Shown piece after piece: positions 1 to 64,000 of a stretch of 64,000 nucleotides of DNA (positions are counted from its first letter, which is position 1; every line of letters starts with the position of its first letter). The position numbers were made by a program, and so were the translations under genes. The notes beneath the pieces were generated by a model. The model was given only the letters and a program-made list of their open reading frames with translations. It had not been told where the DNA came from and made no database searches. Location: positions 6,342 through 70,341 of the forward strand of contig JAIFWI010000001.1 in assembly GCA_019661945.1 (NCBI GenBank). The letters are read 5' to 3'. This DNA is from Candidatus Parcubacteria bacterium. GTDB taxonomy: Bacteria > Patescibacteriota > Minisyncoccia > Phycocordibacterales > JAKAEA01.

Positions 1-1077
1 TCGAGCAAGTTGCTTCAAAGATCGAGAAATTTCAGTTACTTGCTGGACCATATTGTCAGCGCCATGTTTTTGCGTCGGCTGCATCAGCTGGAGATAGTCG
101 ACGATAATTAAACCAAGACCTTTTTCGCTTTTTAATCGGCGGGCCACTGAACGCATTTTCAAAATATTATTAGCTGGATGATCGTCAATGTAAATGGGAG
201 CTTTTGCCAAACGATCAATAGCACTTCTCATAGCTTCAAAATCGCTTTCAACTATTTGCTTACCAGTGCGAAGTTTCCATGAGTCTACACGCGATTCAGC
301 AGCTAGGAGCCTATCAACGAGCTGCTGGGAGCTCATTTCAAGAGAAAAGATACCAACGGGAGTATTGTGCAGTACGGCAGTCTGGCGGGCAATATCGAGG
401 GCAAGCGAGGTTTTACCCATTGAAGGCCGGGCAGCGAGAATAATAAGGTCTGATTTTTGAAAGCCGGCAAGCTTATTATCGAGTTCCTTAAAACCAGTTG
501 GGATACCGCGCATTTCATCTTTTGACTTGTGAAGTTTATCCAAACGATCCCAGGCTTCGGCAATAGTTTCACGGAGTTCTAAAAAGCGGTGAGCGCTCGA
601 GAAATTGGTTACCTGGAAAAGACTTTTTTCTGCTGAATCGAGAATGTGCTCGAGGTCATCAGCTTCATCGTAGCCAAGATTTGAAATTTCTTCGGCACTT
701 TCAATGAGATTGCGCATTAAATACTTTTTCTGAACAATTTCGGCATAATATTTAGCATTGGCTGCTGAAGGAACGGTGTTTACAAGTTCAGTCAGATACG
801 TAGCGCCGCCGATTTGATCGAGTTGTTCTTTATCGCGCAGGAATGATGATAGAGACAGAAAATCAATTGGAGTGGATTTACCGAAGAGCTCAAGCATTGC
901 CCGGAAAATAATACGATGTTTCTCAGAGTAAAAAGATGGAGCACCGACGAAATCGATAATTTCAAACATGACATCAGGCCGGAGCATCACCGAGCCAAGC
1001 AAAGCCATCTCAGCTTCAATACTCTGAGGAGGGATTCGAAGATAGGGAGTGTTTTTAACGAGTTGTCGCTCTGGCAT
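1..1077 (-). CDS. dnaB: Replicative DNA helicase DnaB (3' end / C-terminus truncated by window edge)
   Basis: Minus-strand translation from ATG at 1077 gives MPERQLVKNTPYLRIPPQSIEAEMALLGSVML...GKTSLALDIA (Walker A)...IVDYLQLM...EISRSLKQLAR; reading frame runs off position 1. Not in ORF track because open at edge. Confidence 0.85.
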   Translation of the reverse strand, partial: MPERQLVKNTPYLRIPPQSIEAEMALLGSVMLRPDVMFEIIDFVGAPSFYSEKHRIIFRAMLELFGKSTPIDFLSLSSFLRDKEQLDQIGGATYLTELVNTVPSAANAKYYAEIVQKKYLMRNLIESAEEISNLGYDEADDLEHILDSAEKSLFQVTNFSSAHRFLELRETIAEAWDRLDKLHKSKDEMRGIPTGFKELDNKLAGFQKSDLIILAARPSMGKTSLALDIARQTAVLHNTPVGIFSLEMSSQQLVDRLLAAESRVDSWKLRTGKQIVESDFEAMRSAIDRLAKAPIYIDDHPANNILKMRSVARRLKSEKGLGLIIVDYLQLMQPTQKHGADNMVQQVTEISRSLKQLAR

Positions 1078-1117
1078 ATTCAAATTCTATCACAGCAACA
1101 TGTGACGCTTATAGGAG

Positions 1118-1140
1118 CGCAAGTATTACAAAACTGTGGA
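1118..1140. promoter_or_regulatory. Two tandem DnaA-box-like 9-mers (TGTGGATAC, TGTGGATTA) upstream of dnaB
   Basis: ctgtggatactgtggatta; each 1 mismatch from TGTGGATAA consensus; lies in dnaB 5' intergenic region. Confidence 0.25.
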
Positions 1141-1182
1141 TACTGTGGATTACTTTTTCAAACTTGTAAAATACGGCTGAGG

Positions 1183-2553
1183 CTATAGTTTTTTTACTCG
1201 AGGACCTTCATCGGTATCTTTCACTTCAAACCCCAGATTTTTGATTTTGTCACGGAGTTCATCTGACTTTTGGTAGTCTTTACTTTTCCGAACTTTTTCG
1301 CGTTCTTCAATGAGTTGTTGAACATCATGTGGAATTTCTACTTTATGGATAGTATCTAAGCCAAGCCCAAGGACTTTATCAAATTCTACTAATGTCGCTC
1401 TTTTATCTTGGGAGAGTACTGATGTATCTTTTAATAATTCCCAAATTAATGCTACGGCTTTTGGTGTATCAAGATCATCATTAATAACATTTTTAAATCT
1501 ATTTAAATATTCTGAGTTTGGAGTGCCAATTTCTAAGCCGAGGACAATAACATTTTCTATGAGTCGCTTATACGCAGTCTGAGCCGCTCCAAGAGCCTCC
1601 CATGAAAAATCAACTTGGGTTCGGTAATGGGCAGTCAAAAGCCAATAGCGATAGGCCAGGGGATTAATATTCTTCTCTTTTAGTGTCTGGAGACTCAGAA
1701 AATTGCCAGCAGATTTTGCCATTTTTCCTCCTTCTATATTAAGAAATGCATTATGAATCCAATAATTAGCAAATTCACAGCCGCAGGCATTTTCAGACTG
1801 AGCAATTTCGTTATTGTGATGAATAGGCGCAAGATCAATACCACCAGTGTGAATGTCAAAATGCTGGCCAAGGTATTTTTGAGACATAGCAGAACATTCA
1901 ATATGCCAGCCGGGAAATCCCTGACCCCACAGACTCGGATATCCTAAGTTTTTATTAAATTTCCACAAAGCAAAATCTCGAAAGTTTTTCTTTTCAGAAT
2001 TTTCATTGATACGAGCGTGTGAATCATCGGCAGCAATACCACCCAATTTTCCATATTGTGCATCTTTTGATGTATCAAAATAAACTCCATCTGATGTCGT
2101 ATATGTAAATCCTTTTTCTTCAAGTTTTTTAATTAACTCAATATTCTCATTAATATGCTCACTCGCTTTAGGTAGATGAGTTGGGGATTTAATATTGAGT
2201 TCCTTCAGATTTTGCTTAAATGCCTCAGTATAGAAGTGAGCCAATTCATTCATTGCTTCAATGGTAATAGGCTTATTCTCTCTTTTTAAGCCTTTTGTCA
2301 TTTTATCTTCCTCTTCGCTGCTTGAATCAGGATTTAACTGCCCCACATCTGTAATATTCATTACTTGGGTCACTTCAAAGCCATTATGCTCAAGGGCTCG
2401 TCGTAAAATATCAGATGTCAAAAAAGCTCGGAGATTACCGATATGTATATAGTCATATACCGTTGGACCACAACTATATATGCCAACGTGGTTCTCTTTG
2501 ATAGGTTTAAATTCTTCTTTTTTTCCACCCAACGTATTGGTCAGCTTGATCAT
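1183..2553 (-). CDS. cysS: Cysteinyl-tRNA synthetase
   Basis: HIGH-type motif (HIGNLRAF), KMSKS-type motif (KMAKSAGN), class I aaRS architecture, 456 aa. Confidence 0.9.
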   Translation of the reverse strand: MIKLTNTLGGKKEEFKPIKENHVGIYSCGPTVYDYIHIGNLRAFLTSDILRRALEHNGFEVTQVMNITDVGQLNPDSSSEEEDKMTKGLKRENKPITIEAMNELAHFYTEAFKQNLKELNIKSPTHLPKASEHINENIELIKKLEEKGFTYTTSDGVYFDTSKDAQYGKLGGIAADDSHARINENSEKKNFRDFALWKFNKNLGYPSLWGQGFPGWHIECSAMSQKYLGQHFDIHTGGIDLAPIHHNNEIAQSENACGCEFANYWIHNAFLNIEGGKMAKSAGNFLSLQTLKEKNINPLAYRYWLLTAHYRTQVDFSWEALGAAQTAYKRLIENVIVLGLEIGTPNSEYLNRFKNVINDDLDTPKAVALIWELLKDTSVLSQDKRATLVEFDKVLGLGLDTIHKVEIPHDVQQLIEEREKVRKSKDYQKSDELRDKIKNLGFEVKDTDEGPRVKKL

Positions 2554-2620
2554 GTTGAAAAATTATAGCCTTTTTAGAGCGTGTTTACAAACATACATTT
2601 TTTTGCGATACTCCTTATAT

Positions 2621-3856
2621 ATGTCGTCTTTTTCAAAACGATTCGCAGCTGTGGTTATTGGTGCTGCTCTAGCAGCCAGTTCTTTTATTGCTGGGGCCTA
2701 TTATGGCACTCGCCAAAGTTTTGCTCTTGAAGATTTTACCGGTGGTATTTCAAATAAAGAACTTGCGAAACCCAATGGTGTTGATTTCGCTCCTTTCTGG
2801 CAGGCCTGGAATATTCTGAATGATCGGTATGTGCCTACAAAAAAGAGTGCCTCAACGACACCAACCACGGACCAAGCAAAAGTCTGGGGCGCAATTAAGG
2901 GATTGGCTGAAGCTTACGGTGATCCATACACTACTTTTTTCCCACCACAAGAAGCATCGGATTTTAAAGCAGAAATCAGTGGTGCTTTTGAGGGAGTGGG
3001 CATGGAGGTAGCGATCAAAGATAATATCTTAACGGTTGTCGCTCCTCTAAAAAACACACCCGCCCAAAAAGCAGGCCTTAAGCCGGGGGATAGGATTCTT
3101 AAAATCAATGATTCGATTACCGCCAAATTAAGTGTTGAAGAAGCTATTCGCCTGATGCGTGGTAAAAAAGGAACGGAAGTTCGTTTAACTATTTTAAGTG
3201 CTGAAGCGAAACAACCGAAAGAAGTAAAAATTGTTCGTGATACTATTTCTATTCCAACACTTGATACAGAAAAGCGGGCTGATGGTATCTTTGTTATCAA
3301 GCTCTACAACTTCTCGGCAAATTCAGCCAATCTTTTCCGTAATGCTCTCGAAGAATTTGCACGTTCTGGTAGCAATAGGCTTGTCCTTGATCTCCGAGGT
3401 AATCCTGGAGGATATCTCGATGCTGCTCTTGATATGGCTAGTTGGTTTTTGCCAAAAGAACAGATTGTTCTTCGCGAAGATTTAGGTGACGGCAAAGAAG
3501 AAATCCATTACAGCAAAGGCTATGATATTTTCAATAACAATTTGAAAATGGTCATTCTTGTTGATGGTGGTTCTGCCTCAGCCTCAGAAATTTTAGCCGG
3601 TGCTCTTCAGGAACATGGTATTGCCTCACTTGTCGGTGCAACAACATTCGGTAAGGGTTCTGTTCAGGAGTTAGTAAACTTAACACCTGAAACGGCTTTG
3701 AAAATTACTATCGCCCGATGGCTGACCCCAAAAGGCAATTCCATTTCAGAGCAGGGCCTGAAGCCGGATGTTGAAGTGAAGGTGACTGAAGAAGATGTCA
3801 AAAATCAAGTTGATGCCCAAATGAATAAGGCTGTCGAACTATTAAAAGCTAGATAA
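2621..3856 (+). CDS. ctpA: Carboxyl-terminal processing protease (S41 peptidase, PDZ domain)
   Basis: Signal/TM MSSFSKRFAAVVIGAALA; PDZ (GLKPGDRILKINDS); S41 motifs LVLDLRGNPGGY and ILVDGGSASASEI...TFGKGSVQ. Start moved to ATG 2621 (track ORF has a non-homologous upstream extension). Confidence 0.85.
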   Translation: MSSFSKRFAAVVIGAALAASSFIAGAYYGTRQSFALEDFTGGISNKELAKPNGVDFAPFWQAWNILNDRYVPTKKSASTTPTTDQAKVWGAIKGLAEAYGDPYTTFFPPQEASDFKAEISGAFEGVGMEVAIKDNILTVVAPLKNTPAQKAGLKPGDRILKINDSITAKLSVEEAIRLMRGKKGTEVRLTILSAEAKQPKEVKIVRDTISIPTLDTEKRADGIFVIKLYNFSANSANLFRNALEEFARSGSNRLVLDLRGNPGGYLDAALDMASWFLPKEQIVLREDLGDGKEEIHYSKGYDIFNNNLKMVILVDGGSASASEILAGALQEHGIASLVGATTFGKGSVQELVNLTPETALKITIARWLTPKGNSISEQGLKPDVEVKVTEEDVKNQVDAQMNKAVELLKAR

Positions 3857-3862
3857 CAAAAT

Positions 3863-4306
3863 ATGAAAGTAATACTTTTACAGGATGTCCGCAAGGTAGG
3901 TAGAAAATTTGAAATTAAAGATGTAGCAGACGGCTATGCTTTGAATTTTCTTATTCCAAGAAAATTAGCTGAAGTTTCTAATAGCTCAAACACTCGAAGA
4001 GTAGAGCATATCAAAGCCAAAGATGAAACCAATAAAAAAGTCCAAGAAGAACATGTATTGAAAAATCTCAAGGCTCTCGATGGAGCTAAGATCGAAATCA
4101 AAGAAAATACCAATGAGAAGGGCCATCTGTTTAAAGGAGTAAATAAAGAGGAAATTGCTCATGCTCTAAAAGTTCAAGGCCATTCAGATATTACTCCGGA
4201 ATATATAATGCTCGAGAAGCCTATTAAGGAAGCAGGGGAATATTCTATTGAAGTCAAAGTCCAGGAAACTGCCGCGAATTTTAAACTCGTCATTTCAGCG
4301 AAGTAA
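3863..4306 (+). CDS. rplI: 50S ribosomal protein L9
   Basis: MKVILLQDVRKVGRKFEIKDVADGYALNFLIPRKLA typical L9 N-domain; 147 aa. Confidence 0.9.
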   Translation: MKVILLQDVRKVGRKFEIKDVADGYALNFLIPRKLAEVSNSSNTRRVEHIKAKDETNKKVQEEHVLKNLKALDGAKIEIKENTNEKGHLFKGVNKEEIAHALKVQGHSDITPEYIMLEKPIKEAGEYSIEVKVQETAANFKLVISAK

Positions 4307-4320
4307 AATAAAAAATATAA

Positions 4321-4352
4321 AAGAAAAAACCCGACCGAGGAATCGGTGCGGG
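4321..4352 (-). terminator. Intrinsic terminator (hairpin cccgaccga/tcggtgcggg + U-run on minus strand) for 4363..4713
   Basis: GC hairpin with one bulge; A-run on plus = U-run on minus immediately after hairpin. Confidence 0.5.
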
Positions 4353-4362
4353 TGGCTGGAAT

Positions 4363-4713
4363 TTAGCGCGTAGGTGTGGGGCGTCCTGAGTCCTTAAACA
4401 CATTGTCGATTACCTGTTGCAGGAAATCCCACAGCGCGTTATCAGTGCTCGGAATCAAACCGTACATGCTGTTGTTGAACGGCGGAGCTGCCGGCCGGTG
4501 GAAATCAGTTGGGCTCGATCCCCAGACATAGACCCGAAGTTCCTTTCTTGATACCAGGCTCGGGTCTGTAGAAAAGTGAATAGTGACTCCGTTCGCCTTC
4601 GGATGCCTGAGCACTAAAGCAATATATCCTCGCTGAGGGGTTTTGCTGCCCAGGTCGTAGCCAGTAGCACGAGCCATAGCCAGGACCTGTTCTTCATTCT
4701 GGAAGTACAGCAC
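4363..4713 (-). CDS. Hypothetical protein (GC-rich, likely acquired)
   Basis: 116 aa ORF; GTG start preceded by AAGGAGG 4 nt upstream; terminator downstream; GC content clearly above flanks; no recognisable family. Confidence 0.5.
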   Translation of the reverse strand: MLYFQNEEQVLAMARATGYDLGSKTPQRGYIALVLRHPKANGVTIHFSTDPSLVSRKELRVYVWGSSPTDFHRPAAPPFNNSMYGLIPSTDNALWDFLQQVIDNVFKDSGRPTPTR

Positions 4714-4783
4714 GTGACCTCCTTGGTCAGTGGTTGAGCCGATCTTGTCTGATTATTAATCAGGTGTATGAATATGTCAAACA

Positions 4784-4809
4784 AAAACCCCTTGATAGGG
4801 GCTTTGTTT
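4784..4809. terminator. Bidirectional intrinsic terminator (cccct tgata gggg flanked by A/T runs)
   Basis: Hairpin 4788-4801 between A-run and T-run, directly after rpmA stop on minus strand. Confidence 0.55.
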
Positions 4810-5081
4810 TAGAGAACGCTAACCATTTTGCGACTGACGATGCGGCCGTCGAAATTCGTTTTGCGCTTGTCTTTGAATTCTACCTTGCCATCTTTGAGAG
4901 CAAAAATGGTGTGATCTTTACCAAGAGCGACATTCTTGCCAGCAAGATACACTGTGCCGCGTTGTCGGACAATAATCATGCCGATTCGAGCACTTTGACC
5001 ATGGTTAAGTTTAACCCCTAGATATTTTGGGTTTGAGTCCCGTAAATTTTTCGCTGTTCCGCCGGCTTTTTTGGTTGCCAT
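4809..5081 (-). CDS. rpmA: 50S ribosomal protein L27
   Basis: [24 protein letters not shown]...; 90 aa, canonical L27. Confidence 0.9.
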
Positions 5082-5121
5082 ACCTCGTAATTTCCTAAAC
5101 TTTGTTTATAATGTAGTGACA

Positions 5122-5487
5122 ATGATCATACATGATATTCCTGAAAAAGGCAAGAACCCGCTTGAAAAGGCATTTATTCCACTTCTGATGCTCTTGACCT
5201 TAAGTGCAGGCTGGGGTGCATACGAGCTTTTTTCCCTCCAAAAGGCTAGTATTCCTATCAAACTTACGTATAATAACAGTCTGGCCGCCAGTGCTTTTGA
5301 TTCAAGCTCAGTCCGAGCGAGTACTACTACCGGAGCATATGTTGCCTCAAAAAACGGCAAGGCGTATTATCTTGTTACCTGTACCGGAGCCAAACGTATT
5401 CTAGATAAGAACAAGGTTTTTTTTGAAACTCGGGAAGCGGCTGAAAGAGCAGGCTTTCAGGCAGCTAAAAATTGTCCTGGATTATAA
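5122..5487 (+). CDS. Hypothetical membrane-anchored/secreted protein with C-terminal Ada-metal-binding-domain-like motif (degenerate)
   Basis: N-terminal TM (FIPLLMLLTLSAGWGAY); C-term YYLVTCTGAKRILDKNKVFFETREAAERAGFQAAKNCPG resembles the YxVxTTGIxCRPSC...ENVxFFxSxxEAxAAGFRPCKRC pattern of Ada N-domain but lacks two of the Cys. Confidence 0.4.
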   Translation: MIIHDIPEKGKNPLEKAFIPLLMLLTLSAGWGAYELFSLQKASIPIKLTYNNSLAASAFDSSSVRASTTTGAYVASKNGKAYYLVTCTGAKRILDKNKVFFETREAAERAGFQAAKNCPGL

Positions 5488-5512
5488 TTTATATAATATA
5501 AACACTGTTTAG

Positions 5513-5764
5513 ATGAAACGAATCGCTCACAAAACTGCATTACATTGCGCTGGCTGGTCCTGCATCCTTTTTGGTATTTTGGCTGGATTTCTGCCTCTTA
5601 TTCCGGGTTTTGTCTTTGTGATAGTTGGAATCTACCTACTTGGCCAAGCATCGCTCTGGCTTTGGAATCATATCGAACGTCTTAAAATCAAATTCCCGCG
5701 TTTTGCCTTTCAATACATGCGAATTGATACTAAAATCAGTAAGTACATTAAACGCGCGCACTAA
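5513..5764 (+). CDS. Small inner-membrane protein, YbaN/DUF454-like
   Basis: 83 aa; GFLPLIPGFVFVIVGIYLLGQ motif typical of YbaN family; stop overlaps the nrnA start codon (TAATG). Confidence 0.5.
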   Translation: MKRIAHKTALHCAGWSCILFGILAGFLPLIPGFVFVIVGIYLLGQASLWLWNHIERLKIKFPRFAFQYMRIDTKISKYIKRAH

Positions 5765-6798
5765 TGCAAGAAATAAACAAAGATATAGCCGGACAGATTT
5801 TGGCTGAAATTAAGCTGGCTAAGAAAATTTTAATGCATTGTCATCCGAGTCCTGATGGTGATAGTTTAGGAAGTACATTAGCAATGTCACATGTCCTTAA
5901 AGCTATGGGCAAAGAGCCTACTGTTATTAAAGGTGACTCTGATTTGCCGAAATATCTTTCAAAGCTGCCTGGATACGATACTATTGTGCTTAAGAATATC
6001 TTTGAAATAGACCTTAAAGATTTCGATCTTTTCTTGGTTCTTGATACCGGCTCACCAGATCGCGTCTCAAAGATTCAGCCTCTCACATTACCTCTGCCAA
6101 TAAAAACTATTCTTATTGACCATCATATTTCAAATCAGGGTTTCGGCGATATTAGTCTTATTTTGAGTGACTATTCCTCAACGTGTGAAATACTCTATGA
6201 TCTTTTGGAAATGTGGCAGATAGATCTTTCGCCACAAGCAGCAGTATGTCTTTTTGTAGGTATATATACCGATACAGGAGGATTCAGATATAGAACATCG
6301 AAAACTTCACCGCCAGCCGAAACTATTGGTAAGGCTGCAAAATTGGCCCATATTGCTCCGAATTATATCGATATTCTCCATTCAATGGAGAACAGCAACA
6401 CGAAAGGCAGACTGATTGCCCAGGGCCTACTTCTTCATTCAATCGAGACACATTTCAATGATAGTGTTGCTTTTGTATCAGTATCAAAAGCCGAACTTGA
6501 TGCGCATAAGATTACCCTTGATGACATATCAGGTTTGGATGTAGCCAATCAGCTAAAATCTGTCATTGGCTGGAATATGGGTATTAGTTTTATTGAGAAA
6601 GAGCCAAATTATATAGGTATAAGCTTCAGGAGCCGAGATCCTGAACGCTATGATGTTGCAAAAGTGGCTAGCTTTGTTAAGGGTGGGGGACATAAGGCTG
6701 CTGCTGGGGCTCGAATTTTGGGCACTCTCCAAGAAGCTAAGGATCAGGTGCTCAAAGCTATTGCTGAAACCTACCCGGATCTTAAGCCAGGTTTGTGA
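5764..6798 (+). CDS. nrnA: DHH/DHHA1 phosphoesterase (NrnA-like nanoRNase / pAp phosphatase)
   Basis: HCHPSPDGDSLGS (DHH motif I), DHH (IDHHISN), C-terminal GGGHKAAAGA (DHHA1). Confidence 0.8.
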   Translation: MQEINKDIAGQILAEIKLAKKILMHCHPSPDGDSLGSTLAMSHVLKAMGKEPTVIKGDSDLPKYLSKLPGYDTIVLKNIFEIDLKDFDLFLVLDTGSPDRVSKIQPLTLPLPIKTILIDHHISNQGFGDISLILSDYSSTCEILYDLLEMWQIDLSPQAAVCLFVGIYTDTGGFRYRTSKTSPPAETIGKAAKLAHIAPNYIDILHSMENSNTKGRLIAQGLLLHSIETHFNDSVAFVSVSKAELDAHKITLDDISGLDVANQLKSVIGWNMGISFIEKEPNYIGISFRSRDPERYDVAKVASFVKGGGHKAAAGARILGTLQEAKDQVLKAIAETYPDLKPGL

Positions 6799-7007
6799 TT
6801 TCATCATAAATCTGTCAAATCGTCAAATATCGGTAACACCCTGAATGTGAAAAATAGGCCTATACAGGGCCTTTTTACGACACTTGCAATAAGTGAAAAT
6901 ACCTCAAAAATCATTGACTTTAAGGATGAGGTATGCTATACTTATTGGGAATCAGAGAGCGTCTCTGGTTTTTTATTTGGGAGGTCTATTAGACTAATCA
7001 AATACCT

Positions 7008-7493
7008 ATGTTTACATTCACAACCAGTCTTGTTCTTATTCTTGCCACTGTTACCGCTTCTACACCAAATACCGCTCTAACCCCTGGAATTCAAAACTCA
7101 TCAATCGTCGAGACAGCTTCAAATATGATGCTGACCGCTGATCAATCAGTCTTTGATGAAGCTTCACTTGCTACTGCAAAGTCTGAAAAGAAGGCTCCGA
7201 GTGTTGAAAAGTATGTTCGCGCATACTTTGCCAAAACTCCGATCCTTGCAGAAATTGCCTACTGTGAGTCACGCTTTACCCACTATACCTATACAGGTAC
7301 CGTGGTTCGAGGAAAGATTGTTCACGAAGACGTTGGTGTCATGCAGATTAACGAGGACTACCACTTGAAAACTGCTGAGAAGCTTGGATATAACATCCAT
7401 TCGCTTCAAGGAAACCTTGCGTATGCCCAGTATCTCTATGAGAGACAAGGTGTACAACCATGGTCAGCTTCGGCTCCATGCTGGAATAGATAA
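7008..7493 (+). CDS. Secreted lysozyme-like / lytic-transglycosylase-like protein
   Basis: Signal peptide; EIAYCESRF...VGVMQINEDYH resembles the SLT catalytic Glu-Ser + GLMQ motifs; paralog of 12821..13291. Confidence 0.55.
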   Translation: MFTFTTSLVLILATVTASTPNTALTPGIQNSSIVETASNMMLTADQSVFDEASLATAKSEKKAPSVEKYVRAYFAKTPILAEIAYCESRFTHYTYTGTVVRGKIVHEDVGVMQINEDYHLKTAEKLGYNIHSLQGNLAYAQYLYERQGVQPWSASAPCWNR

Positions 7494-7507
7494 GACTTAA
7501 AAAACAA

Positions 7508-7538
7508 AACCCCGTACCGTAAGGTGCGGGGTTTTGTT
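7508..7538 (+). terminator. Intrinsic terminator (ccccgtaccg taagg tgcgggg + U-run)
   Basis: 10-bp GC stem with one G-U wobble, followed by TTTTGTT. Confidence 0.7.
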
Positions 7539-7564
7539 ATGGAGAGTTTTTTATTGACCGGATT

Positions 7565-7700
7565 TTATGGAATGATACACTGAGCATTGGACCTGAAACC
7601 AACGGAGGTGTGCGCCGGAAACAGCCGGGCCAGACTCTCTCCTGTAGGTGGATCACACAGGGCCCGATTGCATGATGCAGTCGGGCCCTGTTTACTTACA
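7565..7700 (+). ncRNA. Candidate small structured ncRNA (unclassified), ends in a 10-bp hairpin + U-run
   Basis: About 135-nt GC-rich (>55%) island between two terminators in AT-rich DNA; perfect stem cagggcccga...tcgggccctg followed by TTTAC; internal helices GUGUG/CACAC and CCGG/CCGG; no convincing ORF. SRP-RNA-like CCGGAA motif present but consensus not matched. Confidence 0.25.
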
Positions 7701-7749
7701 TCTGCTAATTTTGTTATATTTTTCACATTAGCTCTGCTATAATTAACAT

Positions 7750-7935
7750 ATGAAAAACACAATAATAATTGTTCTCGTTTTATTAGGAATTTATTGGTTG
7801 TTTGATCACACTGCTCCCTTGCCGCTTAATCATGCATCTTTTGGTTTGTATAACCATGGTGTTCATAGAATTATCGGCGTTGTCTTTTTGGCAGTAGCAG
7901 CATTCTTTACCTGGAAGTGGAAATCTAAAAGCTAG
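7750..7935 (+). CDS. Small hydrophobic protein (61 aa), 2 TM
   Basis: ORF with TATAAT 7 nt upstream of ATG (possible leaderless); hydrophobic segments; no homology recognised. Confidence 0.3.
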   Translation: MKNTIIIVLVLLGIYWLFDHTAPLPLNHASFGLYNHGVHRIIGVVFLAVAAFFTWKWKSKS

Positions 7936-8924
7936 CGAGAATTATTTTCTAATTGTTTATAGACAGTCTCTGAAATTGTAGAGATTACTTTTTCTAGTTT
8001 ACTAAAATCCTTGCCTTTAGTCATGACACATAAAAAATAAGGGTTACCTGGCCGGTAAATAATTCCGCAATCGTGAAGTTGTCGGGAAATAAGTGAGCCG
8101 TCAGGACGAATATCCGTATGTTCTCCGAATTTATGGGCCACAGTTATTTCATGTGGCACTCCGGCAACTAATCCTTGAGTAAACGTCGTTTGTGTTAAGA
8201 GGAGTAGTGCCCGTTCAGATATACCTCGTGATAAAAAAGATGAGTTATAGAGGGTTCTGAAAAGAACGGAGTAAGACTTTGGAGACATAAAATCAATCAG
8301 CTTTTCTTGAGGTGGCGGAGGCAATTGTAGAGAATCATACACCAAATCAAACCCTTTGCGATTAGCTTTCACTAAGCTATCGGTGGCAATGTTATCAGAT
8401 TCAGTAATCATTTTTACAATAAGGTCTTCTACGCTGTACTGACCGCTCTTTGGAATGCTTATTGGTTTATAATGCTGTCCTAATTGATCAGCTACTGCAT
8501 ACGTGAGTTTGGTTGATAAAATAGAAGGCTCAGTTTCCGCTAATCGTAGATATGAGAGCATCACCAAAACCTTGAGCATACTTGAAGGCTCATAGGCTAC
8601 ATCTTCATTAATACCGGTCCACAAACCGGTATTCAACTCGCGAAAATAAACAGAAACTGAATCTGCCGATTGATTATTGAGAATAGTCTTTATCTCGGTA
8701 TCGAGACTTTTTCTGAGTGGATTATACACCAATGATCGACTCTGAGTTGTTTCAGTATAGAGAACGGGATTTATCAACACTGAACCAGCATTTTCACGCA
8801 CTTGTTTTACAATTTGTGGAAGGGCTGAATTACTTATATGAGCTTCTACAAGCCAACCTGTTGCAAGTCCACCTATAAAAAATACAGCAAGGGCAGTGAT
8901 ATAGATGGACCGTTTTTTGGGCAT
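7932..8924 (-). CDS. Class A beta-lactamase-like serine hydrolase (membrane anchored)
   Basis: N-term TM; SMLK (SxxK), ESDN (SDN), KFG (KTG-like) motifs in correct order; 330 aa. Confidence 0.7.
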   Translation of the reverse strand: MPKKRSIYITALAVFFIGGLATGWLVEAHISNSALPQIVKQVRENAGSVLINPVLYTETTQSRSLVYNPLRKSLDTEIKTILNNQSADSVSVYFRELNTGLWTGINEDVAYEPSSMLKVLVMLSYLRLAETEPSILSTKLTYAVADQLGQHYKPISIPKSGQYSVEDLIVKMITESDNIATDSLVKANRKGFDLVYDSLQLPPPPQEKLIDFMSPKSYSVLFRTLYNSSFLSRGISERALLLLTQTTFTQGLVAGVPHEITVAHKFGEHTDIRPDGSLISRQLHDCGIIYRPGNPYFLCVMTKGKDFSKLEKVISTISETVYKQLENNSR

Positions 8925-9001
8925 AACCCATTATGTCGTATCATTGTAGTAAATTCAACCAGGATAGTCAGACGCTATTTTGAATCTGGTATACTTTAGT
9001 T

Positions 9002-9478
9002 ATGAACTACTGGCTTTTGAAAATTGAGGCGGCTTGCTTTTCAATCGATGATATGAAAAGGGAAAAGAAAGTGCCCTGGACGGGTATTAGGAATTATCAG
9101 GCTCGGAATTTTATGCGAGACAAGATGAAAGTAGGGGACTTAGCACTTTTTTATCACTCGAGTGCTGATCCAACAGCTGCGGTTGGTGTGGTGAAAGTAG
9201 TAAGTGAAGCATATCCTGACCCAACCCAGTTTGATAAAAAAGATGATCACTTTGATCCGAAAGCAACTAAAGAAAAACCAATGTGGTCTGTGGTTGATGT
9301 CCAGTTTGTTAGAAAATTTAAACAACCAATCTCGCTCCATCAGATGAAAATTCGACCTGATTTAGTTGGTATGTCTGTCACTCAAAAGGGAAGCAGGCTG
9401 TCTGTTTTGCCTGTCTCAGAGAAGCATTTTAAAATAATTGAGGAATTGGGTAATAAAATAAGTAGCTTCGCAGCCTAG
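9002..9478 (+). CDS. EVE (PUA-like) domain protein
   Basis: MNYWLLKIEAACFSIDDMKREKKVPWTGIRNYQARNFMRDKMKVGDLALFYHS... matches EVE/thymocyte-nuclear-protein-1 fold. Confidence 0.7.
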   Translation: MNYWLLKIEAACFSIDDMKREKKVPWTGIRNYQARNFMRDKMKVGDLALFYHSSADPTAAVGVVKVVSEAYPDPTQFDKKDDHFDPKATKEKPMWSVVDVQFVRKFKQPISLHQMKIRPDLVGMSVTQKGSRLSVLPVSEKHFKIIEELGNKISSFAA

Positions 9479-9546
9479 CAAAAATTGCAAGGTCCTCGGG
9501 TCTCCTGCCTTCGGCAGGCCAGACCATTGCAATTTTTGCTAGGCCG
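9472..9546. repeat. REP-like palindromic element copy 1: conserved 38-nt GC hairpin core (aggtcctcgggtctcctgccttcggcaggccagaccat) centred in a perfect AT-rich palindrome (ctagcaaaaattgca / tgcaatttttgctag); probable bidirectional terminator
   Basis: Core contains cctgc-C(UUCG)G-gcagg tetraloop hairpin extended by ggtct/agacc; flanked by A-run and T-run; second near-identical core at 29077-29114 with different palindromic flanks. Confidence 0.55.
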
Positions 9547-9610
9547 CTTCGCTTGTAACAGATTCAACATTTAACCGTCTAAAATTCTGTTATTCATTAA
9601 ATGACGTGTT

Positions 9611-10132
9611 ATGAAATATGGATTTACCTGCAGCGCTTTCGACCTCTGCCACGCTGGGCATATGCTCCTATTTAAAGAAGCAAAACGAAATTGTGACTAT
9701 CTAATAGTAGGACTTCAAGAAGATCAGTCGGTTGATAATCATATTAATATGCAATACAGAGGTAAGCTCAAACCTCAGCCGATTATGTCATTGGCAGAGC
9801 GCAAAACTATTCTTGAAGGCATAAAATATATAGATGAAATTTTTGTCTATCGTGATGAAAAAGATTTGTATAAAAATATTCAGAGACTAGCCAAAGAGGG
9901 GAAGTATCAGATTAGATTTATTGGTGATGATTACAAAGGTAGACATTATACCGGTGATGATATTGCCCATGAAATTTACTATGTTAGCCGCGATCACGGC
10001 TATTCAACCTCAGCATTACGTCAGCGCGTATACGAAGCCGAAAAGGCTCGCCTCGAATCTGAAGCGCCTCAAGAATCAAAGCAAAAAGCTCCAGTACCAC
10101 CACTTGGCTCTCTTAAAATCGCTAATGCCTAA
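9611..10132 (+). CDS. Cytidylyltransferase-like nucleotidyltransferase (TagD / RfaE domain II family)
   Basis: GFTCSAFDLCHAGHMLLFKEAK = (T/H)xGH nucleotidyltransferase motif; 173 aa with charged C-tail. Confidence 0.7.
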   Translation: MKYGFTCSAFDLCHAGHMLLFKEAKRNCDYLIVGLQEDQSVDNHINMQYRGKLKPQPIMSLAERKTILEGIKYIDEIFVYRDEKDLYKNIQRLAKEGKYQIRFIGDDYKGRHYTGDDIAHEIYYVSRDHGYSTSALRQRVYEAEKARLESEAPQESKQKAPVPPLGSLKIANA

Positions 10133-11010
10133 ACGAGGGCTTTTAACTTCTTAATAAATTCTTTTACTTCCTCGAGATTTTTGCCGCCGGCAGCTAGGCG
10201 GACGAGGGGTTCGGTATTAGATGGTCTCATATTAACCCAGATGTGTCCCATATCGAGGGTGATACCTTCAATGGTTTCTATTTTAGCTTTGTGACCTTCG
10301 GCTAATTCTCTAACTTTAGGCTCAAAATCTTTCCAGGTTTTGTCGCCAAGTTTAATATCATCATTTTCAATATATTGTTCCGGCAGGCTTTTCATGAAAT
10401 CTGAAAGGGAAGCGGCTAGGGTTGAAACAATATTGGCCATAACGATCATTGAGAAGATACCAGAATCACTGCCGAAAAAATCAGAATAATAATAGTGGCC
10501 GGAAAATTCTCCAGCTGCATTAGCTTTGTGTTCTATAATTTTCTCTTTTATATAACGTGTGCCAATTTTTGAACGGATAAGATCTTTTTCAGGGAATACT
10601 TTGATGTATTCGAGGGATTTATAAACCCATTCATCTGCCACATACGGTGGTTTGAAATGCTTGAACAGCAACACACAAACCATAAATGAAGGCATGAGTT
10701 CTCCCAACTCATCAACAAAAAATGCCCGGTCACCATCAGCGTCATATGCTACACCAAAGTCAGCTCGCTGCCTTATAACTTCAGCACTGAGTCCAGTCAG
10801 AGCACCATGAATGAGCGGATTTGGTCCATGAGCAGGGAATTCAGGATCAGGTGTGTCATTAGTCAGCACAAGCTCAAGGTTCGGAATATCTCTCAACTCA
10901 TTGAGGACTAGGCTTGTCGTACCATTAGAACAATCACAAATAACTTTTAAGTTTTTCTTCAGGGTCAGATGATTTTTCAGAAAATCAGCGTAGAGCGTAA
11001 AATAATTCAT
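10129..11010 (-). CDS. Phosphoglucomutase/phosphomannomutase, C-terminal part (domains II-IV)
   Basis: AYDADGDR (Mg2+ loop), GEFSGH (sugar-binding loop), RPSNTEP (phosphate-binding loop); ATG overlaps stop of upstream N-terminal ORF by ATGA. Confidence 0.75.
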   Translation of the reverse strand: MNYFTLYADFLKNHLTLKKNLKVICDCSNGTTSLVLNELRDIPNLELVLTNDTPDPEFPAHGPNPLIHGALTGLSAEVIRQRADFGVAYDADGDRAFFVDELGELMPSFMVCVLLFKHFKPPYVADEWVYKSLEYIKVFPEKDLIRSKIGTRYIKEKIIEHKANAAGEFSGHYYYSDFFGSDSGIFSMIVMANIVSTLAASLSDFMKSLPEQYIENDDIKLGDKTWKDFEPKVRELAEGHKAKIETIEGITLDMGHIWVNMRPSNTEPLVRLAAGGKNLEEVKEFIKKLKALV

Positions 11011-11414
11011 GATAATTTTTTGATAGTCTGTAATACCTCAGTGCCTGGCACCATAACTGCTCCTTGGTGAACAACTTTGATCCCATTATATTCTTTGGGA
11101 TTGTGTGAGGCTGTGACCATACATCCACCGCTGGCCTTATAATTATTTACTAAAAAATAAAACATTGGAGTAGTAGACAAGCCGATTATTCGGGTGCTGA
11201 TTGCCTTTCCGAGCTTTTGAGCTTCGCTTGAAATACTTTGCTCCAATATATTCATGAGTTCGGTTGAACCATGACGAATGTCATGAGCCAAGATGATTTC
11301 GCCCTTATCGAACATATGGGCGCAAGCTCGGCCGATCAGAGCGGCTATTTCCTCATTAACCTCAGTCGGATATATACCACGAATGTCATAGGCTTTGAAT
11401 ATGCTTGTATTCAT
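11007..11414 (-). CDS. Phosphoglucomutase/phosphomannomutase, N-terminal part (domain I with active-site Ser)
   Basis: FKAYDIRGIYPTEVN and TASHNP active-site motif; ends exactly where the domain II-IV ORF begins (+1 frame). Confidence 0.75.
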   Translation of the reverse strand: MNTSIFKAYDIRGIYPTEVNEEIAALIGRACAHMFDKGEIILAHDIRHGSTELMNILEQSISSEAQKLGKAISTRIIGLSTTPMFYFLVNNYKASGGCMVTASHNPKEYNGIKVVHQGAVMVPGTEVLQTIKKLS

Positions 11415-11437
11415 AAAAGTATTGTATACTAGAAGTT

Positions 11438-11860
11438 ATGAATATGGAAAATTTTCGATCGACAGAATCTGTCGAAGGTTTTAAAAATAAAGAAAAGAGT
11501 GTATTAGGTGAGTATGTTACAAGATATGGTCTTCGAGCTATGGGCGGAGTCCTAGCTTTAATGGCTGGTGGATGCTCAGCCGAACAATTACATGATGCTC
11601 GAGCAGAATTGGATCGAATGAATCACAATGCGCGAGTTGATAATGCTCCAGTTTACAAGGGCTATGAGCACAGAATAAATGCAGAAGGCGCAATCGGTAC
11701 GCATGGTGCTCGGGTTGAAGTGCGCGAAACAGAAACTCATTATGGCTTGAATCATCCCGACCGCCACCATAAAGAAAATCACCGAGATCGAGGACATAAC
11801 AGACCAAGTGACGATCCAAGTAGACGCCAGAATCCTGATAGACGCTCTAACGAAAAATAA
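11438..11860 (+). CDS. Hypothetical protein, possible lipoprotein, His/Arg-rich C-terminus
   Basis: LALMAGGC lipobox-like; C-terminal HPDRHHKENHRDRGHNRPSDD low complexity. Confidence 0.4.
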   Translation: MNMENFRSTESVEGFKNKEKSVLGEYVTRYGLRAMGGVLALMAGGCSAEQLHDARAELDRMNHNARVDNAPVYKGYEHRINAEGAIGTHGARVEVRETETHYGLNHPDRHHKENHRDRGHNRPSDDPSRRQNPDRRSNEK

Positions 11861-11865
11861 GCATT

Positions 11866-12141
11866 ATGACAAATTACGAACGCATAAAAGCGAAGGTGCA
11901 GGATTCTTCGATTGAGCAAAATGATAAACAGATTATCTTAGACTTTTTTGCCGAAGTTTCAGACGAAAACTTAGTAGAAATTGCCGATTTGTTTGAACAA
12001 AAGCCGGAATGGGTAAAAATCTTTAATGATAATCGTAAGGCCAAGTTGAAGGCATTTGCTTCCGGCGACGAATCTGAACTTAACGAAATTCTTGAACAAG
12101 AAAAAAAGTACTTGAATGAATTGACGTATGGGTTAGACTAG
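11866..12141 (+). CDS. Hypothetical protein (91 aa)
   Basis: ORF 5 nt after previous stop, acidic; no family recognised. Confidence 0.35.
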   Translation: MTNYERIKAKVQDSSIEQNDKQIILDFFAEVSDENLVEIADLFEQKPEWVKIFNDNRKAKLKAFASGDESELNEILEQEKKYLNELTYGLD

Positions 12142-12145
12142 AGAT

Positions 12146-12763
12146 ATGAGTAGACTTCTGGTTATTGTTTTGGTTCCCATTCTTGTTGGTCTCGGTTTCT
12201 ATTTTTATACCCGAGAAGATCCGTCACAAATAAAAAATTATCCCGGCCAGGGCAAAACCATTGTTGCTTTTGGTGATAGTTTGGTGGCCGGAACCGGCGC
12301 AACATACCATAAGGAGTTTGTATCACTTCTTTCCGAAAAACTTCGCATACCTATCATTAATGAAGGGGTTATCGGTAACACTACTCGTGATGGTTTGGCT
12401 CGTATCGATGATGTCTTGAAGCACGATCCTAAACTGGTCATTATACTTCTTGGTGGTAATGATGTCCTCAGAAAAATTTCCAAAGAAGAAACATTTCAAA
12501 ATTTAGAAAAAATAGTTCAAAAAGTTCAGGATTCCGGTTCAATGGTTTTACTTATTGGTATTCAGGGCGGAGTACTGCGTGATCCCTATAAAGAAGAATT
12601 TGAAGCGCTGTCGGAAAAATACCAGACAGCCTATGTTGAAAGTGTCCTGAATGGCATGATTGGTAAACCTGAATATATGTTTGATGCTATTCATCCTAAT
12701 GATGTTGGCTATGCCAAAATTGCCGATAGACTCTATCCGATAGTGATCAGGATGCTTTTTTAA
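12146..12763 (+). CDS. SGNH/GDSL-family hydrolase (lipase/esterase)
   Basis: N-term TM; GDSLVAG (block I GDSL), GGNDV (block III), DAIHPND (catalytic DxxH block V). Confidence 0.75.
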   Translation: MSRLLVIVLVPILVGLGFYFYTREDPSQIKNYPGQGKTIVAFGDSLVAGTGATYHKEFVSLLSEKLRIPIINEGVIGNTTRDGLARIDDVLKHDPKLVIILLGGNDVLRKISKEETFQNLEKIVQKVQDSGSMVLLIGIQGGVLRDPYKEEFEALSEKYQTAYVESVLNGMIGKPEYMFDAIHPNDVGYAKIADRLYPIVIRMLF

Positions 12764-12820
12764 TATGTAAGGAGGCCAGGGCTCAAGCGTCTCATATGCT
12801 TTCCGACGGGTTGATACGAT

Positions 12821-13291
12821 GTGACGCATATGAGATCGCTTAAAATATCATTATTGGTCTGTATTACTCTTTCTGCCGCAGCAATACCAATACGGCTACG
12901 AGACACTGAAGCGGCACTTGTAAAAGGCGACTCAGAAAAGCGGTATATGAGCTATCTCGAAGCACCTGCCTCACCGGTTTCATATGCTGAATATTCTCAG
13001 GAATTCAAACCCAACGTTAAAACCATTTCATTACGTTCATTAAATAAACCTCTGGCATACATTCTCCAAAAAATAGCCGATTGTGAATCAGGCAATAATC
13101 CTCAAGCCAAAAATCCACATAGTTCAGCTAAGGGACTTTTACAAATTATTGACGGTACCTGGAAGAGTTTCCAATGTGAAGGCTCTGCTTTGAATCGCGA
13201 CGATAATTTTCAGTGCGGTATGAAAATTGCCACCCTTTCGGGCCTTCATCATTGGAATGCTTCTCGAACATGCTGGAATACGTCTTTATAG
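12821..13291 (+). CDS. Secreted Rpf/transglycosylase-like protein
   Basis: Signal peptide; IADCESGNNPQAKNPHSSAKGLLQIIDGTW matches CESGGNW...GLFQF..TW pattern of Rpf/SLT-like domains; C-terminal ...CWN like the 7008 paralog. Confidence 0.55.
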   Translation: MTHMRSLKISLLVCITLSAAAIPIRLRDTEAALVKGDSEKRYMSYLEAPASPVSYAEYSQEFKPNVKTISLRSLNKPLAYILQKIADCESGNNPQAKNPHSSAKGLLQIIDGTWKSFQCEGSALNRDDNFQCGMKIATLSGLHHWNASRTCWNTSL

Positions 13292-13295
13292 GCCC

Positions 13296-13330
13296 TTTTA
13301 TAGCAAGCAAGCCTACGGTATAATGGTGTT
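13296..13330 (+). promoter_or_regulatory. Putative sigma70-type promoter (TTTTAT-17-TATAAT) for the ECF sigma operon
   Basis: cttttatagcaagcaagcctacggtataat; 17-nt spacer; about 55 nt upstream of sigE-like ATG. Confidence 0.25.
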
Positions 13331-13385
13331 ACCATATGACAGGCAAGTTCGTAGTATATAGTAGCGCCTGTGTAGGTATACACAG

Positions 13386-13955
13386 ATGCAATATAACGAG
13401 AAAGAACTAATTGAAATGAGCCAACGTGGCAATAGTGAGGCTTTTGGCCGAATCTATGACCGTCACGTTAAGACTATATACGATTTCATCTTCTATAAGA
13501 CCCGCCACAGAGAAACGGCGGAGGACATCACCAGCCAGACATTTTTTAAGGCATTAAAAAATATCAGCTCGGTTGATGCCGATCGTTCAATACTTTCTTG
13601 GCTGTACAAAATTGCCCACAATAGTGTTCTCGACCACTATAGGACAACCCGTCACCAAGATGATATCGACGATTGCTATGATTTGTCAGATGATACCGAT
13701 GTGGTCGGTGAGCTCGATAATGCCGAGGAGGTTGAGCGGGTGAAGAAGTATCTTCATGCGCTCACGCCTCTTGAGCGGGACATTGTTATTATGCGAGTGT
13801 GGCAGGAACTTTCCTACAAGGAAATTGCAGATATTATCGGTAAGACTGAAGCCAATTCGAAAATGATTTTTTCCCGGACGCTCAAAAAGCTGCGCACGCT
13901 GATGCCTCTGGCCATGATGTTGTTATATATTTTTCATACATACTATGGAGCCTAA
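13386..13955 (+). CDS. ECF-type RNA polymerase sigma factor (sigma-70 regions 2 and 4)
   Basis: Region 2 FGRIYDRHVKTIYDFIFYKTRHRETAEDITSQTFFKAL; region 4 LTPLERDIVIMRVWQELSYKEIADIIGKTEANSKM. Confidence 0.85.
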   Translation: MQYNEKELIEMSQRGNSEAFGRIYDRHVKTIYDFIFYKTRHRETAEDITSQTFFKALKNISSVDADRSILSWLYKIAHNSVLDHYRTTRHQDDIDDCYDLSDDTDVVGELDNAEEVERVKKYLHALTPLERDIVIMRVWQELSYKEIADIIGKTEANSKMIFSRTLKKLRTLMPLAMMLLYIFHTYYGA

Positions 13956-15306
13956 TCTTCCTGAAAATTTTAAAGATATCGAAAAATTCTTACGTGAAGC
14001 TAAACCTGACACACATTTTAGTCCGGTTTTTGCTGCGCGCCTTCGAGATGAATTGGTAGTTAAAAAATCCTCATGGCTTTCGCCCTATGTTTCATTATTC
14101 GGAACTGGTTCATTTCAGGCCAGTTTAGCCGGAGCATTGGTAGCAATTATTTTTATTACACCGTTGACCTATTTAGCAACACGAGAACTATATGTCGGTA
14201 GTGATGCTGAAACCTATGTAAAAAATATTACCTCAGGTCTAAGTCTCAAGCAGCAAGTTAACAGCAAGGGTATGAATGCATTCGGTAAAATTTCATATAT
14301 TCAGCCTTCTGGCGAATCGACTCCGGCTATGAGTGCTGCTCCAACTTTAAATGCACAAGCAGCACCTGATCCTGCTGCACGTTCATTTGGTAAGGGAGGC
14401 GCTGCAACAAGCATGGTAGTTGATTATTCTTATACTGGTGATGATCTTAAGCTTGATACTGAAGAGGGTAAAGTATTTATGCGTGTTAAAAATACTGAGG
14501 CCGGCAAACAACTTGCAGAATTTATTAAAAAATCAAATTTCGGTTTAGTTGATATGCCGTCATTCTCATCGGTTGGACTTCAGAATATTCAGCTTTTTGA
14601 GGATAAGCCATTTGGGTATTCAATTAATGTAAACTTTGACGAAGGTAATATTTATATTGCTCCTGATTATCGAAAATGGGATGTATCACAAGAACGTGCA
14701 CCACTTTCTGCCTCACAACTGCCGGCAGATACAGATATCATTACTATTGCTGCTGATTTTATAAAACAGCATGGCATTGATGTTTCAACCTATGGCAAAC
14801 CAATTATTGAAAACAAAACAAATGAAGGTAATGTTATTAATGTAACCTATCCGCTTATTCTTGAGGATATGGATGTCTATGATGAAAGCGGCAATGCCTA
14901 TGGTCTTCATGTAGGTGTTGATCTTCTGCTCAAGCGTGTTGTTAGTGTCAGCGATTTAACATCTCAGGTATATGAAAGCTCAAATTATCCGCTTGAGACT
15001 AATGCTAAAAAAGTAATTTCTGCCGCAACAGGGGACTCAAAATCTGGTACGACTACAGAAACACTTGAATTAAAAACTCCAAAACGAGTGTTGATGCGTC
15101 ACTTTATATACTCAAATAAAGGAGTTGCAACAGAGCTTTATGTACCAGCATTACTCTTCCCCATAGAGCAGAAGAAGGGCATTGTGCAGTATCAAAAGAA
15201 CGTTGTAGTGCCTCTTATTAAAGATGCTTTAGCAAAAATGATCCAAGATACTGAAGTTCACGTTCTTGGTACAACTACATCAGCCGTCAATAATACCGAT
15301 TTGTAA
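13945..15306 (+). CDS. Putative anti-sigma factor (single-pass membrane protein with large extracytoplasmic domain)
   Basis: Start overlaps sigma gene end by 11 nt; about 50-aa cytoplasmic N-domain, one TM (ALVAIIFITPLTYL), 380-aa outside domain; position and topology typical of ECF anti-sigma. Confidence 0.5.
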   Translation: MEPNLPENFKDIEKFLREAKPDTHFSPVFAARLRDELVVKKSSWLSPYVSLFGTGSFQASLAGALVAIIFITPLTYLATRELYVGSDAETYVKNITSGLSLKQQVNSKGMNAFGKISYIQPSGESTPAMSAAPTLNAQAAPDPAARSFGKGGAATSMVVDYSYTGDDLKLDTEEGKVFMRVKNTEAGKQLAEFIKKSNFGLVDMPSFSSVGLQNIQLFEDKPFGYSINVNFDEGNIYIAPDYRKWDVSQERAPLSASQLPADTDIITIAADFIKQHGIDVSTYGKPIIENKTNEGNVINVTYPLILEDMDVYDESGNAYGLHVGVDLLLKRVVSVSDLTSQVYESSNYPLETNAKKVISAATGDSKSGTTTETLELKTPKRVLMRHFIYSNKGVATELYVPALLFPIEQKKGIVQYQKNVVVPLIKDALAKMIQDTEVHVLGTTTSAVNNTDL

Positions 15307-15347
15307 AGATGAAATAGGAAGCGGTCTGTAGTATACTAGCCGTATCA

Positions 15348-15944
15348 ATGAACAGGTTAGTTTACGGCGGTATCGGTATACTTCTATTGGCAGTTGGTAT
15401 CGGTCCTATACATTTAGTTGAAATTCAGGAGAAGGCTACTCTAAGCCACTCTGTCGCTATTTCAAAAGTCTCAGCTCAAGTTACAAAACCTCTACAACCC
15501 GCAGAGCCAAAGCGGCTTATTATTCCTGTACTTAACGTTAATGCCCCTATCCAATCTATGGGTCTTGATGAGGGCAAAATGGCCGTACCAAATAATTTTA
15601 GCGATATAGGCTGGTATAAGTACGGAACAATTCCGGGGAATAAGGGTAGTGCTGTAATGGGCGCTCATGTTGATAATGGTGGAAGTGTTCGAGGAGTATT
15701 TAAGTATCTCAAGGATGTAGCCCCTGGAGATGACATATATGTTACTGATACAGAAGGCACGACACGTCATTTTCGAGTTAGTGATCGAAAAGTATATCCC
15801 TATCAAACAAAAATCACGGATGAGGTTTTTTTACAGAATGATAAGGTTAGGCTTAATCTCATAACGTGTCACGGAAAATTTTTACCTAAGGAAAATACCT
15901 ATAATCAACGCCTTGTTGTCTTCGCAGAATTAGTGACGAGTTAA
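15348..15944 (+). CDS. Sortase (class E/F-like transpeptidase)
   Basis: N-term TM; catalytic His (GAHVD), LITC active-site Cys (NLITCHG), conserved Arg region downstream. Confidence 0.8.
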   Translation: MNRLVYGGIGILLLAVGIGPIHLVEIQEKATLSHSVAISKVSAQVTKPLQPAEPKRLIIPVLNVNAPIQSMGLDEGKMAVPNNFSDIGWYKYGTIPGNKGSAVMGAHVDNGGSVRGVFKYLKDVAPGDDIYVTDTEGTTRHFRVSDRKVYPYQTKITDEVFLQNDKVRLNLITCHGKFLPKENTYNQRLVVFAELVTS

Positions 15945-16012
15945 AAATATTAATGGTAGCTTAATGCTGAAGCCGTATAATTGAACTATTAATAGTTCAA
16001 TCAACAATCAAC

Positions 16013-16684
16013 ATGAGTTATTATCAAACTATTTTTCAAAATCGTACTGAAGCCGGATCCTATCTCGCCGAATATTTATTTTCATATAAAGATAAAAAAC
16101 CCTTGATACTCGGCATAGCACCTGAGGGTGTGCCGGTAGCCTCAAAAGCTGCAGAGATTCTTGAATCTCCGCTTGATGTTATTGTTGCGCGGACACTATT
16201 TGCTCCAGGTAATAAACATATAGTCTTAGGAGCAATTGCGGCAGGGGATGTAGTTGTTGTTGATCGATCTATTCAAATCTCACTTGGTCTCAGCGATAAT
16301 GATATGAATAAACTTATTGAAAGTGAACGGAAAGAAATGGCTGCGGACATGATTCATTATGGTAGTGGCTCGCATGTTGCTCGGGTATCATCGCCGCATA
16401 CACTTGTCGTGGTTGATGATGGCTTGGCTTCAAGTGTTACTATACGAGCTACCATTGAGGCTGCCAGAATTTTATACAATCCACAGCAACTAGTTTTTGC
16501 TTCACCGATTTGCGCATATGATACCTTGGAATCTATTAAATCAATTGTCGATGACATTGTTGCAGTCAACACTCCTAAGCATGTGTATTCGATAGGGAAT
16601 TGGTACTACGAATATGATCGAGTGTCAGAAAAAGATGTCAAAGAATATCTTAAATCTAAGGCGTCTAAATTTGTCTTTAGTTAG
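16013..16684 (+). CDS. Phosphoribosyltransferase-fold protein (COG1926-like predicted PRTase)
   Basis: FQNRTEAGSYLAEYL N-motif and PRPP-loop LVVVDDGLASSVT. Confidence 0.6.
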   Translation: MSYYQTIFQNRTEAGSYLAEYLFSYKDKKPLILGIAPEGVPVASKAAEILESPLDVIVARTLFAPGNKHIVLGAIAAGDVVVVDRSIQISLGLSDNDMNKLIESERKEMAADMIHYGSGSHVARVSSPHTLVVVDDGLASSVTIRATIEAARILYNPQQLVFASPICAYDTLESIKSIVDDIVAVNTPKHVYSIGNWYYEYDRVSEKDVKEYLKSKASKFVFS

Positions 16685-16750
16685 TTGATAAAAATTAAAA
16701 AAGATGTAATGTTCACTCTGGATATACCGTTCCTTTAACCGGAGGTTGTG

Positions 16751-18283
16751 ATGAAAGCTCTCGATTTAGCGCGGGCTGAAGCCTGCACTCAGTTGGGGGA
16801 TGTCATCTACGTTCCTCACCTGCCGATGACACAAGAGTGTTATCGGTCCTTGAAGCGGGTACGTAGACAGCCGAGCATGCAGACTCTTCTCGGTAATCGA
16901 CCATGGCATGTTGCATTTTCGGAGCTTATCGGGATGTATAGGGAGCACTTTACTGAAACTCAGAGTAACCCTGTCTGGTTCGAGCGGCTCGATCCTGTGC
17001 TCAGGCGTCATTTGAGCAGTTGGTATGGGTTGTTTGGGGATATCTACGAGCCGTTGTCTATAACCCCATGTGTTCCTTTGGCTGGCTTTGGGTTCACCGT
17101 ACTCGAAGAAGGTATTGCCGAAGATGTCGTCAGGTCTCTCGGGCTTTTCCGGCTTGGGGGAATTCGACAGCTTGGCTTTCTCCATACTCCTCGGGTGACG
17201 AGTGATGCCCTTCAGGCCTACATGCCGGTGTATTCTCACACACGATATCTCCATATTATGTGTGTCTATGCCCTAGCAAATCTCATGGCTGAGAACAACC
17301 ACCTAAGCGAGCTTGAAAAGAATACCTTGCTCGTGGCGGCCCTGACCCATGATGCTCGGACTCCTGCGGGAGGAGACAGTACCAAACGTATCAACCACAC
17401 CCTCTTTGATGAAGATGCCAGCTTTGAAGCTGTTTATAAGCTGCCTGGTTGGCCCGGACTTCGAGAGCGGTATGGTTTATGCGAGAAACTGCTGTTTCGA
17501 ACAATTATGGGCGAAGGGAAACTTGGCCGGCTTCTTGATCTTGCGGATAAGGCGGCCTACATTGCCTTCGATACTGCTCGCTTTCTGGATAGTGGGACTC
17601 CCTCAGCAGCTGTGTCGGAGATTCGTACTGTTCTCAATGAAGATTCCCTAGTCTGCGGACTATGGGATGCAGCTAATGTCGAAGGGGAACAGGTCATCAT
17701 CAGTGATCCGGAACGGCTCCACCGGTTTTTGAGGCTTCGAGCAGGAATGTTCAAGGGCCTCTACTACAATCCGGCCAGTCGCTTTCTGGAAGATACGCTG
17801 GCGCGAATGCTCATCAGCTATTTGTTGGAAAAGGGCGTAGTTACTCCCGGCACACTCCTGCAGATGGGTGATGGTCATCTCGAACAACTCATTGATCAAG
17901 TAACCGGCATTCCAGGGCTTATGGCCGGAATTGTAACCCACCAAGCAACCCGGGTTGAAACTTTTCAGACATTGTCTCAAGCTGAAGCACGGGAAGCTGA
18001 ACTCGCCTTAGACCAGGGAATCATGACACACATCGAGTCAATGTTGTGGTTAACCAAGTCAGGCGCTAAAAGTTTCTTAGTACGCGGTAAGAATAAGCAG
18101 GTGGCAACATTTGCTGAAGCTTATCCGGAACAGACAGTGAAAATTGAGGAAGGTTTGAAAGATATTCCGCCGGTGCGGCTGTATGCATTCTCAATCAGGC
18201 ACTCAGGTTTGCCGAACGAGATTGTCAGACGGCTACGGAAGAGGCGTGAAAAACGAATTAAGAATTACAAGCGGAGCCACTAA
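16751..18283 (+). CDS. HD-domain phosphohydrolase, dNTP-triphosphohydrolase (dGTPase/SAMHD1)-like; GC-rich
   Basis: H...HD...D motif order: YSHTRYLHIMCVYA, LVAALTHDARTPAGGD, LLDLADKAAYIAFD; about 57% GC vs ~38% flanks; GGAGG RBS before ATG 16751. Confidence 0.5.
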   Translation: MKALDLARAEACTQLGDVIYVPHLPMTQECYRSLKRVRRQPSMQTLLGNRPWHVAFSELIGMYREHFTETQSNPVWFERLDPVLRRHLSSWYGLFGDIYEPLSITPCVPLAGFGFTVLEEGIAEDVVRSLGLFRLGGIRQLGFLHTPRVTSDALQAYMPVYSHTRYLHIMCVYALANLMAENNHLSELEKNTLLVAALTHDARTPAGGDSTKRINHTLFDEDASFEAVYKLPGWPGLRERYGLCEKLLFRTIMGEGKLGRLLDLADKAAYIAFDTARFLDSGTPSAAVSEIRTVLNEDSLVCGLWDAANVEGEQVIISDPERLHRFLRLRAGMFKGLYYNPASRFLEDTLARMLISYLLEKGVVTPGTLLQMGDGHLEQLIDQVTGIPGLMAGIVTHQATRVETFQTLSQAEAREAELALDQGIMTHIESMLWLTKSGAKSFLVRGKNKQVATFAEAYPEQTVKIEEGLKDIPPVRLYAFSIRHSGLPNEIVRRLRKRREKRIKNYKRSH

Positions 18284-18376
18284 ATGGGGCTGCGCTTTTT
18301 TGTTGAGTTTCTTAAGCTTTTGTTCTATGCTTGAGTCAGGAACTAAACATTCACCTTCGGGTGGAAAGGAATTTCA

Positions 18377-18763
18377 ATGAAATTTCTCATTGCTGGCTTG
18401 GCCTTGTTCATGGTTGGCTGTACTACACCTAGTGTTTCAGATCAAAACTCCCGGAAAGAGCTTCTGGGAGAATCGCGGACAGTTTATCTTGAAGAAGAGC
18501 CTTTTCGGGTCATTGTGCACGCTCTGGGTTTGTCATTTCCAACAGCGGTAGCTCATGCCAGGGGTGTGGATGTTCATGGCAATCAGCTTTTTGTGGCTCT
18601 GAACCATAATATGGGCTGGAATAAGGGTGACTTTGTTGTGTGCAGCCCTATCTACATGGACAGAATGCTTCTCGACAAGTTTTTAAAATTTCTGAGTGAG
18701 AACAGCCAGAAAAAGCAAAAGAAAGACAAAAAGGAGGAAAAGAAAACCAAATCCCAAAGGTGA
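18377..18763 (+). CDS. Hypothetical lipoprotein with Lys-rich C-tail
   Basis: LALFMVGC lipobox; KKQKKDKKEEKKTKSQR tail. Confidence 0.45.
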   Translation: MKFLIAGLALFMVGCTTPSVSDQNSRKELLGESRTVYLEEEPFRVIVHALGLSFPTAVAHARGVDVHGNQLFVALNHNMGWNKGDFVVCSPIYMDRMLLDKFLKFLSENSQKKQKKDKKEEKKTKSQR

Positions 18764-18826
18764 ACCTGGAGGGATTTTTTTATTGATATATCTTCCTGTA
18801 AGGAGGGGCTTGGTCGACCGTCCAAA

Positions 18827-20068
18827 TTGGATATGAGTACCAAGAAGTTTTTAATTACAACAACACTTGTAGTATTGCCAGCACTTTTGCTGATTGTATA
18901 TTCGCGATTTAGCACTGTTAAGGCCCAGAATGAAAGTGCATCCGAGTCATCACAATATAGTGAAGTATTTATGGCCCACCTCGATGGCAGTCAAGAAGTG
19001 CCGCCTATTTCAACCACAACAGCTATGGGCCATGCCGATATAAAAGTTAGACGAGACAATACTACTTCTTCAACTACTATTGAATACACCCTAGGCTTGC
19101 AAAACATTACTAATGTCACAGCGGCTCATTTCCACTGCGCAGCTCCAGGCCAGAATGGTCCGGTGATTGTGCCTATTTTATCTCACAGTGCAGGACAAGA
19201 TTATGCCTCAAGCTCGGTTTCAGGCACTATTACTTGGGCAGATGTGTTGCCGGCAGCAATGAATTGCAGTCCAAACATTCAAACTATGGAGCATTTTATT
19301 CAAGCTATGCGTGAAGGTAAAATCTATGTCAATGTTCACACAACAGAAAATCCCAATGGTGAAATCCGCGGTCAGGTTATGACAGGCAATTTGATGCCAA
19401 TGATGCCAAGCGCTACGTCGACGGCGACATCAACTATGCCGACGCCTACTCCAACACCCACACCAACTCCGAGCCCAACGCCAGTAGCGACTTCGACTGA
19501 TACAACAGCAACAACCACCACGCCATTTTCAACAGGCTTGCCAGGACATTATTTTGTCTTCGTGTCACCTGACTCATATTATAAAATGCAGGGCGGAGCA
19601 GTTTCATTTACAGGCACACACTTTTATCCTGGAGAAACTGTAACCATTCGGCGCGATGGAACTGTTGTGGGAACTGCTGTAGCCAATGCTTCGGGACAAT
19701 TTATGACAGGCAACGTAGATATCCCATATGCATCTGGTCAAAGAAGTTTCACCTTTATTGGTTCAGTCAGCAATATTTCATTTCCGGTTGGCATCTGGGT
19801 TGATGGTTCAAACCCATGGCTAAGCTTGAGCACCTATTACGCTGGAGATGCTGCACCTATCACTATTACTGGACATGGCTTTGGCAGCGGGGAAGAGGTC
19901 ACCGTTTGGTTTGATGGCATGAATCGCGGGATGGTCCTGACCTCACAAAATGGAGAGTTTAGCTTAACAACAGTAGTGCCGGATAATACCGCTGGACAAA
20001 AAACTGTTGAAGCCAAAGGCTCGAGGACTGGCGCTGTAGCTCAACAAAGTTTTAGTCAGGCTTTCTAA
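18827..20068 (+). CDS. Secreted CHRD-domain protein with Pro/Thr linker and C-terminal Ig-like beta domain
   Basis: CHRD signature: AHLDGSQEVPP...AAHFHCAAPGQNGPV...IYVNVHTTENPNGEIRGQV; TPTPTPTPTPSPTP linker. Confidence 0.7.
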   Translation: MDMSTKKFLITTTLVVLPALLLIVYSRFSTVKAQNESASESSQYSEVFMAHLDGSQEVPPISTTTAMGHADIKVRRDNTTSSTTIEYTLGLQNITNVTAAHFHCAAPGQNGPVIVPILSHSAGQDYASSSVSGTITWADVLPAAMNCSPNIQTMEHFIQAMREGKIYVNVHTTENPNGEIRGQVMTGNLMPMMPSATSTATSTMPTPTPTPTPTPSPTPVATSTDTTATTTTPFSTGLPGHYFVFVSPDSYYKMQGGAVSFTGTHFYPGETVTIRRDGTVVGTAVANASGQFMTGNVDIPYASGQRSFTFIGSVSNISFPVGIWVDGSNPWLSLSTYYAGDAAPITITGHGFGSGEEVTVWFDGMNRGMVLTSQNGEFSLTTVVPDNTAGQKTVEAKGSRTGAVAQQSFSQAF

Positions 20069-20121
20069 TTTTTAAAAAGTATTATAAGATGCTTATGTAC
20101 TTATAAATTAAATATGTACTT

Positions 20122-20538
20122 ATGAATCGAAATGCATTTATTGCGGTTGTAGTTATCCTTGTTCTTATTATCGCTGGAGTGGTCCTCGCAAAATCAATGG
20201 GTCAAGACCAAACCGTGGTTGAAAATCCTACACCTACACCTCTAGCTACTGCCACCTCAATTCCTTCTACAGCTTCAAGTACAGCAAAAACATATCCTCT
20301 AACCGAAGTTGCTAAGCACAATAAGAGCACAGACTGCTGGTTGGCTATTAGCGGCAAGGTCTATGATGTTACTAAATTTATAGCAAGCGGTATGCATCCA
20401 GGCGGTGAGGCAATTTTGCAAGGCTGCGGTAAAGATGCTACAACACTTTTTGAGACACGACCTATGGGTTCAGGCACACCACACTCAGCTCAGGCTCATG
20501 CTGCTTTAGTCAACTTCTATATTGGTGATTTGAAGTAA
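20122..20538 (+). CDS. Membrane-anchored cytochrome b5-like heme-binding domain protein
   Basis: TEVAKHNKSTDCWLAISGKVYDVTKFIASGMHPGGEAILQGCGKDATTLFE = Cyt-b5 fold HPGG motif; N-term TM. Confidence 0.7.
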   Translation: MNRNAFIAVVVILVLIIAGVVLAKSMGQDQTVVENPTPTPLATATSIPSTASSTAKTYPLTEVAKHNKSTDCWLAISGKVYDVTKFIASGMHPGGEAILQGCGKDATTLFETRPMGSGTPHSAQAHAALVNFYIGDLK

Positions 20539-20556
20539 ACTTCGTATAATAACTCC

Positions 20557-21882
20557 ATGAAAGTAATTCAGCGCGAACGCGGGAAGATACTATTCCTAAT
20601 CATTTTCCTATTTATTCCGCTTGGTATTTGGTTGGGTGGAGAAGGACAGCAATTTCTGTTTACCAATCTCTATACCAGCTTAACTACTATCGGCAAAATT
20701 GCCGGCATCATTGGCGTAGGTTTCTTTGCTGGCAATATGTTTTTGTCTGGACGATATAAAGTTTTGGATAGACTCTTTCACGGTCTCGATCGAGTGTATC
20801 TTTTTCATCGACAGACGGGCATTCGAGCATTTGTGCTGCTGACTATTCATCTTTTAGCTTTGACCTTCAGAAATCTGGCATTTTCATTTCAGGCTGTTAT
20901 TGATTTTACGACGAGCTTTAGTAACATTCCGGTCCTTATCGGCAGGGTAGGGTATTACGGTTTTTTAGTTCTTATCATCATTACCCTTTTTGTTCGCATG
21001 AAATATGAGCGGTTGAAAAGACTGCACCAATTTATGGGCGTCTTTTTGTTTTTCGGCGGCTTACATGTCTATCTCATTCCATCAGATGTTTCGGTTAATA
21101 TGTATCTGCGCTGGTATATTTTAGGTATTGTTGCTTTGGCCCTGATAAGTTATTCCTGGCGAGTATTATTGCGGCGCTGGATTATTCAGAGAACTATTGC
21201 TGACGTTATTGCAGTTAATAAGCTTGGCGACACCGTGATAGAAGTAGTCATGAAACCCCAAAAGGAGAAAGTAAATTTTATTCCAGGCCAATTTATTTTT
21301 GTAAAATTTAAACAACCTGGTTTCCCATATGAAGATCATCCATTTTCACTGACGGCTTCAACAGAAGAGCCAACCTTAAGAATCTCGGCAAAAGCCTTAG
21401 GAGATTTTACAAAAAAGCTGCCCGAATTAAAGCCTGGCGCAGAAGCTCACATTCAGGGACCATTTGGTGGCTTTAGTTTCTTAAAATCAGAAAATAAAAA
21501 ACAAATTTGGATTGCCGGTGGTATTGGCATTACGCCATTTATGAGTATGGCTCGGTCATTGCGCGATAGGGTAGAGAAGGATCCTACATTAAAAGAATAT
21601 GACATTACACTTTTCTACTCAGTTAAAAATGAGCCTGAACATATTTATGCAAAAGAGCTGGAAGAGATTTCACAAAAATTACCTAATTTTCATTTCATTC
21701 CTTGGGTAACTGATCGAGATGGCTTTATTAATGCCGCTAGGGTTCATCAAAAAATAAAAGTCACAGACGAAACTATTTTCATTTGCGGCCCAAAGCCAAT
21801 GTTGAATGCCCTCCGCGACCAATTCCAAATTCTCGGTATTTCCAGAAGCCGTATTCATTTTGAATTATTTAAATTGCTCTAG
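20557..21882 (+). CDS. Ferric-reductase/NOX-family membrane oxidoreductase (ferric reductase TM domain + FAD + NAD(P)-binding)
   Basis: 6-TM N-domain with paired His (HRQTGIRAFVLLTIHLLAL; HQFMGVFLFFGGLHVYL); HPFS FAD motif; GGIGITPFMSM NAD(P) motif; CGP near C-term. Confidence 0.75.
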   Translation: MKVIQRERGKILFLIIFLFIPLGIWLGGEGQQFLFTNLYTSLTTIGKIAGIIGVGFFAGNMFLSGRYKVLDRLFHGLDRVYLFHRQTGIRAFVLLTIHLLALTFRNLAFSFQAVIDFTTSFSNIPVLIGRVGYYGFLVLIIITLFVRMKYERLKRLHQFMGVFLFFGGLHVYLIPSDVSVNMYLRWYILGIVALALISYSWRVLLRRWIIQRTIADVIAVNKLGDTVIEVVMKPQKEKVNFIPGQFIFVKFKQPGFPYEDHPFSLTASTEEPTLRISAKALGDFTKKLPELKPGAEAHIQGPFGGFSFLKSENKKQIWIAGGIGITPFMSMARSLRDRVEKDPTLKEYDITLFYSVKNEPEHIYAKELEEISQKLPNFHFIPWVTDRDGFINAARVHQKIKVTDETIFICGPKPMLNALRDQFQILGISRSRIHFELFKLL

Positions 21883-21954
21883 TGTACATATATTAAATTT
21901 TGTGGTATAACACTTTCTGGAAGAGGGTTACGTGAACCACAAACAGGAGGCTTC

Positions 21955-22494
21955 ATGCCAAGTGCCGAAGATTTGAGGATGGCTCAGCAGGCAGCTGCAC
22001 TCATCGATCTGCTTGATCGGAGTGTTTTCCCAAGCAATAAGGGGAAAGTCTATGTTCTGACGGAAGAAGAACCACCAGATGAAAATGTCGAATTGAGATC
22101 ATCAGGTTCAGGGCAAGCAATGTACATTCTCTGGGCCAGTGGTATCAGTCGATACTTCGCAGAACTCATGGAAGGTCGATCTGGGATAGCCTGGGAAGCC
22201 TATGTCTGGAGTTATGCGGCACAGTTTGTTCGCAGACGATTCCAGATCGATGGCATACCTACGCTGCTACGTCCCACTGATGTTCGAATGTTTCCCGAGC
22301 TTGTGGATATGAGTAGGGATGTTGAGGAAACGCTGAAGGCAACAAGTCCACATGACTTTGATCAACGCTACGATGCAGTAATAGTTGAGATTTTGACAGC
22401 AAACGAGGTAATGGATGGCAGGGATACTCTTGAACATCTGGCAGACCTTGTCAGGGTCTCACCCACAACACTAGCTCATTTCGCGGCACCGTAG
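21955..22494 (+). CDS. Hypothetical protein (GC-rich)
   Basis: 179 aa; CAGGAGG RBS 6 nt upstream; no family recognised. Confidence 0.45.
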   Translation: MPSAEDLRMAQQAAALIDLLDRSVFPSNKGKVYVLTEEEPPDENVELRSSGSGQAMYILWASGISRYFAELMEGRSGIAWEAYVWSYAAQFVRRRFQIDGIPTLLRPTDVRMFPELVDMSRDVEETLKATSPHDFDQRYDAVIVEILTANEVMDGRDTLEHLADLVRVSPTTLAHFAAP

Positions 22495-22516
22495 AAACCG
22501 GTGCTTTTTAATACAT

Positions 22517-22930
22517 TCATTGAGTTCCATCCCGATTCTTTTTCAAAAATTCGGCATAGCATTCGCTGACACGTTTGACCATTTCGCTCGGGATAGCATT
22601 TACTTTGATGTAGAAGCCAATGGTAGATGGCAATTTCTTTACTTCATCGCCTAAATGTCCAATTTGAGCATTCGTTAAGTAAATGATAGGAATAGATTTC
22701 GTATGCTTATTTGCTTGGAGCATGGTTGCCAGACTGACTCCATTCAAATCAGAGGTACTAAATAGCAAGTCCATTAAGATAAGATCTGGCGATTTATGCC
22801 GTACCTCCGAGACAATATTCTGGCTCGGAGTTGTGATGATAGAAACCTTAAAGCCTGCATCAGAAAACTTCTTAGAATACATGGCATCAAATGTAGTGTC
22901 ATCATCAATGATTAAAATTTTTGTTGACAT
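22517..22930 (-). CDS. Stand-alone response-regulator receiver (CheY-like REC) domain protein
   Basis: ILIIDDD acidic pocket, phospho-acceptor D in LILMDLLF, conserved K downstream; 137 aa, no output domain. Confidence 0.7.
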   Translation of the reverse strand: MSTKILIIDDDTTFDAMYSKKFSDAGFKVSIITTPSQNIVSEVRHKSPDLILMDLLFSTSDLNGVSLATMLQANKHTKSIPIIYLTNAQIGHLGDEVKKLPSTIGFYIKVNAIPSEMVKRVSECYAEFLKKNRDGTQ

Positions 22931-23010
22931 AATTTAATGATATACCTACTCTCTCGAAAGTAAAGTGAGAAAGGAAAAGAAAAAACACTCAACGAGATGA
23001 GTGTGTATTG

Positions 23011-23403
23011 TCAATTGCTACGGGCAATTCGTCTTATCTCATGCTGAGCGATTGCATCGGAGGGTGAGAGATGAGTATCAATTTTTTCAACCGGTATGGT
23101 TAACCCATAGCTCCGTATCTCAAGTGTGAGCCATCTAAGAAATCGATGACCCTCATCAGTGGTTCGTTCGTAGAGTGCGTCCGTGCAAATTGATTGCAAT
23201 CTTTCACGGTAGTATCCAACCATGTCGGACCAGAAGCCATTAAACAGGCCTTCTGAAAAAGCCATTGCCCTTGCTTCCTGCCAATCAGCAGGTGATACAA
23301 GGCTAACCCACTCATCTAAAAAAACTCGGCATGTGGATGCTCTGTTTTCCAATACCCATTTCTCAACAGTGTCGAAAAACTCTCCAAATGTTCTAGTAGC
23401 CAT
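23011..23403 (-). CDS. Hypothetical protein (GC-rich)
   Basis: 130 aa; AAAGGAGA RBS 5 nt upstream of ATG. Confidence 0.45.
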   Translation of the reverse strand: MATRTFGEFFDTVEKWVLENRASTCRVFLDEWVSLVSPADWQEARAMAFSEGLFNGFWSDMVGYYRERLQSICTDALYERTTDEGHRFLRWLTLEIRSYGLTIPVEKIDTHLSPSDAIAQHEIRRIARSN

Positions 23404-23700
23404 ACTGTCTCCTTTCAGGGGTAGGGGATCCTTCTCTCATCGTTCCTTTAATACTCTACTCTTTATTTACTGAAAAGTCTCCTTTAATTTCATACATCAA
23501 GTGATTTTATAAATTAATAGTAATAAATATTATTGCGACACTTGTCAAATGGGGACGTGAAACCTGCCTGTGGATAACTTTTGAGGGGGCCCTCTCTTCA
23601 TCTTAGATATACGTCGCACAATATATCTTTTACGACTCTAATATAAAATAAATACAGCTAAAGCATGGCTTCAAATAAAAAGCCCCCGCAGGCTTAGTTC

Positions 23701-23937
23701 CTACTGGGACTTCGATGCACTGGGCATCATTCTTCTTTGTCGATGTTGCTGTTTGTTGAACTGGCTCCTCACCTTGGGTCCTTGTCTCGGTTTCTTGGTT
23801 CGAGCATAGACTCTGTGAGTCACACATCCAGTCAACGAAAGATCCTGCCGATCCAGCGGCGTTCTCTGGGCCAGTGCGAGCATGATGAGCATCACGTGCA
23901 TGCTTGTACCCAGCGAGCCGAGCTGCATCAGTTCCAT
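23701..23937 (-). CDS. Small hypothetical protein (78 aa) with own promoter, GGAGGA RBS and terminator
   Basis: RBS GGAGGA-5nt-ATG; TTGACC-17-TAAACT upstream; hairpin+U-run downstream; one hydrophobic segment and basic tail. Confidence 0.4.
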   Translation of the reverse strand: MELMQLGSLGTSMHVMLIMLALAQRTPLDRQDLSLTGCVTHRVYARTKKPRQGPKVRSQFNKQQHRQRRMMPSASKSQ

Positions 23938-23983
23938 AAACGTCCTCCGTGAATGGGTTGAGAGGTTCGCGACGCCTACTGTT

Positions 23984-24013
23984 GAGTTTAAATCTTTATG
24001 GGTGATGGGTCAA
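23984..24013 (-). promoter_or_regulatory. Putative sigma70-type promoter TTGACC-17-TAAACT for the 78-aa ORF
   Basis: Read on minus strand: ttgacc catcacccataaagatt taaact. Confidence 0.35.
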
Positions 24014-24023
24014 CTAATTCTGT

Positions 24024-25916
24024 CTATTCAAGGAGAGTTGCAATAAGATCTTCGACATTGCCGACGGCCACTCCGGCGTATGAATCAGCCGCGCCGTAAT
24101 ACATATAGAGCATGTTCTTTCGAATTACGGCGCCGCAAGGGAAGACCACGTTTCCAACTTGGCCTTCCCTTTCATATTTTTCTTTTGGTTCAAAAATAAA
24201 ATCAGAAGATCGGGCAATAACTTTTGTTGGATCTTTTTTATCAAGAAGAGCCAATCCTGCACGATATATGCCATCATCAGAGATTCCATGATATACAAAG
24301 AGCCAGCCATATTCGGTTTCAAGTGGCGGACAAGAAAGGCCGACTTTTTTACTATCCCACATACCTGGGCGCGGTTTCATAATGACAACATGATCAGTTA
24401 CTCGGGTCGGATTTATAAGATCAACAAAGCTGGCCCAAATTTCGTGATTAATACGATGAATAAAAAGATGTTTGCGGCCCTTTTTAACGGGCATAATGCA
24501 GGCATCCTTATCATCGGTGCCGACAGGAGAAATAAGAATGGATGGTTCCCAGCGCCAGCGTCGGGCGAGAAAATCATCTGCGGTGATACTGGTCATGGCT
24601 ACAGCCGGCGGTTCAATGCCATTATAGGCTGTATAGGTCATATAAATTCGGTTGCCGACAAGTACGGCCCGGGCATCTTCACAGCCAGAATTGCCATTCG
24701 GCACGCCTTTTCTTTCAAATGTTTCATGCGGAGTATAGATCGGATCTTTAAGCCGCTCGCTAATCGTCACACCGTCATTTGATACGGCATAACCGATAGT
24801 CGAAGTATTATCTTCGGACATTGCTCGATATAAGAGGTGAACCTGGCCATGTAGTTCAAAGGCAGCTGGATTAAACACAGCTCTATTTTCCCAACTGTTT
24901 TTTGTTGGTTTCAAAATAGGATTTTTGGCTGAGCGGAGCAGAATCTTCTCTCGCCCACCGAGCATACTGAAAATAAGATGCGATAGGGTGACTTCAGTGA
25001 TAGAAACAGTCGTATCAGTACTGCCATAAAAAATACGTAAGGTGTCCCCTTCTATAACCGCGCCAGAAGGGAAAATAGTATTTGGTACGGTGCCATATTT
25101 TTCGTATGATTCTTCCGGCACAAACATTGGTGATGAAGTTCTGCCGATTATTTTTTTAGGATCTTTGAGGTCGAGCAATACGGCTTCAATACCAAACACT
25201 TTATCCGGGCTAAAATATTTTTGAATATGAGCGTAGATCAAAAGCCAGCCATACTTAGTTTTAAGTGGTACTGCACCAACTTCGATTTGGTCGTCATCTT
25301 TACGCTTCAGGTTAACAATATGGCTATCAATATTTTTGTACCATTTATTCCAGAACTCGGCTGACCACATCTCCTCTTCCCTCTCGCATTGAGCAATAGC
25401 AATTTTTGACGGTGGTAAATCTGAATTTGCCGTTAAAATCATCGTGAATTTGCCGTTAATTTTTTCAGGAAATAAAGCCATAGCTTTTGAATTGAATGGT
25501 GTCACCAAATGCTTAGCGGTAATTGTTTCCAAATCATTGCTGACAGCTACGCCAATTTTTATACCTTCTGCATTAAACGGAAAATGAGACAGTGCCGTAT
25601 AAAATGTATAATATTTGCCATTCAAATATGTTACCCGAGGATCTTCACAGCCATAGCGTTCCCATTCTTTTTCTGGAGTGATATAGGCGCTGCGATTGCC
25701 GAAATGAATGCCGTCTTTGCTGGTAGCTTTGCAAATTTGTGACATTGAGAATTGGCTATTCTCAAATCGCTCAGGTGTTGACATTGCTCGATACAACAAA
25801 TGGGTCGTTGATCGAATTTGGATTGGGCAGCCATTAAAAACAGCATAAGCCTCCCAAGGATGGTCTTGGACTGGGCTCAATATTGGATTGTGGACTGAAC
25901 GACGGACGACAAACAT
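24024..25916 (-). CDS. Tandem-domain GH130/DUF377-like beta-propeller glycosidase/phosphorylase
   Basis: Two repeats of NPA...LLYRAMS...IGYA.S.DG...GCEDPRV/GCEDARA...Y.TY motif pattern; 630 aa. Confidence 0.6.
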   Translation of the reverse strand: MFVVRRSVHNPILSPVQDHPWEAYAVFNGCPIQIRSTTHLLYRAMSTPERFENSQFSMSQICKATSKDGIHFGNRSAYITPEKEWERYGCEDPRVTYLNGKYYTFYTALSHFPFNAEGIKIGVAVSNDLETITAKHLVTPFNSKAMALFPEKINGKFTMILTANSDLPPSKIAIAQCEREEEMWSAEFWNKWYKNIDSHIVNLKRKDDDQIEVGAVPLKTKYGWLLIYAHIQKYFSPDKVFGIEAVLLDLKDPKKIIGRTSSPMFVPEESYEKYGTVPNTIFPSGAVIEGDTLRIFYGSTDTTVSITEVTLSHLIFSMLGGREKILLRSAKNPILKPTKNSWENRAVFNPAAFELHGQVHLLYRAMSEDNTSTIGYAVSNDGVTISERLKDPIYTPHETFERKGVPNGNSGCEDARAVLVGNRIYMTYTAYNGIEPPAVAMTSITADDFLARRWRWEPSILISPVGTDDKDACIMPVKKGRKHLFIHRINHEIWASFVDLINPTRVTDHVVIMKPRPGMWDSKKVGLSCPPLETEYGWLFVYHGISDDGIYRAGLALLDKKDPTKVIARSSDFIFEPKEKYEREGQVGNVVFPCGAVIRKNMLYMYYGAADSYAGVAVGNVEDLIATLLE

Positions 25917-25917
25917 A

Positions 25918-27783
25918 TTAAATAATTAAGGGTTGTTTAGGATTAAGTTCAATAGTAGCATCTTCTTTCACTTTCTCTAAAAATGAATCAAGCGGTGATG
26001 AGGCGACACATACGACCTTGTCTCCTCCGCCGTAATATACATACAGCTCATCATCTTTTATGATCGCTCCAGATGCGTACACCACTCCAGGCTTACCATC
26101 ATTTTCATAATGCATATCAGGACACAAAATGGGATGTGATGTTCGGTATAAAATTTTCTCAGGGTTATCAGTATCTAAAATCATTGCGCCGAGTTTGTAT
26201 TTGTGCGGATCAAAAACATCATTGGCATGATACAACAAGAGCCAGCCTGCCGGTGTTTTTATCGGTGGAGGCCCTGCGCCGCGAACTTTATTATCCCAAT
26301 GTTGCATTCGCCCGCCGATTGGCGGTTTACTTTTTATGAATGTTTTTCCATTAAACTCGGACAATGAATCGGCGTAGTGAATAGAAATTTGAGGTGTAAT
26401 GCTGTGGAGCACAGCAAATTTGCCTTTAACTTTTTCTGGGAACAGAACCCAATTCTTGTGGATTTCGCCGGGTGGAGAAATAAATTGTGGTCGCTTCCAT
26501 TTCCATATTTCATTATTCAAATCTTTTTGACTGATTGAGGTTAAGGCAATACGCATTGAATTCCAGCCGCCGAAAGCTAAATACGTAACATAAATCCGCT
26601 TGCCGATTTTAACTGCCCGTGGATCTTCACAGCCTGCCCAGCCACCGCCAGAAGCGTATTCAGCCGGATTATAGGTTCGTGAGCCAGCATCTATTTCAGG
26701 TCCTGGCAGAGCGTGACCATCATGCGGCTCATATACAGGCTCATCTCGTCGAGTGAAATCAAGGCCATCTTTACTTGAGGCATAACCCAGGACTGATAAA
26801 CCGCTTTTGCCGATAGCTCGGTACAAGAGGTGAATTTTGCCGTCGTCGTATATTGCCGCCGGATTAAAGACAGCTTCGTTCTCCCATTCATTTTCGCTAT
26901 GAGGAGCAATAATAGGATTTTTGGGATGACGCTTAAGATAAGGTTTCTCTTTTGGCGGACTGATTGCAGTTGTAAACGGTGTGGCCAAGACTGCCGTCAG
27001 GATTGAGCCATCTTCAGTCGCCCAAAAGAGTGTGGTCCTGCCTTCGAGTGTAATAAGACCTATTGGATAGGCTCGGTGCTTGCCCGTAACCTTGACCATG
27101 GCTTTCCAGACAGGAATATCAGAACGCCAAATAATTTTGCCCGGCTCGTCTCGTGAAAAGAGTACTGCTCCTGCCTGTATCATATCAAGGGTGCCATTTG
27201 AAATGGTTGCATCATAAAACATGAGGATTCCTCTTTTGGTTATGGTTGCCCCAATAATTTTCATGTCTCCCGAATCAAAGGCATAATTGCGAGATGTGTA
27301 TAAGAGTCCAGACTCTTTTGACCACTTCTTGAGATCTTTTGACTTGGCATGGGTAACGAAAAGTCCACCGAGGTACAAAATATAATTTGTTTTTGTTGTG
27401 GCATTGACTACGAGTGCGGCATCATTAGTTGAAATATCAAGTTCAGATTTCACTGACCACATGTACAAATCTTTTGAGGTGGCAATAATTAAATTCTTTT
27501 TGTGTTTTTCAGTACGAATATAGGTGGCAATCCAACCATCAACACTTTTAGCAAATTTAAAGTGGGAACATATTTTAGGATTCTCCTTTTTATCAGCAGT
27601 TATATAAATAGTAACTTCTTTGCTGATGGTTTTATAATGAGCTTCATCAGTGCTCCAAATAATTAAAAATTTTGAACTGACCGTTTTAATTTGCTTAACA
27701 AAAATACCAGTCAAACCATGATGCGACAAAACGCCGAGCGGCACTACATTTCCCAGTTTGTCTTTTATTTTTATGGGAGTCAT
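25918..27783 (-). CDS. Tandem-domain GH130/DUF377-like beta-propeller glycosidase/phosphorylase (paralog of downstream gene)
   Basis: VFNPAAIYDDGKIHLLYRAIGKSGLSVLGYASSKDG...GCEDPRAVKIGKRIYVTY; 621 aa, adjacent paralog. Confidence 0.6.
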   Translation of the reverse strand: MTPIKIKDKLGNVVPLGVLSHHGLTGIFVKQIKTVSSKFLIIWSTDEAHYKTISKEVTIYITADKKENPKICSHFKFAKSVDGWIATYIRTEKHKKNLIIATSKDLYMWSVKSELDISTNDAALVVNATTKTNYILYLGGLFVTHAKSKDLKKWSKESGLLYTSRNYAFDSGDMKIIGATITKRGILMFYDATISNGTLDMIQAGAVLFSRDEPGKIIWRSDIPVWKAMVKVTGKHRAYPIGLITLEGRTTLFWATEDGSILTAVLATPFTTAISPPKEKPYLKRHPKNPIIAPHSENEWENEAVFNPAAIYDDGKIHLLYRAIGKSGLSVLGYASSKDGLDFTRRDEPVYEPHDGHALPGPEIDAGSRTYNPAEYASGGGWAGCEDPRAVKIGKRIYVTYLAFGGWNSMRIALTSISQKDLNNEIWKWKRPQFISPPGEIHKNWVLFPEKVKGKFAVLHSITPQISIHYADSLSEFNGKTFIKSKPPIGGRMQHWDNKVRGAGPPPIKTPAGWLLLYHANDVFDPHKYKLGAMILDTDNPEKILYRTSHPILCPDMHYENDGKPGVVYASGAIIKDDELYVYYGGGDKVVCVASSPLDSFLEKVKEDATIELNPKQPLII

Positions 27784-28136
27784 TTTACTCGGCCATAATT
27801 ATCTTTTAAACGGACAATATCGTTCTCATCGAATTCACCGAGGGAAATCTCCAGAATTTCAACAGCTTCATCCTCTGCTTTAATACGGTGATTGGTTTCT
27901 TCGGGTACTTCGATTTCATCGCCGGGTCGGCCTTTAACAACCTTATCTCCCACAGTAATAATTGGATGGCCTGAAAGAATACGCCAGAGCTCGCGTCTTT
28001 TATGGTGATATTGCAGGCTAAATTCCTGACCTGGATTAACCGTTATCAACTTTACCGTCGATGGTTCATTAAGAGTGAATTGAATAAAATTCCCCCAAGG
28101 TCTAGTTTCAGTTTTTAGAGCCATAAATAAAAGCAA
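27780..28136 (-). CDS. Cupin-domain protein (mannose-6-phosphate-isomerase-like cupin)
   Basis: RPWGNFIQF...VKLITVNPGQEFSLQYHHKRRELWRILSGH two-His cupin motif 1. Confidence 0.6.
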   Translation of the reverse strand: MLLFMALKTETRPWGNFIQFTLNEPSTVKLITVNPGQEFSLQYHHKRRELWRILSGHPIITVGDKVVKGRPGDEIEVPEETNHRIKAEDEAVEILEISLGEFDENDIVRLKDNYGRVK

Positions 28137-28272
28137 TCATAATGCAGTTATGTGTCTTTATTATATAACGATCTCTGCTATTAAAAAGCCCTAAAAAGCT
28201 TTAACTGTGTATATCTTTGGTTTTAATTTATCAAAAATTTATGAAAAAAGCCTCGACACTGTCGAGAGCTTA

Positions 28273-28563
28273 TCAGATTGTACTCATAGACCGATCTTCG
28301 TTTGCCTGTCTCCTGCCAAGAGTGTAGCAAGGACTGCTCACTTTTGATGGTATGCCGGCGTATGCTTCATGGAAGCCCCGACGCCAGAATTTTTTCTCCT
28401 CAGAATTTTCAGGTTTGTCATGTGGACAACTATGATGATGCTTCTGGTCGTCTTCTTTGCCGCAGTAACCACAGAAGTGTCCAATCTCGGCGTGAATAAA
28501 CCTGTCCCTGATCTTCCGAGCTAGTTCCTCTGGACCCACAAAGGTCCGAGCATGTTTGGGCAT
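28273..28563 (-). CDS. Hypothetical Cys/His-rich small protein (GC-rich)
   Basis: Internal ATG at 28563 preceded by GGGAGG RBS 5 nt; HFCGYCGK...HHHSCPH putative metal-binding cluster; longer track ORF start rejected. Confidence 0.4.
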   Translation of the reverse strand: MPKHARTFVGPEELARKIRDRFIHAEIGHFCGYCGKEDDQKHHHSCPHDKPENSEEKKFWRRGFHEAYAGIPSKVSSPCYTLGRRQANEDRSMSTI

Positions 28564-28696
28564 AAGGGCCTCCCTTCGAGGTCGTGCTGGTCTCTTTCTG
28601 TAGAACACAAAGCTAAACCATAGTAATACATATTGTGGCTTATTACCATTGGTTTTTTCACTTATCCACATATAGTACCTTGCATTAAAAGGTACT

Positions 28697-29050
28697 ATGG
28701 TGTATACATATACTATGACAACTGAAATTCAACTAGAGAATTCTAAGGCTCAAATGCGCAAAGGCATTTTAGAGTTCTGCATTTTACTTATTATTGCTCG
28801 CGGTCGAGTGTATGCATCTGAAATTTTGACGGAATTACATAAAGCAGACCTTATTGTTGTTGAAGGTACACTCTATCCCCTACTAAGCCGTCTTAAGACT
28901 GGAGGGTATTTGAGCCACACTTGGGAAGAGTCAAAGTCAGGTCCGCCGAGAAAATATTATACGCTGACAGAAAAAGGTGAGGAGTTTTTAAAGGAGTTGA
29001 AGGAGACATGGGGCAATTTATCACAATCAATTAAATCATTAATGAAGTAA
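28697..29050 (+). CDS. PadR-family transcriptional regulator
   Basis: LEFCILLIIARGRVYASEIL...EGTLYPLLSRLKTGGYL...RKYYTLTEKG winged-HTH PadR signature. Confidence 0.8.
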   Translation: MVYTYTMTTEIQLENSKAQMRKGILEFCILLIIARGRVYASEILTELHKADLIVVEGTLYPLLSRLKTGGYLSHTWEESKSGPPRKYYTLTEKGEEFLKELKETWGNLSQSIKSLMK

Positions 29051-29060
29051 AGCTAAAGAA

Positions 29061-29130
29061 GTTATAGAAATTTTTAGGTCCTCGGATCCCCTGCCCCCGG
29101 CAGGCCAGACCATAAAAATTTCAATAACTT
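29061..29130. repeat. REP-like palindromic element copy 2: same 38-nt GC core (aggtcctcggatcccctgcccccggcaggccagaccat) centred in a different AT-rich palindrome (gttatagaaattttt / aaaaatttcaataac)
   Basis: Core differs from copy 1 at only 5 of 38 positions (mainly loop); flanks unrelated in sequence but again form a near-perfect inverted repeat. Confidence 0.55.
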
Positions 29131-29151
29131 CTAACGCTTAACAAAAATAAC

Positions 29152-30846
29152 ATGAAAAAAGCATTACAAATCACCATAGCCGGCACCCTCTTCACAATAG
29201 AAGATGACGCCTATGCAAAATTAGACGATTATTTGCAGTCAATTAAGAAATATTTTTCAACCTATCCCGACAATGCCGAAATTTTGCAAGATATTGAAGC
29301 GCGCATTGCGGAGAGATTATTGGAAAGCATTAAAGAGACTCACGATATTGTTACTATTGATGTTGTTAAAAATGTCGTCAGTGCTATGGGTACGGTTGCT
29401 GACTTTGCTGACGCTACAGGCGAAAAAAGTCAGACTGAGACCTCATCTTCAGATGGAATGCCAATGAAAAGACTGTATCGAAACCCAGAAGATGTTGTTA
29501 TTGCCGGTGTTGCTTCAGGAATTGGTGTCTTTTTCGGTATTGATCCTCTCATCATCAGGGTTTTGTTTGTTATTCTTGCCTTTGTTACTTCAGGTGCAGT
29601 GATTTTGGTCTACATTATCCTTGCTTTGCTCATTCCCAAGGCCCAAACTGCGGCTGAAAAAATTCAAATGAAGGGTGGACCAATGACCCTCAATTCTTTT
29701 CGCGAAAATGTTCAGGAACATGTTGATACAGTTAAAACAAATGGTACCGAGTATCTTGGCCATCGCTCAAAATTACGCACGGTGCTTAATAAAATATTCA
29801 GTATCTTCGGCATCATAATTCGTACTGCTCTAAAAATTCTTATTGTAGTTATTGGTACGGCTTTGATTCTGGGAGCAGCCTTTGGTCTTATTGCCGGCAC
29901 CTTTGCATTCATTAATCTGACATTCAATGTTCACTCACCGTATGTTGAATTTCCTGTAGCCGAAGTTCTTGGTGGTCCACTCTATTACTTCATGATTACT
30001 CTAGGGTATGTCCTCCTAGTCATTCCCCTAGTCTTCATCGCTACCATTGGCATGAGTTTCATCCGTCGCAAAAAGACTCTTGGTATGCAATCAACACTGA
30101 GCCTAGGTGCTGTTTGGATTGTAGCTCTTCTCATTGCTGGTACGCTTTCTGTTCGCTACATTCCGGAAACACACGAGAAAATTTTGGCCTTACCACAATA
30201 TCAAGTTATGTCTAAGACTGAAGACTTGAAAGGCTTTAATAAACTTGAGCTTCACGGCATTGATAGTGTTCACCTTACTCAAGATGATACGTATTCAGTC
30301 TCTGAGCGCGGCCGACAAATTGATGTTGAGCGAGTTCAGTTTACCGTTCAGGATAATACTTTAATTTTGACTCAGCGATCTCGAGAAAAAATGTGTTTCT
30401 TCTGTCTTGGCCGCGAGCGGGTTGATATTAGTATTACCATGCCTGATATTCAGGCTATCGAAACGAGTGGTGCTATTTCCCTTTCGGCAGATGAGCTTAC
30501 GACCGAATCTCTGAGCCTGACATCAACGGGTGTTTCATCCATAGAACTAGATTTAGAAACTAAAGCCTTGGTTGTTGATCAAAGTGGGGCTACTAGAATT
30601 AATATTGAAGGTTCATCGCCTGTGTTGAAAGTTGAAGCTTCGGGTGTTGCTCGATTCAATGGCCAGAATTTTGCCGTCCAATCAGCAACGGTTGATACCT
30701 CCGGAAACACAGAAATAAAAGTGAATGCTGCCAATTCTTTGAATGTCTCTGCCAGCGGTGTCAGTGAAATTTTGTATCGTGGCACACCCAAAATTACCGA
30801 GGATCTTTCAGGTCATGCTCGTATTCGTCAATTCTCGGAAATGTAA
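29152..30846 (+). CDS. PspC-domain membrane protein with C-terminal DUF4097/DUF2807-like beta-helical (putative adhesin-like) domain
   Basis: RLYRNPEDVVIAGVASGIGVFFGIDPLIIRVLFVILAFVT = PspC domain; repetitive C-term S/T-G beta-strand repeats. Confidence 0.7.
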   Translation: MKKALQITIAGTLFTIEDDAYAKLDDYLQSIKKYFSTYPDNAEILQDIEARIAERLLESIKETHDIVTIDVVKNVVSAMGTVADFADATGEKSQTETSSSDGMPMKRLYRNPEDVVIAGVASGIGVFFGIDPLIIRVLFVILAFVTSGAVILVYIILALLIPKAQTAAEKIQMKGGPMTLNSFRENVQEHVDTVKTNGTEYLGHRSKLRTVLNKIFSIFGIIIRTALKILIVVIGTALILGAAFGLIAGTFAFINLTFNVHSPYVEFPVAEVLGGPLYYFMITLGYVLLVIPLVFIATIGMSFIRRKKTLGMQSTLSLGAVWIVALLIAGTLSVRYIPETHEKILALPQYQVMSKTEDLKGFNKLELHGIDSVHLTQDDTYSVSERGRQIDVERVQFTVQDNTLILTQRSREKMCFFCLGRERVDISITMPDIQAIETSGAISLSADELTTESLSLTSTGVSSIELDLETKALVVDQSGATRINIEGSSPVLKVEASGVARFNGQNFAVQSATVDTSGNTEIKVNAANSLNVSASGVSEILYRGTPKITEDLSGHARIRQFSEM

Positions 30847-30914
30847 TTTCTTGACATTGTTGAGGTTTCTTTAGATGATTAGAGATGGAGATTCGTAAAA
30901 GAAAGGAGGGTTGA

Positions 30915-31172
30915 ATGGCTACACATCATTGCTGCCCATGGTGTAATAGACCTGTTACTGCAGCACTACTTTTGAGAAATCGGGCTACTGGACTGCATAC
31001 CTGTCCTCATGAAGAGTGTAAAAAAGACTTTTGCCTCCCGGCAAATGCAGAGAAGTTTGTTCCTGCACCGGAAGATCAAAGGCAAATGCCTGAAGAGCGC
31101 GGCCATTTGTCTAATTTTCTGGAATGGCACAAGGACAAGAACTTCAATCAGGAGAATACTGACAATACGTAG
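30915..31172 (+). CDS. Hypothetical zinc-ribbon protein
   Basis: CCPWC...CPHEEC Cys4 pattern; AAAGGAGGG RBS 5 nt upstream. Confidence 0.45.
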   Translation: MATHHCCPWCNRPVTAALLLRNRATGLHTCPHEECKKDFCLPANAEKFVPAPEDQRQMPEERGHLSNFLEWHKDKNFNQENTDNT

Positions 31173-31228
31173 GCCGTACGATAGCATCAGCATCGCACGG
31201 TTTTTATTTTACATGTTACACTTGAGTT

Positions 31229-31606
31229 ATGACAAAACTCCTCCGAATCGAAGCTTTTGGATTTTTGTTGCTAACGCTTTTTCTCTATTACCTGTATGGC
31301 TTTAGCTGGATCTGGTTCGCCATTTTGTTTTTTGCGCCGGATATTTCAATGCTTGGCTATTTAAAAAATCCCAGATTTGGCGCACTCATATATAATGCCG
31401 CTCATTTCTACCTTATTCCGATTATTATTCTTATTATCAGTTGGTACATCTTTGGGTATACCACATGGTTAGTTGTGACAGATTTTACCTGGCAGCTTTC
31501 GCTCATCTGGATTGCCCACATCAGTCTCGATCGCACTTTAGGGTATGGTTTGAAACTCTCAACTGGATTTAAAGATACTCACCTCGGCCGGATAGGCAGA
31601 AAATAA
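31229..31606 (+). CDS. Hypothetical integral membrane protein (4 TM, DUF4260-like)
   Basis: Four hydrophobic helices, conserved HISLDR near C-term. Confidence 0.45.
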   Translation: MTKLLRIEAFGFLLLTLFLYYLYGFSWIWFAILFFAPDISMLGYLKNPRFGALIYNAAHFYLIPIIILIISWYIFGYTTWLVVTDFTWQLSLIWIAHISLDRTLGYGLKLSTGFKDTHLGRIGRK

Positions 31607-31657
31607 AAACCCGCTCAAGTTTTGATTTGAGCGGTCAGACACTGCGGTCGTTTTTTT
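31601..31657. terminator. Intrinsic terminator hairpin (ccgctcaa gttttgat ttgagcgg) between convergent genes
   Basis: 8-bp stem; A-run upstream, T7 run downstream; overlaps stop codon of minus-strand gene. Confidence 0.5.
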
Positions 31658-32037
31658 GTTGTCGGTCGAGACAGGACGTAGTATGAGATACCGATTGAGA
31701 TCAAACCCAAGGTGATCTGAATACCGAGGGGTGACCTTACTACCGTCGATACTTGGTATATGCTTAAGGCTGAGAACAATGTTTGGGTGGTTACTGCCCA
31801 GATCTTGGCGTTGCGTGAAATCGATCTGTGTTCCTGCCAATTTCGAAGTGCCGGGCCAAGCCAGCGATTGTTGAGCAAGGCTTTGTGGAATCGCTCAGAG
31901 CTTCGGGCATAGCACCAGACGGCTAATACCACAAACGGGGATGTTGGAATAACCGGTATAATTACCCCGAATATTCCAATGAGCAGTGAAACATGTCCAA
32001 TCATGAGGAGTACCCATTTCGAAGACTTTCGAAGCAT
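31615..32037 (-). CDS. DUF454/YbaN-family inner membrane protein
   Basis: IPVIPTSPFVVLAVWCYARSSERFHKALLNNRWLGPALRNWQ characteristic; start set at ATG 32037 with AAGGGAG RBS. Confidence 0.6.
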   Translation of the reverse strand: MLRKSSKWVLLMIGHVSLLIGIFGVIIPVIPTSPFVVLAVWCYARSSERFHKALLNNRWLGPALRNWQEHRSISRNAKIWAVTTQTLFSALSIYQVSTVVRSPLGIQITLGLISIGISYYVLSRPTTKKRPQCLTAQIKT

Positions 32038-32110
32038 GAAACTCCCTTCTGCTGAGTCCTCCATGAGTATACACAATTACTAGAATATGTGTATCAGGCT
32101 TGAGTGGAAT

Positions 32111-32653
32111 TTATTTCAATAACTCAGCAAATTTGTGCTGAACTTTATCAAGCTTTGGATTAATAATGAGCTGGCAGTACGGCGCTGTTTGATTGCGGGC
32201 AAAATAATCTTGATGATATGACTCGGCAGGATAAAAAGTATCAAGCGGCGCCACTTCGGTGACAATAGGATTCCCTTCTTTTGACGAACCATTCAATTCT
32301 TGAATGAAAAGCTCAGCCTCAGATTTTTGCTCCGGTGTAGTATAAAAAATAGCTGAGCGATACTGGGTGCCGACATCATTTCCCTGGCGATTTTTCTGTG
32401 AACCATCGTGGGTGGCAAAGAATACCGTAAGCAAGTCGTGATATGCGGCGACGCTTGGGTCAAATTCAATCTGAACCACCTCAGCATGGCCCGTTTTGCC
32501 GCTGCAGACATCATCATAATTCGGCTGAGGTGTATTTCCCCCGGCATATCCGGGCATGACAGCCGTAACGCCTTTGAGCATTTTAAATACCGCCTCTGTG
32601 CACCAAAAACATCCTCCGCCAAATACTGCTATTTCTTTATTTTTCGTTGTCAT
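32111..32653 (-). CDS. msrA: Peptide methionine sulfoxide reductase A
   Basis: AVFGGGCFWCTEAVF catalytic GCFWC motif; 180 aa. Confidence 0.9.
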   Translation of the reverse strand: MTTKNKEIAVFGGGCFWCTEAVFKMLKGVTAVMPGYAGGNTPQPNYDDVCSGKTGHAEVVQIEFDPSVAAYHDLLTVFFATHDGSQKNRQGNDVGTQYRSAIFYTTPEQKSEAELFIQELNGSSKEGNPIVTEVAPLDTFYPAESYHQDYFARNQTAPYCQLIINPKLDKVQHKFAELLK

Positions 32654-32739
32654 ATAAATAATTATATCAGAATATCATAAACACTTGCCTTTTTTGCTCA
32701 TCTGGTTTATATTCTTACCCAGACACCTTCCACCATTTA

Positions 32740-33057
32740 CCTGGAAAAACGAACACATTGGCACGCCCGCAAGGGCTACCTCGGAGCCAGGGATTACGGC
32801 TCTAGCACGATACAGCATTGAACTGGTCCGACCCTCCGAGACGGAGGAAAATGCTGAAAAGCGGCAGGCGCGAAACAATCCCGGGCGGTGTAATAACCTC
32901 TGGGCAAAGTAGCGCTGAGACTAGGGACTGGCTGTCCCTGCCGATGCATTTTTGAGGCCTGACTGCTTCATCCGCTGTTGAAACTGTTGGAGGAACAGCC
33001 GTCGCGTACACCCATCTTTGAACCCCGCTCGCATGCCTGCTGCGGGGTTTCCTTTTG
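32740..33057 (+). ncRNA. Candidate structured non-coding RNA (~320 nt, GC-rich, unclassified) ending in intrinsic terminator
   Basis: No ORF >95 aa and no RBS; about 57% GC vs <40% flanks; multiple local hairpins (cctccg aga cggagg; gggac tggct gtccc; gctgtt...aacagc) and terminal ccccgc...gcgggg + UUUCCUUUU. tmRNA, RNase P, SRP consensus motifs not found. Confidence 0.3.
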
Positions 33058-33315
33058 TCAAAAATTTGCTTATAAAATAACACAGCCCCTATCTAACGGA
33101 TGGCGGTGCGAGGTCTTTCTGTAAGCTCTTATTTACAGTCTTTATCTTTTCTTGATGAAAATTTTATCTGGTACTGAATATAGCATAATCCCAACTCGCA
33201 AATAAAATACATCATTAATTCATTTCCCTATTCCCAGTACATTTGTTATTTTTCACACACAATATATTGTTATCTGTGGCCGTTATATAGATTTGGGGTT
33301 ATCCGAAATGAGAAA

Positions 33316-34083
33316 ATGCTTGCTTTGATTTGTGTTAAATGCTATATTTTCCCCATGAATAACGACGAGAAGATATTGACGCCTCCCTATCTCTCTGTAA
33401 GGAAGATAGTTGAGATGATTGAATTGGTTTCAAGCAGAAACTACCCAGAGGGTATATCTACCGATTTCTTCAAGAGCAGAGGTTTTAGTTCTGCAGACGC
33501 CACGCTTGCAGTTAATACGCTAAAGTTTCTTAATCTCTTGAAAGAAGATGGCACCCCGACGGAACATATGGAAAAGATGAGAATAAAGGGCGAAGACCGC
33601 AAACCTGAATTTGAGAAAATTATACGCTTGGGTTACAAAAAACTTTTTGATACTGTAGACAGTCCACATGAACTGCCTAAAGATAAACTTGAAACTGAGT
33701 TTATTGCTGTGTACAAACTATCTGATAGAATTGTTGCATCAGCAATACCGGCATTTTATAGATTGTGTATGTATGCTGGTCTCAGAGAAGAGAAAGCAGT
33801 ATCAAAGGCTCCAATTTCAAGAGATGGGAGTGCCAAACCAGCTTTTTCTCCGCAGCCGAAAAAAGCTAATCTCAAAAATCAAGGTGTTTCTGTACGTAAT
33901 GGTTTTTCTGTGTTGCCTATTTCTGGTGGTAAATTTGAACTTCATCTTCCTGAAGAATGGAAGAATCGGCTCCTTGATGAGGAGGATGCTGAAGTGAAGT
34001 GGCGCATTGCAAGAACAGCTTTGAAAAATCTAGCAGATACGCTCAGCAAGGATTCTGATATCAAAGATACAGAGGATAATTAA
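33316..34083 (+). CDS. Hypothetical protein (255 aa)
   Basis: Uninterrupted ORF; no family recognised; followed by ccccc aaaagc ggggg hairpin. Confidence 0.45.
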   Translation: MLALICVKCYIFPMNNDEKILTPPYLSVRKIVEMIELVSSRNYPEGISTDFFKSRGFSSADATLAVNTLKFLNLLKEDGTPTEHMEKMRIKGEDRKPEFEKIIRLGYKKLFDTVDSPHELPKDKLETEFIAVYKLSDRIVASAIPAFYRLCMYAGLREEKAVSKAPISRDGSAKPAFSPQPKKANLKNQGVSVRNGFSVLPISGGKFELHLPEEWKNRLLDEEDAEVKWRIARTALKNLADTLSKDSDIKDTEDN

Positions 34084-34278
34084 GCTTATTAAAAACACAA
34101 TACCCCCAAAAGCGGGGGCATTAGCTTGATTACTCGGAGCCGTTCTACTAAAAACGGGCGGGGTCAGCGACAAACTGATATTTAAACTCGCATAGTGACT
34201 TCGGGCCCGAAGTCTTCCTAAACTACATGTAGTATGAGTAACTTGTCAAAATAGTGCCTCTCCCTTTGTGGATATTGA

Positions 34279-34358
34279 TGCGCCGGTGACGAAACAGGTA
34301 TCTGTTTTGTGAATAGGATGTCTTTCGAGATTTACGGGTTCGAATCCCGTCCGGCGCA
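34279..34358 (+). tRNA. tRNA-like element: intact 7-8 bp acceptor stem and canonical T-arm (ACGGG-TTCGAAT-CCCGT), 6-bp/4-nt D-arm-like hairpin, UUCG variable hairpin, but no canonical anticodon arm (possible pseudo-tRNA / island attachment site)
   Basis: gcgccgg...acgggttcgaatcccgt ccggcgc a; GTTCGAATC T-loop perfect; interior 47 nt cannot form standard anticodon stem-loop. Confidence 0.35.
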
Positions 34359-34442
34359 TACTTGACTTTGTGGCGTAAGTATATTGTAGCATATTTTTTG
34401 ATTTGCTGTCAATGACCTAACTTATTAAGCGTGGATAACTTG

Positions 34443-34856
34443 TTAAAGTTCTCCGCGGTTTGCCTTGCCCACAAATTCTTCTAGGGAAATAATATCTACT
34501 TTCTCACAGTTTTTTAGGTAATCATTAAGTCCACCACCAATGTAAAAATCTCTTAAAGTCCATCCGGCTCCTCCCAAAACAAGATACGCCGAGTGATACT
34601 CACCTTCATTAATTGCTTTAGCCAGTGAGATAATTTCGAAAGGTACTTTCTGTTCAGCTGTACCCCCCACCTGCTGCCACTTAAGGGAAACTAAGTATTT
34701 TTTACCTTGTTTCTCTGCAAGAGCATCAACTTTATGCTTTCTTCCTCCAGGTCGTAAACCAACTAGTACTTGGCCTTTATATGCATATCCGCCTCTCTCT
34801 AATGATGGAATTATCATCTGTTCAAGAACTCCCCCAGTACCAGTATCTCTAGGCAT
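34443..34856 (-). CDS. Small hypothetical protein, putative restriction endonuclease partner of adjacent Dam-family MTase
   Basis: 137 aa, translationally coupled (2-nt gap) downstream of MTase; possible D...E.K (KVDALAEKQGKKYLVSLKW) nuclease-like motif; no firm family call. Confidence 0.3.
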   Translation of the reverse strand: MPRDTGTGGVLEQMIIPSLERGGYAYKGQVLVGLRPGGRKHKVDALAEKQGKKYLVSLKWQQVGGTAEQKVPFEIISLAKAINEGEYHSAYLVLGGAGWTLRDFYIGGGLNDYLKNCEKVDIISLEEFVGKANRGEL

Positions 34857-34857
34857 A

Positions 34858-35691
34858 CTATAAATTTCTAGTTGCTAAAACTTCTTTTGCTTTTGTTCTA
34901 TCCCCCGTAGAATTAATCATACGTGGAGCATCAAGCAATTGTACACTAAATCCATATTTTTTGTAGAGTTTAATAATTCTATCTGTTGCTTGGTTCGAAA
35001 GTACAACAGGACCCTTATGTCTCGATAGCCATTCAGCAGTACGTATTTGGTCATCCCATGTGAATCCTCCAGTGGAATATTGCGTAAATTGTACATCATA
35101 TGGAGGATCTGCATATATAAAGTCTTCAGTTTCGGTATCAAGATTTTCAAAATCTGTATTCATAAATTGCCACTTTGAAAACAACTTTTTATATTCCTCA
35201 AAATCTTGCTTATATGTAACAGTTTTATACTTACCAAATGGTACATTAAACTCACCCTTGCTGTTGAATCTACATAATCCGTTGAAGCCAGTTCTGTTGA
35301 GATAATAAAAAAGTATAGCAGCTTCCTTACTGTTCGAATTATTGGATCGAATGTAATTATTAAAATCTGTACGATATTGGTAATAAAGTTCTTGATTGTA
35401 TTCTAGAGGGATGTTAACCTTCAGGCCCTTTCTTAGGTGTAAATAAAAATTGATTAGATGTTCATTGATATCATTTACTAACGCCCTTTTAGGTAGAAGC
35501 CCAAGGGTCACAGCAAGTCCGCCAGCAAACGGTTCAACTAAGCGTTTCTCCATGTGTGGCATCCACAACTTTATCAACTCTGGAACAAGCCATCGCTTAC
35601 CTCCCGCCCATTTTAAAGGAGGTTTTACACCGACCTCGAGTTTATACTTATCCTTAGTAAATAGTGACATTGTATATTCCATATTTTGCAT
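34858..35691 (-). CDS. DNA adenine methyltransferase, Dam/D12-class (N6-adenine, probable GATC specificity)
   Basis: Motif I LKWAGGKRWL, FxGG (EPFAGGLAV), motif IV DPPY (FIYADPPYD); 277 aa. Confidence 0.85.
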   Translation of the reverse strand: MQNMEYTMSLFTKDKYKLEVGVKPPLKWAGGKRWLVPELIKLWMPHMEKRLVEPFAGGLAVTLGLLPKRALVNDINEHLINFYLHLRKGLKVNIPLEYNQELYYQYRTDFNNYIRSNNSNSKEAAILFYYLNRTGFNGLCRFNSKGEFNVPFGKYKTVTYKQDFEEYKKLFSKWQFMNTDFENLDTETEDFIYADPPYDVQFTQYSTGGFTWDDQIRTAEWLSRHKGPVVLSNQATDRIIKLYKKYGFSVQLLDAPRMINSTGDRTKAKEVLATRNL

Positions 35692-35838
35692 TATTTAGTG
35701 CTTATAAACAACTTTACATTTTAGAATGTTGAGATGAAATTTAAATAAAGAAAGTATGAAGTTTTTAATTTGACTTACCATAAAAACATTGTAATATCTA
35801 TATAGATCAGCAGAGGGGTCCTCAGAAAAGGAGACAAT

Positions 35839-36108
35839 ATGAAAAGGTTTTTGCGGTTTTTGGTTCATGAGCCAATCTTCAAGTTCCTGCCGAAATTTCT
35901 GACCTGGGCCATGTTTGTGATGGTAGCAATACTCGTCCTTGGTGCGCTTCAGGATAATCGAGTTGCTCAAGACATCGTGGATCGACCGGGTGCGATGTTG
36001 ATGTATGTCATTGTTGCGCCAACAGGTGTTGTCTTGATTTCCGCCATTTTTGAGATGTTGTTGGTCATTCCGAAGTACCGGCGCTACTGCCGGGATGGTT
36101 ACTGCTAA
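35839..36108 (+). CDS. Small 2-TM membrane protein, paralog A (GC-rich module)
   Basis: GGAGACAAT-ATG RBS; MKRFLRFL...IPKYRRYCRDGYC; paralogous to 36611..36928. Confidence 0.5.
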   Translation: MKRFLRFLVHEPIFKFLPKFLTWAMFVMVAILVLGALQDNRVAQDIVDRPGAMLMYVIVAPTGVVLISAIFEMLLVIPKYRRYCRDGYC

Positions 36109-36125
36109 GCGAAAGGAGCTCGACA

Positions 36126-36313
36126 TGTTTCATTTGATCGCTGAGCACTGGGTGCTTACGCTATCGATCCTGTGGTTTGTGGCGGTGCTTCTGTCCATCG
36201 TAATCTGCATAGCCGTAAAGTGTCCAAAGTGCGGTTGGTGGCCAATGGGCAGAAGAGGGCATACCTTCCACTGCCTGTGGTGTGGTCATCAGTTCGAAAA
36301 AAAGACCAGTTAA
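36126..36313 (+). CDS. Small membrane protein with C-terminal zinc-ribbon (CPKC...CLWC)
   Basis: AAAGGAG RBS 7 nt upstream; TM helix then CxxC-x13-CxxC. Confidence 0.45.
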
Positions 36314-36315
36314 TC

Positions 36316-36344
36316 AAGCCCGTTCCACTGGAATGGGTTTTTTC
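36316..36344 (+). terminator. Intrinsic terminator (cccgttcc actgg aatggg + U6)
   Basis: Hairpin + TTTTTT; near-identical copy with compensatory changes at 36932-36960. Confidence 0.65.
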
Positions 36345-36447
36345 TTGTACAAATTTTGGTCTAATTCTTAATTTGACTTCCCACAGAGATATTGTAGCCT
36401 TTAGGTAGATAGCCAAAGGGGTCTTTTACAAGCCAGGAGATCGGCCT

Positions 36448-36597
36448 ATGATCCAATTGAAGCCGGGTGCAGGCAGGATGCGGGATTGCATCATAGCCGC
36501 GATTGTACTTGCGGCTGTATTGGGTACTGTAGTCTACCTTACGTACCGTCCCAACGTAGATTGGGATGAGTCCCTCATCAAGACAGTGTCCCCTTAA
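36448..36597 (+). CDS. Very small hydrophobic ORF (49 aa)
   Basis: MIQLKPGAGRMRDCIIAAIVLAAVLGTVVYLTYRP...; single TM; immediately upstream of paralog C RBS. Confidence 0.25.
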   Translation: MIQLKPGAGRMRDCIIAAIVLAAVLGTVVYLTYRPNVDWDESLIKTVSP

Positions 36598-36610
36598 AAA
36601 GGAGTCTCTG

Positions 36611-36928
36611 ATGAAGAAGTTTCTGAAGAATTTCTTTAGTTTCCTGAGGACGGAAGAGGTGCCCGATGCAATGCTGATAGTCTTGATCGCCCTGGCGGTA
36701 GTTGGAACGCTCATGCTCGTCAGTGGAAATTTGGCCGGTGACCGAGCCTCGCAGCTCATTATGAGCAACCTCGCGAGCAGCCTAATCGTTTTGTTTGGTA
36801 TCCCAATTCTCGGGGCTGCTGCGGTAGGCATTCTGATGACGCTCTTCAAGATTCCGAAGTACCTACGCTACCGCAAGGAAGACAGGCTACTGCTAGAAAG
36901 GAGTCGATTCACAAAAGAGATCAGTTAG
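36611..36928 (+). CDS. Small 2-TM membrane protein, paralog C
   Basis: AAAAGGAG RBS; MKKFLKNFF...IPKYLRYRKED; shares N-term MK(R/K)FL and ...IPKY(R/L)RY with paralog A. Confidence 0.5.
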   Translation: MKKFLKNFFSFLRTEEVPDAMLIVLIALAVVGTLMLVSGNLAGDRASQLIMSNLASSLIVLFGIPILGAAAVGILMTLFKIPKYLRYRKEDRLLLERSRFTKEIS

Positions 36929-36931
36929 TCA

Positions 36932-36960
36932 AGCCCGTTCTACCAGGATGGGTTTTTTGT
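36932..36960 (+). terminator. Intrinsic terminator (cccgttcta ccagg atggg + U6), duplicate of 36316 terminator
   Basis: agttagtcaagcccgttctaccaggatgggtttttt vs agttaatcaagcccgttccactggaatgggtttttt: stem changes are compensatory. Confidence 0.65.
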
Positions 36961-37009
36961 TTGACTAACTATTAAGAATGTTGTAATTTATTAGTAGACC
37001 GAGGGGAAT

Positions 37010-37324
37010 ATGGATTCCCTGCCTTATGTTAAGGAGAAGCTCATGAAGCGATCCGAAGACACCAGAACTTACGGAGATGAACACGGCCGGGTCATTCCCC
37101 ACCTGTTCCTGACGAATTCTGCGCTTTGGCCGCCACGGCTTGTCGAGGCGCTCAAAGACCAGATGCGTCTGACACCAGACGAATGCAAGCGGCTCAAGCT
37201 TGGAACGGCCCAGCGACAGGAGTTTGATCAACTCGTTCGGCTCTGGCACGCTTTTGGCGGAGCACAGGAAGCTGAGCAATTCATTCACACTCAATCCGGC
37301 CTAGGCGCCTTTGCCGGCGACTAG
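37010..37324 (+). CDS. Hypothetical soluble protein (104 aa, GC-rich)
   Basis: GAGGGGAAT-ATG RBS; followed by strong terminator. Confidence 0.4.
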   Translation: MDSLPYVKEKLMKRSEDTRTYGDEHGRVIPHLFLTNSALWPPRLVEALKDQMRLTPDECKRLKLGTAQRQEFDQLVRLWHAFGGAQEAEQFIHTQSGLGAFAGD

Positions 37325-37354
37325 AAGCTTTAAGGCAATATCACGAACCCGCTG

Positions 37355-37399
37355 AGCCCGTCCGCGACAACATTTGTACTGTCGCAGGCGGGTTTTTTC
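37355..37399 (+). terminator. Intrinsic terminator (12-bp GC stem + U6)
   Basis: cccgtccgcgaca acatttgtact gtcgcaggcggg tttttt. Confidence 0.7.
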
Positions 37400-37451
37400 T
37401 TTGTCGCAATTTTCTTGCAATTATTGCTTTTATGGTTAGTATTACTTCAGA

Positions 37452-37477
37452 GCACCTGTGTAGGTGCCTGTTTTTTG
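37452..37477 (+). promoter_or_regulatory. Hairpin + U-run in purL leader (gcacct gtgt aggtgc ctg UUUUUU): possible attenuator/second terminator
   Basis: Lies 35 nt upstream of purL ATG, 55 nt after the preceding strong terminator. Confidence 0.3.
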
Positions 37478-37511
37478 ACACGAACGAAAACAACAAACAA
37501 AGGAGGCACAA

Positions 37512-40500
37512 ATGCCACCAATCTATCGCTTCTATCGACAAGTGAGTGAAGATCTCGAATACGGCTTCTACGTTGAGGCCAGCGAGTTTCTGGACGCCGG
37601 AGAGTATCTCCGGCTTGAATGGATCATCGCTGAGACATTTGAACCGACGATGACTCGCCCGGATTCCATCTGGTTTCCGGCCGAAGTCATCGAAATCGGT
37701 CCGCGGCTTTCGATCGAGACTCCGTTCTCATCGAATGCAGTGGCAATTTGTCACAACGCAGGTTTGACCAAGGTCACTCGCTTCGAACGCACTCGCCGCT
37801 ATCGCCTGGCCCCGGGCCAGTCAGTGGCGGATGTGCTCGAAGCCAACCTCGATCGAATGACCGAGCAGCACTATCCCACTGGGATCGTGAGCTTTGAAAC
37901 CGGCCGTAAGCCGGAAGGTGTGCGGGAAATCGATGTCATCGGCAATCCGATCATCGCTCTCCAGAACGCCAACAAAGAGCTTGGCCTTAGCATGGATGCC
38001 AGGGATCTTGCCTATTATGAAGAACTCTTCGCTGACACTCTCGGTCGAAACCCGACCGATGTCGAGCTCCTGAAGCTCGGCAACGACAACAGTGAACATA
38101 GCCGGCACTGGCTCTTCAGAGGAATGCAGATCATCAATGGTGTACGGATGTCGAAGACTCTCTTCGAACTTGTCCAGGAACCGCTGAAGCGGCTCGGCGA
38201 CAACAATGTCAGCCTGGTCGCATTCAGAGATAATGCCGGAGTGATTAAAGGCTTTTGGACTGAGGTGCTGCTGCCGGAAGATCCGGGCCAGCCATCAGTA
38301 CTTCGCCTGACTCGAAAATATGTCCACAATACCGACACGGCCGAAACGCATAATCATCCGACTGGTGTTGCAGCTTTCCCCGGTGCTCAAACAGGTGCCG
38401 GCGGACGGATTCGCGACAACAGTGCGGTTGGATGCGGCGGTCTTCCCGGAATCGGAGTGGCCGGATATTTTGTCGGCAATCTCTTTATTCCAGGGTACCA
38501 GATACCCGGAGAGAATGTTGGACATGACATGCCGTCGACGTACGCCTCACCGCTCACGATTCTTGTCGAGGGCTCAAATGGCGTCACATCGTACGGTAAT
38601 GAATTCGGCGAACCATTGACCCTTGGCTTCACCCGAAGCTTTGGTCAAATGGTTGACGGCAAATGGCGTGAACCGCGAAAGCCGGTGCTCTACAGCGCTG
38701 GTATCGGTTCTATCTTTGATGAACACGTCAAAAAGGAAAAGGCCGAAATCGGCATGCTCATCGTGCGCATTGGCGGCCCGGCTTACCCCATTGGGGTCGG
38801 CGGCGGCAGTGCCTCAAGCATGATGCAAGGTTCGAATACCGAACAGCTTGATTATAATTCCGTTCAACGCGGCAACGCTGAGATGGAAAATCGAGCCAAT
38901 CGAGTCATTCAAGCTTGTGTGGAAATGGGCAGCGAAAATCCCATTTCGAGCATTCACGACCAAGGCGCTGGCGGTCCGAGCAATGTTTTGACGGAGCTCG
39001 TCGAACCGCTGGGCGGCAGAATCAACATTCGCAACATTGTTCTTGGCGACAAGACGATGTCAATCAGAGAAATCTGGTGCGGCGAATATCAGGAAGGCTA
39101 CGGTTTCCTTATCAGAAAAAATCGGATCGAATTTTTCCAATCGATCTGCCAACGTGAGCGGGTTAATTGTGAAATTCTCGGAGAAATCGACGGCAGCGGT
39201 AAAATCGTTGTCGAAGATCCCGATACCGGTACAACGCCGGTAGATCTCAACCTCGACCAGATCCTAACGAAGATGCCTCAAAAGACGTTTGAATCACGAC
39301 GCCAAGAACTGAAGCTCGAACCTCTGGCCCTGCCGGATGTCAGCATCAGTGAAGCAATCAAGGCCGTGTTCAAACTTCTGCAGGTTGGTTCAAAGAATTT
39401 CCTGACAAGCAAAGGTGATCGAAGTGTCGGCGGCAAGGTCGCTCAGCAACAGTGCGTCGGCATCGCTCAGATTCCGATCGCTGACTTCAGCGTCCTAGCC
39501 CAAAGTCACTTTGGTCTGACCGGTGCAGCAGGCTCGATCGGTGAACAGCCGATTAAGATGCTCATTAATCCGGCTGCCGGAGCTCGGATGGCCGTCGGTG
39601 AAATGATTCTGAACATGGCTGGTGTCCGCATTAGTAATCTCGGCGATATTCGTTGTCGGGCAAACTGGATGTGGGCGGCTAAGCTCGAGAACGAAGGCGC
39701 AAACCTCTACGATGCAGCTGTGGCCGCGACCGGTCTCTTGACCGATCTTGGTGCGGCGATTGATGGGGGTAAAGACAGCCTGACGATGGCTGCACGAGTT
39801 CATGGCCATCTGGTCATTGCGCCTGGACAATTGGTGATGCTTGGAACGGCTCCCGTGCCTAACATTACCAAGAAGGTCACCCCTGACATCAAGAAGCCGG
39901 ATGGAAGTTTCCTCTGTCTGATTGATCTCGGTGGTGGCAAAAATCGCCTCGGCGGCGGAAGCTTAGCCCAGGCTAACAACCAAATTGGCAATGAATCACC
40001 TGATGTCGAAAGTTCGCTGCTTCTCAAGAACACGTTTCTTGCGGTTCAGCAGATGATTGACGAAGGAGTGATTCTGGCCTATCACGATCGAAGCGATGGC
40101 GGTCTTTTCACTACCGTCGCCGAGATGTGCATGGCCAGCCGATGTGGCTTTGATCTTCAGGTTAATGATCACCGACATGCTCTGGCTGAACTCTTCAACG
40201 AAGAGCTCGGTGCAGTGATTGAGGTAGCACCGATACACGATAAGCGGGTGCGTGAAATCTGCGAATCGTTTGACGTGCCGATCTCACTCATTGGTGCTAC
40301 GCATGCCGACGGCAAGTGCAGCATTCGAGCGATGTCTTCTGACCATGAGTTGTGGAGTGGCAACATTTCGCTACTGCGTTTGTGGTGGGAGGAGACAAGC
40401 TCGCGGCTTGAAGCTCTGCAGTCGGATCCTGATTGTGCCCGGGCAGAATACCTTGGTCACGTTGACCTTCTGCCTGGAATCAACAGCGCTCCATCATACA

Positions 40501-41354
40501 GACTTCGATTTACACCGGCAGAAACGCCGCCAGAAATTCTCAAAGTCCGAAACAATCCCCGCGTGGCAGTATTGCGCGAGGAAGGTACGAACGGCGATCG
40601 AGAAATGCAGGCAGCATGTTTTGCCGGAGGTCTTGCCGCGTGGGACGTCACCATGAGTGACCTCATCGCAGGCAGGATCGACCTGGACGAATTCCAGGGA
40701 ATCATTTTCGCCGGTGGATTTTCCTTCATGGATGTGCTCGACAGCGCCAAGGGCTGGGCAGCAACAATTCGCTACAACACGCGTGTGCGCGAAATGTTTG
40801 CTCGCTTCTATGGCCGTAAGGACACCTTCTCACTTGGTGTCTGCAACGGTTGTCAGCTCATGGCTCTGCTTGGATTAGTTCCACTCGAAGATCTCCAGGC
40901 TGATATGCAGCCGAGATTTGTGAGGAACGAGTCCCGTCGCTTTGAGTCTCGTTGGGTTCAGGTAGAAGTTTTGCCAAGCCCGGCGATTCTCCTTCGCGGC
41001 ATGGAAGGTTCGAAACTCGGTGTCTGGGCTGCCCATGGTGAAGGCCGACTGGTATATCCAAGCCAGACGGTAGCGGATGTGGTGCGTTTGAGAAATCTTG
41101 CGCCCCTCGCCTTCCTCGATCCCCATGGCAATCAGACTGAAGAGTATCCTCATAACCCGAACGGTTCGCCGGGCGGGATTACAGCCCTCTGTTCGCATAA
41201 TGGGCGGCATCTTGCAATGATGCCTCACCCTGAACGTTGTTTTCGTTTGTGGCAGTGGCCGTGGATGCCGCCCTCATGGAGTAGCCTCAGCGCTTCTCCA
41301 TGGCTCCGGATGTTTCAGAACGCCCGCACGTGGTGTTTGGAACATTCGAAGTAG
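37512..41354 (+). CDS. purL: Phosphoribosylformylglycinamidine (FGAM) synthase, large single-chain type (PurL with fused glutaminase)
   Basis: 1280 aa; N-domain, FGAM synthetase ATP-grasp-like core, C-terminal class I GATase (GVCNGCQLMALLG catalytic Cys); GC ~56%. Confidence 0.9.
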   Translation: MPPIYRFYRQVSEDLEYGFYVEASEFLDAGEYLRLEWIIAETFEPTMTRPDSIWFPAEVIEIGPRLSIETPFSSNAVAICHNAGLTKVTRFERTRRYRLAPGQSVADVLEANLDRMTEQHYPTGIVSFETGRKPEGVREIDVIGNPIIALQNANKELGLSMDARDLAYYEELFADTLGRNPTDVELLKLGNDNSEHSRHWLFRGMQIINGVRMSKTLFELVQEPLKRLGDNNVSLVAFRDNAGVIKGFWTEVLLPEDPGQPSVLRLTRKYVHNTDTAETHNHPTGVAAFPGAQTGAGGRIRDNSAVGCGGLPGIGVAGYFVGNLFIPGYQIPGENVGHDMPSTYASPLTILVEGSNGVTSYGNEFGEPLTLGFTRSFGQMVDGKWREPRKPVLYSAGIGSIFDEHVKKEKAEIGMLIVRIGGPAYPIGVGGGSASSMMQGSNTEQLDYNSVQRGNAEMENRANRVIQACVEMGSENPISSIHDQGAGGPSNVLTELVEPLGGRINIRNIVLGDKTMSIREIWCGEYQEGYGFLIRKNRIEFFQSICQRERVNCEILGEIDGSGKIVVEDPDTGTTPVDLNLDQILTKMPQKTFESRRQELKLEPLALPDVSISEAIKAVFKLLQVGSKNFLTSKGDRSVGGKVAQQQCVGIAQIPIADFSVLAQSHFGLTGAAGSIGEQPIKMLINPAAGARMAVGEMILNMAGVRISNLGDIRCRANWMWAAKLENEGANLYDAAVAATGLLTDLGAAIDGGKDSLTMAARVHGHLVIAPGQLVMLGTAPVPNITKKVTPDIKKPDGSFLCLIDLGGGKNRLGGGSLAQANNQIGNESPDVESSLLLKNTFLAVQQMIDEGVILAYHDRSDGGLFTTVAEMCMASRCGFDLQVNDHRHALAELFNEELGAVIEVAPIHDKRVREICESFDVPISLIGATHADGKCSIRAMSSDHELWSGNISLLRLWWEETSSRLEALQSDPDCARAEYLGHVDLLPGINSAPSYRLRFTPAETPPEILKVRNNPRVAVLREEGTNGDREMQAACFAGGLAAWDVTMSDLIAGRIDLDEFQGIIFAGGFSFMDVLDSAKGWAATIRYNTRVREMFARFYGRKDTFSLGVCNGCQLMALLGLVPLEDLQADMQPRFVRNESRRFESRWVQVEVLPSPAILLRGMEGSKLGVWAAHGEGRLVYPSQTVADVVRLRNLAPLAFLDPHGNQTEEYPHNPNGSPGGITALCSHNGRHLAMMPHPERCFRLWQWPWMPPSWSSLSASPWLRMFQNARTWCLEHSK

Positions 41355-41366
41355 GCTCCGCAGCAG

Positions 41367-41395
41367 AACCCTCGCATACATGCGGGGTTTTTTAT
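41367..41395 (+). terminator. Intrinsic terminator (ccc-u-cgcau ac augcg ggg + U7)
   Basis: Hairpin with 1-nt bulge followed by TTTTTTT after purL stop. Confidence 0.65.
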
Positions 41396-41399
41396 TTGA

Positions 41400-42650
41400 C
41401 TAATGTGCTTCGCCCCAATATGGAATGCCGAGGCGTTTGAAGTCGGGATATTGTTGCGGACCGAATCTTTTATCACGACGTTTGTTTGAGAGAAGTGTGC
41501 GAGCTAGGGTGACGACATCACGGCCAAATTTTTTGGATAATAAATCTATTGTCGAAAATATCGCTCCCCTATTTTCAACTTCCTGGGTCTCGCCAAAAAG
41601 ATCTGGTTGAAATGTTGCGGCTGGAGTGATCGAGCGAAATACTACACCGGTAGCTCGGTAATCATAATGTGGACTGTAAATTTTGTGGAAGTTTTTATGA
41701 ATCTGATCGACTATATCCATCGGATTACTTGTAGCTAATGGTAATGTGACTTCAGTACTTCGGTAAGTGAATTTTTGAGTTTTAATATAGAAGTAAAGAT
41801 GTTTGGTAATAAGATAATGCCTCCGTAATCTTTTGCAGGCTCGTTCAGCATTTTTAGAAAGCTCAGCTAATAAGACTTTTGGATCTTTGGTAATTGGTTT
41901 GAAGGTGCCGGTTTTCATAATGGATTTCTGATCATCCCGCTCATCCTCATGCACTCGTAAAATACTCCGGCCATTTAATTCATGCCAAATTTCTTCATAG
42001 GGTTTGGAAAGATTTTCACGAATCCACCATTCAGGTTTTTGAATAAATTCGAGAGCGATGCGAACGCCATGTTTCATTAAGTTGGCCGAGCCGCTTGGAC
42101 CAATGCCCCAAATTTTTCCCACTAGCATTTTTTCCAGAAATTGAGGGATATCTTTTTTTTCAAGGACGGTAAATCCAGATGGCTTGTTCCATTTTGATGC
42201 CACTTTAGCCAACACTTTTGTTGGCGCCAGGCCAATGGAAAATGTCATGCCCAAGTCTCGCTCGAGGTCTCGTTTGATATTTTTTGCAGCCTGAACAGCA
42301 GCCTCACCCCTTTCCCCTCTCCTTGACAGGAGAGGGGTTAAATCCCCAAAGCACTCATCAATACTGTACTCCTCAACCATCGGCGCATACCTGCGGACTA
42401 TTGAGTACATCCTCTGGGCATAGGTGCGATAAGTATCATAATGCGACAGAGTGATAATTGCCTCTGGACAAATTTTCTTAATTTCACCGATAAGCATGCC
42501 GCGGCTAATACCCCGTTTTTTGGCCTCATATGACACAGCTAAAGCAATACTACGGTCAGCCCCTGCCACAACAGGCTTGCCTCGAAATGCTTCATTTTGA
42601 GCGATTTCACACGAGGCAAAGAAAGCATCACCATCGATGTGGAGGATCAT
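41400..42650 (-). CDS. dinB: Y-family DNA polymerase IV (DinB-like translesion polymerase)
   Basis: MILHIDGDAFFASCE (catalytic Asp), SIDECFGDLT, little-finger domain; 416 aa; last gene of LexA-box operon. Confidence 0.85.
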   Translation of the reverse strand: MILHIDGDAFFASCEIAQNEAFRGKPVVAGADRSIALAVSYEAKKRGISRGMLIGEIKKICPEAIITLSHYDTYRTYAQRMYSIVRRYAPMVEEYSIDECFGDLTPLLSRRGERGEAAVQAAKNIKRDLERDLGMTFSIGLAPTKVLAKVASKWNKPSGFTVLEKKDIPQFLEKMLVGKIWGIGPSGSANLMKHGVRIALEFIQKPEWWIRENLSKPYEEIWHELNGRSILRVHEDERDDQKSIMKTGTFKPITKDPKVLLAELSKNAERACKRLRRHYLITKHLYFYIKTQKFTYRSTEVTLPLATSNPMDIVDQIHKNFHKIYSPHYDYRATGVVFRSITPAATFQPDLFGETQEVENRGAIFSTIDLLSKKFGRDVVTLARTLLSNKRRDKRFGPQQYPDFKRLGIPYWGEAH

Positions 42651-42656
42651 GTTTTT

Positions 42657-43235
42657 TCATTGAATGCCAATAAATTTTCGTTTCAAGGTCATTCGGCGGG
42701 ATTTATAGTCAGGAATAGTCAAACCGACCAGGTCCCAAAATTTCTTGGAATGGTTTAATTCTTTGAGATGACACAGCTCATGCACCACAATATAATCTGC
42801 TAATTCAAGTGGCAGATGAACCAAGGCATAATTAAAATTTAAATTGCCTTTCGATGAGCAACTGCCCCAGCGTGAGCGTTGATTTTTAATGGCAATTCTT
42901 TTGTAGTTAAAATTATATATTCTATTGTAGTGTTCCAGGCGGGCTTTGATAAATATAAGGGCACGCTTTTTATGTTTCAGATAATCTTTTCGGGTTTGAT
43001 TAATAATAGTTTTATTAGCAAATCTTTTGCGCAATTTCTCCTGCATTCTGCGGATCCAATCACTTTTCCTTTTTACAAATTTTTCAGCTACAAACGGCGA
43101 AGCAAGCAACGGTAATGTCACCACTATTTCCCCGCTGTGATGCACAGTAATACTAACCCTCCGGGCCCGCCTGCTTCGCTTGATTTTATAGCTTATTTCG
43201 GTCATTTTCTTATAATACCCTACTCCAAGCTTCAA
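42657..43235 (-). CDS. DUF45/YgjP-family HExxH metallopeptidase (SprT/WLM-like)
   Basis: HELCHLKELNHSKKFW HExxH+H zincin motif at C-term; ATGA start/stop overlap with upstream gene. Confidence 0.7.
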   Translation of the reverse strand: MKLGVGYYKKMTEISYKIKRSRRARRVSITVHHSGEIVVTLPLLASPFVAEKFVKRKSDWIRRMQEKLRKRFANKTIINQTRKDYLKHKKRALIFIKARLEHYNRIYNFNYKRIAIKNQRSRWGSCSSKGNLNFNYALVHLPLELADYIVVHELCHLKELNHSKKFWDLVGLTIPDYKSRRMTLKRKFIGIQ

Positions 43236-43687
43236 AATCGACGAATATCCTTATTCATCTCAGTGATAAGATACTCTTTTTGAATATCTCGTTTTTGCAG
43301 AATATTCAAGGCTTTTTTAGCTGCTTCAGCAATCTCAATTCTTTTGAGGTGGACATCAGATGCCAGTTGTATAAATTCATCAAGTGTTCGCAAGACATAT
43401 TCGACCTGCTCCTGGATATTATCATTCTTTGTGATCAGGCGAACTTTCCAGGAATATGAAGTGAGATTATGAGCCTCTTTTCTAACCTTTTCAATAATAG
43501 CAGCCGGATTAATAGTATCTATTTCTTCTCCGACAGGTATTGTTTTATTAAGCTGTTCCAAGAATTCCGAATACACTTGGATTTTTTTATTTTTGAGGTA
43601 TTTTCTATCGTCCAGTATATATCCCAGAATAAGCGAGACAATACTTGAAATTACGACAGATGAAAGTATAACGGTAAGTAATTGCAT
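43232..43687 (-). CDS. Single-TM membrane protein (151 aa), candidate SOS-induced cell-division inhibitor
   Basis: N-terminal TM LLTVILSSVVISSIVSLILGYIL then soluble coiled domain; sits between lexA and dinB in the same operon (position analogous to YneA/ChiZ-type inhibitors). Confidence 0.45.
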   Translation of the reverse strand: MQLLTVILSSVVISSIVSLILGYILDDRKYLKNKKIQVYSEFLEQLNKTIPVGEEIDTINPAAIIEKVRKEAHNLTSYSWKVRLITKNDNIQEQVEYVLRTLDEFIQLASDVHLKRIEIAEAAKKALNILQKRDIQKEYLITEMNKDIRRF

Positions 43688-43728
43688 AATTATTTCGTCA
43701 TGGAGGTTTCATTGATAGGCCTCTATTA

Positions 43729-43929
43729 TTAGAACATAAAGCTTGCGGCTACTCTCATTGAGCGAGCTAGCCAGCTGGTGCGATTTAAGATTCCGAGCCG
43801 AGCTAGTAATATTTTGTGATGCCGTGCTTCACGGGTGTATGGCAGGCCTCGCAATATTTTCTTATCTATCAACTTATTAATCTTAATAATTTCGTGCTGG
43901 ATCTCTTTTTTTAATGTTGATTTGCTCAT
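43729..43929 (-). CDS. Small hypothetical protein (66 aa) in LexA operon
   Basis: Basic, helical; between lexA and TM protein. Confidence 0.35.
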   Translation of the reverse strand: MSKSTLKKEIQHEIIKINKLIDKKILRGLPYTREARHHKILLARLGILNRTSWLARSMRVAASFMF

Positions 43930-43976
43930 GATATTTTATTTTTAATATATTTTGCTTTTAATATAATGTTTTTTAT

Positions 43977-44552
43977 TTAGTACTTACGTATGACTGCCTT
44001 GACCACTGCCATAATTTTCAATTCTTCACTTTCCGCGGGCACAATGTCTTTGAATCGCTCGTTGGCCGCTTCAAGCCAGACCTTCTCTCGTCGTTTTCTT
44101 AAAAATTTCACGGTATACCCGCTATCAATGAATGCCACTACGATATCTCCATCTTTTGCATCTGATCGGCGCTCTACTATCAACATGTCTCCTGGCTGAA
44201 TTCCGGCATCAAGCATTGATTCTCCTGAAACTTTGAGCATAAAGGTTGCTTCTTTATTTTGTATCAAGTAATTGTCGAGACTCATCGTTTCGGCTAAGTC
44301 TTCCTCGGCTGGGGTTGGAAAGCCGGCTTCAACAGATCCTAAAACTTTCAAGCCGCCAAGGAGTTTATCGGTAGGCATGAGTCGGCCCTGGCTATCTTTC
44401 TCCACTGAACCTTCATCGACAAGTTTATTTACTAACTTAAAGACAGCGTTTTTAGATTTGAGGTCAAACATCTTCATCATCTCGCGATATGACGGCATGA
44501 TCTTGTTGTCGTCGTAGAACTTTCTTATTTTGTTTTTATAGCGCTCGATCAT
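43977..44552 (-). CDS. lexA: LexA repressor (S24 autopeptidase)
   Basis: N-terminal wHTH; cleavage-site region VEAGFP; catalytic Ser (VSGESM) and Lys (VVKAV); 191 aa. Confidence 0.9.
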   Translation of the reverse strand: MIERYKNKIRKFYDDNKIMPSYREMMKMFDLKSKNAVFKLVNKLVDEGSVEKDSQGRLMPTDKLLGGLKVLGSVEAGFPTPAEEDLAETMSLDNYLIQNKEATFMLKVSGESMLDAGIQPGDMLIVERRSDAKDGDIVVAFIDSGYTVKFLRKRREKVWLEAANERFKDIVPAESEELKIMAVVKAVIRKY

Positions 44553-44582
44553 ATGGTTATTGTTTCTTGATGAGTTTAGTAT

Positions 44583-44604
44583 ACGGTGAACGATCGTTCA
44601 CCGT
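44583..44604. promoter_or_regulatory. SOS box / LexA operator, Cheo-box type (perfect 22-bp palindrome acggtGAACgatcGTTCaccgt)
   Basis: GAAC-N4-GTTC core as in Gram-positive CGAACRNRYGTTYC; 31 nt upstream of lexA ATG. Confidence 0.75.
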
Positions 44605-44695
44605 CAAGCCTCAAGACGGCCAAAGTGTGTATAACTTTCGTAGAGCGACACAAAAACTTACACCACGGAAGAGTTTTCCTAATAAAAAATGCAAG

Positions 44696-44722
44696 AAAAA
44701 ACCCGAATGATTCGGGTGTTAC
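44696..44722 (-). terminator. Intrinsic terminator (cccgaa tga ttcggg + U-run on minus)
   Basis: Immediately after stop of KGG-repeat gene. Confidence 0.6.
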
Positions 44723-45021
44723 TGGTATTCCAGATCGTATGCTCGTATTGTGGCATCACCAGGCTTATTGCTTTTGTCTTGCTCAGAATTTACCTTACGC
44801 TTTGCTGCTGATGCTAGACCGCCTTTCCTGCCGATTCTTGACATGAACTTCGGGTCGGCGCTGACCTTTTTTCCACCCTTCCTTCCAGCTTTTTTTCCAG
44901 TCTTTGAAGTGAATCTGTTGACCCCGGCGCCTTCCTGGGTTTTCTTTCCGCCCATGCTGGCAATTTTCCTCTGCTCTTCCTTGTCCATGCCAGCGAATCC
45001 ATGGTTTCTGGACATGCGCAA
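44719..45021 (-). CDS. KGG-repeat general stress protein (YciG/YmdF-like)
   Basis: Repeated GGKKTQEGAG / GRKGGKKV / GRKGGLASA KGG motifs; 100 aa; GC-rich. Confidence 0.6.
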   Translation of the reverse strand: MRMSRNHGFAGMDKEEQRKIASMGGKKTQEGAGVNRFTSKTGKKAGRKGGKKVSADPKFMSRIGRKGGLASAAKRKVNSEQDKSNKPGDATIRAYDLEYQ

Positions 45022-45059
45022 CCTCCTTTCAAGTACGTGGACTATTTTCAGTTTATATA

Positions 45060-45353
45060 TTATTGCGAAAGAGTCAAATTCCAGAGGTTGTTGTAATAGA
45101 TTCTTTGATTATTTTTATCAGTACTAAAATTTCTAATATGATCTTTTGCTGTTCGGTAAATCAAGCGCTTCATATTATGAATGCTTTCAACGCCGTAATA
45201 AACAATAGTATCCCAAACATCGGCAAACACATTCTTGGTCAGGTATTTAGCCACTTCTTTGTGCGCTGTTTCTTTATAGCAGTATGCGAAAATATCGTCG
45301 ACGTGCGCGTCATACGCTTTTAAAAAAGTATCCTTCATAGTTTGTTGCGTCAT
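45060..45353 (-). CDS. Sigma-70 region-2-like protein (truncated ECF-sigma paralog, no region 4)
   Basis: AYDAHVDDIFAYCYKETAHKEVAKYLTKNVFADVW closely parallels region 2 of the ECF sigma at 13386 (IYDRHVKTIYDFIFYKTRHRETAEDITSQTFFKAL); only 97 aa. Confidence 0.45.
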   Translation of the reverse strand: MTQQTMKDTFLKAYDAHVDDIFAYCYKETAHKEVAKYLTKNVFADVWDTIVYYGVESIHNMKRLIYRTAKDHIRNFSTDKNNQRIYYNNLWNLTLSQ

Positions 45354-45421
45354 AGGCTATGTTGGTTATATTAATAACTGACCAACATAGTAACGGATGA
45401 AACCGCTGTTTCTTACAGAGT

Positions 45422-47092
45422 TTATTTAGAAACCTTATCTAAATAATGTGTGTCGAGATGATTCAGTGCGTAATCCCATGAGCCGCCAACTTTTTTCCCC
45501 GGATTAAACATATTATTCGGATCAAATATTTTTTTAGTTTCTTCAAATAGTTTATATATTTCAGAACCAAACATTTTTTCAATGTATGGTGTACGGACAA
45601 TACCGTCATTATGCTCACCGGTAATTGAACCTTTATGCTCAAGAACAAGTGAATTTACTTTTTCCATCAATTCATTAATTATTGTTTTTGCTTCAGGCTT
45701 GGTCAAATCCATGAGTGGAATAATATGGAAGTTACCATTGCCGACATGTCCTGCCACGGTGTAGGTAATTTTATATTGATCTAGGATGGCATAAAGTTTT
45801 GGCAAAAAATCTGGCAAATATTCTGGATTAACCACAAAGTCATCAATGAAAGGCGCTGTTCGCAGAGTTTTGACATGATTTCGAAGCATACTGAAACTTT
45901 CTCGGCGAATTGTCCAGTATTTTTTGCCCTCTTCTGCTGACTTTGTTACTTTCGATTTAACATTTTCAAATTCCCTGAGACTTGCCTGAGCTTTTAGGGC
46001 CTGGGCATATGCTTCTTCATCTGTGTCAGCAGTAAATTCAGCCATGAGCACGAGCTTGGGTACACCACCAGTAACAACTGCCCAAAGTTCTGGAATAAAT
46101 TTAAAAGCCAATGTAATAAGATTGCCCTTCATCTTTTTAAGCATCATTGGGAAAAGTTTGGCCGCAAATTTAAAAGTGTGGTCATCGTATGATTCAAGGC
46201 TCTCAGGTTTAAATTCCAATAAGTGATTGGTCAAATCTCCTAAGTGCTTCATATCTTTCATGAAAATAACCACAAGTCGTGAATGAGTTTTAGGTCTGAC
46301 AAGCCTATAAGTAATCTCGGTAATAAGCCCGAGTGTTCCCTGCGAGCCAACAATAACTTTTGTCAGATCAAATATGCCCTTCTCTTTATTAAGGACTTCC
46401 CACAAATAGTATCCCGCTGAATTTTTTGACACATGGGGCTTTGCGCGCATAATAGCCTCATAGTTTTTTTCAATGAGCTCATGAGTTTCTCTATATATTT
46501 CTCCCTCGAGATCTTGTTGCTGCTTTTTTTGTTCTAATTCTTGAAAGGTAATAGGAGCGAAGGTGTATTCATTGCCGTCACGTAAGACTACTTTAAGTTT
46601 AGTGACATAATCCAATACTTTTCCATACAGTAGCGTTTTCTCACCACCTGAATTATTGGCGGCCATACCTCCAACGGTGCAGAGATCCCGCGAAGCCGGA
46701 TATGCCGGCATAATCATGCCTTTGGCCAAAGTCGCTTTATCAAAATCCCGATAATACACTCCAGGCTCAGTTACAGCCTCATTGCCTTCTACTTTTTTGA
46801 CATGGCTAAAATATTTGGTAAATTCAACGATAACTGATGTGCCTAAAGGACCTCCTGTCATATCAGTTCCGGCAGAACGCGCAGTTAAGTAGTATGGCTT
46901 GCCCGCTGCTTTTTCTTCGGCCACTATTTTAACAATACTTTTTACGTCCTCAACATTTTTAGGGAAAACAATAATTTCCGGTTTTATTTTGAAAAGGCTT
47001 GCATCGCGGCTGTATTTTTCTAAGCTGGCTGCATCAAATGCAATATCACCATTAAAATCAGCTTTAAGTTTTTCTATGAGCTGTTCGATCAT
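45422..47092 (-). CDS. FAD-linked oxidase (PCMH-type FAD-binding; GlcD / D-lactate dehydrogenase family)
   Basis: PAYPASRDLCTVGGMAANNSGG FAD-binding loop; 556 aa with C-terminal substrate domain. Confidence 0.75.
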   Translation of the reverse strand: MIEQLIEKLKADFNGDIAFDAASLEKYSRDASLFKIKPEIIVFPKNVEDVKSIVKIVAEEKAAGKPYYLTARSAGTDMTGGPLGTSVIVEFTKYFSHVKKVEGNEAVTEPGVYYRDFDKATLAKGMIMPAYPASRDLCTVGGMAANNSGGEKTLLYGKVLDYVTKLKVVLRDGNEYTFAPITFQELEQKKQQQDLEGEIYRETHELIEKNYEAIMRAKPHVSKNSAGYYLWEVLNKEKGIFDLTKVIVGSQGTLGLITEITYRLVRPKTHSRLVVIFMKDMKHLGDLTNHLLEFKPESLESYDDHTFKFAAKLFPMMLKKMKGNLITLAFKFIPELWAVVTGGVPKLVLMAEFTADTDEEAYAQALKAQASLREFENVKSKVTKSAEEGKKYWTIRRESFSMLRNHVKTLRTAPFIDDFVVNPEYLPDFLPKLYAILDQYKITYTVAGHVGNGNFHIIPLMDLTKPEAKTIINELMEKVNSLVLEHKGSITGEHNDGIVRTPYIEKMFGSEIYKLFEETKKIFDPNNMFNPGKKVGGSWDYALNHLDTHYLDKVSK

Positions 47093-47099
47093 ATGCCCA

Positions 47100-47327
47100 T
47101 CATATCATTTGGATACTCTTCTGCACAAAAGCAAAAAATAAGTTCCAGAGATATTTAAACGTATCAATAACAAGGAGGAGCGCGTATCGTAAATTTTCTT
47201 CTACCAGCGGCCCAGAAAATATTTCTTTTAAATCAATATTAAAATAGCCAAGAATTATGAGAGCAACAACAATCAGAACTATAGTATCTATTAATCCCGA
47301 TTGGTGATTTTTGAAGCTTAAGCTCAT
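47100..47327 (-). CDS. Small membrane protein (75 aa)
   Basis: One TM (IVLIVVALIILGYF); 7 nt before downstream oxidase start. Confidence 0.3.
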   Translation of the reverse strand: MSLSFKNHQSGLIDTIVLIVVALIILGYFNIDLKEIFSGPLVEENLRYALLLVIDTFKYLWNLFFAFVQKSIQMI

Positions 47328-47334
47328 GTATACA

Positions 47335-48609
47335 TTATAGATAAGAAAGCGGATTTAGGTAAGCCTTGAGATCAGCTACAGGCATAGTATAGGTTTTACC
47401 ACCACAGGCAGTGCTTGGCCGCGATACTATCTGAACACCTTGCGAAGCATACACCGTAAAGTGTAAATGCGGCCCAGTTGAGTAGCCAGTATTGCCGCTA
47501 TAGCCTATAACATCACCCGTGTTAACCCGCTGGCCCGCTACAGCCTTTATAAGAGAAAAGTGACCATACAAAGTTGATAGGCCATTATCATGTTTAATTA
47601 AGACCCATTTGCCGTATGAAGCCCCTGGGCAAACCGTATCAGTGTCACCAGTGCCTTCAACCGTGCCATTTCCTGCAGATTTAACAGGTGTGCCTAGCGA
47701 TGCGGCCAGGTCTATGCCATTGTGGCCATTACCATTATAGACACTGACTGTTTTAGAAAATTCAGTCTGACCAAAGCCTTGAGTAACTCGAATGTTATCA
47801 AGCGGCCATGAAAGGACACCTGATCCTGTTTTCGGAATGCTGTTTGGATCAATGGCAATTTTCAATTTCGATTCATAATCATTCAATTCTTTTTCAAAGG
47901 CTTTTTTACGAGCCTCCTTTTCGGCAATAAGTTTTTTGTAATCTGACTCTTTGCTCTTTGTCTGAGTTAAGACTTTGGCTTTTTCGTTTTTGTTAATTTC
48001 GATAATAGTTTTTTGATCAGCCAACTCATTTTTCAATTCCATTAATTCTTTTTGTTTCTGCTCGGTAGTTTTTTTGCTGTTTTCCAGAGTAACTTTTAAT
48101 GTTTTCAACTCATTCAAACCATCTCTGACGCTAGCTTGAAATCTGCCAATGCTATCAAGTTCTTGGGAAAAGGTGCCAATATCAGGATATATGAGCATGG
48201 TTTCTACAAGTGAATTTGAATCAGATTCATTTATTTTTCGGAGGGTCTCGGCTAAAGCTTCTTTATTCTTTAACATTCGCCACTCTTTATCAGTAATGCT
48301 TTGGCCGAGCTGCTTAATAGTTAAGCCGGTTGAATCAATACGAGTTTCAGTTACTCGCAAATCAGTGCCGAGTTTCTTGCTATTAATATCTAATGCATTG
48401 ACCGTGCTCTGGAGACTTTTAGCCTCGGTGCTCGTTTTATCAAGCTCGAGGCGATATTGATTGATTTCTTTTTCAAGTTCTTGGATGGTCAGAGCATGGG
48501 AATCAATTTTCTGTTTTATTTCATCAATAGTTTCGGCATGACTAAAAATGACAAAGCTCATTGCCAATGCTAAACACATAAAACTAACAAAAAATCGATA
48601 CTTACGCAT
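47335..48609 (-). CDS. M23-family peptidoglycan DD-metalloendopeptidase with N-terminal coiled-coil (EnvC-like)
   Basis: Signal/TM; long coiled-coil; HNGIDLAA...D...GHFSLI...GNTGYSTGPHLHF (HxxxD / HxH M23 motifs). Start set to ATG 48609. Confidence 0.8.
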   Translation of the reverse strand: MRKYRFFVSFMCLALAMSFVIFSHAETIDEIKQKIDSHALTIQELEKEINQYRLELDKTSTEAKSLQSTVNALDINSKKLGTDLRVTETRIDSTGLTIKQLGQSITDKEWRMLKNKEALAETLRKINESDSNSLVETMLIYPDIGTFSQELDSIGRFQASVRDGLNELKTLKVTLENSKKTTEQKQKELMELKNELADQKTIIEINKNEKAKVLTQTKSKESDYKKLIAEKEARKKAFEKELNDYESKLKIAIDPNSIPKTGSGVLSWPLDNIRVTQGFGQTEFSKTVSVYNGNGHNGIDLAASLGTPVKSAGNGTVEGTGDTDTVCPGASYGKWVLIKHDNGLSTLYGHFSLIKAVAGQRVNTGDVIGYSGNTGYSTGPHLHFTVYASQGVQIVSRPSTACGGKTYTMPVADLKAYLNPLSYL

Positions 48610-49945
48610 GTGATACTTTCTCGAGAGCGCTGTGGAGACGTTTGAGGCTTTCTTCTTTACCAAGGAGTTCTGCTAGGACAAAAGGATCGGGTGATTTTTC
48701 TTTTCCGGATAGTGCCACGCGTGTTGGCCATAAAACTTCGCCTCGGCCTTCACTTGTAGCATATTCCCAGAGCGCATCTTTAATTATAGCCTGTTTGTAG
48801 TCTTTTTCATCTATACGTCCAAGGATTTTTATGACCTCATTCAAACGTCGAATTAAAGCTTCATGGTCCTTTTGGCCTTTCCAGTACAAGAGTTCAATCG
48901 AATAGTCAGGCGACTTAAACAAATAATCAAATTCTCCTTGTTGAATAAGTGCTCGAGCTTCACCAAATGTTGAAATCCGTTCAAGAATTACCGGCGTAAA
49001 GTGTTTGATATCATTGTCAGATACTTTATATACCGAAGTAATAATCTCTTTCATTTTTTGCTCCAAGACTTCAGCCGGCAGGCGCTTCATATGCTCTTTA
49101 TTAAACCACTTTAACTTTTCTTCATTAAAGATTGCCCCGCCTTTCTGGACTTTGGAAATATCAAAAGCTTTAATCAATTCTTCAAAGGTAAAAATTTCTT
49201 GATCGGTACCAGGATTCCAGCCCAAAAGTGACATGTAGTTAATAATTGCTTCAGGCAAATAGCCTTGCTCAATGTAGTGCTTCAATGATACGCGCTCTCC
49301 ATGTTTTCGTTTAGAAAGTTTGGAGCGATCTTCGGCAAAGATAAGAGGTAAATGGGCATATACTGGTCGAGATCCACCAATCGCTTCAAGTAAAAGTATC
49401 TGCCGTGGCGTATTTGAAATATGGTCTTCACCGCGGATGACGTGAGTAATGCCCATTTCAAAATCATCTACCACAACCGCCAAATGATAGAGCGGCTCAT
49501 CCAAGCTTTTGGCAATGACGAAATCTTTTAAATCAGTGGTGTCTATACTAACCTCACCGCGGATAAGATCAGTAAAGGTTATATTTGTATTAGGATTCTT
49601 AAACCGAATGACTTCGGTTCGCTGACCTTCCTCTTTAGGTTCTTCTTTAGAAATATAGGCCTTGCCTTCAGCCAATAACTTTTCTAAATACTTTTTATGA
49701 ATACCTGCTCGCTCTGACTGGCGAGTCACCCCATCATACTTCAAGCCAAGCCATTCCATGCTCTTAAAAATATCCTCCTCATATTCTTTCTTTGAGCGTT
49801 CCTTGTCAGTATCTTCAATGCGAAAAATAAATTTCCCTTCATTTTGTAAAGCAAAAAAGTAGTTATATAGTCCTGTGCGGACATTACCAATGTGTAACAG
49901 TCCTGTCGGACTCGGTGGAAATCTGGTGACAATATTATTTTTCAT
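48602..49945 (-). CDS. gltX: Glutamyl-tRNA synthetase
   Basis: HIGH motif (PSPTGLLHIGN), KMSKS-type (KLSKRKHG); start set to internal ATG 49945. Confidence 0.9.
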   Translation of the reverse strand: MKNNIVTRFPPSPTGLLHIGNVRTGLYNYFFALQNEGKFIFRIEDTDKERSKKEYEEDIFKSMEWLGLKYDGVTRQSERAGIHKKYLEKLLAEGKAYISKEEPKEEGQRTEVIRFKNPNTNITFTDLIRGEVSIDTTDLKDFVIAKSLDEPLYHLAVVVDDFEMGITHVIRGEDHISNTPRQILLLEAIGGSRPVYAHLPLIFAEDRSKLSKRKHGERVSLKHYIEQGYLPEAIINYMSLLGWNPGTDQEIFTFEELIKAFDISKVQKGGAIFNEEKLKWFNKEHMKRLPAEVLEQKMKEIITSVYKVSDNDIKHFTPVILERISTFGEARALIQQGEFDYLFKSPDYSIELLYWKGQKDHEALIRRLNEVIKILGRIDEKDYKQAIIKDALWEYATSEGRGEVLWPTRVALSGKEKSPDPFVLAELLGKEESLKRLHSALEKVSHA

Positions 49946-51062
49946 GGCCGATGGCAATAGTGAGTATTTCAGCAGCGATGAGTTCGGCTGCATTTTGATG
50001 TGTAAAACCGAGAGCAGCTGTTCTCATTTTTCCTCGAAGGGCAGCATCATTCATAATTCGATCAATTTCTGAAATCAAAATATGAGGAGCTAAATTATTC
50101 TCCTCAATAACTACAGCCGCGCCAGTTCTGGCATAACTATAGGCATTTTTACGCTGATGATCGCCGTTTGAATCACTAATAGGAATAAGAATGGATGGAA
50201 CGCCCCAGTTGGCGATTTCAAAAACAGTCGAACCGGCACGTGAGACGATGACGTCAGCAATACCGGCTGCCATTCGCATGGCTAGATCATTGAGATGATC
50301 ATATGATTTGTAACGATCTTTAAATTGACTGTCGAGAAGTACAACATTGGCAGTTTCATTAGTCTCTTTAACATTATTTTCTCCAACCTGGTGAATAATC
50401 TGATATTTCTCTACAAGTTTAGCCAAAGCATCAAGTATATTTTGATTTATTATTTGAGAACCTTGTGAGCCGCCAAGAACTAAAAGAACCGGCACGTTAT
50501 TTTGAAGTTTCAGAAATTCATGAGCACCGTCACGGGCTGGATACATAATTCCCTGTCGAACAGGATTACCAGTTTCGGCAACTTTTTCTTTTGGAAAATA
50601 TTCAGCCGCCTGAGGATAAGAAATAGCAACCTTTTGAGCAATCTTTCCGGCCCAGGCATTAGCCCTGCCCGGCACACTGTCAGACTCATGAATGACAATT
50701 GGAATGCGTAGAATATAGGCTGCAATAAGCGGAGGTATACTTACATACCCGCCTTTACTAAATACCACATCCGGGTAAATCCAATACATAAGCCAGGTAG
50801 CCTTTATAATTCCCCAACCTGTTTTAAAAAGATCAAAGAAATTGGCAATAGAAAAGTAGCGGCGAATTTTACCGGCTGGAATCTTTACAAAGTTAATATT
50901 ATTTTCCTGAAGTAATTCGAGATTGTAAGGCTCAGGAGCCATGTAGTATATTTCTACACTGACCAGTTTTTTCTCTTTTTCATAACGATGCAATGCTTCG
51001 GTCACGGCAATAAGCGGATAAAAATGCCCTCCGGTACCGCCTCCTGTAAGTAATATCTTCAT
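49935..51062 (-). CDS. murG: UDP-GlcNAc:lipid I N-acetylglucosaminyltransferase MurG
   Basis: MKILLTGGGTGGHFYPLIAV N-motif; GT28 architecture; within dcw-like cluster. Confidence 0.85.
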   Translation of the reverse strand: MKILLTGGGTGGHFYPLIAVTEALHRYEKEKKLVSVEIYYMAPEPYNLELLQENNINFVKIPAGKIRRYFSIANFFDLFKTGWGIIKATWLMYWIYPDVVFSKGGYVSIPPLIAAYILRIPIVIHESDSVPGRANAWAGKIAQKVAISYPQAAEYFPKEKVAETGNPVRQGIMYPARDGAHEFLKLQNNVPVLLVLGGSQGSQIINQNILDALAKLVEKYQIIHQVGENNVKETNETANVVLLDSQFKDRYKSYDHLNDLAMRMAAGIADVIVSRAGSTVFEIANWGVPSILIPISDSNGDHQRKNAYSYARTGAAVVIEENNLAPHILISEIDRIMNDAALRGKMRTAALGFTHQNAAELIAAEILTIAIGHEK

Positions 51063-51074
51063 AACTCTATTATA

Positions 51075-52175
51075 TTAGGCTCTTTGATTTTTTGAAATGC
51101 TTAGAATAATACCTGCCTCAGCCAGTGCAAAAAGCATGGCGCTACCACCATGGCTGATAAATGTCAGTGGAATACCTGTCAGAGGCAAGATACTGAGCAT
51201 TGAACCCATATTTATAAATGCTTGAGAGATGATCAATGTTACCAAACCTACGGCTGTAGTCATAGCAAATGTATCGGAGACACGCGAAGCGATTTTATAA
51301 CCGCGCAATGCAAAAAATACAAATAGACAAAGAATCGTCATCGAGCCTACAAAACCGAATTCCTCAGCAGCTACGGCAAAAATAGAATCGCCAATAGGTT
51401 CCGGCAAGAAATTGAACTTTTGAATACTTTGGCCGAAGCCGCGGCCGAAAACTCCACCAGAACCAATGGCAATAAGTGACTGCTGAATTTGATAACCGGC
51501 GCCGAGCGAATCTTTTGAGGGATCAAGGAAGGTAGTCAAGCGAGCCATTATATATGGCCTAAACTGAGCAATGACAAGGATACCAATAATTGCAGTCAAA
51601 CATAAAATGCCGATGTAGCGCCATTGTCCGCCAGCTGTGATAAACATCGCCACCAGAGCAGCCACAATGACCATAAGGGTATCAGTATCTGGCTGGAGGA
51701 GTAGAAGCACAGAGCAGATGCCCAAAATAATAAAAAGTGGCAACGCACCCCATTTAAATGTTTTGACTTTGTCTTTAACCATTGAAAGCCAAGCAGCGAA
51801 ATAGACTACTGCTCCCAATTTCAAAATCTCCGCCGGCTGAAATGAATATGATCCGAGATTAATCCAACGCCTGGCACCACCGTGAGAAAAACCAATTTTT
51901 GGTAAAAAAACTAAAACGCAGGCAATAACAGCAAAAAGAAAAATATAGAAGGAATATTTCCGCCAAAATTTTGTTGGAATGCGTGAGGTGATGATAAGCA
52001 AAATGCCTCCAGCTAAAAAACCAATAGCGAATTGTTTTAAAGCAACGGTTGAGAAGCTTACACCCTGCCGTGCCAAAAGTCCCATCGAAGCTGAACTAAA
52101 TATAAAAAAGCCGGCAGTAATGAGAGAAACCGTAGCAATAAAAAAAGGACGATCAACACGCTTCACCTTGGCCAT
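51075..52175 (-). CDS. ftsW: SEDS-family cell-division protein FtsW (peptidoglycan glycosyltransferase)
   Basis: 10-TM SEDS protein; adjacent to murG; start set to ATG 52175. Confidence 0.8.
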   Translation of the reverse strand: MAKVKRVDRPFFIATVSLITAGFFIFSSASMGLLARQGVSFSTVALKQFAIGFLAGGILLIITSRIPTKFWRKYSFYIFLFAVIACVLVFLPKIGFSHGGARRWINLGSYSFQPAEILKLGAVVYFAAWLSMVKDKVKTFKWGALPLFIILGICSVLLLLQPDTDTLMVIVAALVAMFITAGGQWRYIGILCLTAIIGILVIAQFRPYIMARLTTFLDPSKDSLGAGYQIQQSLIAIGSGGVFGRGFGQSIQKFNFLPEPIGDSIFAVAAEEFGFVGSMTILCLFVFFALRGYKIASRVSDTFAMTTAVGLVTLIISQAFINMGSMLSILPLTGIPLTFISHGGSAMLFALAEAGIILSISKNQRA

Positions 52176-52243
52176 ATTTTCATCATACCATAAAGCTGAG
52201 GTTGGATAAAACAAAAACAGCAGACCCGGACAGGCTGCTGCGA

Positions 52244-52447
52244 TTACATTTTGATTGCCACCTTCCGCTTGGAAAGCCACTTAGAAAAGTAGTAACAGAA
52301 AGGAAATGCAATGACCACGTAAACGAAGGATCGGAGGATTAAATCTGAAACTCGAGGAATACCCTCAGTTGGGATTCCGGCCAATGTCAGAAGAATCGCA
52401 ACTGCGACTGACCAGATCATCGGCTTTAGCCACTTTTTCCAATTCAT
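52244..52447 (-). CDS. Small membrane protein (67 aa)
   Basis: Two hydrophobic helices; between GH6 gene and ftsW. Confidence 0.3.
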   Translation of the reverse strand: MNWKKWLKPMIWSVAVAILLTLAGIPTEGIPRVSDLILRSFVYVVIAFPFCYYFSKWLSKRKVAIKM

Positions 52448-52538
52448 CTTTCACCTCATGGTTAGGGACTATCTCAAGTATACACCCTCAGCATTAAAAA
52501 ACCGCAAGAAAAAACGCATACTGGGGTATGCGCGTTGG

Positions 52539-53555
52539 TTACTTCCTTTTGGGAGTCTTGGCTTTCTCTCGGGCTAATTCCTCCGCCATGCGGTAGAGCT
52601 CAACTGCTCGCTTAACCCAGAGAACTCCAGCTCGTGGACCGCCACGACATTCCCCATCACTCTCATCAGGATGCTTGCCCCAGATTAATGCATCACAATG
52701 GTCAATCCCTGTGACAAATGTCGGCAGTACTCCAAGGGCTCGACCCGGCGGGTTGCACCAATCGTTTTCACCTGGTGGAACCTTAAGAAGTGGGCCATTG
52801 CCATTACGAGAAACGTCAATCACAAATGGCATATTACCGACGAGGATACTCACTGCCTTGCCGAAGTCTCCCGCTTCTTTAGTGGTGCGATAGTTTGAGA
52901 CATTCACAGCAAAGCCTCGACAATCTTTAACTCCTGCCTCAAGCAAGCGTTTTGCCGTCCATTCTGGCGGGTGCCAGTTTGAATGTCCTGCATCAAGATA
53001 GACTCGAGCATTTGGATTCTTCTTCATGGCCTTCACAGCTGCTTGAAGAAGTTTAATCCGAATTTCCTGATCCTCTTTGCCGAGCTCATCAAGGTGCGGT
53101 ATAGCATCTGGCTCAATAATGACAACGACATCGGATTGGCCAATCGTAGCTGTTACATCAGTGAGCCATTTTTGGTAGACTTTCTCTTTTTCCACCCCTT
53201 CCGCCCCACCAGCCGAATGCTGACCAATGTCTCGGTTTGGGATGTAATACAGAACCACTCCAAGGATTTGCTTCTTGGCTTTTGCTCCAGCTACTGCCTT
53301 AGCAAGTGCAGTCAGATCTTTGCTTTCAATCCACAAGCACTGCGGTACAGTAGCGATTTTGGCCAAAATCTTGGCCTCAGGCTTGTTCCGATTCTCAGGC
53401 TTTTCAGACCACTCCTTTCCCTGAGTTTCGATGGCAAAAAGTTCCTTCTTCATAGCTGGTGTTTGTCTTCTAGCTGTGGCAAACAATGAACTCTCAAGTG
53501 CCATTCCGGCAAGTGCAGTCCCACCGGCTGACACCAAGAACTGTCTGCGATTCAT
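52539..53555 (-). CDS. Glycoside hydrolase family 6 (endoglucanase/cellobiohydrolase-like) with Tat signal peptide; GC-rich
   Basis: RRQFLVSAGG Tat motif; GH6 blocks VLYYIPNRD (cf. DLPDRDC), VVVIIEPDAIPHL (EPDSL), YLDAGHSNW, AVNVSNY, FVIDVSRNG, WCNP. Confidence 0.7.
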   Translation of the reverse strand: MNRRQFLVSAGGTALAGMALESSLFATARRQTPAMKKELFAIETQGKEWSEKPENRNKPEAKILAKIATVPQCLWIESKDLTALAKAVAGAKAKKQILGVVLYYIPNRDIGQHSAGGAEGVEKEKVYQKWLTDVTATIGQSDVVVIIEPDAIPHLDELGKEDQEIRIKLLQAAVKAMKKNPNARVYLDAGHSNWHPPEWTAKRLLEAGVKDCRGFAVNVSNYRTTKEAGDFGKAVSILVGNMPFVIDVSRNGNGPLLKVPPGENDWCNPPGRALGVLPTFVTGIDHCDALIWGKHPDESDGECRGGPRAGVLWVKRAVELYRMAEELAREKAKTPKRK

Positions 53556-53644
53556 GACGTCGCTCCTTTCGAGTATCCCCTTTTGTTCTTTCTATAGAAT
53601 AAGACGTATAGAAGAGCAAAAATATTTCAGATTATATATAGTGA

Positions 53645-54721
53645 TTAGCCCACTACAGCCAAGATCATGCCAAGCGCAGCAAAGACGATAGTGATTACCC
53701 AATAACGCATAGTTACTTTGTAGGCTGGCCATCCAAGGGCTTCAAAGTGATGATGCAAGGGTGCCACCAGAAATACTTTTTTGCCTCTGAATTTTTTGGA
53801 AAGAATTTGAATGATAACCGAGAGTGTTGTAACAACAAGTGGCAAAGCAATAATTGGCAGGACAAGCACGCCATAGCCGCCTGTTTTTGAAACTGAGTCG
53901 GTCATAAAAGCGACGATGCCTAGGGTCACGGTCAGACTCATACTGCCCGTCTCTGACATATAAAATCGAGCTGGAGGAATATTGAACCAGAGAAAAGCCA
54001 AAATCGCACCGACAACAACAGCGCAAAATGCAGCCAAGTCAATTTGGTTTTGATAAAACGCGATACCGCCATATGCTGCAAACATTGAAGCAAAAACGCC
54101 GCCGGCCAAACCATCAATGCCATCAATGACTCCTCCAGAATAAAGAGCAGCAATGACAAGAGTAAAAAATGGAATAAATAAATATCCGAGAGGAATAGAA
54201 TTACCAAAAGGTAGACCTATAGTCGAAATCCCAAGTTCAAAATAAAACCATGTAGCACAAATAAAACCAATTGAGCCTACAACAAGAAGTCTCTTTTTCA
54301 AAGATAAACCGCCGGCGATATAATCCTTAGAGCCTTTGATTTCAAGATAATCGTCATACAGTCCAACAATCGCACCAAAAAGTAGAGTGAAAAGTGGAAT
54401 AAAGGTCTGGCTTCTGCTTAAGAAATCAAATTTTTCAGTTAGGGTCAGCGGAAAAATTCGGGCAGCAATCCAAAAAACAGCAATCGTAATTAAAACACTA
54501 CCCCAAATTACAATGCCACCCATTCGGGGCGTGCCGACTTCTCTTTCTTTATGTAATTCATTGAAAATAGGTGTTGCTCCGCCTGTCATGTCGACCTTGC
54601 CGGCTTTCTTTTTCCACATTTCATGTTTGTAAAGGTAATGAGTGAGAATGGGAGTAATGGCAATACCAACACCGAATGCAATTGCCGAAGGAATAAAAAG
54701 TTTTACAAGATCAAGTATCAT
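53645..54721 (-). CDS. mraY: Phospho-N-acetylmuramoyl-pentapeptide transferase MraY
   Basis: TPRMGGIV, GLYDDYLEI (DD motif), VIDGIDGLAGG, HHHFE; 10-TM GT4 family. Confidence 0.85.
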   Translation of the reverse strand: MILDLVKLFIPSAIAFGVGIAITPILTHYLYKHEMWKKKAGKVDMTGGATPIFNELHKEREVGTPRMGGIVIWGSVLITIAVFWIAARIFPLTLTEKFDFLSRSQTFIPLFTLLFGAIVGLYDDYLEIKGSKDYIAGGLSLKKRLLVVGSIGFICATWFYFELGISTIGLPFGNSIPLGYLFIPFFTLVIAALYSGGVIDGIDGLAGGVFASMFAAYGGIAFYQNQIDLAAFCAVVVGAILAFLWFNIPPARFYMSETGSMSLTVTLGIVAFMTDSVSKTGGYGVLVLPIIALPLVVTTLSVIIQILSKKFRGKKVFLVAPLHHHFEALGWPAYKVTMRYWVITIVFAALGMILAVVG

Positions 54722-54738
54722 GAAGTTTAAGAATTATC

Positions 54739-55692
54739 TCATTGCTCTTTTAGAGCTGTAATGGCAATAGTAACTAAGGTTTCAATATCATTGAAGCGGG
54801 CGTCATATGATGAGCCCAACACTACTATAACTACAGGTCGTCCGGGCATGGCTTCAAAAAGTACTGCTAAATTTCCACCGGCTAGAGTGCTATAACCAGT
54901 TTTGCCAGCAATGAGGCCTGGAATTTTTTGACTGATAATATTTGTATTCTTTCCGGTATGGGCAACATCACTTTCTGAATAAACGGTTACACCAGCTTCA
55001 CGTGTTGATTTAAAAATACTTGGATGATATTTCACAGCATACTCAATAAGCCGGGCCACATCTTGAGCCGAACCATAACCACCGGCAACGCTTTCACTTT
55101 GATCAAGTCCTGATTCATTGGCAAACCACATGTTTGTTAATCCAAGTCGTCGGGATGTATCATTCATTTTTTTTACAAATGCTTCACGCTCAGTTATTTC
55201 CGATCCACTCTGAGTCTGGCCTCGGCCAATAGCATCGGCTACAGCGGCTGCTCCGTCATTTGATGACACAACCAAGGTAAATTTCAACAAATTTTCCAAT
55301 GACCATTGTTCATCAACTAAGAGACCACTATCACCTTCTTCGGATAAATGTTTTCTATCGATGGTGACTAGTGTCGACGTCGGTGCCTGTTCCAGAGCAG
55401 TAACTGCAGTCATCATCTTTGTTAGTGAGGCTAACGGTAATACAGCCTGTTCACTTTTGGCAAACAACGTTTTTCGGGTTGAAATATCGTAGACATAGGC
55501 CGCTTTGGCCTCAATCTGAACATTAGCGAAATGATTTTTTCGGGGTGTTCGAATTTCATCAGCTACAAGCTTAGAGGTGGCCTCAGGAAAAACAAGGATA
55601 CCGACCAAAGCAACCATACTCCAAACACTTATCCGGATATATTTCCACCAATTTTTATTCATGGGATTGTTGAGCATGTTCATGAGTTTCAA
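54739..55692 (-). CDS. D-alanyl-D-alanine carboxypeptidase (S11, PBP5/6-like)
   Basis: SLTK (SxxK), SSND (SxN), GKTGYS (KTG); signal/TM. Confidence 0.8.
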   Translation of the reverse strand: MKLMNMLNNPMNKNWWKYIRISVWSMVALVGILVFPEATSKLVADEIRTPRKNHFANVQIEAKAAYVYDISTRKTLFAKSEQAVLPLASLTKMMTAVTALEQAPTSTLVTIDRKHLSEEGDSGLLVDEQWSLENLLKFTLVVSSNDGAAAVADAIGRGQTQSGSEITEREAFVKKMNDTSRRLGLTNMWFANESGLDQSESVAGGYGSAQDVARLIEYAVKYHPSIFKSTREAGVTVYSESDVAHTGKNTNIISQKIPGLIAGKTGYSTLAGGNLAVLFEAMPGRPVVIVVLGSSYDARFNDIETLVTIAITALKEQ

Positions 55693-56194
55693 TTTCCCTT
55701 CGAACCTCCGTATACTCAGGTAGCTCTTCGATACTACTTATACCAAGAAATGACAAAAGTTCAAAGGTCGGTTTATACAAAAAGCTTCGTTCATCTTTAG
55801 GATTAGTGACTTTTTCAACCAAACCTCTGATCAGAAGGTTACGCAAAATGAAATTTGAATTTACTCCGCGGATATAATCAATATCACGCCGCACTATCGG
55901 CCCACGATAGAGAATGATGGATAGAGTTTCAAGTCCGGCTTTGCCCAAGTCTTTGACCAATTCTTCTTTAATCAGTTTTTCAATAAGACTTCCCATATCA
56001 CTTCGGGTACTCATCATGACCTCTTCATCTTTAAATATGAGTTGGAGTCCTCGGCCTTCAAGTTTTTGACCTAGTGCTGTTAAGCCCTCCTTAATTTCTT
56101 CTTCAGTTTTATGAAGAATTGCAGCGAGCTTTTCTATCTTGAGGGGTTCTCCTTTCCAAAAGAGAATGGCTTCAATCTGAGCATCAAGTGACAT
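55655..56194 (-). CDS. scpB: Segregation and condensation protein B
   Basis: IEAILFWKGEPLKIEKLA...tandem wHTH ScpB pattern; 179 aa. Confidence 0.85.
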   Translation of the reverse strand: MSLDAQIEAILFWKGEPLKIEKLAAILHKTEEEIKEGLTALGQKLEGRGLQLIFKDEEVMMSTRSDMGSLIEKLIKEELVKDLGKAGLETLSIILYRGPIVRRDIDYIRGVNSNFILRNLLIRGLVEKVTNPKDERSFLYKPTFELLSFLGISSIEELPEYTEVRREIETHEHAQQSHE

Positions 56195-56224
56195 CTATAT
56201 ATTGTAATGCAAAATAAAGCTTTT

Positions 56225-57262
56225 TTAAAGCGGTATATCGGTCTTTACTTTCTTCATTCTAGCCCTAGATTTTTTAAGACTTTCCAAACATAAAGCTGCA
56301 CTGCTTTCTATATCACTCATATTTCCAAGAAGTCTAAAACTATCTTTTCCGAATGTCTCTTCAATCAATCTTGCAATATCTAATATTTGACCAGTAAAGT
56401 GTGCTTTAAGAAATAAATTGAATATCTCTTCAGAAGATGAATAATCATGTGGAAATTCTTCTACTATTTCACCTATAACATAATCTAAGACTCTTCGCTG
56501 ATTAATGTAGACAATCATTTCGTATTCACTTGAATTTGTACCAACCCAAATTAAATCTTTCTCATTAATATTTTTCTCTTTCGCAATTTCTTGTTTTAAT
56601 TTCATTGCTTCTTCTGTTTCTAGACGTCTTTTTTCTTCAGCAAATATTGGTAGTTCTAGCATTCGATGTAGCGATCTCGACTCTTGGGTAGATATAATTG
56701 CTTCTGTTAATCCTTTGAAATGTGCATGCTGTAAATCTTGTTTTTCCAATGCCTGGAGTGAATAAATGTTTATGCCAGATCGGTAAAGTGTAGTATTGGC
56801 TTCATCTTTTCCCTGTTCGTGTTTAACTTCAAATGATGTATGTCCTTTTAGATGGAGCATCTCATGAAAAGCAGTACTTCCAAAATGAATACTGTTACCT
56901 CTAAGCTCTGCAGCATTAAAAAGAACACCTTGATTTGTTATAAACGCTGAAGCGTTACTTTCATCATCACACGCTTTTTGATATATTTCGGGTGGTAGAA
57001 GATGGAAGTTATCAGTTGGTATATCATATGGTTCTACTCCTCCGACTTCCTGCATTAACCTATTTGTTTCCTGGTTTGCAAAATCGATAAGAGCCACCTC
57101 CTCGAGAGATTTAGGGTATTCAAATTTTTTTAATGCCTTTTGCTCTCGTTCTGCTAGAGAAGGAAAATGATCAAAAAGATTCTCAGCTATTTTCTTCTTC
57201 TCCATGTTTTTAACCTCCTCAGAGGCATTTCCTATTATCCGTATATCAGGTCCTTTTTCCAT
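56225..57262 (-). CDS. Hypothetical protein with HExxH motif (possible ImmA/IrrE-like metallopeptidase) inserted between scpA and scpB
   Basis: TAFHEMLHLKGH; AT-rich, 345 aa. Confidence 0.45.
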   Translation of the reverse strand: MEKGPDIRIIGNASEEVKNMEKKKIAENLFDHFPSLAEREQKALKKFEYPKSLEEVALIDFANQETNRLMQEVGGVEPYDIPTDNFHLLPPEIYQKACDDESNASAFITNQGVLFNAAELRGNSIHFGSTAFHEMLHLKGHTSFEVKHEQGKDEANTTLYRSGINIYSLQALEKQDLQHAHFKGLTEAIISTQESRSLHRMLELPIFAEEKRRLETEEAMKLKQEIAKEKNINEKDLIWVGTNSSEYEMIVYINQRRVLDYVIGEIVEEFPHDYSSSEEIFNLFLKAHFTGQILDIARLIEETFGKDSFRLLGNMSDIESSAALCLESLKKSRARMKKVKTDIPL

Positions 57263-57279
57263 GGTTAAAGCATTATTAG

Positions 57280-58014
57280 TTAATTATATCTCGGCACGCT
57301 TACATTCTGGGTCTCGATATGAATGTCATCAGAATCTTCATGTTGCACGGCATCGACGACGCCTTGTTTTACAAGTTCGAGCATCGCCAAGAAACTAACA
57401 ATAACATGAACTTTCTCTTTTTTCCCTACTCCGGCAAAGTCCTTGAAGCTCATCTTCATACTTGTTTTAATTCTATCTGTCAGACTCTCAATCATATCTT
57501 CAAGAGAGACAACTTGTCTAACTACTGCTTTTGGCAATACTTCTTTCTTCGGCAGATTGACTAGCACAGACTTAATTGAAGTTAGAAGATTTGGTATTGT
57601 CATTGATTCGTCTGGAGAAAAAACTGGAGTGATTATTCGTGATGAATTTTTTTCGAAACTAATGTTTTTACCAAAACGCTCGTGCACATGAGTACTTAAA
57701 TCACGAATTCGCTGATATAATTTCAACCGCTCTTCCAAATCATGAATACTTGTTTCTTCTTCTTCGGTTAAATCAAGTGTTGGCAAAAGAGATTTGGATT
57801 TAATAAGAAGCAAGGTTGAAGCTATCAAAATAAACTGGGCACTTTCGGCAATGGGAAAATTACCCATCTCTTTTGTATGGGCAATAAAATCATCAGCTAC
57901 TTTTGAAAGTGATATATCATTAATAAAAAGCTTATGCTTTTCAATGAGATTAAGCAGCAGATCAAGCGGTCCTTCAAAGTGTTCTGTTTTAATTTTAAAA
58001 TCCTCTAGCGGCAT
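57280..58014 (-). CDS. scpA: Segregation and condensation protein A
   Basis: FEGPLDLLLNLIEKHKLFINDISLSKVADDF kleisin N-motif; start set to ATG 58014. Confidence 0.85.
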   Translation of the reverse strand: MPLEDFKIKTEHFEGPLDLLLNLIEKHKLFINDISLSKVADDFIAHTKEMGNFPIAESAQFILIASTLLLIKSKSLLPTLDLTEEEETSIHDLEERLKLYQRIRDLSTHVHERFGKNISFEKNSSRIITPVFSPDESMTIPNLLTSIKSVLVNLPKKEVLPKAVVRQVVSLEDMIESLTDRIKTSMKMSFKDFAGVGKKEKVHVIVSFLAMLELVKQGVVDAVQHEDSDDIHIETQNVSVPRYN

Positions 58015-58078
58015 AGAGCTATTATAGCAAAGAAAAAAGGACCGTTTCCGGTCCAGGTGTACATTTCGTTTCAACTTC

Positions 58079-59503
58079 CTACTTCTCGGCGTAGGCAAGC
58101 TTATTGCAGGCGATGTCCGCTAGAAGCGGTACATCGTAGCAGCGAGTTGCTTCTGCGAGCATCCAGATCTCCCGGCGCAGATCGCCAGAACTGGCGGGCA
58201 TAAAGAGATCATGGATATTGTCAGTGCCGATTGAAACCGGCACTCCGGCCTCAACAAGGCTAATGACCGGAACAATGGAGTTGTGGGTTGGGACAACTTC
58301 ATTGTCGAGCTGTTCCATGCTGATAGCCGCCGAAGGGCAGACAACAACCTTCAACCGGGCATTGACCATTCTGCGAATAATTCCATCACGGATGTGTTTC
58401 GGCTTGGCTGCCACCGAGATGGCATGCACAGCTGTGACGCGGCCTTGCAGACCGTGCTTCAGAGTCATATCAATGAGCTGTTCAGTTTCCCGCTCATCGG
58501 GATGATTTCGCTGGTCGACATGAGCATACACGGGCTTGCGGTATTCCCTGGCATAGGACATTACGAAATCCAAATGCTCTTCAGGGTGGGGGTTATCCCG
58601 CGACGGCAGGGCTCCCATGAAATCGGCTGGCTCAGATGCTCTCAGGTAGATCTCCCGGCTTTCCGGTTTAGTCAGTCCTTCAAGCGGCTGAATGCCGAAT
58701 TCAAGCCTGAATCTATCGGCGTATCGACGCTTCACATCGAGGGTAGCTTGGAGGACTCTGAAACCAACTGTTGTGTCGGCGTCAATGAATGTTCGACAGG
58801 TGTGAATGCCCTGAGCGATCATCCGATCAACGAAATGCGACATCCTGCGCACCAGGCCATCGTGGGTGTAGCCAAGCTTTACCTCACGGACAAGGTCCCA
58901 TTTGTGCGTCATTTTTGCATGACCGAGGGCGAAATGCTGACGACTGAGGGTACCGGCCCGATCGAGATGGGCATGATCGTTCCATAGCCCGCCGCGCTCC
59001 TTGACCAGCTCATCGAAGTAGGCCCAGAAGTCGTAATCGGCTGGCCCTACAACGCTCGGGCTCTCGGCGGCATGCTGCAACAAGCGTCGAATCGTCGCTA
59101 CTGACACATCCAGGTCGGTAAACACTGGAATGAGTCTTTCGGCAGCTAATGCTCTGATCTGCCTCGAGTCCGAACGTTGGTTGTCGTAGTCAGCATCACC
59201 GGTGAGGATGTTGATGACCAGATCGACAGTACCGTTCAGAATGAGACTCCTGGGATTTGGTTCGCAATCGTCGCTGATGCGGCAGACTGCTTCGTTCTTG
59301 ATCCCTCTCTCGTTCAGAAACCGGCTGGTGCCTTCCGTAGCGTAGAGCCTGACCCCCAGCTTGGCCAGCTCCTCAATGAGCGGTGCCAGGGCGGCCTTGT
59401 CTGCAGGACTTCCCGCGCTAATGAGGAACCCCCTAGCCTTGGTGCCATCCATCTTCATCTCGAGAGCCAGCAAGCCAAGATTCTCCTGGTTGAAATGCGT
59501 CAT
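58079..59503 (-). CDS. Fusion protein: N-terminal MGS-like domain + C-terminal amidohydrolase (cytosine-deaminase-like); GC-rich
   Basis: GFLISAGSPADKAALAPLIEELAKLGVRLYATEGTSRFL = MGS-like fold; amidohydrolase metal motifs NDHAHLD ... HAI ... IGTDNIHDLFMP. Confidence 0.55.
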   Translation of the reverse strand: MTHFNQENLGLLALEMKMDGTKARGFLISAGSPADKAALAPLIEELAKLGVRLYATEGTSRFLNERGIKNEAVCRISDDCEPNPRSLILNGTVDLVINILTGDADYDNQRSDSRQIRALAAERLIPVFTDLDVSVATIRRLLQHAAESPSVVGPADYDFWAYFDELVKERGGLWNDHAHLDRAGTLSRQHFALGHAKMTHKWDLVREVKLGYTHDGLVRRMSHFVDRMIAQGIHTCRTFIDADTTVGFRVLQATLDVKRRYADRFRLEFGIQPLEGLTKPESREIYLRASEPADFMGALPSRDNPHPEEHLDFVMSYAREYRKPVYAHVDQRNHPDERETEQLIDMTLKHGLQGRVTAVHAISVAAKPKHIRDGIIRRMVNARLKVVVCPSAAISMEQLDNEVVPTHNSIVPVISLVEAGVPVSIGTDNIHDLFMPASSGDLRREIWMLAEATRCYDVPLLADIACNKLAYAEK

Positions 59504-59642
59504 GCGAGTCCTTTCCCACGACTAATGTGTCGTGTATGCCTTGGTTTGTGAGGGAGAACGTTCTAAAGTTCATGTATATCATACTTGCATAAAATTTGCT
59601 AGTAAATAAAAAAACCGCACCACAACGTAGTACGGAATCAAT

Positions 59643-60617
59643 TTACGAAAACACATAATTACCTCGCTGGATGATGCGTTGTAAGTTGTGCGGACGCAGA
59701 AAGGCTGCAGCCCCGACACTGATCCCGTCTGCTCCAACATCCTTGAACTGCCCAACGTGATCAGGATGAGTGATCCCATTACCGGCAAAAACCGGCTTTG
59801 AAATTCTTAGTATCTTGAGCATCCAGATGTTGTTGAGTGAGAGCTCAAGACATGGTTCACCTGAACATCCACCACCGCCATATCTCCACAATGGTGATAC
59901 ACCATTTGAGAACAACTTGTAGCGTGTTTCTTCTGGGAGCTTGGCAAACGGGATGGTGTTTGACGGCGTGACTGCATCACAGTACGGACTGCGAGCAATG
60001 GCGCAAAGTGCTTCAGGATCAAAAAGCGGATCGGTCTTTACAACCAGTGGTATGCCAAGCACATTCGCTATTGCCAACATTTCATGCACTTCATCCACAA
60101 GCTCCTTGGGATCAAAGTGCAAGCCCACATTTGGACATGAAACGTTAATCTGCAGGCCGACATAGGGCACAGACTCACCCAGATACCAGTCGGCTAACTT
60201 AACAAATTGCCGAAGTTCTTCTAACCGCGCCTCACGCGTTTTTTCGACAGCCATGAATGACAGAAACATCATTTGGCCGTACTCAGCAGCGACATTCCAT
60301 TGCCGCCGCCTAAAAAGCTCTTCTGCTCCTGGACCTGAAAGGCCAACAGCATTGAGGGCGAAATTATGGATAGGATTCACGTAAATACAACGTGGAAGCA
60401 GGTCACGCGGTGTAATCCCATCCCGCAGAAATGGCATATTACCCTTGCGTGGTTCGAGAGTGGTTGTTCTCGCCGTAAAGACAGAGCCCTTGAAACCATA
60501 TTGGCCCAGAAGAACTGTCCTCAGAACTGGATGATACCAGTAGCCTTTGCCTAAAAATCCTCGAGCCCCAGATGCTGACCAAACCCTACCGACAGGCATT
60601 CCACGTAAACGCAGCAT
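59643..60617 (-). CDS. Dihydroorotate/dihydropyrimidine dehydrogenase-family flavoprotein (PyrD/PreA-like TIM barrel); GC-rich
   Basis: NAVGLSGPG, LQINVSCPN, GGGG...GAD motifs; start set to internal ATG 60617 (MLRLRGMPVGRVWSASG). Confidence 0.65.
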   Translation of the reverse strand: MLRLRGMPVGRVWSASGARGFLGKGYWYHPVLRTVLLGQYGFKGSVFTARTTTLEPRKGNMPFLRDGITPRDLLPRCIYVNPIHNFALNAVGLSGPGAEELFRRRQWNVAAEYGQMMFLSFMAVEKTREARLEELRQFVKLADWYLGESVPYVGLQINVSCPNVGLHFDPKELVDEVHEMLAIANVLGIPLVVKTDPLFDPEALCAIARSPYCDAVTPSNTIPFAKLPEETRYKLFSNGVSPLWRYGGGGCSGEPCLELSLNNIWMLKILRISKPVFAGNGITHPDHVGQFKDVGADGISVGAAAFLRPHNLQRIIQRGNYVFS

Positions 60618-60775
60618 GAGATTCTCCTTCGGCTTTTGCCGGGTGAATGTCAAACAGTCCAGATTATTTGTACCATATTTGAACACTCGAGCATATTTGA
60701 CAATACTATATTTATAATGTAGTTTAATGACTGGCAGAAGTTGAAACCCTAGTCCTCTAGCAGAAGGAGCTTCTC

Positions 60776-61267
60776 GTGAATCACCACTACCTGTACGGTC
60801 TGGCAACGGGAATCGGCCTGGCAATCTTGTTCCGGCTCGTCCGCGATCGGGGCCACGCCCTTTACGGGGTAACCGAGGGTCGGGTCCAGAAGGAGTTGAC
60901 GCGTATCGTCAGAAAGTACGCCCTGCTCCTACCGCTCAACAAGATCCATTCTGGCGGAACGCATCAGCAGGTCTTCGATGGCGGCACGGTCATCGCCCAC
61001 TTCGACAGCGACAGCGCAATCGCCGGCCTGCCAAGGAATGCCCGTTCATACGTCGTCTGGGGCAAAAAACGTCGCCGCAAGGCCGCAGAGGAACTCATGC
61101 ATAGCCTGTGGCACCTTGGCTACAATGCCACGATACACGAGCCCCTGCCGTTCCCCTCAGGGACATTCATCATGGTGAAGTCGAATGCCTTCATTGACAA
61201 CGCGATGGCCTTCCGGCCGCACTGGGTCAAGATGGCCATCCTCGACGCCAGAAGCAAGAAGAAGTAG
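60776..61267 (+). CDS. Hypothetical protein (163 aa, GC-rich)
   Basis: N-terminal TM; no family recognised; divergent from DHOD-like gene. Confidence 0.4.
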   Translation: MNHHYLYGLATGIGLAILFRLVRDRGHALYGVTEGRVQKELTRIVRKYALLLPLNKIHSGGTHQQVFDGGTVIAHFDSDSAIAGLPRNARSYVVWGKKRRRKAAEELMHSLWHLGYNATIHEPLPFPSGTFIMVKSNAFIDNAMAFRPHWVKMAILDARSKKK

Positions 61268-61325
61268 GCACTCGGATTTCAGATTTCGAAGCAGTTCAGC
61301 CGTCCACACCAGGACGGTTTTTTCT

Positions 61326-63134
61326 TTATACAGTTTCAGTATCTTTTAAAAATCCGCCAGCTTGAAGATTCCAGAGCTTGCGGTACAAACTATTTTCCTG
61401 TTCAAGGAGCGTATCATGGCTGCCCTCCTCCAAAACTTTACCGTCACTGATAACCACAATTCGATCCATTTTTCTAATTGTTGAAAGTCGGTGAGCAATA
61501 ACAATTGTTGTCTTGCCTTTCATCAAAGTATCCAAAGCATCCTGAATAAAACTTTCTGATTCAGAATCAAGACTTGATGTTGCTTCATCGAGAATGAGAA
61601 TTGGCGCATTTTTAAGCAAGGCTCGAGCAATAGCCACCCGCTGGCGCTCACCGCCTGAGAGTTTAATTCCCCGCTCGCCGACAAAGGTGTCGTATGCGAG
61701 CGGTAGATCTTTAACGAATTCATCACAGTGAGCAAGCTTAGCTGCAACAATGACTTCTTCGTCGGTAGCATCACGTCGGCCGTAGCGAATGTTTTCTTTT
61801 AACGTCCGGTGAAAAAGAATTGGATCCTGTGGCACGAGGCTAATATTTCCCCGCAGACTTTCTTGAGTGGCATATTTAATATCCTGGCCATCAATTAAAA
61901 TCGCGCCGCTTTCTGGATCATACAGACGCAATAAAAGCCGAACAAAGGTAGATTTACCTGCGCCAGATGGGCCAATCAGAGCCACTTTTTCACCAGGTTT
62001 AATAGCTAAATTAATATGATCAAGTACTCTTCGAGTTTCATTAAAACTAAATGTTAGTTCCTTGTATTCAATTTCACCCTTTTCGACATGTAATATTTTT
62101 GCGCCCGGCAGATCTTTAATCTCATGCGGTTCAGTCATAATATCTACCATTTCCTTTCCATCAGCATAACTCTCATATACAGCCCGAATAACTCGTGAAA
62201 ATCCCCACAATCGGTCACCTAAACCAAGAATATAAGCTTGAATCAATACGAACGTACCAACTGTAAAAATTTCCTGCTGCCAATAACGGATAGCATAGTA
62301 AAAGACAAAAAATTCAAGAATAAAAATAAGCGAGGCCTGAACACTATCAACAATAGCCGCAAGATTCCAGGCAAAGATAGATTTTTTAGCGTGATCATCA
62401 GTTGCCTTCCGAAATTCGCCTGACTCAAATTTTGTGCCTGTGAATAGCTGAACAATATTGCTATTTGTTATAACATCCGCAAGATAGCCTGTTACCTTTG
62501 AATCTGCAGTATTTGCGATGAGATCATATTTTGATTTATAGCGTGAAAAAAAGAGATTGAAAAGCAAGAAAAGAAGCGTCCAGACCAAAATTGCTCCGGC
62601 GAATGTTGGATTTATCCTCCAGACAACAATAACTACACCAATAATGTTAATAGTCAGAGGCAATATACTCCAGGTTATCTGATCAAGTAGTTTACCGAAA
62701 CCTCGGACATAACGATTTACTTTTTGGACCAATGCGCCGCCAAAATTATTTGAAAAGAACGAGTAGGAATGCTCTATGAGGTAATCAAAAGCTTTCTGCT
62801 TCATCCGAGCACCAGTCCAGCTTTGAAAGAGATTATCTGTGATGGTACCAATTCTAAATCCAAGCCAGAGAATTGCATTCAAGACCAAGACTTTTACTAT
62901 GATGTGTATAAGTTCTGGGGTTGCAGCTGCTTTATCTGTTGAACTAGAGATAATATCAAAGAATTGTTTGTATAATAGTGGATTCAATATCCTAACTAAA
63001 GCCGTAGATATGATACAAACAACAGTAATTGAATATAACCACCAATATGACTGACCGCCTTGCCAATATGATGAAATGACCTGCCGCATGCTGACATTTG
63101 GCAGTTTTTTTGTTGGAGGAGTAGGTTCGGACAT
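61326..63134 (-). CDS. ABC exporter, fused permease/ATP-binding protein (MsbA/MdlB-like)
   Basis: 6-TM N-domain; Walker A GPSGAGKST, signature LSGGERQRVAIARAL, Walker B ILILDEATSSLD. Confidence 0.85.
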   Translation of the reverse strand: MSEPTPPTKKLPNVSMRQVISSYWQGGQSYWWLYSITVVCIISTALVRILNPLLYKQFFDIISSSTDKAAATPELIHIIVKVLVLNAILWLGFRIGTITDNLFQSWTGARMKQKAFDYLIEHSYSFFSNNFGGALVQKVNRYVRGFGKLLDQITWSILPLTINIIGVVIVVWRINPTFAGAILVWTLLFLLFNLFFSRYKSKYDLIANTADSKVTGYLADVITNSNIVQLFTGTKFESGEFRKATDDHAKKSIFAWNLAAIVDSVQASLIFILEFFVFYYAIRYWQQEIFTVGTFVLIQAYILGLGDRLWGFSRVIRAVYESYADGKEMVDIMTEPHEIKDLPGAKILHVEKGEIEYKELTFSFNETRRVLDHINLAIKPGEKVALIGPSGAGKSTFVRLLLRLYDPESGAILIDGQDIKYATQESLRGNISLVPQDPILFHRTLKENIRYGRRDATDEEVIVAAKLAHCDEFVKDLPLAYDTFVGERGIKLSGGERQRVAIARALLKNAPILILDEATSSLDSESESFIQDALDTLMKGKTTIVIAHRLSTIRKMDRIVVISDGKVLEEGSHDTLLEQENSLYRKLWNLQAGGFLKDTETV

Positions 63135-63146
63135 TCACCTACTGTA

Positions 63147-64000
63147 CTACTTCGACAAAAGATTATCAATTCGATTGAGATCGCGGGGGAAGAGTGTCGC
63201 TTCTTTCACATTTTCGAGACTAAGAAGCTTTGCTGTAAGTCGTTCAAGACCCATACCGAAACCGCCGTGTGGAGGCATACCGTATTTGAAAGCCTGCAAA
63301 TAGAAACTAAATTTCTCAGGATTAAGCTTTTTCTTTTGCATTGAGGCAATGAGCATATCGTAGTCATGGATTCGCTGTGCACCAGTTGTTATTTCTACCC
63401 CACGGAATAAAAGATCAAAGCCTTTGGCATATCCCTGATCATTTTCATCTTCATATGTATAAAATGGCCGTTTTGTTATTGGAAAATGAGACACGAAAAT
63501 AAAGTCCGAATTCCAAGTCTTTTTTGAGTATTCACAAAGCCAACGTTCATGCTGCGGTTCGAGATCCGGAGCATTTTTTGGATCCTCACCAAATTCTTTT
63601 TTTATAATTTCCTGAGCTTCACGGAGTTTTAGTGTAGGAATTTTTTCAGGTACTTCAGGAATTTCTGCTCCAAGAAGTTTGAATTCAGCTGCATGCTTTT
63701 CTTTGAGCTCTTTCATAATGTATGCCAAGAGTTTATTTTCCATATCCATAACATCCGTATGATCTTTTATGAATCCCATTTCGATATCAAGACTGGTATA
63801 TTCATTAATATGACGCGAAGTGCTGTGTTTCTCAGCTCGATAGACATTACCAACAGCAAAAACACGCTCAAAAACGCCGACCATAATTTGCTTATAGAGT
63901 TGAGGACTTTGAGCTAAATGTGCAGTATGACCAAAATATTCAACATCAAATGAATTCGCTCCTCCCTCAGCATCTTCACCAATAAGTTTGGGAGCATTAA
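63147..64000 (-). CDS. aspS: Aspartyl-tRNA synthetase, archaeal/eukaryal type (class IIb), 5' end beyond window
   Basis: Motif 2 YRAEKHSTSRHINEYTSLDIEMGF, motif 3 PPHGGFGMGLERL, C-terminal FPRD; ORF continues past position 64000. Confidence 0.8.
   Translation of the reverse strand, partial: NAPKLIGEDAEGGANSFDVEYFGHTAHLAQSPQLYKQIMVGVFERVFAVGNVYRAEKHSTSRHINEYTSLDIEMGFIKDHTDVMDMENKLLAYIMKELKEKHAAEFKLLGAEIPEVPEKIPTLKLREAQEIIKKEFGEDPKNAPDLEPQHERWLCEYSKKTWNSDFIFVSHFPITKRPFYTYEDENDQGYAKGFDLLFRGVEITTGAQRIHDYDMLIASMQKKKLNPEKFSFYLQAFKYGMPPHGGFGMGLERLTAKLLSLENVKEATLFPRDLNRIDNLLSK

What the first reader, a model, noticed from the sequence alone, without database searches (positions are those of the whole stretch)
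9472..9546. Conserved 38-nt GC hairpin core inserted at the centre of two different AT-rich perfect palindromes (copy 1)
Copy 1 (9472-9546) and copy 2 (29061-29130) share the core aggtcctcgg[g/a]tc[t/c]cctgcc[ttc/ccc]ggcaggccagaccat. This gives a C(UUCG)G-capped hairpin extended by ggtct/agacc. The flanking arms are unrelated in sequence (ctagcaaaaattgca/tgcaatttttgctag versus gttatagaaattttt/aaaaatttcaataac), yet each pair is a perfect inverted repeat with an A-run on the left and a T-run on the right. Both copies lie within 1-10 nt after a stop codon and upstream of the next same-strand gene. Either this is a genome-wide REP-like bidirectional-terminator family whose outer helix covaries, or a small mobile core that targets the centre of terminator palindromes.
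Basis: seen in the sequence. Interest (0 to 1): 0.55.

Follow-up and report, generated by a model that had tools for sequence, protein, structure and literature searches.

The report
Self-arming hairpin insertion element of Parcubacteria
The two GC-rich hairpin cores are copies of a small, apparently undescribed DNA insertion element of ultra-small (Patescibacteria/CPR) bacteria that lands between genes and, in frame, inside essential genes, and whose palindromic arms are copied from the DNA next to the insertion point, so they are not transcription terminators.

Summary
An identical-length 38-nt core (34/38 identical) sits at window 9490-9527 and 29076-29113, each at the centre of a different palindrome, and nowhere else in the window.

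The core is not window-specific. 71% have a perfect complementary flank run of at least 8 nt, against 0.9% of random positions.

About half the copies lie in frame inside long ORFs (PolA, LigA, Tgt, class I aminoacyl-tRNA synthetases, RecG, UvrB), in both orientations and all reading frames. Neither window hairpin is followed by a T-run. This is therefore not a terminator family.

Three DNA-level filled/empty comparisons show no palindrome in the empty site. One arm is native flank and the other is new DNA, its inverted copy. Relatives of the window have a PadR-PspC spacer of -4, 11 or 38 nt, against 101 nt here.

Orthologous copies show compensated arm changes and one precise flip of the centre. 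The strand opposite GTCC… folds better in over 93% of copies.

Best reading: a trans-mobilised hairpin element that builds its arms by fold-back synthesis. The mobilising enzyme is unknown.

The parts
9470..9489 (.). Copy 1, left arm (gcagcctagcaaaaattgca). It contains the TAG stop codon of the EVE-domain gene at 9476-9478.
   Evidence: 19/20 complementary to 9528-9547; the longest perfect run is 18 nt.
9490..9527 (+). Copy 1, conserved unit AG-GTCCTCGGGTCTCCTGCCTTCGGCAGGCCAGAC-CAT. The opposite (-) strand gives the more stable hairpin.
   Evidence: (51.6 bits, E 1.3e-11).
9528..9547 (.). Copy 1, right arm (tgcaatttttgctaggccgc).
9465..9471 (+). Left copy of the 7-nt direct repeat GCTTCGC that straddles the left end of palindrome 1.
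   Evidence: A repeat of at least 7 nt is seen in 2.7% of copies against 0.5% of controls.
9546..9552 (+). Right copy of the 7-nt direct repeat GCTTCGC.
29050..29075 (.). Copy 2, left arm (aagctaaagaagttatagaaattttt). It starts on the last base of the PadR TAA stop codon.
   Evidence: 22/26 complementary to 29114-29139; the arm sequence is unique in the window.
29076..29113 (+). Copy 2, conserved unit AG-GTCCTCGGATCCCCTGCCCCCGGCAGGCCAGAC-CAT.
   Evidence: 45.1 bits, E 9e-10.
29114..29139 (.). Copy 2, right arm (aaaaatttcaataacttctaacgctt). The whole 90-nt palindrome is absent from relatives L129, L130 and L131.

Best explanation
Both features are copies of a small, non-autonomous, DNA-level hairpin insertion element found in Parcubacteria/Paceibacteria (Patescibacteria, CPR).

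**The conserved unit.** It is 33-38 nt, or up to about 65 nt in some subfamilies. It reads 5'-(AG)GTCCTCGG-N-TC-Y-CC, then a short variable stem-loop, then GGCCAGAC(CAT)-3'.

**Shown.**
- The unit is found at many unrelated sites, intergenic and in frame inside essential genes, in either orientation.
- Presence and absence are patchy among close relatives.
- The palindromic arms are locus-specific.
- In three DNA-level filled/empty comparisons, one arm is native flank and the other is net-new DNA that is its inverted copy.
- Between orthologous copies the arms change in a compensated way.
- In one ortholog pair the interior is precisely inverted.

**Inferred.**
- The unit is joined to a target by a trans-acting enzyme that recognises the invariant bases on a folded single strand. 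That strand is most likely the one reading GTCTGGCC...CCGAGGAC, which folds better.
- The unit's hairpin then places a 3' end against the adjacent flank.
- Fold-back (self-templated, template-switch) DNA synthesis copies 10-30 nt of flank into the second arm.
- Re-alignment on the original template sometimes leaves a short direct repeat of variable length (0-7 nt).
- Later intra-hairpin template switching keeps the arms complementary and occasionally flips the centre.

**In the window.** The two copies sit after the EVE gene and between padR and pspC. Any terminator or mRNA-stabilising effect there would be incidental.
For: **Family size and flank palindromy.**
- 81 of 114 copies have a perfect complementary flank run of at least 8 nt, against 0.9% of 3000 random positions.

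**Location.**
- 61-65 of 119 copies are inside long ORFs, 34 in one orientation and 27 in the other.
- Intergenic copies are split 14 to 19 between orientations.
- All six reading frames are used.
- The host ORFs are PolA, LigA, IleRS/ValRS/LeuRS-type synthetases, RecG, UvrB and Tgt.

**Empty sites.**
- Tgt, L126 against L127/L128: the net insert is 69 nt, made of the 36-nt core plus the 33-nt right arm. The left arm is present in the empty alleles.
- LigA, L025 against L055: the left arm is native, and the core plus right arm are new.
- Intergenic, L007 against L021 (flanks 90-92% identical): 88 nt are new and the right arm is native.
- Window copy 2: the PadR-PspC spacer is 101 nt here. It is -4 nt in L129/L130, 11 nt in L131 and 38 nt on the contig of the closest relative. 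101-38 = 63, which equals the unit (38) plus one arm (25).

**Arm behaviour.**
- L043 against L019: the interior is precisely inverted, and 4 of 12 outer-arm positions are changed on both sides.
- L044 against L085: AT-rich against GC-rich arms, still largely complementary apart from a 3-nt internal mismatch in L085.
- There are 24 both-sides-changed pairs over 12 ortholog pairs.

**Strand asymmetry.**
- Arm mismatches are C.T, T.C, A.C, C.A or C.C in 298 cases, against 55 for G.A, A.G, G.T, T.G or G.G.
- The opposite strand is more stable in 109-112 of 117 copies with RNA and with DNA parameters.

**Other.**
- There is no fixed target-site duplication.
- The Tgt site carries at least 6 unrelated insert types among proteins 80-87% identical, which indicates rapid turnover.
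Against: - No mobilising enzyme was identified. Genes next to copies are ordinary, for example prmC in L063.
- The fold-back step is inferred from end products only.
- The native arm lies 5' of the GTCC strand in two cases and 3' in one. The polarity is therefore unresolved, and flipping confounds it.
- In LigA site 1 (L055/L086 against L025) both short arms look like extra DNA, but the alignment there is poor.
- 'One-arm' alleles could be deletion remnants rather than pre-insertion states.
- Conservation of the pattern positions is partly circular, because the loci were found with that pattern. The independent evidence is limited to L126 and the Tgt protein set.
- The very high core conservation across lineages with different GC content would also fit a selected host function.
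Confidence: 0.6

Rival explanations
1. It is a host-selected DNA site rather than selfish DNA. The core would be the binding or processing site of a conserved Patescibacteria protein, for example a single-strand initiation signal, a nucleoid or segregation site, or a gyrase site. The arms would serve only to extrude it as a hairpin or cruciform.
For: - The core is nearly invariant across contigs whose 53-nt element segment ranges from 35% to 69% GC, while the flanks are 70-85% identical.
- Density is low and fairly even, about one copy per 30-80 kb.
- There is consistent single-strand folding asymmetry.
- A covariance-model search finds only 2 extra copies that do not match the search pattern in 677 kb.
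Against: - Presence and absence differ between near-identical loci (L007/L021) and among Tgt, LigA and PadR-PspC orthologs.
- Copies interrupt conserved domains of essential genes.
- The same hot spots carry unrelated insert families.
- Decayed or internally deleted versions exist in Tgt, for example P0136, P0166 and L128.
- Conservation of the pattern positions is partly an ascertainment effect.
Confidence: 0.15
2. It is a REP-like family of bidirectional intrinsic terminators or mRNA-stabilising hairpins, selected at the RNA level.
For: - The window copies and many others sit directly after stop codons between same-strand genes.
- The hairpins are very stable.
- The arms show compensated changes.
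Against: - Half the copies are inside ORFs, and there is no orientation bias relative to genes.
- No T-run follows the hairpin, and the terminator scan finds 0 sites.
- In the window the better-folding strand is antisense to the flanking genes.
- Proximity to stop codons follows from the very short spacers of these genomes. The orthologous spacers are -4 to 38 nt.
Confidence: 0.05
3. A small mobile core inserts specifically into the loop or centre of pre-existing palindromes such as terminators. This is the first reader's option 2, analogous to IS1397 or ISKpn1 inserting in REP loops.
For: - The outer arms of the 65-nt subfamily look like terminator stems, for example aaaaagccagaa/ttctggcttttt in L115.
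- The core always sits at the exact centre.
Against: - The empty alleles L127, L128, L055, L021, L129, L130 and L131 have no such palindrome.
- The length differences equal the unit plus one arm.
- The arms are equally palindromic inside ORFs, where no terminator pre-exists.
Confidence: 0.05
4. The functional entity is an RNA read from the strand opposite GTCC…, such as an sRNA, a ribozyme, or a group II domain-V-like or K-turn-like hairpin.
For: - That strand folds better.
- In the commonest variant it carries tandem G.A pairs and a GCGAAGC-type cap.
Against: - There is no Rfam match even at E<=10.
- No promoter is associated with the window sites.
- Copies lie in either orientation inside genes.
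- The bulge is on the wrong side of the G.A pairs for a K-turn (read directly from the sequence).
- Presence is patchy among relatives.
Confidence: 0.04

Closest known systems
Rickettsia palindromic elements (RPE)
   Same: Both are short palindromic selfish insertions. Both are found between genes and in frame inside protein-coding genes without destroying them. No transposase is known for either. (From my own knowledge of Ogata et al. 2000; RPEs are mentioned in PMC6649704.)
   Different: - RPEs are 100-150 bp and conserved along their whole length within a family. They decay with time and are restricted to Rickettsia.
- Here only a 33-65-nt centre is conserved, at phylum-class scale.
- Here the arms are made from local flank and kept complementary.
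REP / REPIN elements mobilised by RAYT (IS200/IS605-like Y1 HUH) transposases
   Same: Both are short hairpins with invariant bases that are presumably recognised on one folded DNA strand by a trans-acting enzyme. Both are often located after genes.
   Different: - REPs are extragenic, present in hundreds of copies and species-specific.
- REPs carry a 5' GTAG, and the stem itself is the conserved part.
- No RAYT-like gene was seen next to copies here, though this was not searched systematically.
Mitochondrial GC clusters, repetitive hairpin-forming elements and Magnusiomyces 'byps'
   Same: Both are GC-rich mobile hairpins that invade AT-rich intergenic DNA and sometimes coding regions. The transposition mechanism is unknown in both cases (PMC2800124; PMC6649704).
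   Different: - Those are organellar.
- They have no conserved asymmetric centre with self-made arms.
- Byps are bypassed by ribosomes, whereas here the reading frames stay open through the element.
Coding palindromes of Nematomorpha mitochondria, and quasipalindrome template-switch mutagenesis
   Same: Both involve perfect inverted repeats inside coding genes. The repeats are maintained by arm-to-arm conversion, and template switching at the fork is the proposed mechanism (PMC6649704).
   Different: Those palindromes have no shared conserved core and are not a dispersed sequence family.
Integron attC sites
   Same: Both are imperfect hairpins that function as one folded strand. They have asymmetric unpaired bases and are highly variable in sequence between copies.
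   Different: - The architecture is inverted. In attC the outer R/L boxes are conserved and the centre is variable.
- attC sites lie at cassette boundaries next to an integrase, not inside housekeeping genes.

Membership tests
Intrinsic (Rho-independent) terminator | A GC-rich stem-loop immediately followed by a T/U-run on the transcribed strand. | tested here: not met
   The terminator scan finds 0 sites at 9300-9700 and at 28900-29300. The T-runs lie inside the stem. The sequences after the hairpins are ttcgcttgtaac and aacaaaaataac.
Intrinsic (Rho-independent) terminator | Located at 3' ends of transcription units, in the orientation of the gene or symmetric. | tested here: not met
   61-65 of 119 copies are inside long ORFs, and copies occur in both orientations.
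REP / REPIN (RAYT-associated) | Extragenic location. | tested here: not met
REP / REPIN (RAYT-associated) | High copy number within a genome, with a species-specific sequence. | tested here: not met
   There are 2 copies in the 64-kb window. About 10 extra copies occur in 677 kb of flanking DNA. The same core occurs across many divergent contigs.
REP / REPIN (RAYT-associated) | A cognate RAYT/Y1 transposase gene flanked by the repeats. | not tested
   Only anecdotal evidence is available. The gene between the two L063 copies is prmC. No systematic protein-family scan of the loci was run.
MITE (DDE-transposase derived) | Conserved terminal inverted repeats shared by all copies. | tested here: not met
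   The arms are unrelated between copies.
MITE (DDE-transposase derived) | A target-site duplication of fixed length. | tested here: not met
   Flanking direct repeats are 0-7 nt long. Most are 0-3 nt, only weakly above controls.
Rickettsia palindromic element-like (in-frame selfish palindromes) | Insertion inside ORFs with the reading frame preserved. | tested here: met
   65 copies lie in uninterrupted ORFs of at least 150 aa. Pfam identifies the host genes.
Rickettsia palindromic element-like (in-frame selfish palindromes) | Sequence membership in an RPE family, with a conserved consensus along the whole element. | tested here: not met
   Only the centre is conserved. No Rickettsia sequence was compared.
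Any Rfam RNA family | A covariance-model match. | tested here: not met
   At gathering threshold there is only a tRNA, located elsewhere in the window. At E<=10 there is only microRNA-model noise over copy 1. No hit overlaps the core in 20 loci.
Integron attC | Conserved outer R''/L''...L'/R' boxes with a variable centre, located at cassette boundaries. | tested here: not met
   The architecture is the reverse, with a conserved centre and variable outer arms. The genomic context is housekeeping genes.

The most novel reading that the evidence does not exclude
This would be a previously unrecognised mode of DNA mobility. A roughly 35-nt hairpin 'seed' is joined to a target strand and then manufactures its own palindromic arms by hairpin-primed copying of the target flank. 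The result is an inverted rather than a direct target duplication. The element would spread across a whole bacterial class, including into essential genes, with no terminal inverted repeats, no fixed target-site duplication and no linked transposase. The invariant core would be the recognition site of an unknown single-strand DNA enzyme (HUH-type, tyrosine recombinase or reverse transcriptase) specific to Patescibacteria.
Probability: 0.3. Interest if true: 0.85.

Novelty: new variant of a known kind. Interest (0 to 1): 0.68.

Why it matters
- It would add a bacterial counterpart, at the scale of a large uncultivated class, to the few known cases of selfish palindromes living inside protein-coding genes.
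- It shows that hypervariable loops in conserved Patescibacteria proteins (Tgt, LigA, PolA, aminoacyl-tRNA synthetases) are hot spots of insertion and loss. That matters for annotation, for phylogenetics and for structure prediction of these proteins.
- The flank-derived arms point to a hairpin-primed or template-switch route of insertion. This route can be tested directly with population metagenomes.
- The invariant core is a handle for finding the enzyme responsible.
- In practice, such hairpins after stop codons should not be annotated as terminators.

Tried and rejected
- **Rfam.** Searches at gathering threshold and at E<=10 gave nothing relevant.
- **Genome-collection scan.** I used the 3' half of the core (CCTGCCNNNGGCAGGCCAGACCAT). 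This was too specific.
- **Other collections.** The pattern scan of viral contigs gave no hit. BLAST searches gave no match in INPHARED phages (window 9465-9555), E. coli genomes (a 43-nt family-consensus core, not the window sequence) or PLSDB plasmids (window 9465-9555).
- **Core copied from a conserved RNA gene.** The tmRNA, RNase P and tRNA genes found near some copies do not overlap the core. Rejected on present data; rRNA was not testable.
- **Protein-level constraint on the core.** Rejected, because orthologous insertions use different frames and orientations.
- **Intron or translational-bypass element.** Rejected as the general case. Frames stay open through 65 copies, and the window copies are truly intergenic, with an in-frame TGA just upstream of the 9611 start.
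- **Fixed target-site duplication.** Not found. An apparent 24-nt duplication around window copy 2 turned out to pre-date the element, since it is present in L131 without it.
- **Transposase between paired copies.** In L063 the gene between them is prmC.
- **Exact-sequence look-ups of window proteins.** All failed.
- **EVE relatives L124 and L125.** They are not syntenic downstream. L124 carries a different palindromic element at the same spot.
- **DNA of the closest PadR relative (P0242).** It could not be fetched.
- **Literature searches.** Nothing was found on such elements in CPR bacteria.

Full report
**1. The observation**

The 38-nt core occurs at window 9490-9527 and 29076-29113, both on the + strand. 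No other match exists in the window even with three mismatches, and none is expected by chance. The two cores are identical at 34 of 38 positions.

Each core lies at the exact centre of a different palindrome.
- Copy 1: arms 9470-9489 and 9528-9547, 19/20 complementary.
- Copy 2: arms 29050-29075 and 29114-29139, 22/26 complementary.

Both regions fold into one long hairpin with z-scores of -6 to -9 on either strand.

The apical structure is a 6-bp stem CCUGCC/GGCAGG with a 3-nt loop. Below it lie a 4-nt bulge, a GG/CC step, and GGUC/GACC. It is not a UUCG tetraloop.

Copy 1 overlaps the TAG of an EVE-domain gene (9002-9478). Copy 2 begins on the last base of the TAA of a padR gene (28697-29050), upstream of a pspC/DUF2807 gene.

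**2. What the window is**

The EVE and PadR proteins match 158-aa and 107-aa NCBI proteins labelled 'Candidatus Parcubacteria bacterium', 100% and 99% identical respectively, from a 94.7-kb contig. Their homologues that carry an organism label are named Patescibacteria, Paceibacterota and related groups.

**3. The core is a large family**

A scan of species-representative genomes with the 3' half of the core returned one true hit. It is in a Candidatus Adlerbacteria genome (L002). The full 38-mer is again centred in a palindrome of unrelated sequence. L002 also holds a second, diverged copy inside polA.

A scan of metagenome contigs used GTCCTCGGNTCNCCTN{8,12}GGCCAGAC. Viral contigs gave none.

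After removing duplicates there are 119 copies.
- 81 of 114 have a perfect complementary run of at least 8 nt in their flanks, against 0.9% of 3000 random positions.
- The arms differ from locus to locus.
- Subfamilies share 10-16 nt of imperfect 'inner arms'. One subfamily shares about 65 nt in total.

A covariance model built from 101 copies finds only the two copies in the window. It finds only two copies that do not match the search pattern in 677 kb of the other loci. Density is therefore roughly one copy per 30-80 kb.

The invariance of the pattern positions is partly an ascertainment effect. Independent material confirms the conserved blocks but also shows internally deleted versions. 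That material is L126, which was found through its Tgt protein, and the Tgt protein alignment.

**4. It is not a terminator family**

- With a simple gene call, 61 of 119 copies lie inside long ORFs, 34 in one orientation and 27 in the other.
- Intergenic copies between same-strand genes are split 14 to 19.
- 65 copies lie in uninterrupted ORFs of at least 150 aa, and all six frames of the core are used.
- Pfam identifies the hosts as PolA, NAD-dependent DNA ligase, class I aminoacyl-tRNA synthetases, RecG and UvrB. Tgt is identified.
- Orthologous insertions use different frames and orientations, so the constraint is on nucleotides, not on peptide sequence.
- No T-run follows either window hairpin, and the terminator scan calls nothing there.
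- Ordinary terminator hairpins without the core exist in the window, for example at 7503-7538.
- Closeness to stop codons is explained by the tiny spacers of these genomes (see section 5).

**5. The palindrome is not pre-existing**

*Tgt.* Among 120 Paceibacterota Tgt proteins 77-100% identical to the query (nearly all 80-87%), the loop between 'EHxKL' and 'ALFGIVQGG' takes several states. It is empty, carries this element in either orientation, or carries at least five other unrelated inserts. Some alleles have two inserts.

At the DNA level, filled L126 differs from empty L127 by 69 nt. That is the 36-nt core plus the 33-nt right arm. The left arm (ggaaaatcagaaacaagctcg) is present in the empty alleles L127 and L128, and the right arm is its inverted copy.

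*LigA.* In L025 the left arm aligns with sequence of the empty allele L055, while the core and right arm are new. A second LigA site shows the reciprocal pattern.

*Intergenic.* L007 and L021 have flanks 90-92% identical. L007 carries 88 extra nucleotides. Its right arm aligns to L021 and its left arm is new.

*Window copy 2.* The padR-pspC neighbourhood is syntenic in relatives. The spacer lengths are:

| Locus | PadR-PspC spacer |
|---|---|
| L129, L130 | -4 nt (ATGA overlap) |
| L131 | 11 nt |
| Contig of the closest relative (P0242, 85% identical; DNA not retrievable) | 38 nt |
| Window | 101 nt |

The whole 90-nt palindrome is absent from L129-L131. In addition, 101-38 = 63, which equals the unit (38) plus one arm (25).

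*Window copy 1.* No close syntenic relative was found. The best one, L124 (74% identical), has a different roughly 100-nt palindromic element at the same spot, followed by a conserved non-coding block.

**6. Behaviour after insertion**

- The orthologous intergenic copies L043 and L019 have the entire interior, inner arms plus core, precisely inverted. Four of twelve outer-arm positions are changed on both sides.
- L044 and L085 lie in an IleRS-like gene in an AT-rich and a GC-rich genome. Their arms follow the genome composition yet remain largely complementary apart from a 3-nt internal mismatch in L085, and the core is identical at 34 of 35 positions.
- Over twelve ortholog pairs, 24 arm positions are changed on both sides with pairing kept.
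- Flanking direct repeats have no fixed length. Most are 0-3 nt and a few are 7 nt, including GCTTCGC at window 9465-9471 and 9546-9552.

**7. Strand asymmetry**

On the GTCC strand, arm mismatches are mostly C.T, T.C, A.C, C.A or C.C (298 cases), against 55 G.A, A.G, G.T, T.G or G.G. On the opposite strand these become purine-purine and wobble oppositions.

In the commonest variant, the centre on that strand reads CC-GA-GC-nnn-GC-GA-GG, with tandem G.A pairs. The window copies have the fully Watson-Crick variant.

The opposite strand is the more stable in 109-112 of 117 copies, with RNA and with DNA parameters. Because orientation is unrelated to transcription, I read this as a single-stranded DNA intermediate rather than an RNA. 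This is an inference.

**8. Mechanism**

*Shown.*
- Dispersed insertion occurs both between genes and in frame inside genes.
- Presence and absence are patchy among close relatives.
- The arms derive from local flank.
- The arms evolve in concert.
- The centre can flip.
- There are no shared terminal inverted repeats and no fixed target-site duplication.

*Inferred.* The steps below follow established knowledge of quasipalindrome template-switch mutagenesis and hairpin-primed synthesis. Template switching is also invoked for coding palindromes in PMC6649704.
1. A trans-acting enzyme joins the unit to a target strand.
2. The unit's hairpin sets a 3' end against the flank.
3. Fold-back synthesis copies the flank into the second arm.
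4. Realignment on the original template occasionally duplicates a few bases.
5. Later intra-hairpin switching corrects the arms and flips the centre.

The enzyme is unknown.

**9. Comparison with known systems**

The element works most like Rickettsia palindromic elements and mitochondrial hairpin or GC-cluster elements. It also resembles REP/RAYT or attC sites in being a folded-strand signal. It fails the defining features of each of the following:
- intrinsic terminators;
- REPs;
- MITEs;
- attC sites;
- any Rfam family.

The membership table gives the details. Searches of the held literature found no description of such elements in CPR bacteria.

**10. Verdict**

There is a mobile conserved centre and a covarying outer helix. 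The terminator reading and the 'pre-existing palindrome' reading are contradicted.

I classify it as a new variant of a known kind, namely small palindromic insertion elements. There is about a 30% chance that the arm-building mechanism is a new mode of mobility.

Noticed in passing
window 9553-9607; L124 3063-3120: A roughly 55-nt non-coding block (cttgtaac..attca..ccgtcta..ttctgtta..tca.taaatg) is about 80% identical between the window and L124. It sits directly upstream of the next gene's start, although the downstream genes differ (cytidylyltransferase-like against UDP-glucose pyrophosphorylase). It may be a promoter or leader.
   Followed up: no
L124 2960-3058: A different roughly 100-nt palindromic element (outer arms ggcaagtat/atacttgcc, other centre) occupies the orthologous spot after the EVE stop codon. 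The site therefore seems to be a hot spot for several element families.
   Followed up: partly
Tgt proteins P0121-P0240 (loop between 'EHxKL' and 'ALFGIVQGG'): At least five further unrelated insert types occupy the same loop in Paceibacterota Tgt, and some alleles carry two. Examples are SFLGSLS..ALTLGSSACE, SHSNLNMVNE, SHSILEGQG, PSPSEWDPRAQK and PLEEYP... This probably represents a whole class of in-frame elements.
   Followed up: partly
L126 1295-1413; L127 20563-20650; L128 7506-7576: These are long palindromes (71-119 nt) with other centres. One lies between the sigma-70 and dsbA genes, and one lies inside the uvrB ORF. L127 and L124 share the motif AGTCTTCGCT.
   Followed up: no
window 36001-40000 (purL 37512-41354): GC content is 0.52 here against 0.40-0.46 in the rest of the window. 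The region coincides with a full-length 1280-aa FGAM synthase (PurL), which is unexpected in a Parcubacteria genome. Possible explanations are acquired DNA or a binning or assembly issue.
   Followed up: no
window 9465-9471 and 9546-9552: A 7-nt direct repeat GCTTCGC straddles both ends of palindrome 1. Similar 7-nt repeats occur in L005 and L069, but most copies have none.
   Followed up: partly
L060 2400-2495; L037 739-876; L063 4993-5933: Copies sometimes occur in pairs. They are tandem and 64 nt apart in L060, inverted and about 70 nt apart in L037, and inverted on either side of prmC in L063.
   Followed up: partly
window 29040-29050 and 29152-29162; L131 2845-2877: The end of padR (..ATGAAGTAA) resembles the start of pspC (ATGAAAAAAGC). 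The same duplication is present in L131 without the element. In L129 and L130 the two genes overlap by ATGA. In L131 the PspC and DUF2807 parts are separate genes, whereas they are fused in the window.
   Followed up: partly
window 34280-34358: The only Rfam hit in the window is a tRNA with a modest score (37.7 bits against a gathering score of 29).
   Followed up: no

What the first reader, a model, noticed from the sequence alone, without database searches (positions are those of the whole stretch)
18827..21882. CHRD-domain protein + cytochrome b5-domain protein + NOX/ferric-reductase-type flavocytochrome cluster
Three consecutive plus-strand genes encode a secreted CHRD domain protein, a membrane-anchored Cyt-b5 heme domain and a 6-TM ferric-reductase domain fused to FAD/NAD(P)-binding domains (HPFS, GGIGITPF). 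Together they could form a trans-membrane electron-transfer route (NAD(P)H to FAD to b-hemes to b5/CHRD partner) in an organism that otherwise looks fermentative and small-genomed. Bacterial NOX-family enzymes with separate b5 partners are little characterised, and the function of CHRD is unknown.
Basis: partly seen in the sequence, partly recalled or inferred. Interest (0 to 1): 0.5.

Follow-up and report, generated by a model that had tools for sequence, protein, structure and literature searches.

The report
Membrane NAD(P)H reductase with b5 partner
A tiny symbiotic (Parcubacteria) bacterium encodes a membrane enzyme of the bacterial NADPH-oxidase type next to a surface-tethered cytochrome b5 that is probably its electron acceptor; the pairing is common in such microbes, has been noted before and is untested, while the third gene (CHRD) is only a local neighbour.

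Summary
Three same-strand genes encode a secreted or anchored CHRD protein, a membrane-anchored cytochrome b5, and a 6-TM ferric-reductase domain fused to FAD and NAD(P)H domains. The last is a full-length homologue of Streptococcus pneumoniae SpNOX. All four heme histidines and the HPFS, GIGITP and CGP motifs are invariant.

The neighbourhood test splits the proposed trio. b5 or a b5-like gene lies directly beside the NOX-like gene in 48-53 of 80 species-level loci from CPR bacteria and DPANN archaea. It is the only recurrent neighbour. CHRD occurs only in the window's own clade (5 of 8 loci), and 43 distant CHRD loci have no NOX or b5 nearby.

Most likely mechanism: NAD(P)H to FAD, to two b-hemes, to extracytoplasmic b5, to an unknown outside acceptor. 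This fits the SpNOX structural papers, which predict an unidentified protein acceptor.

The ferric-reductase/b5 colocalisation in CPR was already reported in a 2021 preprint, so this is a new member of a known but uncharacterised kind. CHRD is a Cu,Zn-SOD-like barrel with three invariant histidines fused to adhesin-like Ig domains. A redox role for it is possible but unsupported. Interest is moderate.

The parts
20557..21882 (+). SpNOX-like flavocytochrome (441 aa). The N-terminal 6-TM ferric-reductase domain (about aa 1-210, nt 20557-21186) has heme ligands H84/H157 (inner) and H98/H170 (outer). The C-terminal FNR-type dehydrogenase domain (aa ~211-441) has HPFSL 261, GGIGITPF 321, CGP 410 and a C-terminal HFELF.
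   Evidence: Pfam. Full-length phmmer match to the SpNOX structures 8qt6/8qq7, E 1e-31, aa 59-425. Invariant columns in the 16-sequence alignment. Motifs and hydrophobic segments. Inner/outer heme assignment is by homology to SpNOX H69/H129 and H83/H142.
20122..20538 (+). Membrane-anchored (or secreted) classical His/His cytochrome b5 (138 aa). TM/signal segment aa ~5-24, a Pro/Thr/Ser-rich linker aa ~25-55, and the b5 domain aa 61-138 with axial H92 (HPGG) and H121 (PHS) and a Cys pair C71/C102.
   Evidence: Pfam Cyt-b5 E 1e-20. Best PDB match is 1cxy, the Ectothiorhodospira cytochrome b558, E 8e-15, with the same two Cys aligned. Residue positions and conservation of anchor, linker, DCW...HPGG...CGKD...HS in NOX-adjacent b5 ORFs. 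Homologues cover the N-terminal anchor, whereas NCBI's start (113 aa) omits it.
18833..20068 (+). CHRD surface protein (411 aa from ATG 18833; 413 aa from TTG 18827). In numbering from the TTG start: an N-terminal signal/anchor helix, then the CHRD domain (aa 48-184) with invariant H101, H103 and H171. A disordered Pro/Thr linker follows (about aa 188-241). The C-terminus holds two Ig-like domains (about aa 242-413). This is a clade-specific neighbour, not a core part of the module.
   Evidence: Pfam CHRD E 2e-27. AF2 model with pLDDT 80 and domain boundaries. Foldseek hits of the whole model are adhesin Ig tandems. The CHRD-only model has pLDDT 92, and all its top PDB hits are Cu,Zn-SOD, best E 7.5e-3 and TM 0.45. 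Invariant residues. Clade distribution.
13386..16684 (+). Conserved upstream synteny block of this Parcubacteria clade: ECF-type sigma factor (13386-13955), a ~450-530-aa anti-sigma-like membrane protein (13945-15306), sortase (15348-15944) and a phosphoribosyltransferase (16013-16684). This may be a shared envelope regulon, or it may be inherited gene order only.
   Evidence: Homologues lie in the same order upstream of the NOX gene in L001, L081, L082, L083, L084 and L085. Sortase and Pribosyltran by Pfam.
21955..22505 (+). Downstream same-strand ORF of 179 aa with no family match, followed by a terminator-like hairpin (22485-22505). This is the possible end of the transcription unit. The ORF is not conserved in relatives.
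   Evidence: ORF. No Pfam or NCBIfam hit. No homologue in 86 related loci. Hairpin plus T-run; terminator-like sites overall are at background frequency.

Best explanation
The core is a two-gene module.

The 441-aa protein is a member of the SpNOX-like bacterial branch of the NOX/ferric-reductase superfamily. Cytoplasmic NAD(P)H reduces FAD in the C-terminal FNR-type domain. Single electrons then cross the membrane through two bis-His b-hemes: inner H84/H157 and outer H98/H170.

The product of the adjacent gene is a cytochrome b5 held on the outer face of the membrane by an N-terminal anchor and a flexible Pro/Thr linker. It is the direct acceptor at the exposed outer heme. The pair would therefore work as a trans-membrane NAD(P)H:cytochrome-b5 reductase.

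Reduced b5 then passes electrons to an external acceptor that is not identified here. Candidates are O2, Fe(III) or other oxidants, or an extracytoplasmic reductase or repair enzyme. The net effect is export of reducing equivalents, and regeneration of NAD(P)+, in an organism without a respiratory chain.

The CHRD protein is a Cu,Zn-SOD-fold domain on adhesin-like Ig domains. It is a surface protein that shares the neighbourhood only in this clade and is not required for the module.

Shown: domains, motifs, heme ligands, homology to SpNOX, adjacency statistics, and the anchor and Cys pair of b5. Inferred: topology, electron flow to b5, and the terminal acceptor.
For: 1. Full-length homology to SpNOX, E 1e-31. 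All four heme His and the FAD and NAD(P)H motifs are invariant.

2. b5 or b5-like genes are the only recurrent neighbour family in 80 species-level loci with NOX identity of 31-64%. They are adjacent and co-directional, usually overlapping or within 10 nt, in 48 of 80 loci, or 53 of 80 with the Cys-rich b5-like variant. My rough chance expectation is under 1 locus.

3. 56 of 58 adjacent b5 ORFs have an N-terminal hydrophobic anchor and a 24-150-aa linker. The two Cys shared with E. vacuolata b558 (1cxy) are conserved. I read this as an extracytoplasmic disulfide, from my recollection that b558 is periplasmic and disulfide-bonded.

4. The partner type tracks the NOX tree. b5 runs across CPR and DPANN. 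A Cys-rich b5-like protein is found in one subclade. ApbE plus a small C-terminal '...VTRAS' protein is found in a DPANN subclade, and cupredoxin-like proteins in Actinomycetota.

5. A natural fusion, P0392, consists of FRD, DH, a seventh TM helix and a CxxCH cytochrome c domain.

6. Literature. The SpNOX outer heme is solvent-exposed and no O2-reducing centre was found. SpNOX reduces cytochrome c directly and anaerobically faster than O2 or Fe(III) (124.7 vs 48 vs 3.6 per min). [quoted passage not shown]

7. The DH domain also matches NADH-cytochrome b5 reductases (2eix, E 7e-12; 7rom).
Against: - There is no biochemical evidence for any member of this subfamily.
- From the b5 side the link is not exclusive. 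0 of 5 close b5 homologues on long contigs are next to a full NOX gene.
- In the window's own clade, b5 is missing beside NOX in L001, L083, L084, L085 and L086.
- A 2021 survey found b5 within 10 kb of PF01794 genes in only 185 of 1427 CPR genomes.
- The terminal acceptor is unknown.
- CPR bacteria usually cannot make heme (my own knowledge; not testable in a 64-kb window), so three heme sites imply heme scavenging.
- No complex model could be computed.
- Operon structure is inferred from spacing only. Promoter and terminator scans were at background level.
Confidence: 0.62

Rival explanations
1. This is a genuine ROS-generating system. The NOX-like enzyme, with or without b5, reduces O2 to superoxide outside the cell. 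The SOD-fold CHRD protein binds copper through its three invariant His and converts or handles the superoxide. The result is an H2O2-producing or self-protecting surface system used against hosts or competitors.
For: - SpNOX consumes O2 and was first described as a superoxide producer.
- CHRD is SOD-like. The chordin CHRD crystal structure shows this (PMC13382577), and all top PDB hits of the CHRD model here are Cu,Zn-SODs.
- Bacterial CHRD domains keep an invariant HxH in strand 4 and an H in strand 7. hhalign places the HxH on SOD1 H46/H48.
- CHRD is fused to Sod_Cu or cupredoxin domains in other bacteria: P0140, P0141, P0146, P0150.
- CHRD lies within a few genes of NOX in 5 of 8 clade loci. 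It stays directly upstream of NOX even where b5 is absent (L001, L084).
Against: - CHRD is absent from the other 79 genome loci, and no NOX or b5 is found in 43 CHRD loci.
- The hhalign match is weak (E 0.058) and Foldseek TM is only ~0.45.
- No counterpart of the bridging His63 (CHRD has GPV where SOD1 has GPH), and by my reading no Zn-site or electrostatic loop.
- Chordin CHRD domains bind no metal.
- The SpNOX papers doubt that O2 is the physiological acceptor.
- The Ig tandem resembles adhesins.
- The shared location can be explained by inherited synteny with the sigma/sortase block.
Confidence: 0.12
2. This is an assimilatory metal or heme acquisition system. Like eukaryotic FRE/FRO reductases and some 'MsrQ-like' bacterial systems, the module reduces extracellular Fe(III), or heme-iron or Cu(II), for uptake. 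b5 would act as the surface reductase or as a heme-binding receptor in a heme-auxotrophic symbiont.
For: - Family name and precedent. MsrQ-like proteins with NAD-binding domains are clustered with VIT1 iron transporters in 153 clusters (PMC8238504).
- SpNOX shows some ferric reductase activity.
- The organism needs external heme for three heme sites (inference).
Against: - No iron, heme or copper transporter recurs next to the gene in 86 loci.
- SpNOX ferric reductase activity is very poor and was judged non-physiological (kcat 0.05 per s).
- b5 has the classical bis-His site of an electron carrier.
Confidence: 0.1
3. This is an electron supply for extracytoplasmic repair or detoxification enzymes, analogous to MsrQ-MsrP. 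b5 would relay electrons to a surface reductase encoded elsewhere in the genome, such as a methionine-sulfoxide reductase. This is a specific version of the best explanation with a named end point.
For: In the Woesearchaeota locus L130, a lipoprotein b5 that is 68% identical to the window's lies between desulfoferrodoxin, rubrerythrin and FUR genes on one side and several related genes on the other. These are a lipoprotein Oxidored_molyb (MsrP-like) gene, MsrB, MsrA and a stand-alone DH domain with the same GGIGITPFMSM motif. A 73-aa 2-TM protein with H-x13-H is also present. The E. coli MsrQ (FRD) to MsrP precedent is cited.
Against: - This rests on a single locus.
- No Mo-enzyme or Msr gene is found near the NOX gene in the window or in the 86 related loci.
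- CPR genomes commonly lack molybdopterin synthesis (my own knowledge).
Confidence: 0.12

Closest known systems
SpNOX (Streptococcus pneumoniae NOX; PDB 8qq7, 8qt6)
   Same: Same length class and architecture: a 6-TM FRD with two bis-His hemes plus an FNR-type DH domain, aligned over aa 59-425 at E 1e-31. The HPFS, GGIGITPF and CGP motifs and the C-terminal aromatic are shared. No regulatory domains.
   Different: The aligned region differs by gaps, the largest a ~14-residue deletion in SpNOX in the TM3-TM4 outer loop. The host is CPR, not Firmicutes. The window gene has a dedicated b5 gene next to it, whereas the physiological acceptor of SpNOX is unknown.
pFre + cytb5-domain gene clusters of CPR bacteria (bioRxiv 10.1101/2021.11.17.468889)
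   Same: The same kind of pairing: a PF01794 gene with a PF00173 gene, all products membrane-anchored, in CPR, with function stated as unknown.
   Different: - The preprint centres on MAPR-like, Tyr-ligated cytb5MY proteins and their two-component systems. The window's b5 is the classical His/His type, and only a lone response regulator lies nearby on the opposite strand.
- The gene order here is b5 then NOX, which is restricted to the window's clade and L002.
- The preprint did not connect the reductase to SpNOX.
- The preprint reported no such pairing outside CPR. Here it is also seen in DPANN loci L042 and L068.
MsrQ-MsrP and flavinylation-associated 'MsrQ-like' systems (Méheust et al. 2021, PMC8238504)
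   Same: An FRD membrane cytochrome, often fused to an NAD-binding domain, feeds an extracytoplasmic redox protein. The choice of partner is modular.
   Different: No MsrP, ApbE or FMN-binding gene was found among the ORFs scanned between 15.3 and 23.4 kb of the window. The partner is a heme protein. The ApbE-type variant does occur in a DPANN subclade of the same family.
Microsomal NADH-cytochrome b5 reductase / cytochrome b5 pair
   Same: An FNR-type flavoprotein reduces a membrane-tethered b5. The DH domain matches b5 reductases 2eix and 7rom.
   Different: In the microsomal pair both proteins sit on the same side of the membrane. Here two trans-membrane hemes are interposed and b5 is predicted to be outside the cell.
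Chordin CHRD domains / Cu,Zn superoxide dismutase fold
   Same: The Pfam CHRD match is strong. The predicted 8-stranded Greek-key barrel finds Cu,Zn-SODs as its best PDB matches, as shown crystallographically for chordin.
   Different: There is a single CHRD domain rather than four, fused to two Ig-like domains. Bacterial members keep three invariant His that chordin is reported to lack. There are no Zn-site residues and no demonstrated metal.

Membership tests
Bacterial NOX / FRD-FNR flavocytochrome (criteria of Hajjar et al. 2017, PMC5676040) | FAD motif H[PSA]F[TS][LIMV] | tested here: met
   HPFSL at aa 261. HPF is invariant in 16 homologues.
Bacterial NOX / FRD-FNR flavocytochrome (criteria of Hajjar et al. 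2017, PMC5676040) | [quoted passage not shown] | tested here: met
   GIGITP at aa 322, and CGP at aa 410.
Bacterial NOX / FRD-FNR flavocytochrome (criteria of Hajjar et al. 2017, PMC5676040) | Two bis-histidyl pairs (His-x12-14-His) in two different TM helices, and about six TM helices | tested here: met
   H84-x13-H98 and H157-x12-H170 lie in the third and fifth of six hydrophobic segments. They are invariant and align to the SpNOX heme ligands.
Bacterial NOX / FRD-FNR flavocytochrome (criteria of Hajjar et al. 2017, PMC5676040) | NAD(P)H-dependent superoxide production, heme b558 spectrum | not testable with these tools
   This needs expression and spectroscopy.
Eukaryote-type NOX with a dedicated O2-reducing centre | A conserved His four residues after the outer-heme TM3 His, plus a partner Arg near the outer heme | tested here: not met
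   The sequence after H98 is L-L-A-L, with no His at +4. The +4 rule is from my own knowledge of the NOX2 and NOX5 structures. SpNOX also lacks this centre.
Classical cytochrome b5 (PF00173, His/His) | b5 domain match above the Pfam threshold | tested here: met
   74 bits against a cut-off of 23.7. PDB b5 and b558 matches reach E 8e-15.
Classical cytochrome b5 (PF00173, His/His) | Both axial histidines (HPGG His and the second His) | tested here: met
   H92 in HPGG and H121 in PHS. The first is conserved in at least 90% and the second in at least 75% of domains from NOX-adjacent b5 ORFs.
CPR pFre/cytb5 cluster (bioRxiv 10.1101/2021.11.17.468889) | PF01794 gene and PF00173 gene colocalised in a CPR genome | tested here: met
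   The genes are adjacent with an 18-nt gap. The NCBI name of the identical protein is Candidatus Parcubacteria.
CPR pFre/cytb5 cluster (bioRxiv 10.1101/2021.11.17.468889) | MAPR-like cytb5MY (Tyr-ligated) gene and a two-component system in the cluster | tested here: not met
   There is only one b5, of the classical His/His type. Only a lone response-regulator gene is present, on the opposite strand at 22517-22930, and no kinase was found in the scanned neighbours.
MsrPQ / flavinylation-associated MsrQ-like system | Oxidored_molyb (MsrP), or ApbE plus an FMN-binding gene, next to the FRD gene | tested here: not met
   No such domain was found in the ten ORFs scanned between 15348 and 23403.
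CHRD domain (PF07452) | Profile match and conserved E-x-P ... HxH ... YxNxH ... GEIRGQ motifs | tested here: met
   96.8 bits against a cut-off of 24.1. The invariant columns include H61, H63 and H131 in domain numbering.
Cu,Zn superoxide dismutase | Greek-key barrel fold | tested here: met
   The CHRD-only AF2 model has pLDDT 92. All its top Foldseek PDB hits are Cu,Zn-SODs, although weak (E 7.5e-3, TM 0.45).
Cu,Zn superoxide dismutase | Full set of Cu ligands (4 His, including the bridging His) and Zn ligands | tested here: inconclusive
   HxH aligns to SOD1 H46/H48 with a weak hhalign score (E 0.058). A third invariant His lies in strand 7, like SOD1 H120 (this is inference). There is no counterpart of H63 (CHRD has GPV where SOD1 has GPH).

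The most novel reading that the evidence does not exclude
The NOX-like/b5 pair is the core of a minimal heme-based extracellular electron-export route. It would let non-respiring CPR bacteria and DPANN archaea discharge NAD(P)H onto outside acceptors such as O2, metals or the host surface. Tethered b5 domains would act as the relay across the wall, extended to an eight-b5 'wire' in one Saccharibacterium (L028). In the window's clade, the SOD-fold CHRD protein would be a copper-binding terminal partner. If true, this would give SpNOX-type enzymes their missing physiological acceptor and give bacterial CHRD domains their first function.
Probability: 0.15. Interest if true: 0.8.

Novelty: new member of a known kind. 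Interest (0 to 1): 0.45.

Why it matters
Two structural studies of SpNOX in 2024 ended with the same open question. [quoted passage not shown]

In CPR and DPANN genomes, the closest relatives of this window's enzyme usually carry a tethered extracytoplasmic cytochrome b5 gene right beside them. Other subclades swap in a b5-like, flavinylated, cupredoxin-like or fused cytochrome c partner. This gives a concrete, testable candidate: express the pair and measure NAD(P)H-to-b5 electron transfer.

It also bears on how ultra-small symbionts without respiratory chains balance redox or cope with oxygen.

The value of this particular window is modest. The pairing was already noted in a preprint, and the CHRD link, the only new element, is weakly supported.

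Tried and rejected
- Three-gene conservation. I searched 80 genome loci for CHRD and found it only in L001. I then scanned metagenome contigs with the CHRD protein. All 43 loci were distant (25-43% identity) and none had NOX or b5. CHRD as a general partner is rejected.
- b5-NOX gene fusions. None of the 120 best b5 homologues listed is a fusion; all are 113-195-aa single-domain proteins. Among longer NOX homologues, P0351 has only a low-complexity N-terminal extension. P0392 turned out to carry cytochrome c, not b5.
- Foldseek with the full-length CHRD model was swamped by Ig-tandem adhesins. A domain-only model was needed.
- hhalign of CHRD against human SOD1 gave only E 0.058. I use it as a lead, not as proof.
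- Promoter and terminator scans over 18.2-22.6 kb were at shuffle background. Only the hairpin at 22485-22505 is worth noting.
- Rfam found nothing in the region, and only one tRNA in the whole window.
- The hhalign run of the Cys-rich family against b5 is circular, because jackhmmer had already merged the two sets. Only the jackhmmer recruitment itself is used.
- A NOX+b5 complex model was not attempted. The structure tool takes single chains, and paired sequences from loci are not admissible.
- The downstream ORF179, the response regulator and the upstream HD and lipoprotein genes were considered as parts of the system. They were dropped because none has a homologue in 86 related loci.

Full report
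**1. What is there**

The three ORFs exist as described. Pfam assigns the following:
- CHRD (aa 48-184, E 2e-27) to 18827-20068.
- Cyt-b5 (aa 61-138, E 1e-20) to 20122-20538.
- Ferric_reduct, FAD_binding_8 and NAD_binding_1 to 20557-21882.

NCBIfam gives only sub-threshold FNR-family matches for the third protein. Proteins identical to all three are in NCBI under 'Candidatus Parcubacteria bacterium', on a 94.8-kb contig.

NCBI starts the CHRD gene at the ATG two codons downstream. It starts the b5 gene at an internal Met, which removes the membrane anchor. Homologues cover the longer b5 N-terminus, so the 138-aa form is preferred.

The gaps are 53 nt (CHRD to b5) and 18 nt (b5 to NOX). A terminator-like hairpin follows the next, unconserved ORF at 22485-22505.

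**2. The reductase**

It aligns over almost its full length with the solved structures of S. pneumoniae SpNOX (8qt6/8qq7, E 1e-31).

In an alignment of 16 homologues of 35-63% identity, these residues are invariant: H84, H98, H157, H170, HPF 261-263, G321, G322, G324, P327, C410/P412 and the C-terminal H434/E436/F438.

There are six hydrophobic segments. All sequence filters used to define bacterial NOX (Hajjar 2017) are met.

By homology with SpNOX (H69/H129 inner, H83/H142 outer), H84/H157 hold the inner heme and H98/H170 the outer heme. No His follows H98 at +4, so the eukaryotic O2-reducing centre is not evident, as in SpNOX.

The family is large. There are 1035 representatives (50% identity clusters) at E<=1e-30 and 4211 at E<=1e-10.

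**3. Neighbourhood test**

They come from many CPR lineages, DPANN archaea and Actinomycetota, with NOX identity of 31-64%.

An all-against-all clustering of their ORFs gave one recurrent neighbour family besides antisense shadows: cytochrome b5.

b5 was found in 38 loci by direct phmmer with the window's b5 domain and in 48 with an iterated HMM. It is almost always immediately downstream, co-directional, and overlapping or within ~10 nt.

Five further loci carry a Cys-rich, membrane-anchored protein with no Pfam match. When used as a jackhmmer seed, it recruits canonical b5 domains and keeps both His positions. That makes 53 of 80.

If a ~1000-gene genome has one to three b5 genes, fewer than one adjacent case would be expected in 80 loci (my estimate).

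56 of 58 adjacent b5 ORFs have an N-terminal hydrophobic segment and a 24-150-aa linker. The DCW/CGKD cysteine pair of E. vacuolata b558 is conserved. Together these point to an extracytoplasmic, tethered b5.

**4. Partner swapping**

On a neighbour-joining tree of the reductases, the partner type follows the clades:
- b5 is found throughout CPR and in two archaeal loci (L042, L068). L042 is flanked by an aIF5B-type gene.
- The b5-like variant is found in a Shapirobacteria/Parcubacteria group.
- ApbE plus a small membrane protein ending in ...VTRAS is found in a DPANN group.
- Borderline cupredoxin-like secreted proteins are found in two Actinomycetota loci.

One homologue, P0392, is a natural fusion of FRD, DH, an extra TM helix and a CxxCH cytochrome c domain.

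So the general design appears to be an SpNOX-like electron exporter plus an exchangeable outside one-electron carrier.

**5. CHRD**

CHRD is not part of that general design.

Among the 80 genome loci it occurs only in L001. Contigs of closer relatives (54-67% identity) show the following:
- CHRD-b5-NOX in L082.
- CHRD-NOX without b5 in L084 and L001.
- CHRD four genes upstream in L085.
- Only the C-terminal Ig part in L081 and L086.
- Neither in L083.

The whole block is embedded in a clade-specific synteny of transglycosylase, ECF sigma, anti-sigma-like protein, sortase and phosphoribosyltransferase. Inherited gene order is therefore a sufficient explanation. In the reverse direction, 43 CHRD loci from metagenomes contain no NOX or b5.

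Structurally, the protein is an N-terminal helix, a CHRD barrel, a disordered Pro/Thr linker and two Ig-like domains resembling bacterial adhesins.

The CHRD domain alone models at pLDDT 92, and its best PDB matches are all Cu,Zn-SODs, although weak. This agrees with the 2026 crystal structure of chordin CHRD domains.

Bacterial CHRD domains keep an invariant HxH (strand 4) and H (strand 7). hhalign puts the HxH on SOD1 H46/H48 at E 0.058. Some CHRD proteins are fused to Sod_Cu or cupredoxin domains. A copper or redox role is thus conceivable but unproven.

**6. Literature**

The colocalisation of putative ferric reductases with cytochrome b5-domain genes in CPR was reported in a 2021 preprint. 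It found PF01794 in 1427 of 7645 CPR genomes, 185 of them with PF00173 within 10 kb. It reported none outside CPR and gave no function.

Méheust et al. described 'MsrQ-like' FRD proteins with NAD-binding domains as modular extracytosolic electron-transfer systems with flavinylated partners.

The two SpNOX structure papers state that the outer heme is exposed and that no O2 site was found. They also report that cytochrome c is reduced directly, and that a protein acceptor probably exists.

No paper in the searched library links these observations.

**7. Caveats**

- From the b5 side the association is loose. Five of five close b5 homologues on long contigs are not next to a full NOX gene.
- One of those five, L130 from a Woesearchaeote, places a lipoprotein b5 in an oxidative-stress and methionine-sulfoxide-repair cluster. 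That cluster also holds an MsrP-like lipoprotein, a stand-alone DH domain and a 2-TM H-x13-H protein. This hints at one possible end use.
- Several loci in the window's own clade lack b5 beside NOX.
- Heme supply, topology, operon structure and the terminal acceptor are all inferred.

**8. Verdict**

The window holds a typical member of an already noticed but uncharacterised CPR/DPANN module: an SpNOX-like reductase plus a tethered cytochrome b5. It differs in having an unusual gene order and a clade-specific SOD-fold/adhesin-like neighbour.

Noticed in passing
L028:7763-11389 (+), uncultured Saccharibacteria contig CAZBGU010000001.1: A 1209-aa membrane-anchored protein with eight tandem Pfam Cyt-b5 domains (E 3.6e-138). 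It lies just downstream of the NOX gene and a single-domain b5 gene. It may be a poly-b5 electron relay.
   Followed up: partly
L130:1709-6477 (Woesearchaeota GCA_016935175.1): An oxidative-stress cluster. It runs FUR, rubrerythrin, glutaredoxin, desulfoferrodoxin, then a lipoprotein b5 68% identical to the window's and a 73-aa 2-TM protein with H-x13-H. Next come a lipoprotein Oxidored_molyb (MsrP-like), MsrB, MsrA and a stand-alone 240-aa DH domain with GGIGITPFMSM. It looks like a split NOX-like chain feeding Met-sulfoxide repair.
   Followed up: partly
P0392 (592 aa, from the search of protein representatives): A natural fusion of the NOX-like core with a seventh TM helix and a C-terminal CxxCH cytochrome c domain.
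   Followed up: partly
L052:5070-7640, L053:4684-7128, L077:2030-2395 (DPANN archaea): The NOX homologue is flanked by ApbE (E 1e-49; L052 and L053) and by a small membrane-anchored protein whose C-terminus is ...VTRAS in all three loci. This may be a minimal flavinylation substrate.
   Followed up: partly
L069:5305-5880 and 7300-8016; L071:5318-5941 and 7353-8051; L016, L032, L048: A Pfam-less, Cys-rich b5-like family (CLYIxxGKVYEKGT..PH...PCGTDVT..IP..H..YLDPNY..IC) followed by Pro/Thr linkers. In L069 and L071 it lies on both sides of the NOX gene.
   Followed up: partly
L037, L038, L039, L056, L059, L060, L080 (Saccharibacteria), about 1.4-1.9 kb downstream of NOX: ~830-aa membrane-anchored proteins with a C-terminal b5-like domain (iterated-HMM match; three of the seven scanned against Pfam, no Cyt-b5 hit) and weak PKD- or DUF5979-like matches in two of them. 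A DUF4352-like gene lies between in at least L056. This may match the multi-b5 'ancestral operon' of the 2021 preprint.
   Followed up: no
L057:3762-4940, L070:3161-4450 (Actinomycetota): Secreted ~400-aa proteins with a borderline plastocyanin/azurin-type copper-binding match (20-21 bits) directly downstream of the NOX homologue.
   Followed up: no
window 16748-18763: A 511-aa weak HD-domain protein and a 128-aa lipoprotein-like ORF interrupt the otherwise conserved sigma-sortase-PRTase-CHRD synteny. Neither has a homologue in related loci. The 16-18 kb stretch has higher GC (0.47 against ~0.40), so this is probably an insertion.
   Followed up: partly
window 20122-20196: The NCBI annotation of the identical b5 protein (113 aa) starts at an internal Met and drops the N-terminal membrane anchor, which homologues conserve.
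   Followed up: yes
window 37512-41354 (+) and 58079-60824 (-): GC-rich islands (0.50-0.53 against ~0.40). One encodes a large single-chain FGAR amidotransferase (PurL, 1280 aa). The other encodes an MGS/amidohydrolase protein and a DHO_dh-like protein. Nucleotide-synthesis genes of this kind are unusual for a CPR genome and may have been acquired horizontally.
   Followed up: no
window 24024-27783 (-): Two adjacent ~620-630-aa proteins with Glyco_hydro_130 matches (two stretches in one, one in the other): mannoside-phosphorylase-type enzymes.
   Followed up: no

What the first reader, a model, noticed from the sequence alone, without database searches (positions are those of the whole stretch)
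32654..37400. Island-like accessory stretch: structured GC-rich non-coding region, orphan ORF, tRNA-like element, Dam-family R-M pair, duplicated small-TM gene module
Between msrA and purL the composition and gene style change. The stretch contains a ~320-nt GC-rich ORF-free segment with many hairpins and its own terminator, a 255-aa orphan ORF, and an 80-nt tRNA-like element. Immediately next come a Dam/D12 MTase plus a coupled 137-aa putative REase. After these lies a GC-rich block of 4-5 tiny membrane/zinc-ribbon protein genes, each with strong AAGGAG-type RBS and individual terminators. A tRNA-like sequence adjacent to R-M genes and lineage-specific small genes is the classic footprint of a tRNA-targeted integrative island, here apparently without a retained integrase in the window.
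Basis: partly seen in the sequence, partly recalled or inferred. Interest (0 to 1): 0.55.

Follow-up and report, generated by a model that had tools for sequence, protein, structure and literature searches.

The report
Patchwork accessory region with hybrid tRNA cassette
The stretch is not a single island inserted at a tRNA but several unrelated accessory units, and its most interesting unit is a small, probably mobile cassette, found in several candidate-phyla-radiation bacteria, that links a DNA/RNA-binding protein, a structured RNA and a leucine-shaped tRNA carrying a threonine anticodon (damaged in this genome).

Summary
The window is a ~42% GC Parcubacteria (CPR) contig.

- **"Orphan" ORF:** it is a DUF5343 / PADLOC PDC-M34A-like winged-helix protein.
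- **"tRNA-like element" (34280-34358):** it is a damaged copy of a conserved tRNA. In six independent lineages (DUF5343 39-68% identical) the gene is followed by a covarying structured RNA and then a class II tRNA. That tRNA has a tRNA-Leu body (A73, A15-U48, G18G19, A20a, long variable arm) but the Thr anticodon UGU.
- **Damage in the window copy:** it lacks 6 nt (the D-stem 3' strand) and has A37G. ARAGORN does not call it.
- **Cassette setting:** neighbours differ between lineages. It sits beside an IS1595 transposase in three lineages and between perfect 24-nt inverted repeats in one. A near-consensus antisense promoter faces the tRNA.
- **No island signature:** the 64 kb holds no integrase next to the tRNA and no repeat of its 3' half.
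- **Other parts:** the D12 methylase + PD-(D/E)XK pair is a widely travelled two-gene cassette. The small membrane-protein unit is a true tandem duplicate. purL (54% GC) belongs to the high-GC block. The 337-nt GC-rich ORF-free segment shows no significant structure or homologue.
- **Genetic code:** ACA still encodes Thr here.

The parts
32720..33056 (+). GC-rich (56%) ORF-free segment. It has a promoter-like site at 32685-32713 and a terminator-like hairpin plus U-run at 33028-33056. Its nature is unexplained.
   Evidence: No Rfam hit at E<=10. Fold z -1.6/-0.9. No Pfam signal in any of its ORFs. No match in plasmids, phages, fetched loci or elsewhere in the window. Not a transposase remnant.
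33355..34083 (+). DUF5343 gene (242 aa): a winged-helix nucleic-acid-binding protein, PDC-M34A-like. A promoter-like TTGCTT-17-TATATT lies at 33320-33348 and ends 6 nt before the ATG (read from sequence).
34098..34277 (+). Conserved structured RNA between the DUF5343 stop codon and the tRNA. A ~32-bp closing helix (34098-34133 with 34238-34277) encloses four hairpins, for example GACUUCGGGCCCGAAGUC.
   Evidence: Alignment of 5 lineages. 90.5% of cells paired, 17 of 58 pairs with double changes, 0/500 shuffles reach this. MFE z -3.4. The + strand is favoured: -47.4 vs -36.5 kcal/mol, with many G-U pairs.
34098..34123 (-). Hairpin plus U-run that reads as an intrinsic terminator on the minus strand, placed directly after the DUF5343 stop codon.
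   Evidence: The same site is called in L093 and L095. Its A.C mismatches on the + strand become G.U pairs on the - strand (read from the alignment).
34280..34358 (+). Degenerate copy of the cassette's Leu-type class II tRNA with anticodon UGU. A 6-nt deletion removes the D-stem 3' strand, and A37 is changed to G. The acceptor stem, T arm and variable arm are intact.
   Evidence: Rfam 37.7 bits here vs 50-55 bits in relatives. ARAGORN gives no call here but tRNA-Thr(tgt) in L081, L091, L093, L095, L101. Alignments. The MFE fold has a 9-bp hairpin in place of the D and anticodon arms.
34383..34412 (-). Near-consensus promoter-like site (TTGACA-18-TACAAT, with TG) pointing back into the tRNA and structured RNA. 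Together with the minus-strand terminator it defines a ~280-nt antisense unit.
   Evidence: It is the best promoter-like site in the region (11/12). The equivalent site is the best in L101 (11/12) and L095 (10/12). L093 has TTGACA-18-TCAATA by eye.
34443..34856 (-). 137-aa PD-(D/E)XK nuclease-family protein (PF20472), the putative restriction partner.
   Evidence: 2653 homologues, 63-76% identical across phyla. Always directly after a 274-aa D12 methylase in L125-L128.
34858..35691 (-). D12-class N6-adenine DNA methyltransferase (277 aa).
   Evidence: PF02086 1.6e-46. PADLOC MTase_II/oMTase models. PHROG 56.
35762..36353 (+). Small-gene unit 1: promoter region, an 89-aa membrane protein (35839-36108), a 62-aa membrane and Cys-x2-Cys protein (36125-36313), and a terminator (36316-36345).
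36365..36968 (+). Small-gene unit 2, a tandem duplicate: promoter region, a 49-aa membrane protein (36448-36597), a 105-aa paralogue of the 89-aa protein (36611-36928), and a terminator (36931-36960).
   Evidence: Direct repeats D1-D3. BLASTP 29% identity, E 1e-5.
37043..41354 (+). High-GC block: orf104 (37010/37043-37324, 56% GC) and large single-chain purL (37512-41354, 54% GC).
   Evidence: TIGR01735 1436 bits. GC values. The best purL homologues (65-69%) are patescibacterial and sit there in a purM-purN-purL context that is absent here.

Best explanation
SHOWN.
The interval is a patchwork of at least four unrelated accessory units in a ~42% GC Parcubacteria genome.
- An unexplained GC-rich ORF-free segment.
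- A ~1.1-kb cassette, conserved in at least six patescibacterial lineages. Its order is: a winged-helix protein (DUF5343), then a ~180-nt RNA with a long covarying closing helix, then a class II tRNA, then a convergent near-consensus promoter.
- A widely travelled D12 methylase + PD-(D/E)XK nuclease pair.
- A tandemly duplicated small membrane-protein unit, followed by a high-GC orf104 and purL.

The cassette tRNA is built like tRNA-Leu but carries the threonine anticodon UGU. In this window its copy is damaged by a 6-nt deletion of the D-stem 3' strand and by A37G. The protein gene and the structured RNA are intact.

INFERRED MECHANISM.
- The cassette is transcribed from the promoter just before DUF5343, through the RNA and the tRNA.
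- RNase P cleavage at the tRNA 5' end releases the tRNA. It leaves the upstream RNA ending at the foot of its closing helix.
- The tRNA keeps every determinant that bacterial LeuRS uses, and LeuRS ignores the anticodon. It also has only part of the ThrRS set. It is therefore expected to carry leucine, or a Leu/Thr mixture, to ACA codons. That would make it a dual-identity tRNA.
- More distant DUF5343 genes are followed in the same position by DUF3800 or NYN-nuclease genes. The tRNA thus occupies the 'effector' slot of a two-part, toxin/defence-like, transposon-associated module.
- The antisense transcript and the winged-helix protein would keep the tRNA in check.
- In this genome the tRNA arm of the module is probably inactivated.
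For: Cassette conservation:
- All DUF5343 homologues at 55-68% identity with enough downstream DNA, plus one at 39% (L101), have the spacer RNA and then a tRNA(UGU).
- Flanking genes differ between lineages.

The tRNA is real in relatives:
- In the cloverleaf, 96% of cells are paired and 15 of 23 pairs show double changes; 0/500 shuffles reach this.

Leu body:
- Its nearest neighbours among 23 other tRNAs are tRNA-Leu(GAG).
- The 5' halves are nearly identical to the L027 tRNA-Leu.
- A73, A15, G18G19, A20a and U48 are invariant.
- These are the E. coli LeuRS determinants, and the anticodon is not one of them (PMC9976931).
- Ordinary patescibacterial tRNA-Thr genes are 74-76 nt class I molecules.

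RNA structure.

Antisense unit.

Mobility:
- An IS1595 transposase lies upstream in L091, L092 and L101.
- A perfect 24-nt inverted repeat bounds the cassette in L081.
- A shared right-end motif occurs in L081, L091 and L101.

Variable partner genes: DUF3800 and NYN.

Damage in the window copy.

R-M cassette. Duplication. Composition and purL.

No att repeat.

Precedents for natural dual-identity or irregular tRNAs: PMC10404621 and PMC5389517.
Against: - No expression, processing or aminoacylation data exist. The amino acid carried is inferred from E. coli identity rules that may not hold for patescibacterial LeuRS or ThrRS.
- The tRNA also has G1-C72, C2-G71, G35, U36 and A37. It could therefore simply be a Thr-accepting tRNA of unusual ancestry.
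- ACA is decoded as Thr in these genomes. It aligns with invariant Thr in purL and DUF5343. Any Leu insertion must therefore be minor or conditional.
- Only 5-6 independent sequences support the RNA structure.
- The cassette is absent from IMG/VR.
- Mobility evidence is circumstantial: no target duplications were defined, and the window has no transposase.
- I could not check whether the same genomes also hold a canonical tRNA-Thr(UGU).
- The GC-rich segment remains unexplained.
Confidence: 0.5

Rival explanations
1. One reading: one integrative island that entered at a tRNA gene. The tRNA-like element would be the attachment-site remnant, and the integrase has been lost or lies outside the window.
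For: - Foreign-looking genes (the R-M pair, the small genes, the high-GC purL) lie on the 3' side of the tRNA-like element.
- In L081 a tyrosine-recombinase gene lies 1.7 kb downstream of the homologous tRNA.
Against: - The tRNA 3' half has no direct repeat in 64 kb.
- No integrase lies next to the tRNA or in the 30-42.7 kb interval that was examined.
- The downstream units differ in GC (36%, 47%, 54%). They recur separately elsewhere.
- The tRNA is tied to the gene on its 5' side, not to the cargo on its 3' side.
Confidence: 0.1
2. Ordinary housekeeping locus. The tRNA is this clade's normal tRNA-Thr(UGU), charged by ThrRS, which happens to descend from a tRNA-Leu. DUF5343 and the spacer are conserved neighbours through vertical inheritance. 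The window copy is a sequencing or assembly error, or is still functional.
For: - The anticodon loop U33-UGU-A37-A38 is conserved, and G1-C72 and C2-G71 are present.
- ACA is common (30% of Thr codons) and means Thr.
- All loci come from Patescibacteria.
Against: - Other Patescibacteria in the fetched loci have class I tRNA-Thr genes, with GGU or CGU anticodons.
- G4-C69 and G5-C68 of the bacterial Thr set are absent, while the full Leu set is kept.
- Neighbours change on both sides, and an IS1595 transposase or inverted repeats adjoin the cassette.
- A housekeeping tRNA for 1.9% of all codons could not lose its D stem.
Confidence: 0.2
3. The tRNA acts mainly as a processing handle, not a decoder. 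RNase P and RNase Z cuts at the tRNA define the 3' end of the DUF5343 mRNA or release the structured RNA as a stable small RNA. That RNA would be the real product.
For: - The closing helix of the RNA ends 2-3 nt before tRNA position 1.
- The window copy keeps exactly the parts RNase P needs (acceptor stem and T arm, with compensatory changes) while losing the D stem.
- In L101 the tRNA flanks pair for a further 19 bp.
Against: - The anticodon, the anticodon stem (5 of 5 pairs covary), G18G19 and the D stem are conserved in all other lineages. A mere handle would not need them.
Confidence: 0.15
4. Artefact: the composition shifts reflect a chimeric metagenome-assembled contig, not biology.
For: - The source is a MAG contig.
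- GC jumps from 36% to 54% within 3 kb.
Against: - The DUF5343, nuclease and purL proteins are all recorded from the same 94,757-bp NCBI contig.
- The best homologues of msrA, DUF5343 and purL are all patescibacterial.
- Other GC-rich genes are scattered through the window.
Confidence: 0.05

Closest known systems
Dual-identity mistranslating tRNAs of Streptomyces/Kitasatospora (tRNAProX, e.g. tRNAProT: proline body with Thr anticodon AGU; PMC10404621)
   Same: A bacterial tRNA whose body carries the identity of one amino acid and whose anticodon reads another (Thr codons). It is encoded beside a dedicated protein gene and is an accessory rather than a core gene.
   Different: The body here is Leu-type class II, and no special synthetase is needed, because LeuRS ignores the anticodon. 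The partner is a winged-helix protein, not an aaRS. A structured RNA and an antisense promoter are added. The host is a CPR bacterium. Mischarging is not demonstrated.
allo-tRNAs and other irregular tRNAs near toxin-antitoxin or transposon genes (Mukai et al., PMC5389517)
   Same: Long-variable-arm tRNAs with unexpected anticodons, found in metagenomes. They are often next to TA or transposon genes, and some copies are pseudogenes with broken stems. The authors suggest some are not used for translation.
   Different: allo-tRNAs are defined by an 8/4 or 9/3 acceptor/T-stem layout and mostly Ser identity (G73). This tRNA is a canonical 7/5 with A73 and a Leu-type D arm.
Nematode nev-tRNAs (class II tRNAs with Gly/Ile anticodons charged with Leu; from my own knowledge, not checked here)
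   Same: A Leu-type class II body combined with a non-Leu anticodon.
   Different: They are eukaryotic, dispersed nuclear genes with no cassette.
PADLOC candidate defence system PDC-M34 / DUF5343 family
   Same: The protein matches the PDC-M34A model (1.3e-18). More distant family members are first genes of two-gene units with DUF3800 or NYN-nuclease partners.
   Different: Here the partner position holds an RNA and a tRNA, not a protein. No function has been shown for the family, and no paper in the library mentions it.
tRNA-gene-targeted genomic islands
   Same: A tRNA-type sequence borders a run of foreign genes.
   Different: There is no integrase, no duplicated tRNA 3' end, heterogeneous cargo, and the tRNA belongs to its upstream gene.
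Type II restriction-modification pairs with a Dam-like (D12) methylase
   Same: A D12 N6-adenine methylase is tightly coupled to a small PD-(D/E)XK protein. The pair is conserved and moves with recombinases and transposases.
   Different: The nuclease family (PF20472) has no solved or characterised member. Its specificity and restriction activity are untested.

Membership tests
tRNA (Rfam RF00005 / ARAGORN) | Scores above the Rfam gathering threshold | tested here: met
   37.7 bits against a threshold of 29. Relatives score 50-55 bits.
tRNA (Rfam RF00005 / ARAGORN) | Complete cloverleaf with a D stem, called by a tRNA gene finder | tested here: not met
   ARAGORN finds 0 genes in the window. 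The D-stem 3' strand is deleted. The feature is met in L081, L091, L093, L095 and L101.
Canonical bacterial tRNA-Thr | Anticodon NGU with G35 and U36 | tested here: met
   UGU in all copies.
Canonical bacterial tRNA-Thr | Class I body (4-5 nt variable loop) and the acceptor determinants G1-C72, C2-G71, G4-C69, G5-C68 (PMC9976931) | tested here: not met
   The variable arm is 12-18 nt. Positions 4-69 and 5-68 are C-G, and only 1-72 and 2-71 fit. Ordinary patescibacterial tRNA-Thr genes are 74-76 nt.
Bacterial tRNA-Leu | A73, A15-U48, G18G19, A20a, class II long variable arm (PMC9976931) | tested here: met
   All are invariant in the 6 cassette tRNAs and in a bona fide tRNA-Leu(GAG). The nearest neighbours are tRNA-Leu. 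The window copy keeps these bases but lacks the D stem that positions them.
Bacterial tRNA-Leu | A leucine anticodon (NAG or NAA) | tested here: not met
   The anticodon is UGU.
Bacterial tRNA-Leu | Is aminoacylated with leucine | not testable with these tools
   Needs an aminoacylation assay or mass spectrometry.
allo-tRNA | 8/4 or 9/3 acceptor/T-stem configuration | tested here: not met
   7-bp acceptor stem and 5-bp T stem.
tRNA-targeted integrative island | Direct repeat of the tRNA 3' end at the far border | tested here: not met
   Only one match in 64 kb with up to 3 mismatches.
tRNA-targeted integrative island | An integrase gene next to the tRNA | tested here: not met
   The adjacent genes are DUF5343 and the PD-(D/E)XK protein, and Pfam gives no recombinase hit for the ORFs at 31.6-37.3 kb. 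An NCBIfam scan of a further 10 of the window's larger ORFs, including purL and dinB at 37.5-42.7 kb, also shows none. Not every ORF in the window was scanned.
Type II restriction-modification system | A DNA methyltransferase and a nuclease-fold protein as a conserved adjacent pair | tested here: met
   PF02086 and PF20472, 1 nt apart. The same pair occurs in L125-L128.
Type II restriction-modification system | Sequence-specific cleavage blocked by the cognate methylation | not testable with these tools
   REBASE is not available and there is no solved relative.
PADLOC PDC-M34 candidate system | Component A present | tested here: met
   PDLC04589 1.3e-18.
PADLOC PDC-M34 candidate system | Further protein component(s) of the system adjacent | tested here: inconclusive
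   No neighbouring protein in the window hits a PDC-M34 model. I do not know the system's full definition.
IS1595-family insertion sequence | DDE_Tnp_IS1595 transposase | tested here: not met
   No trace in the window. It is present beside the cassette in L091, L092 and L101.
Known structured RNA families (6S, RNase P, tmRNA, riboswitches etc.) | Match to an Rfam model, tested for the GC-rich segment and for the DUF5343-tRNA spacer | tested here: not met
   Only the tRNA passes. Nothing else plausible appears at E<=10.

The most novel reading that the evidence does not exclude
The DUF5343-RNA-tRNA cassette is a mobile two-part toxin/defence-type module whose effector is an RNA. That effector is a leucine-accepting tRNA that reads the threonine codon ACA and so poisons or remodels the proteome when released. 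It would normally be held down by the winged-helix protein and by a convergent antisense transcript. The structured RNA would act as a sensor or stabiliser.
Probability: 0.15. Interest if true: 0.85.

Novelty: new variant of a known kind. Interest (0 to 1): 0.6.

Why it matters
If the cassette tRNA really carries leucine to threonine codons, it would be a naturally occurring mistranslating tRNA in the candidate phyla radiation.

It would also differ from known cases in how it is packaged. It sits in a small transposon-associated unit with its own regulator-like protein, a structured RNA and antisense control. The known cases, Streptomyces tRNAProX and the allo-tRNAs, are not packaged this way.

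The idea is directly testable, by aminoacylation assays and by expressing the tRNA in E. coli with reporter genes.

It also gives the uncharacterised DUF5343 / PDC-M34A family its first concrete partner.

For annotation, the lesson is practical. A 'tRNA-Thr' call, or a tRNA-like remnant next to restriction genes, need not mark an integration site. Composition alone also misplaced the island border: purL is inside the odd block, not outside it.

Tried and rejected
- **Synteny via msrA.** 80 genome loci gave no shared neighbours, so the insertion could not be delimited.
- **Exact-protein look-ups.** The window's msrA and DUF5343 are not on record.
- **GC-rich segment as a known RNA.** Rejected by Rfam at the gathering threshold and at E<=10.
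- **GC-rich segment as a strongly structured RNA.** Not supported.
- **GC-rich segment as a decayed gene or transposase.** No Pfam or tblastn signal.
- **GC-rich segment as homologous to the GC-rich ORF-free stretch after the tRNA in L081.** No similarity. It also has no plasmid or phage match.
- **Cassette on phages.** No DUF5343 relative in IMG/VR. The 19 hits to a 17-mer of the tRNA are chance, with no tRNA at those sites.
- **ACA reassigned to Leu.** Rejected, because ACA aligns with invariant Thr.
- **purL as a recent import from outside the CPR.** Rejected, because the best homologues are patescibacterial.
- **Local hairpin after the DUF5343 stop as the + strand structure.** It shows no covariation, and the long-range helix is better supported.
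- **Defining the IS ends in L101.** Only a weak 16-nt inverted repeat was found.
- **Literature.** No papers mention DUF5343 or PDC-M34.

Full report
**Setting.** The window averages 42.7% GC. Leaving out 35762-41354, the rest is 41.7%. The closest relatives of msrA (32111-32653, -) are Patescibacteria/Parcubacteria MAGs, at 73% identity or less. The DUF5343 protein, the small nuclease and purL are each recorded 100% identical from one 94,757-bp NCBI contig of 'Candidatus Parcubacteria bacterium'. None of the 80 msrA loci shares any neighbour with the window, so the insertion could not be delimited by synteny.

**Check of the observation.** Most of the listed parts exist.
- The GC-rich ORF-free segment (32720-33056, 56% GC) has a + strand promoter-like site and a good terminator-like hairpin.
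- The claim of strong structure is not borne out. Whole-segment z is -1.6 (+) and -0.9 (-), and 120-nt windows range from +0.9 to -2.35.
- The segment has no Rfam match even at E<=10 and no Pfam signal in its ORFs. It shows no similarity to plasmids, phages, other loci or the rest of the window. It stays unexplained.
- The '255-aa orphan' starts at 33355 (242 aa). It is a DUF5343 protein (1.8e-19) that also matches PADLOC's candidate-defence model PDC-M34A (1.3e-18).
- The methylase is D12 class. The 137-aa protein is PD-(D/E)XK family PF20472.
- The small-gene module is a real tandem duplication of a ~610-bp unit holding a promoter, two small membrane-protein genes and a terminator.

**The tRNA-like element.**
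- Rfam scores 34280-34358 (+) as tRNA at 37.7 bits, but ARAGORN finds no tRNA in the whole window.
- Its minimum-energy fold has a 7-bp acceptor stem, a canonical T arm and a small UUCG hairpin. A 9-bp hairpin replaces the D and anticodon arms.
- The explanation came from relatives. Every DUF5343 homologue at 55-68% identity with enough downstream DNA (L081-L090/L097, L091, L093/94, L095/96), plus one at 39% (L101), is followed by a spacer and then a gene that ARAGORN calls tRNA-Thr(UGU). Those genes score 50-55 bits on Rfam.
- Aligned to these, the window copy lacks six bases (CCGTAC). They comprise the 3' strand of the D stem and the first base of the anticodon stem. It also has G instead of A at position 37.
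- Its acceptor and T stems remain perfectly paired through compensatory changes.

**What kind of tRNA it is.**
- Across six cassette tRNAs plus one reference tRNA-Leu, the cloverleaf is 96% paired. Fifteen of 23 pairs show double changes, and 0/500 shuffles reach this.
- It is not like ordinary patescibacterial tRNA-Thr genes, which in the fetched loci are 74-76-nt class I molecules.
- It has a 12-18-nt variable arm. Its closest relatives among 23 other tRNAs are tRNA-Leu(GAG).
- The 5' half of the L101 copy (GCGCCCGUGGCGAAACUGGUAGACGC) is almost identical to a tRNA-Leu (GCGCGGGUGGCGAAACUGGUAGACGC).
- A73, A15, U48, G18G19 and A20a are invariant. According to Giegé & Eriani these are the E. 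coli leucine determinants. The anticodon and the variable-arm sequence are not among them (PMC9976931).
- Of the bacterial threonine set it has G1-C72, C2-G71, G35 and U36, but not G4-C69, G5-C68 or G34.
- It is therefore a hybrid: a Leu-type body with a Thr anticodon. Which amino acid it carries cannot be decided from sequence.
- The code itself is standard. ACA aligns with invariant Thr in DUF5343 genes and in the window's purL. ACA makes up 30% of Thr codons in the window. The genome must therefore own a working ACA decoder, and the damaged cassette copy is unlikely to be it. This last step is an inference.

**The spacer RNA.**
- The ~190 nt between the DUF5343 stop codon and the tRNA are at least as conserved as the coding region (81% mean column identity over the whole window-L081 module alignment).
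- RNAalifold on five lineages gives a long closing helix. It pairs window 34098-34133 with 34238-34277 and ends 2-3 nt before tRNA position 1. Four hairpins lie inside it.
- Counting pairs on that structure gives 90.5% paired. Seventeen of 58 pairs show double changes, ten of them in the closing helix, and 0/500 shuffles reach this. Slid controls give about 40% paired.
- The alternative local hairpin right after the stop codon shows no covariation.
- The + strand folds better than the - strand (-47.4 vs -36.5 kcal/mol) and uses many G-U pairs.
- L101 has a different, shorter spacer that also forms a long stable hairpin (z -4.3). The window spacer has z -3.4.
- No Rfam family matches.

**Antisense unit.**
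- The best sigma-70-like site in the window region is on the minus strand, just right of the tRNA (34412-34383, TTGACA-18-TACAAT, 11/12).
- The equivalent site is the best in L101 (11/12) and L095 (10/12).
- The hairpin after the DUF5343 stop, followed by a U-run, is called as a minus-strand terminator in the window, L093 and L095.
- Its + strand A.C mismatches become G.U pairs on the minus strand.
- Together these features delimit a ~280-nt transcript antisense to the tRNA and spacer. Transcription itself is inferred, not shown.

**The protein and its family.**
- An AlphaFold model built from 60 sequences (pLDDT 88.6) has an N-terminal winged helix, a helical domain, a disordered linker and a C-terminal hairpin plus long helix.
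- The family is small, with 542 clusters at 50% identity.
- More distant members are followed not by a tRNA but by a small ORF plus a DUF3800 protein (PDC-M04A-like), or by a NYN-domain nuclease.
- DUF5343 thus looks like the constant first gene of two-part units with a changeable second part. In the window's subfamily that slot holds RNA.

**Mobility of the cassette.**
- Neighbours differ among lineages. They are L27 and an Ada-like gene upstream with UDG downstream in L081, a methyltransferase and a deacetylase in L093, and msrA and the R-M pair here.
- In L091, L092 and L101 the upstream, divergently oriented gene is an IS1595-family transposase, 69-71% identical among the three.
- In L081 the cassette alone is bounded by a perfect 24-nt inverted repeat.
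- The right-hand repeat motif GTATATAGTTCCC recurs at the cassette's right edge in L091 and L101.
- The window has no transposase trace, and the cassette is absent from IMG/VR.
- This evidence for mobility is circumstantial.

**The other units.**
- The 137-aa nuclease-family protein has 2653 homologues, 63-76% identical across phyla.
- In unrelated contigs it always directly follows a 274-aa D12 methylase and sits among serine recombinases, rve/DDE transposases or Prim-Pol genes. This is a mobile methylase-nuclease pair whose specificity is unknown.
- purL is a true large FGAM synthase. Its best homologues (65-69%) are patescibacterial, where it follows purM-purN and has the same ~53-54% GC.
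- In the window purL lacks that context and stands 12 GC points above the genome. It is best read as part of the acquired high-GC block together with orf104 and perhaps the small-gene units.

**Island model.** The tRNA 3' half and its junction occur once in 64 kb, even allowing three mismatches. No integrase lies next to the tRNA or in the examined 30-42.7 kb interval. The three cargo blocks have different composition and separate histories. The interval is therefore a hotspot where independent accessory units have accumulated, not a single tRNA-targeted island.

**Mechanism (inferred) and comparison.**
- Most likely the cassette is read from the promoter that abuts the DUF5343 start codon (33320-33348), through the RNA and the tRNA.
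- RNase P then frees the tRNA and leaves the upstream RNA closed by its long helix.
- The tRNA, bearing a complete LeuRS determinant set, would deliver Leu, or a Leu/Thr mixture, to ACA codons.
- The antisense RNA and the winged-helix protein would limit this.
- Natural dual-identity tRNAs exist in Streptomyces, where a Pro body carries Thr or Asn anticodons. They are toxic in E. coli (PMC10404621).
- Irregular long-arm tRNAs, including broken pseudogenes, cluster with TA and transposon genes (PMC5389517).
- This tRNA fails the defining test for allo-tRNA, because it is 7/5. It has no dedicated synthetase. I therefore rate it a new variant of a known kind.
- I put about 0.85 on the descriptive account and about 0.2-0.25 on the mistranslation/effector mechanism. 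The stated 0.5 is a blend of the two.
- Rivals are a housekeeping Thr tRNA of odd ancestry (0.2), a processing handle for the RNA (0.15), the island model (0.1) and a chimeric contig (0.05).

Noticed in passing
window 37512-41354 (and 37010-37324): purL (54% GC, GC3 57%) and orf104 (56% GC) stand about 12 points above the rest of the window. The closest purL genes are patescibacterial and sit there behind purM-purN, which is missing here. This points to transfer within Patescibacteria. orf104 has a faint DUF4158 (Tn3 transposase N-terminus) hit, E 0.057.
   Followed up: partly
L081 11095-11500: In the L081 lineage a ~400-nt GC-rich ORF-free stretch follows the cassette's right inverted repeat, before UDG. 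It has no Rfam hit at E<=1 and no similarity to the window's GC-rich segment.
   Followed up: partly
L101 2451-2476 / 2551-2576: The sequences flanking the L101 tRNA are complementary for a further ~19 nt. They extend the acceptor stem into a long helix in the precursor. This is not seen in the window-type cassettes.
   Followed up: no
L091 3-593, L101 516-1403: The IS1595-family transposase genes beside the cassette have a TTGACA-17-TA(G/A)GAT promoter-like site ending 6-7 nt before their ATG. The DUF5343 gene in the window has a similar layout (33320-33348). This suggests leaderless or near-leaderless mRNAs in these bacteria.
   Followed up: no
window 16748-18283 and 58000-61000: Further GC-rich patches (51-52% GC) lie in the 42% GC window. 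The 511-aa ORF at 16748-18283 has no NCBIfam match.
   Followed up: no
window 24024-27783: Two adjacent ~620-630-aa genes each carry GH130-type beta-1,2-mannobiose phosphorylase/mannosidase-like domains. This is a notable carbohydrate-use pair for a CPR genome.
   Followed up: no
window 34443-34856: NCBI annotates this nuclease-family protein as 124 aa, from an internal Met. Its 2653 homologues are 137-140 aa, so the longer ORF starting at 34856 is the likely gene.
   Followed up: yes
L016 1271-1355: ARAGORN gives an ambiguous call, 'tRNA-?(Gln|Ser)(tg)', for a sequence that is plainly a tRNA-Leu(GAG)-type gene nearly identical to that of L027.
   Followed up: no
L101 2650-2870: A small Cys/His-rich ORF (about 56 aa) lies between the tRNA's antisense promoter and the cassette's right-end motif in L101 only.
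   Followed up: no
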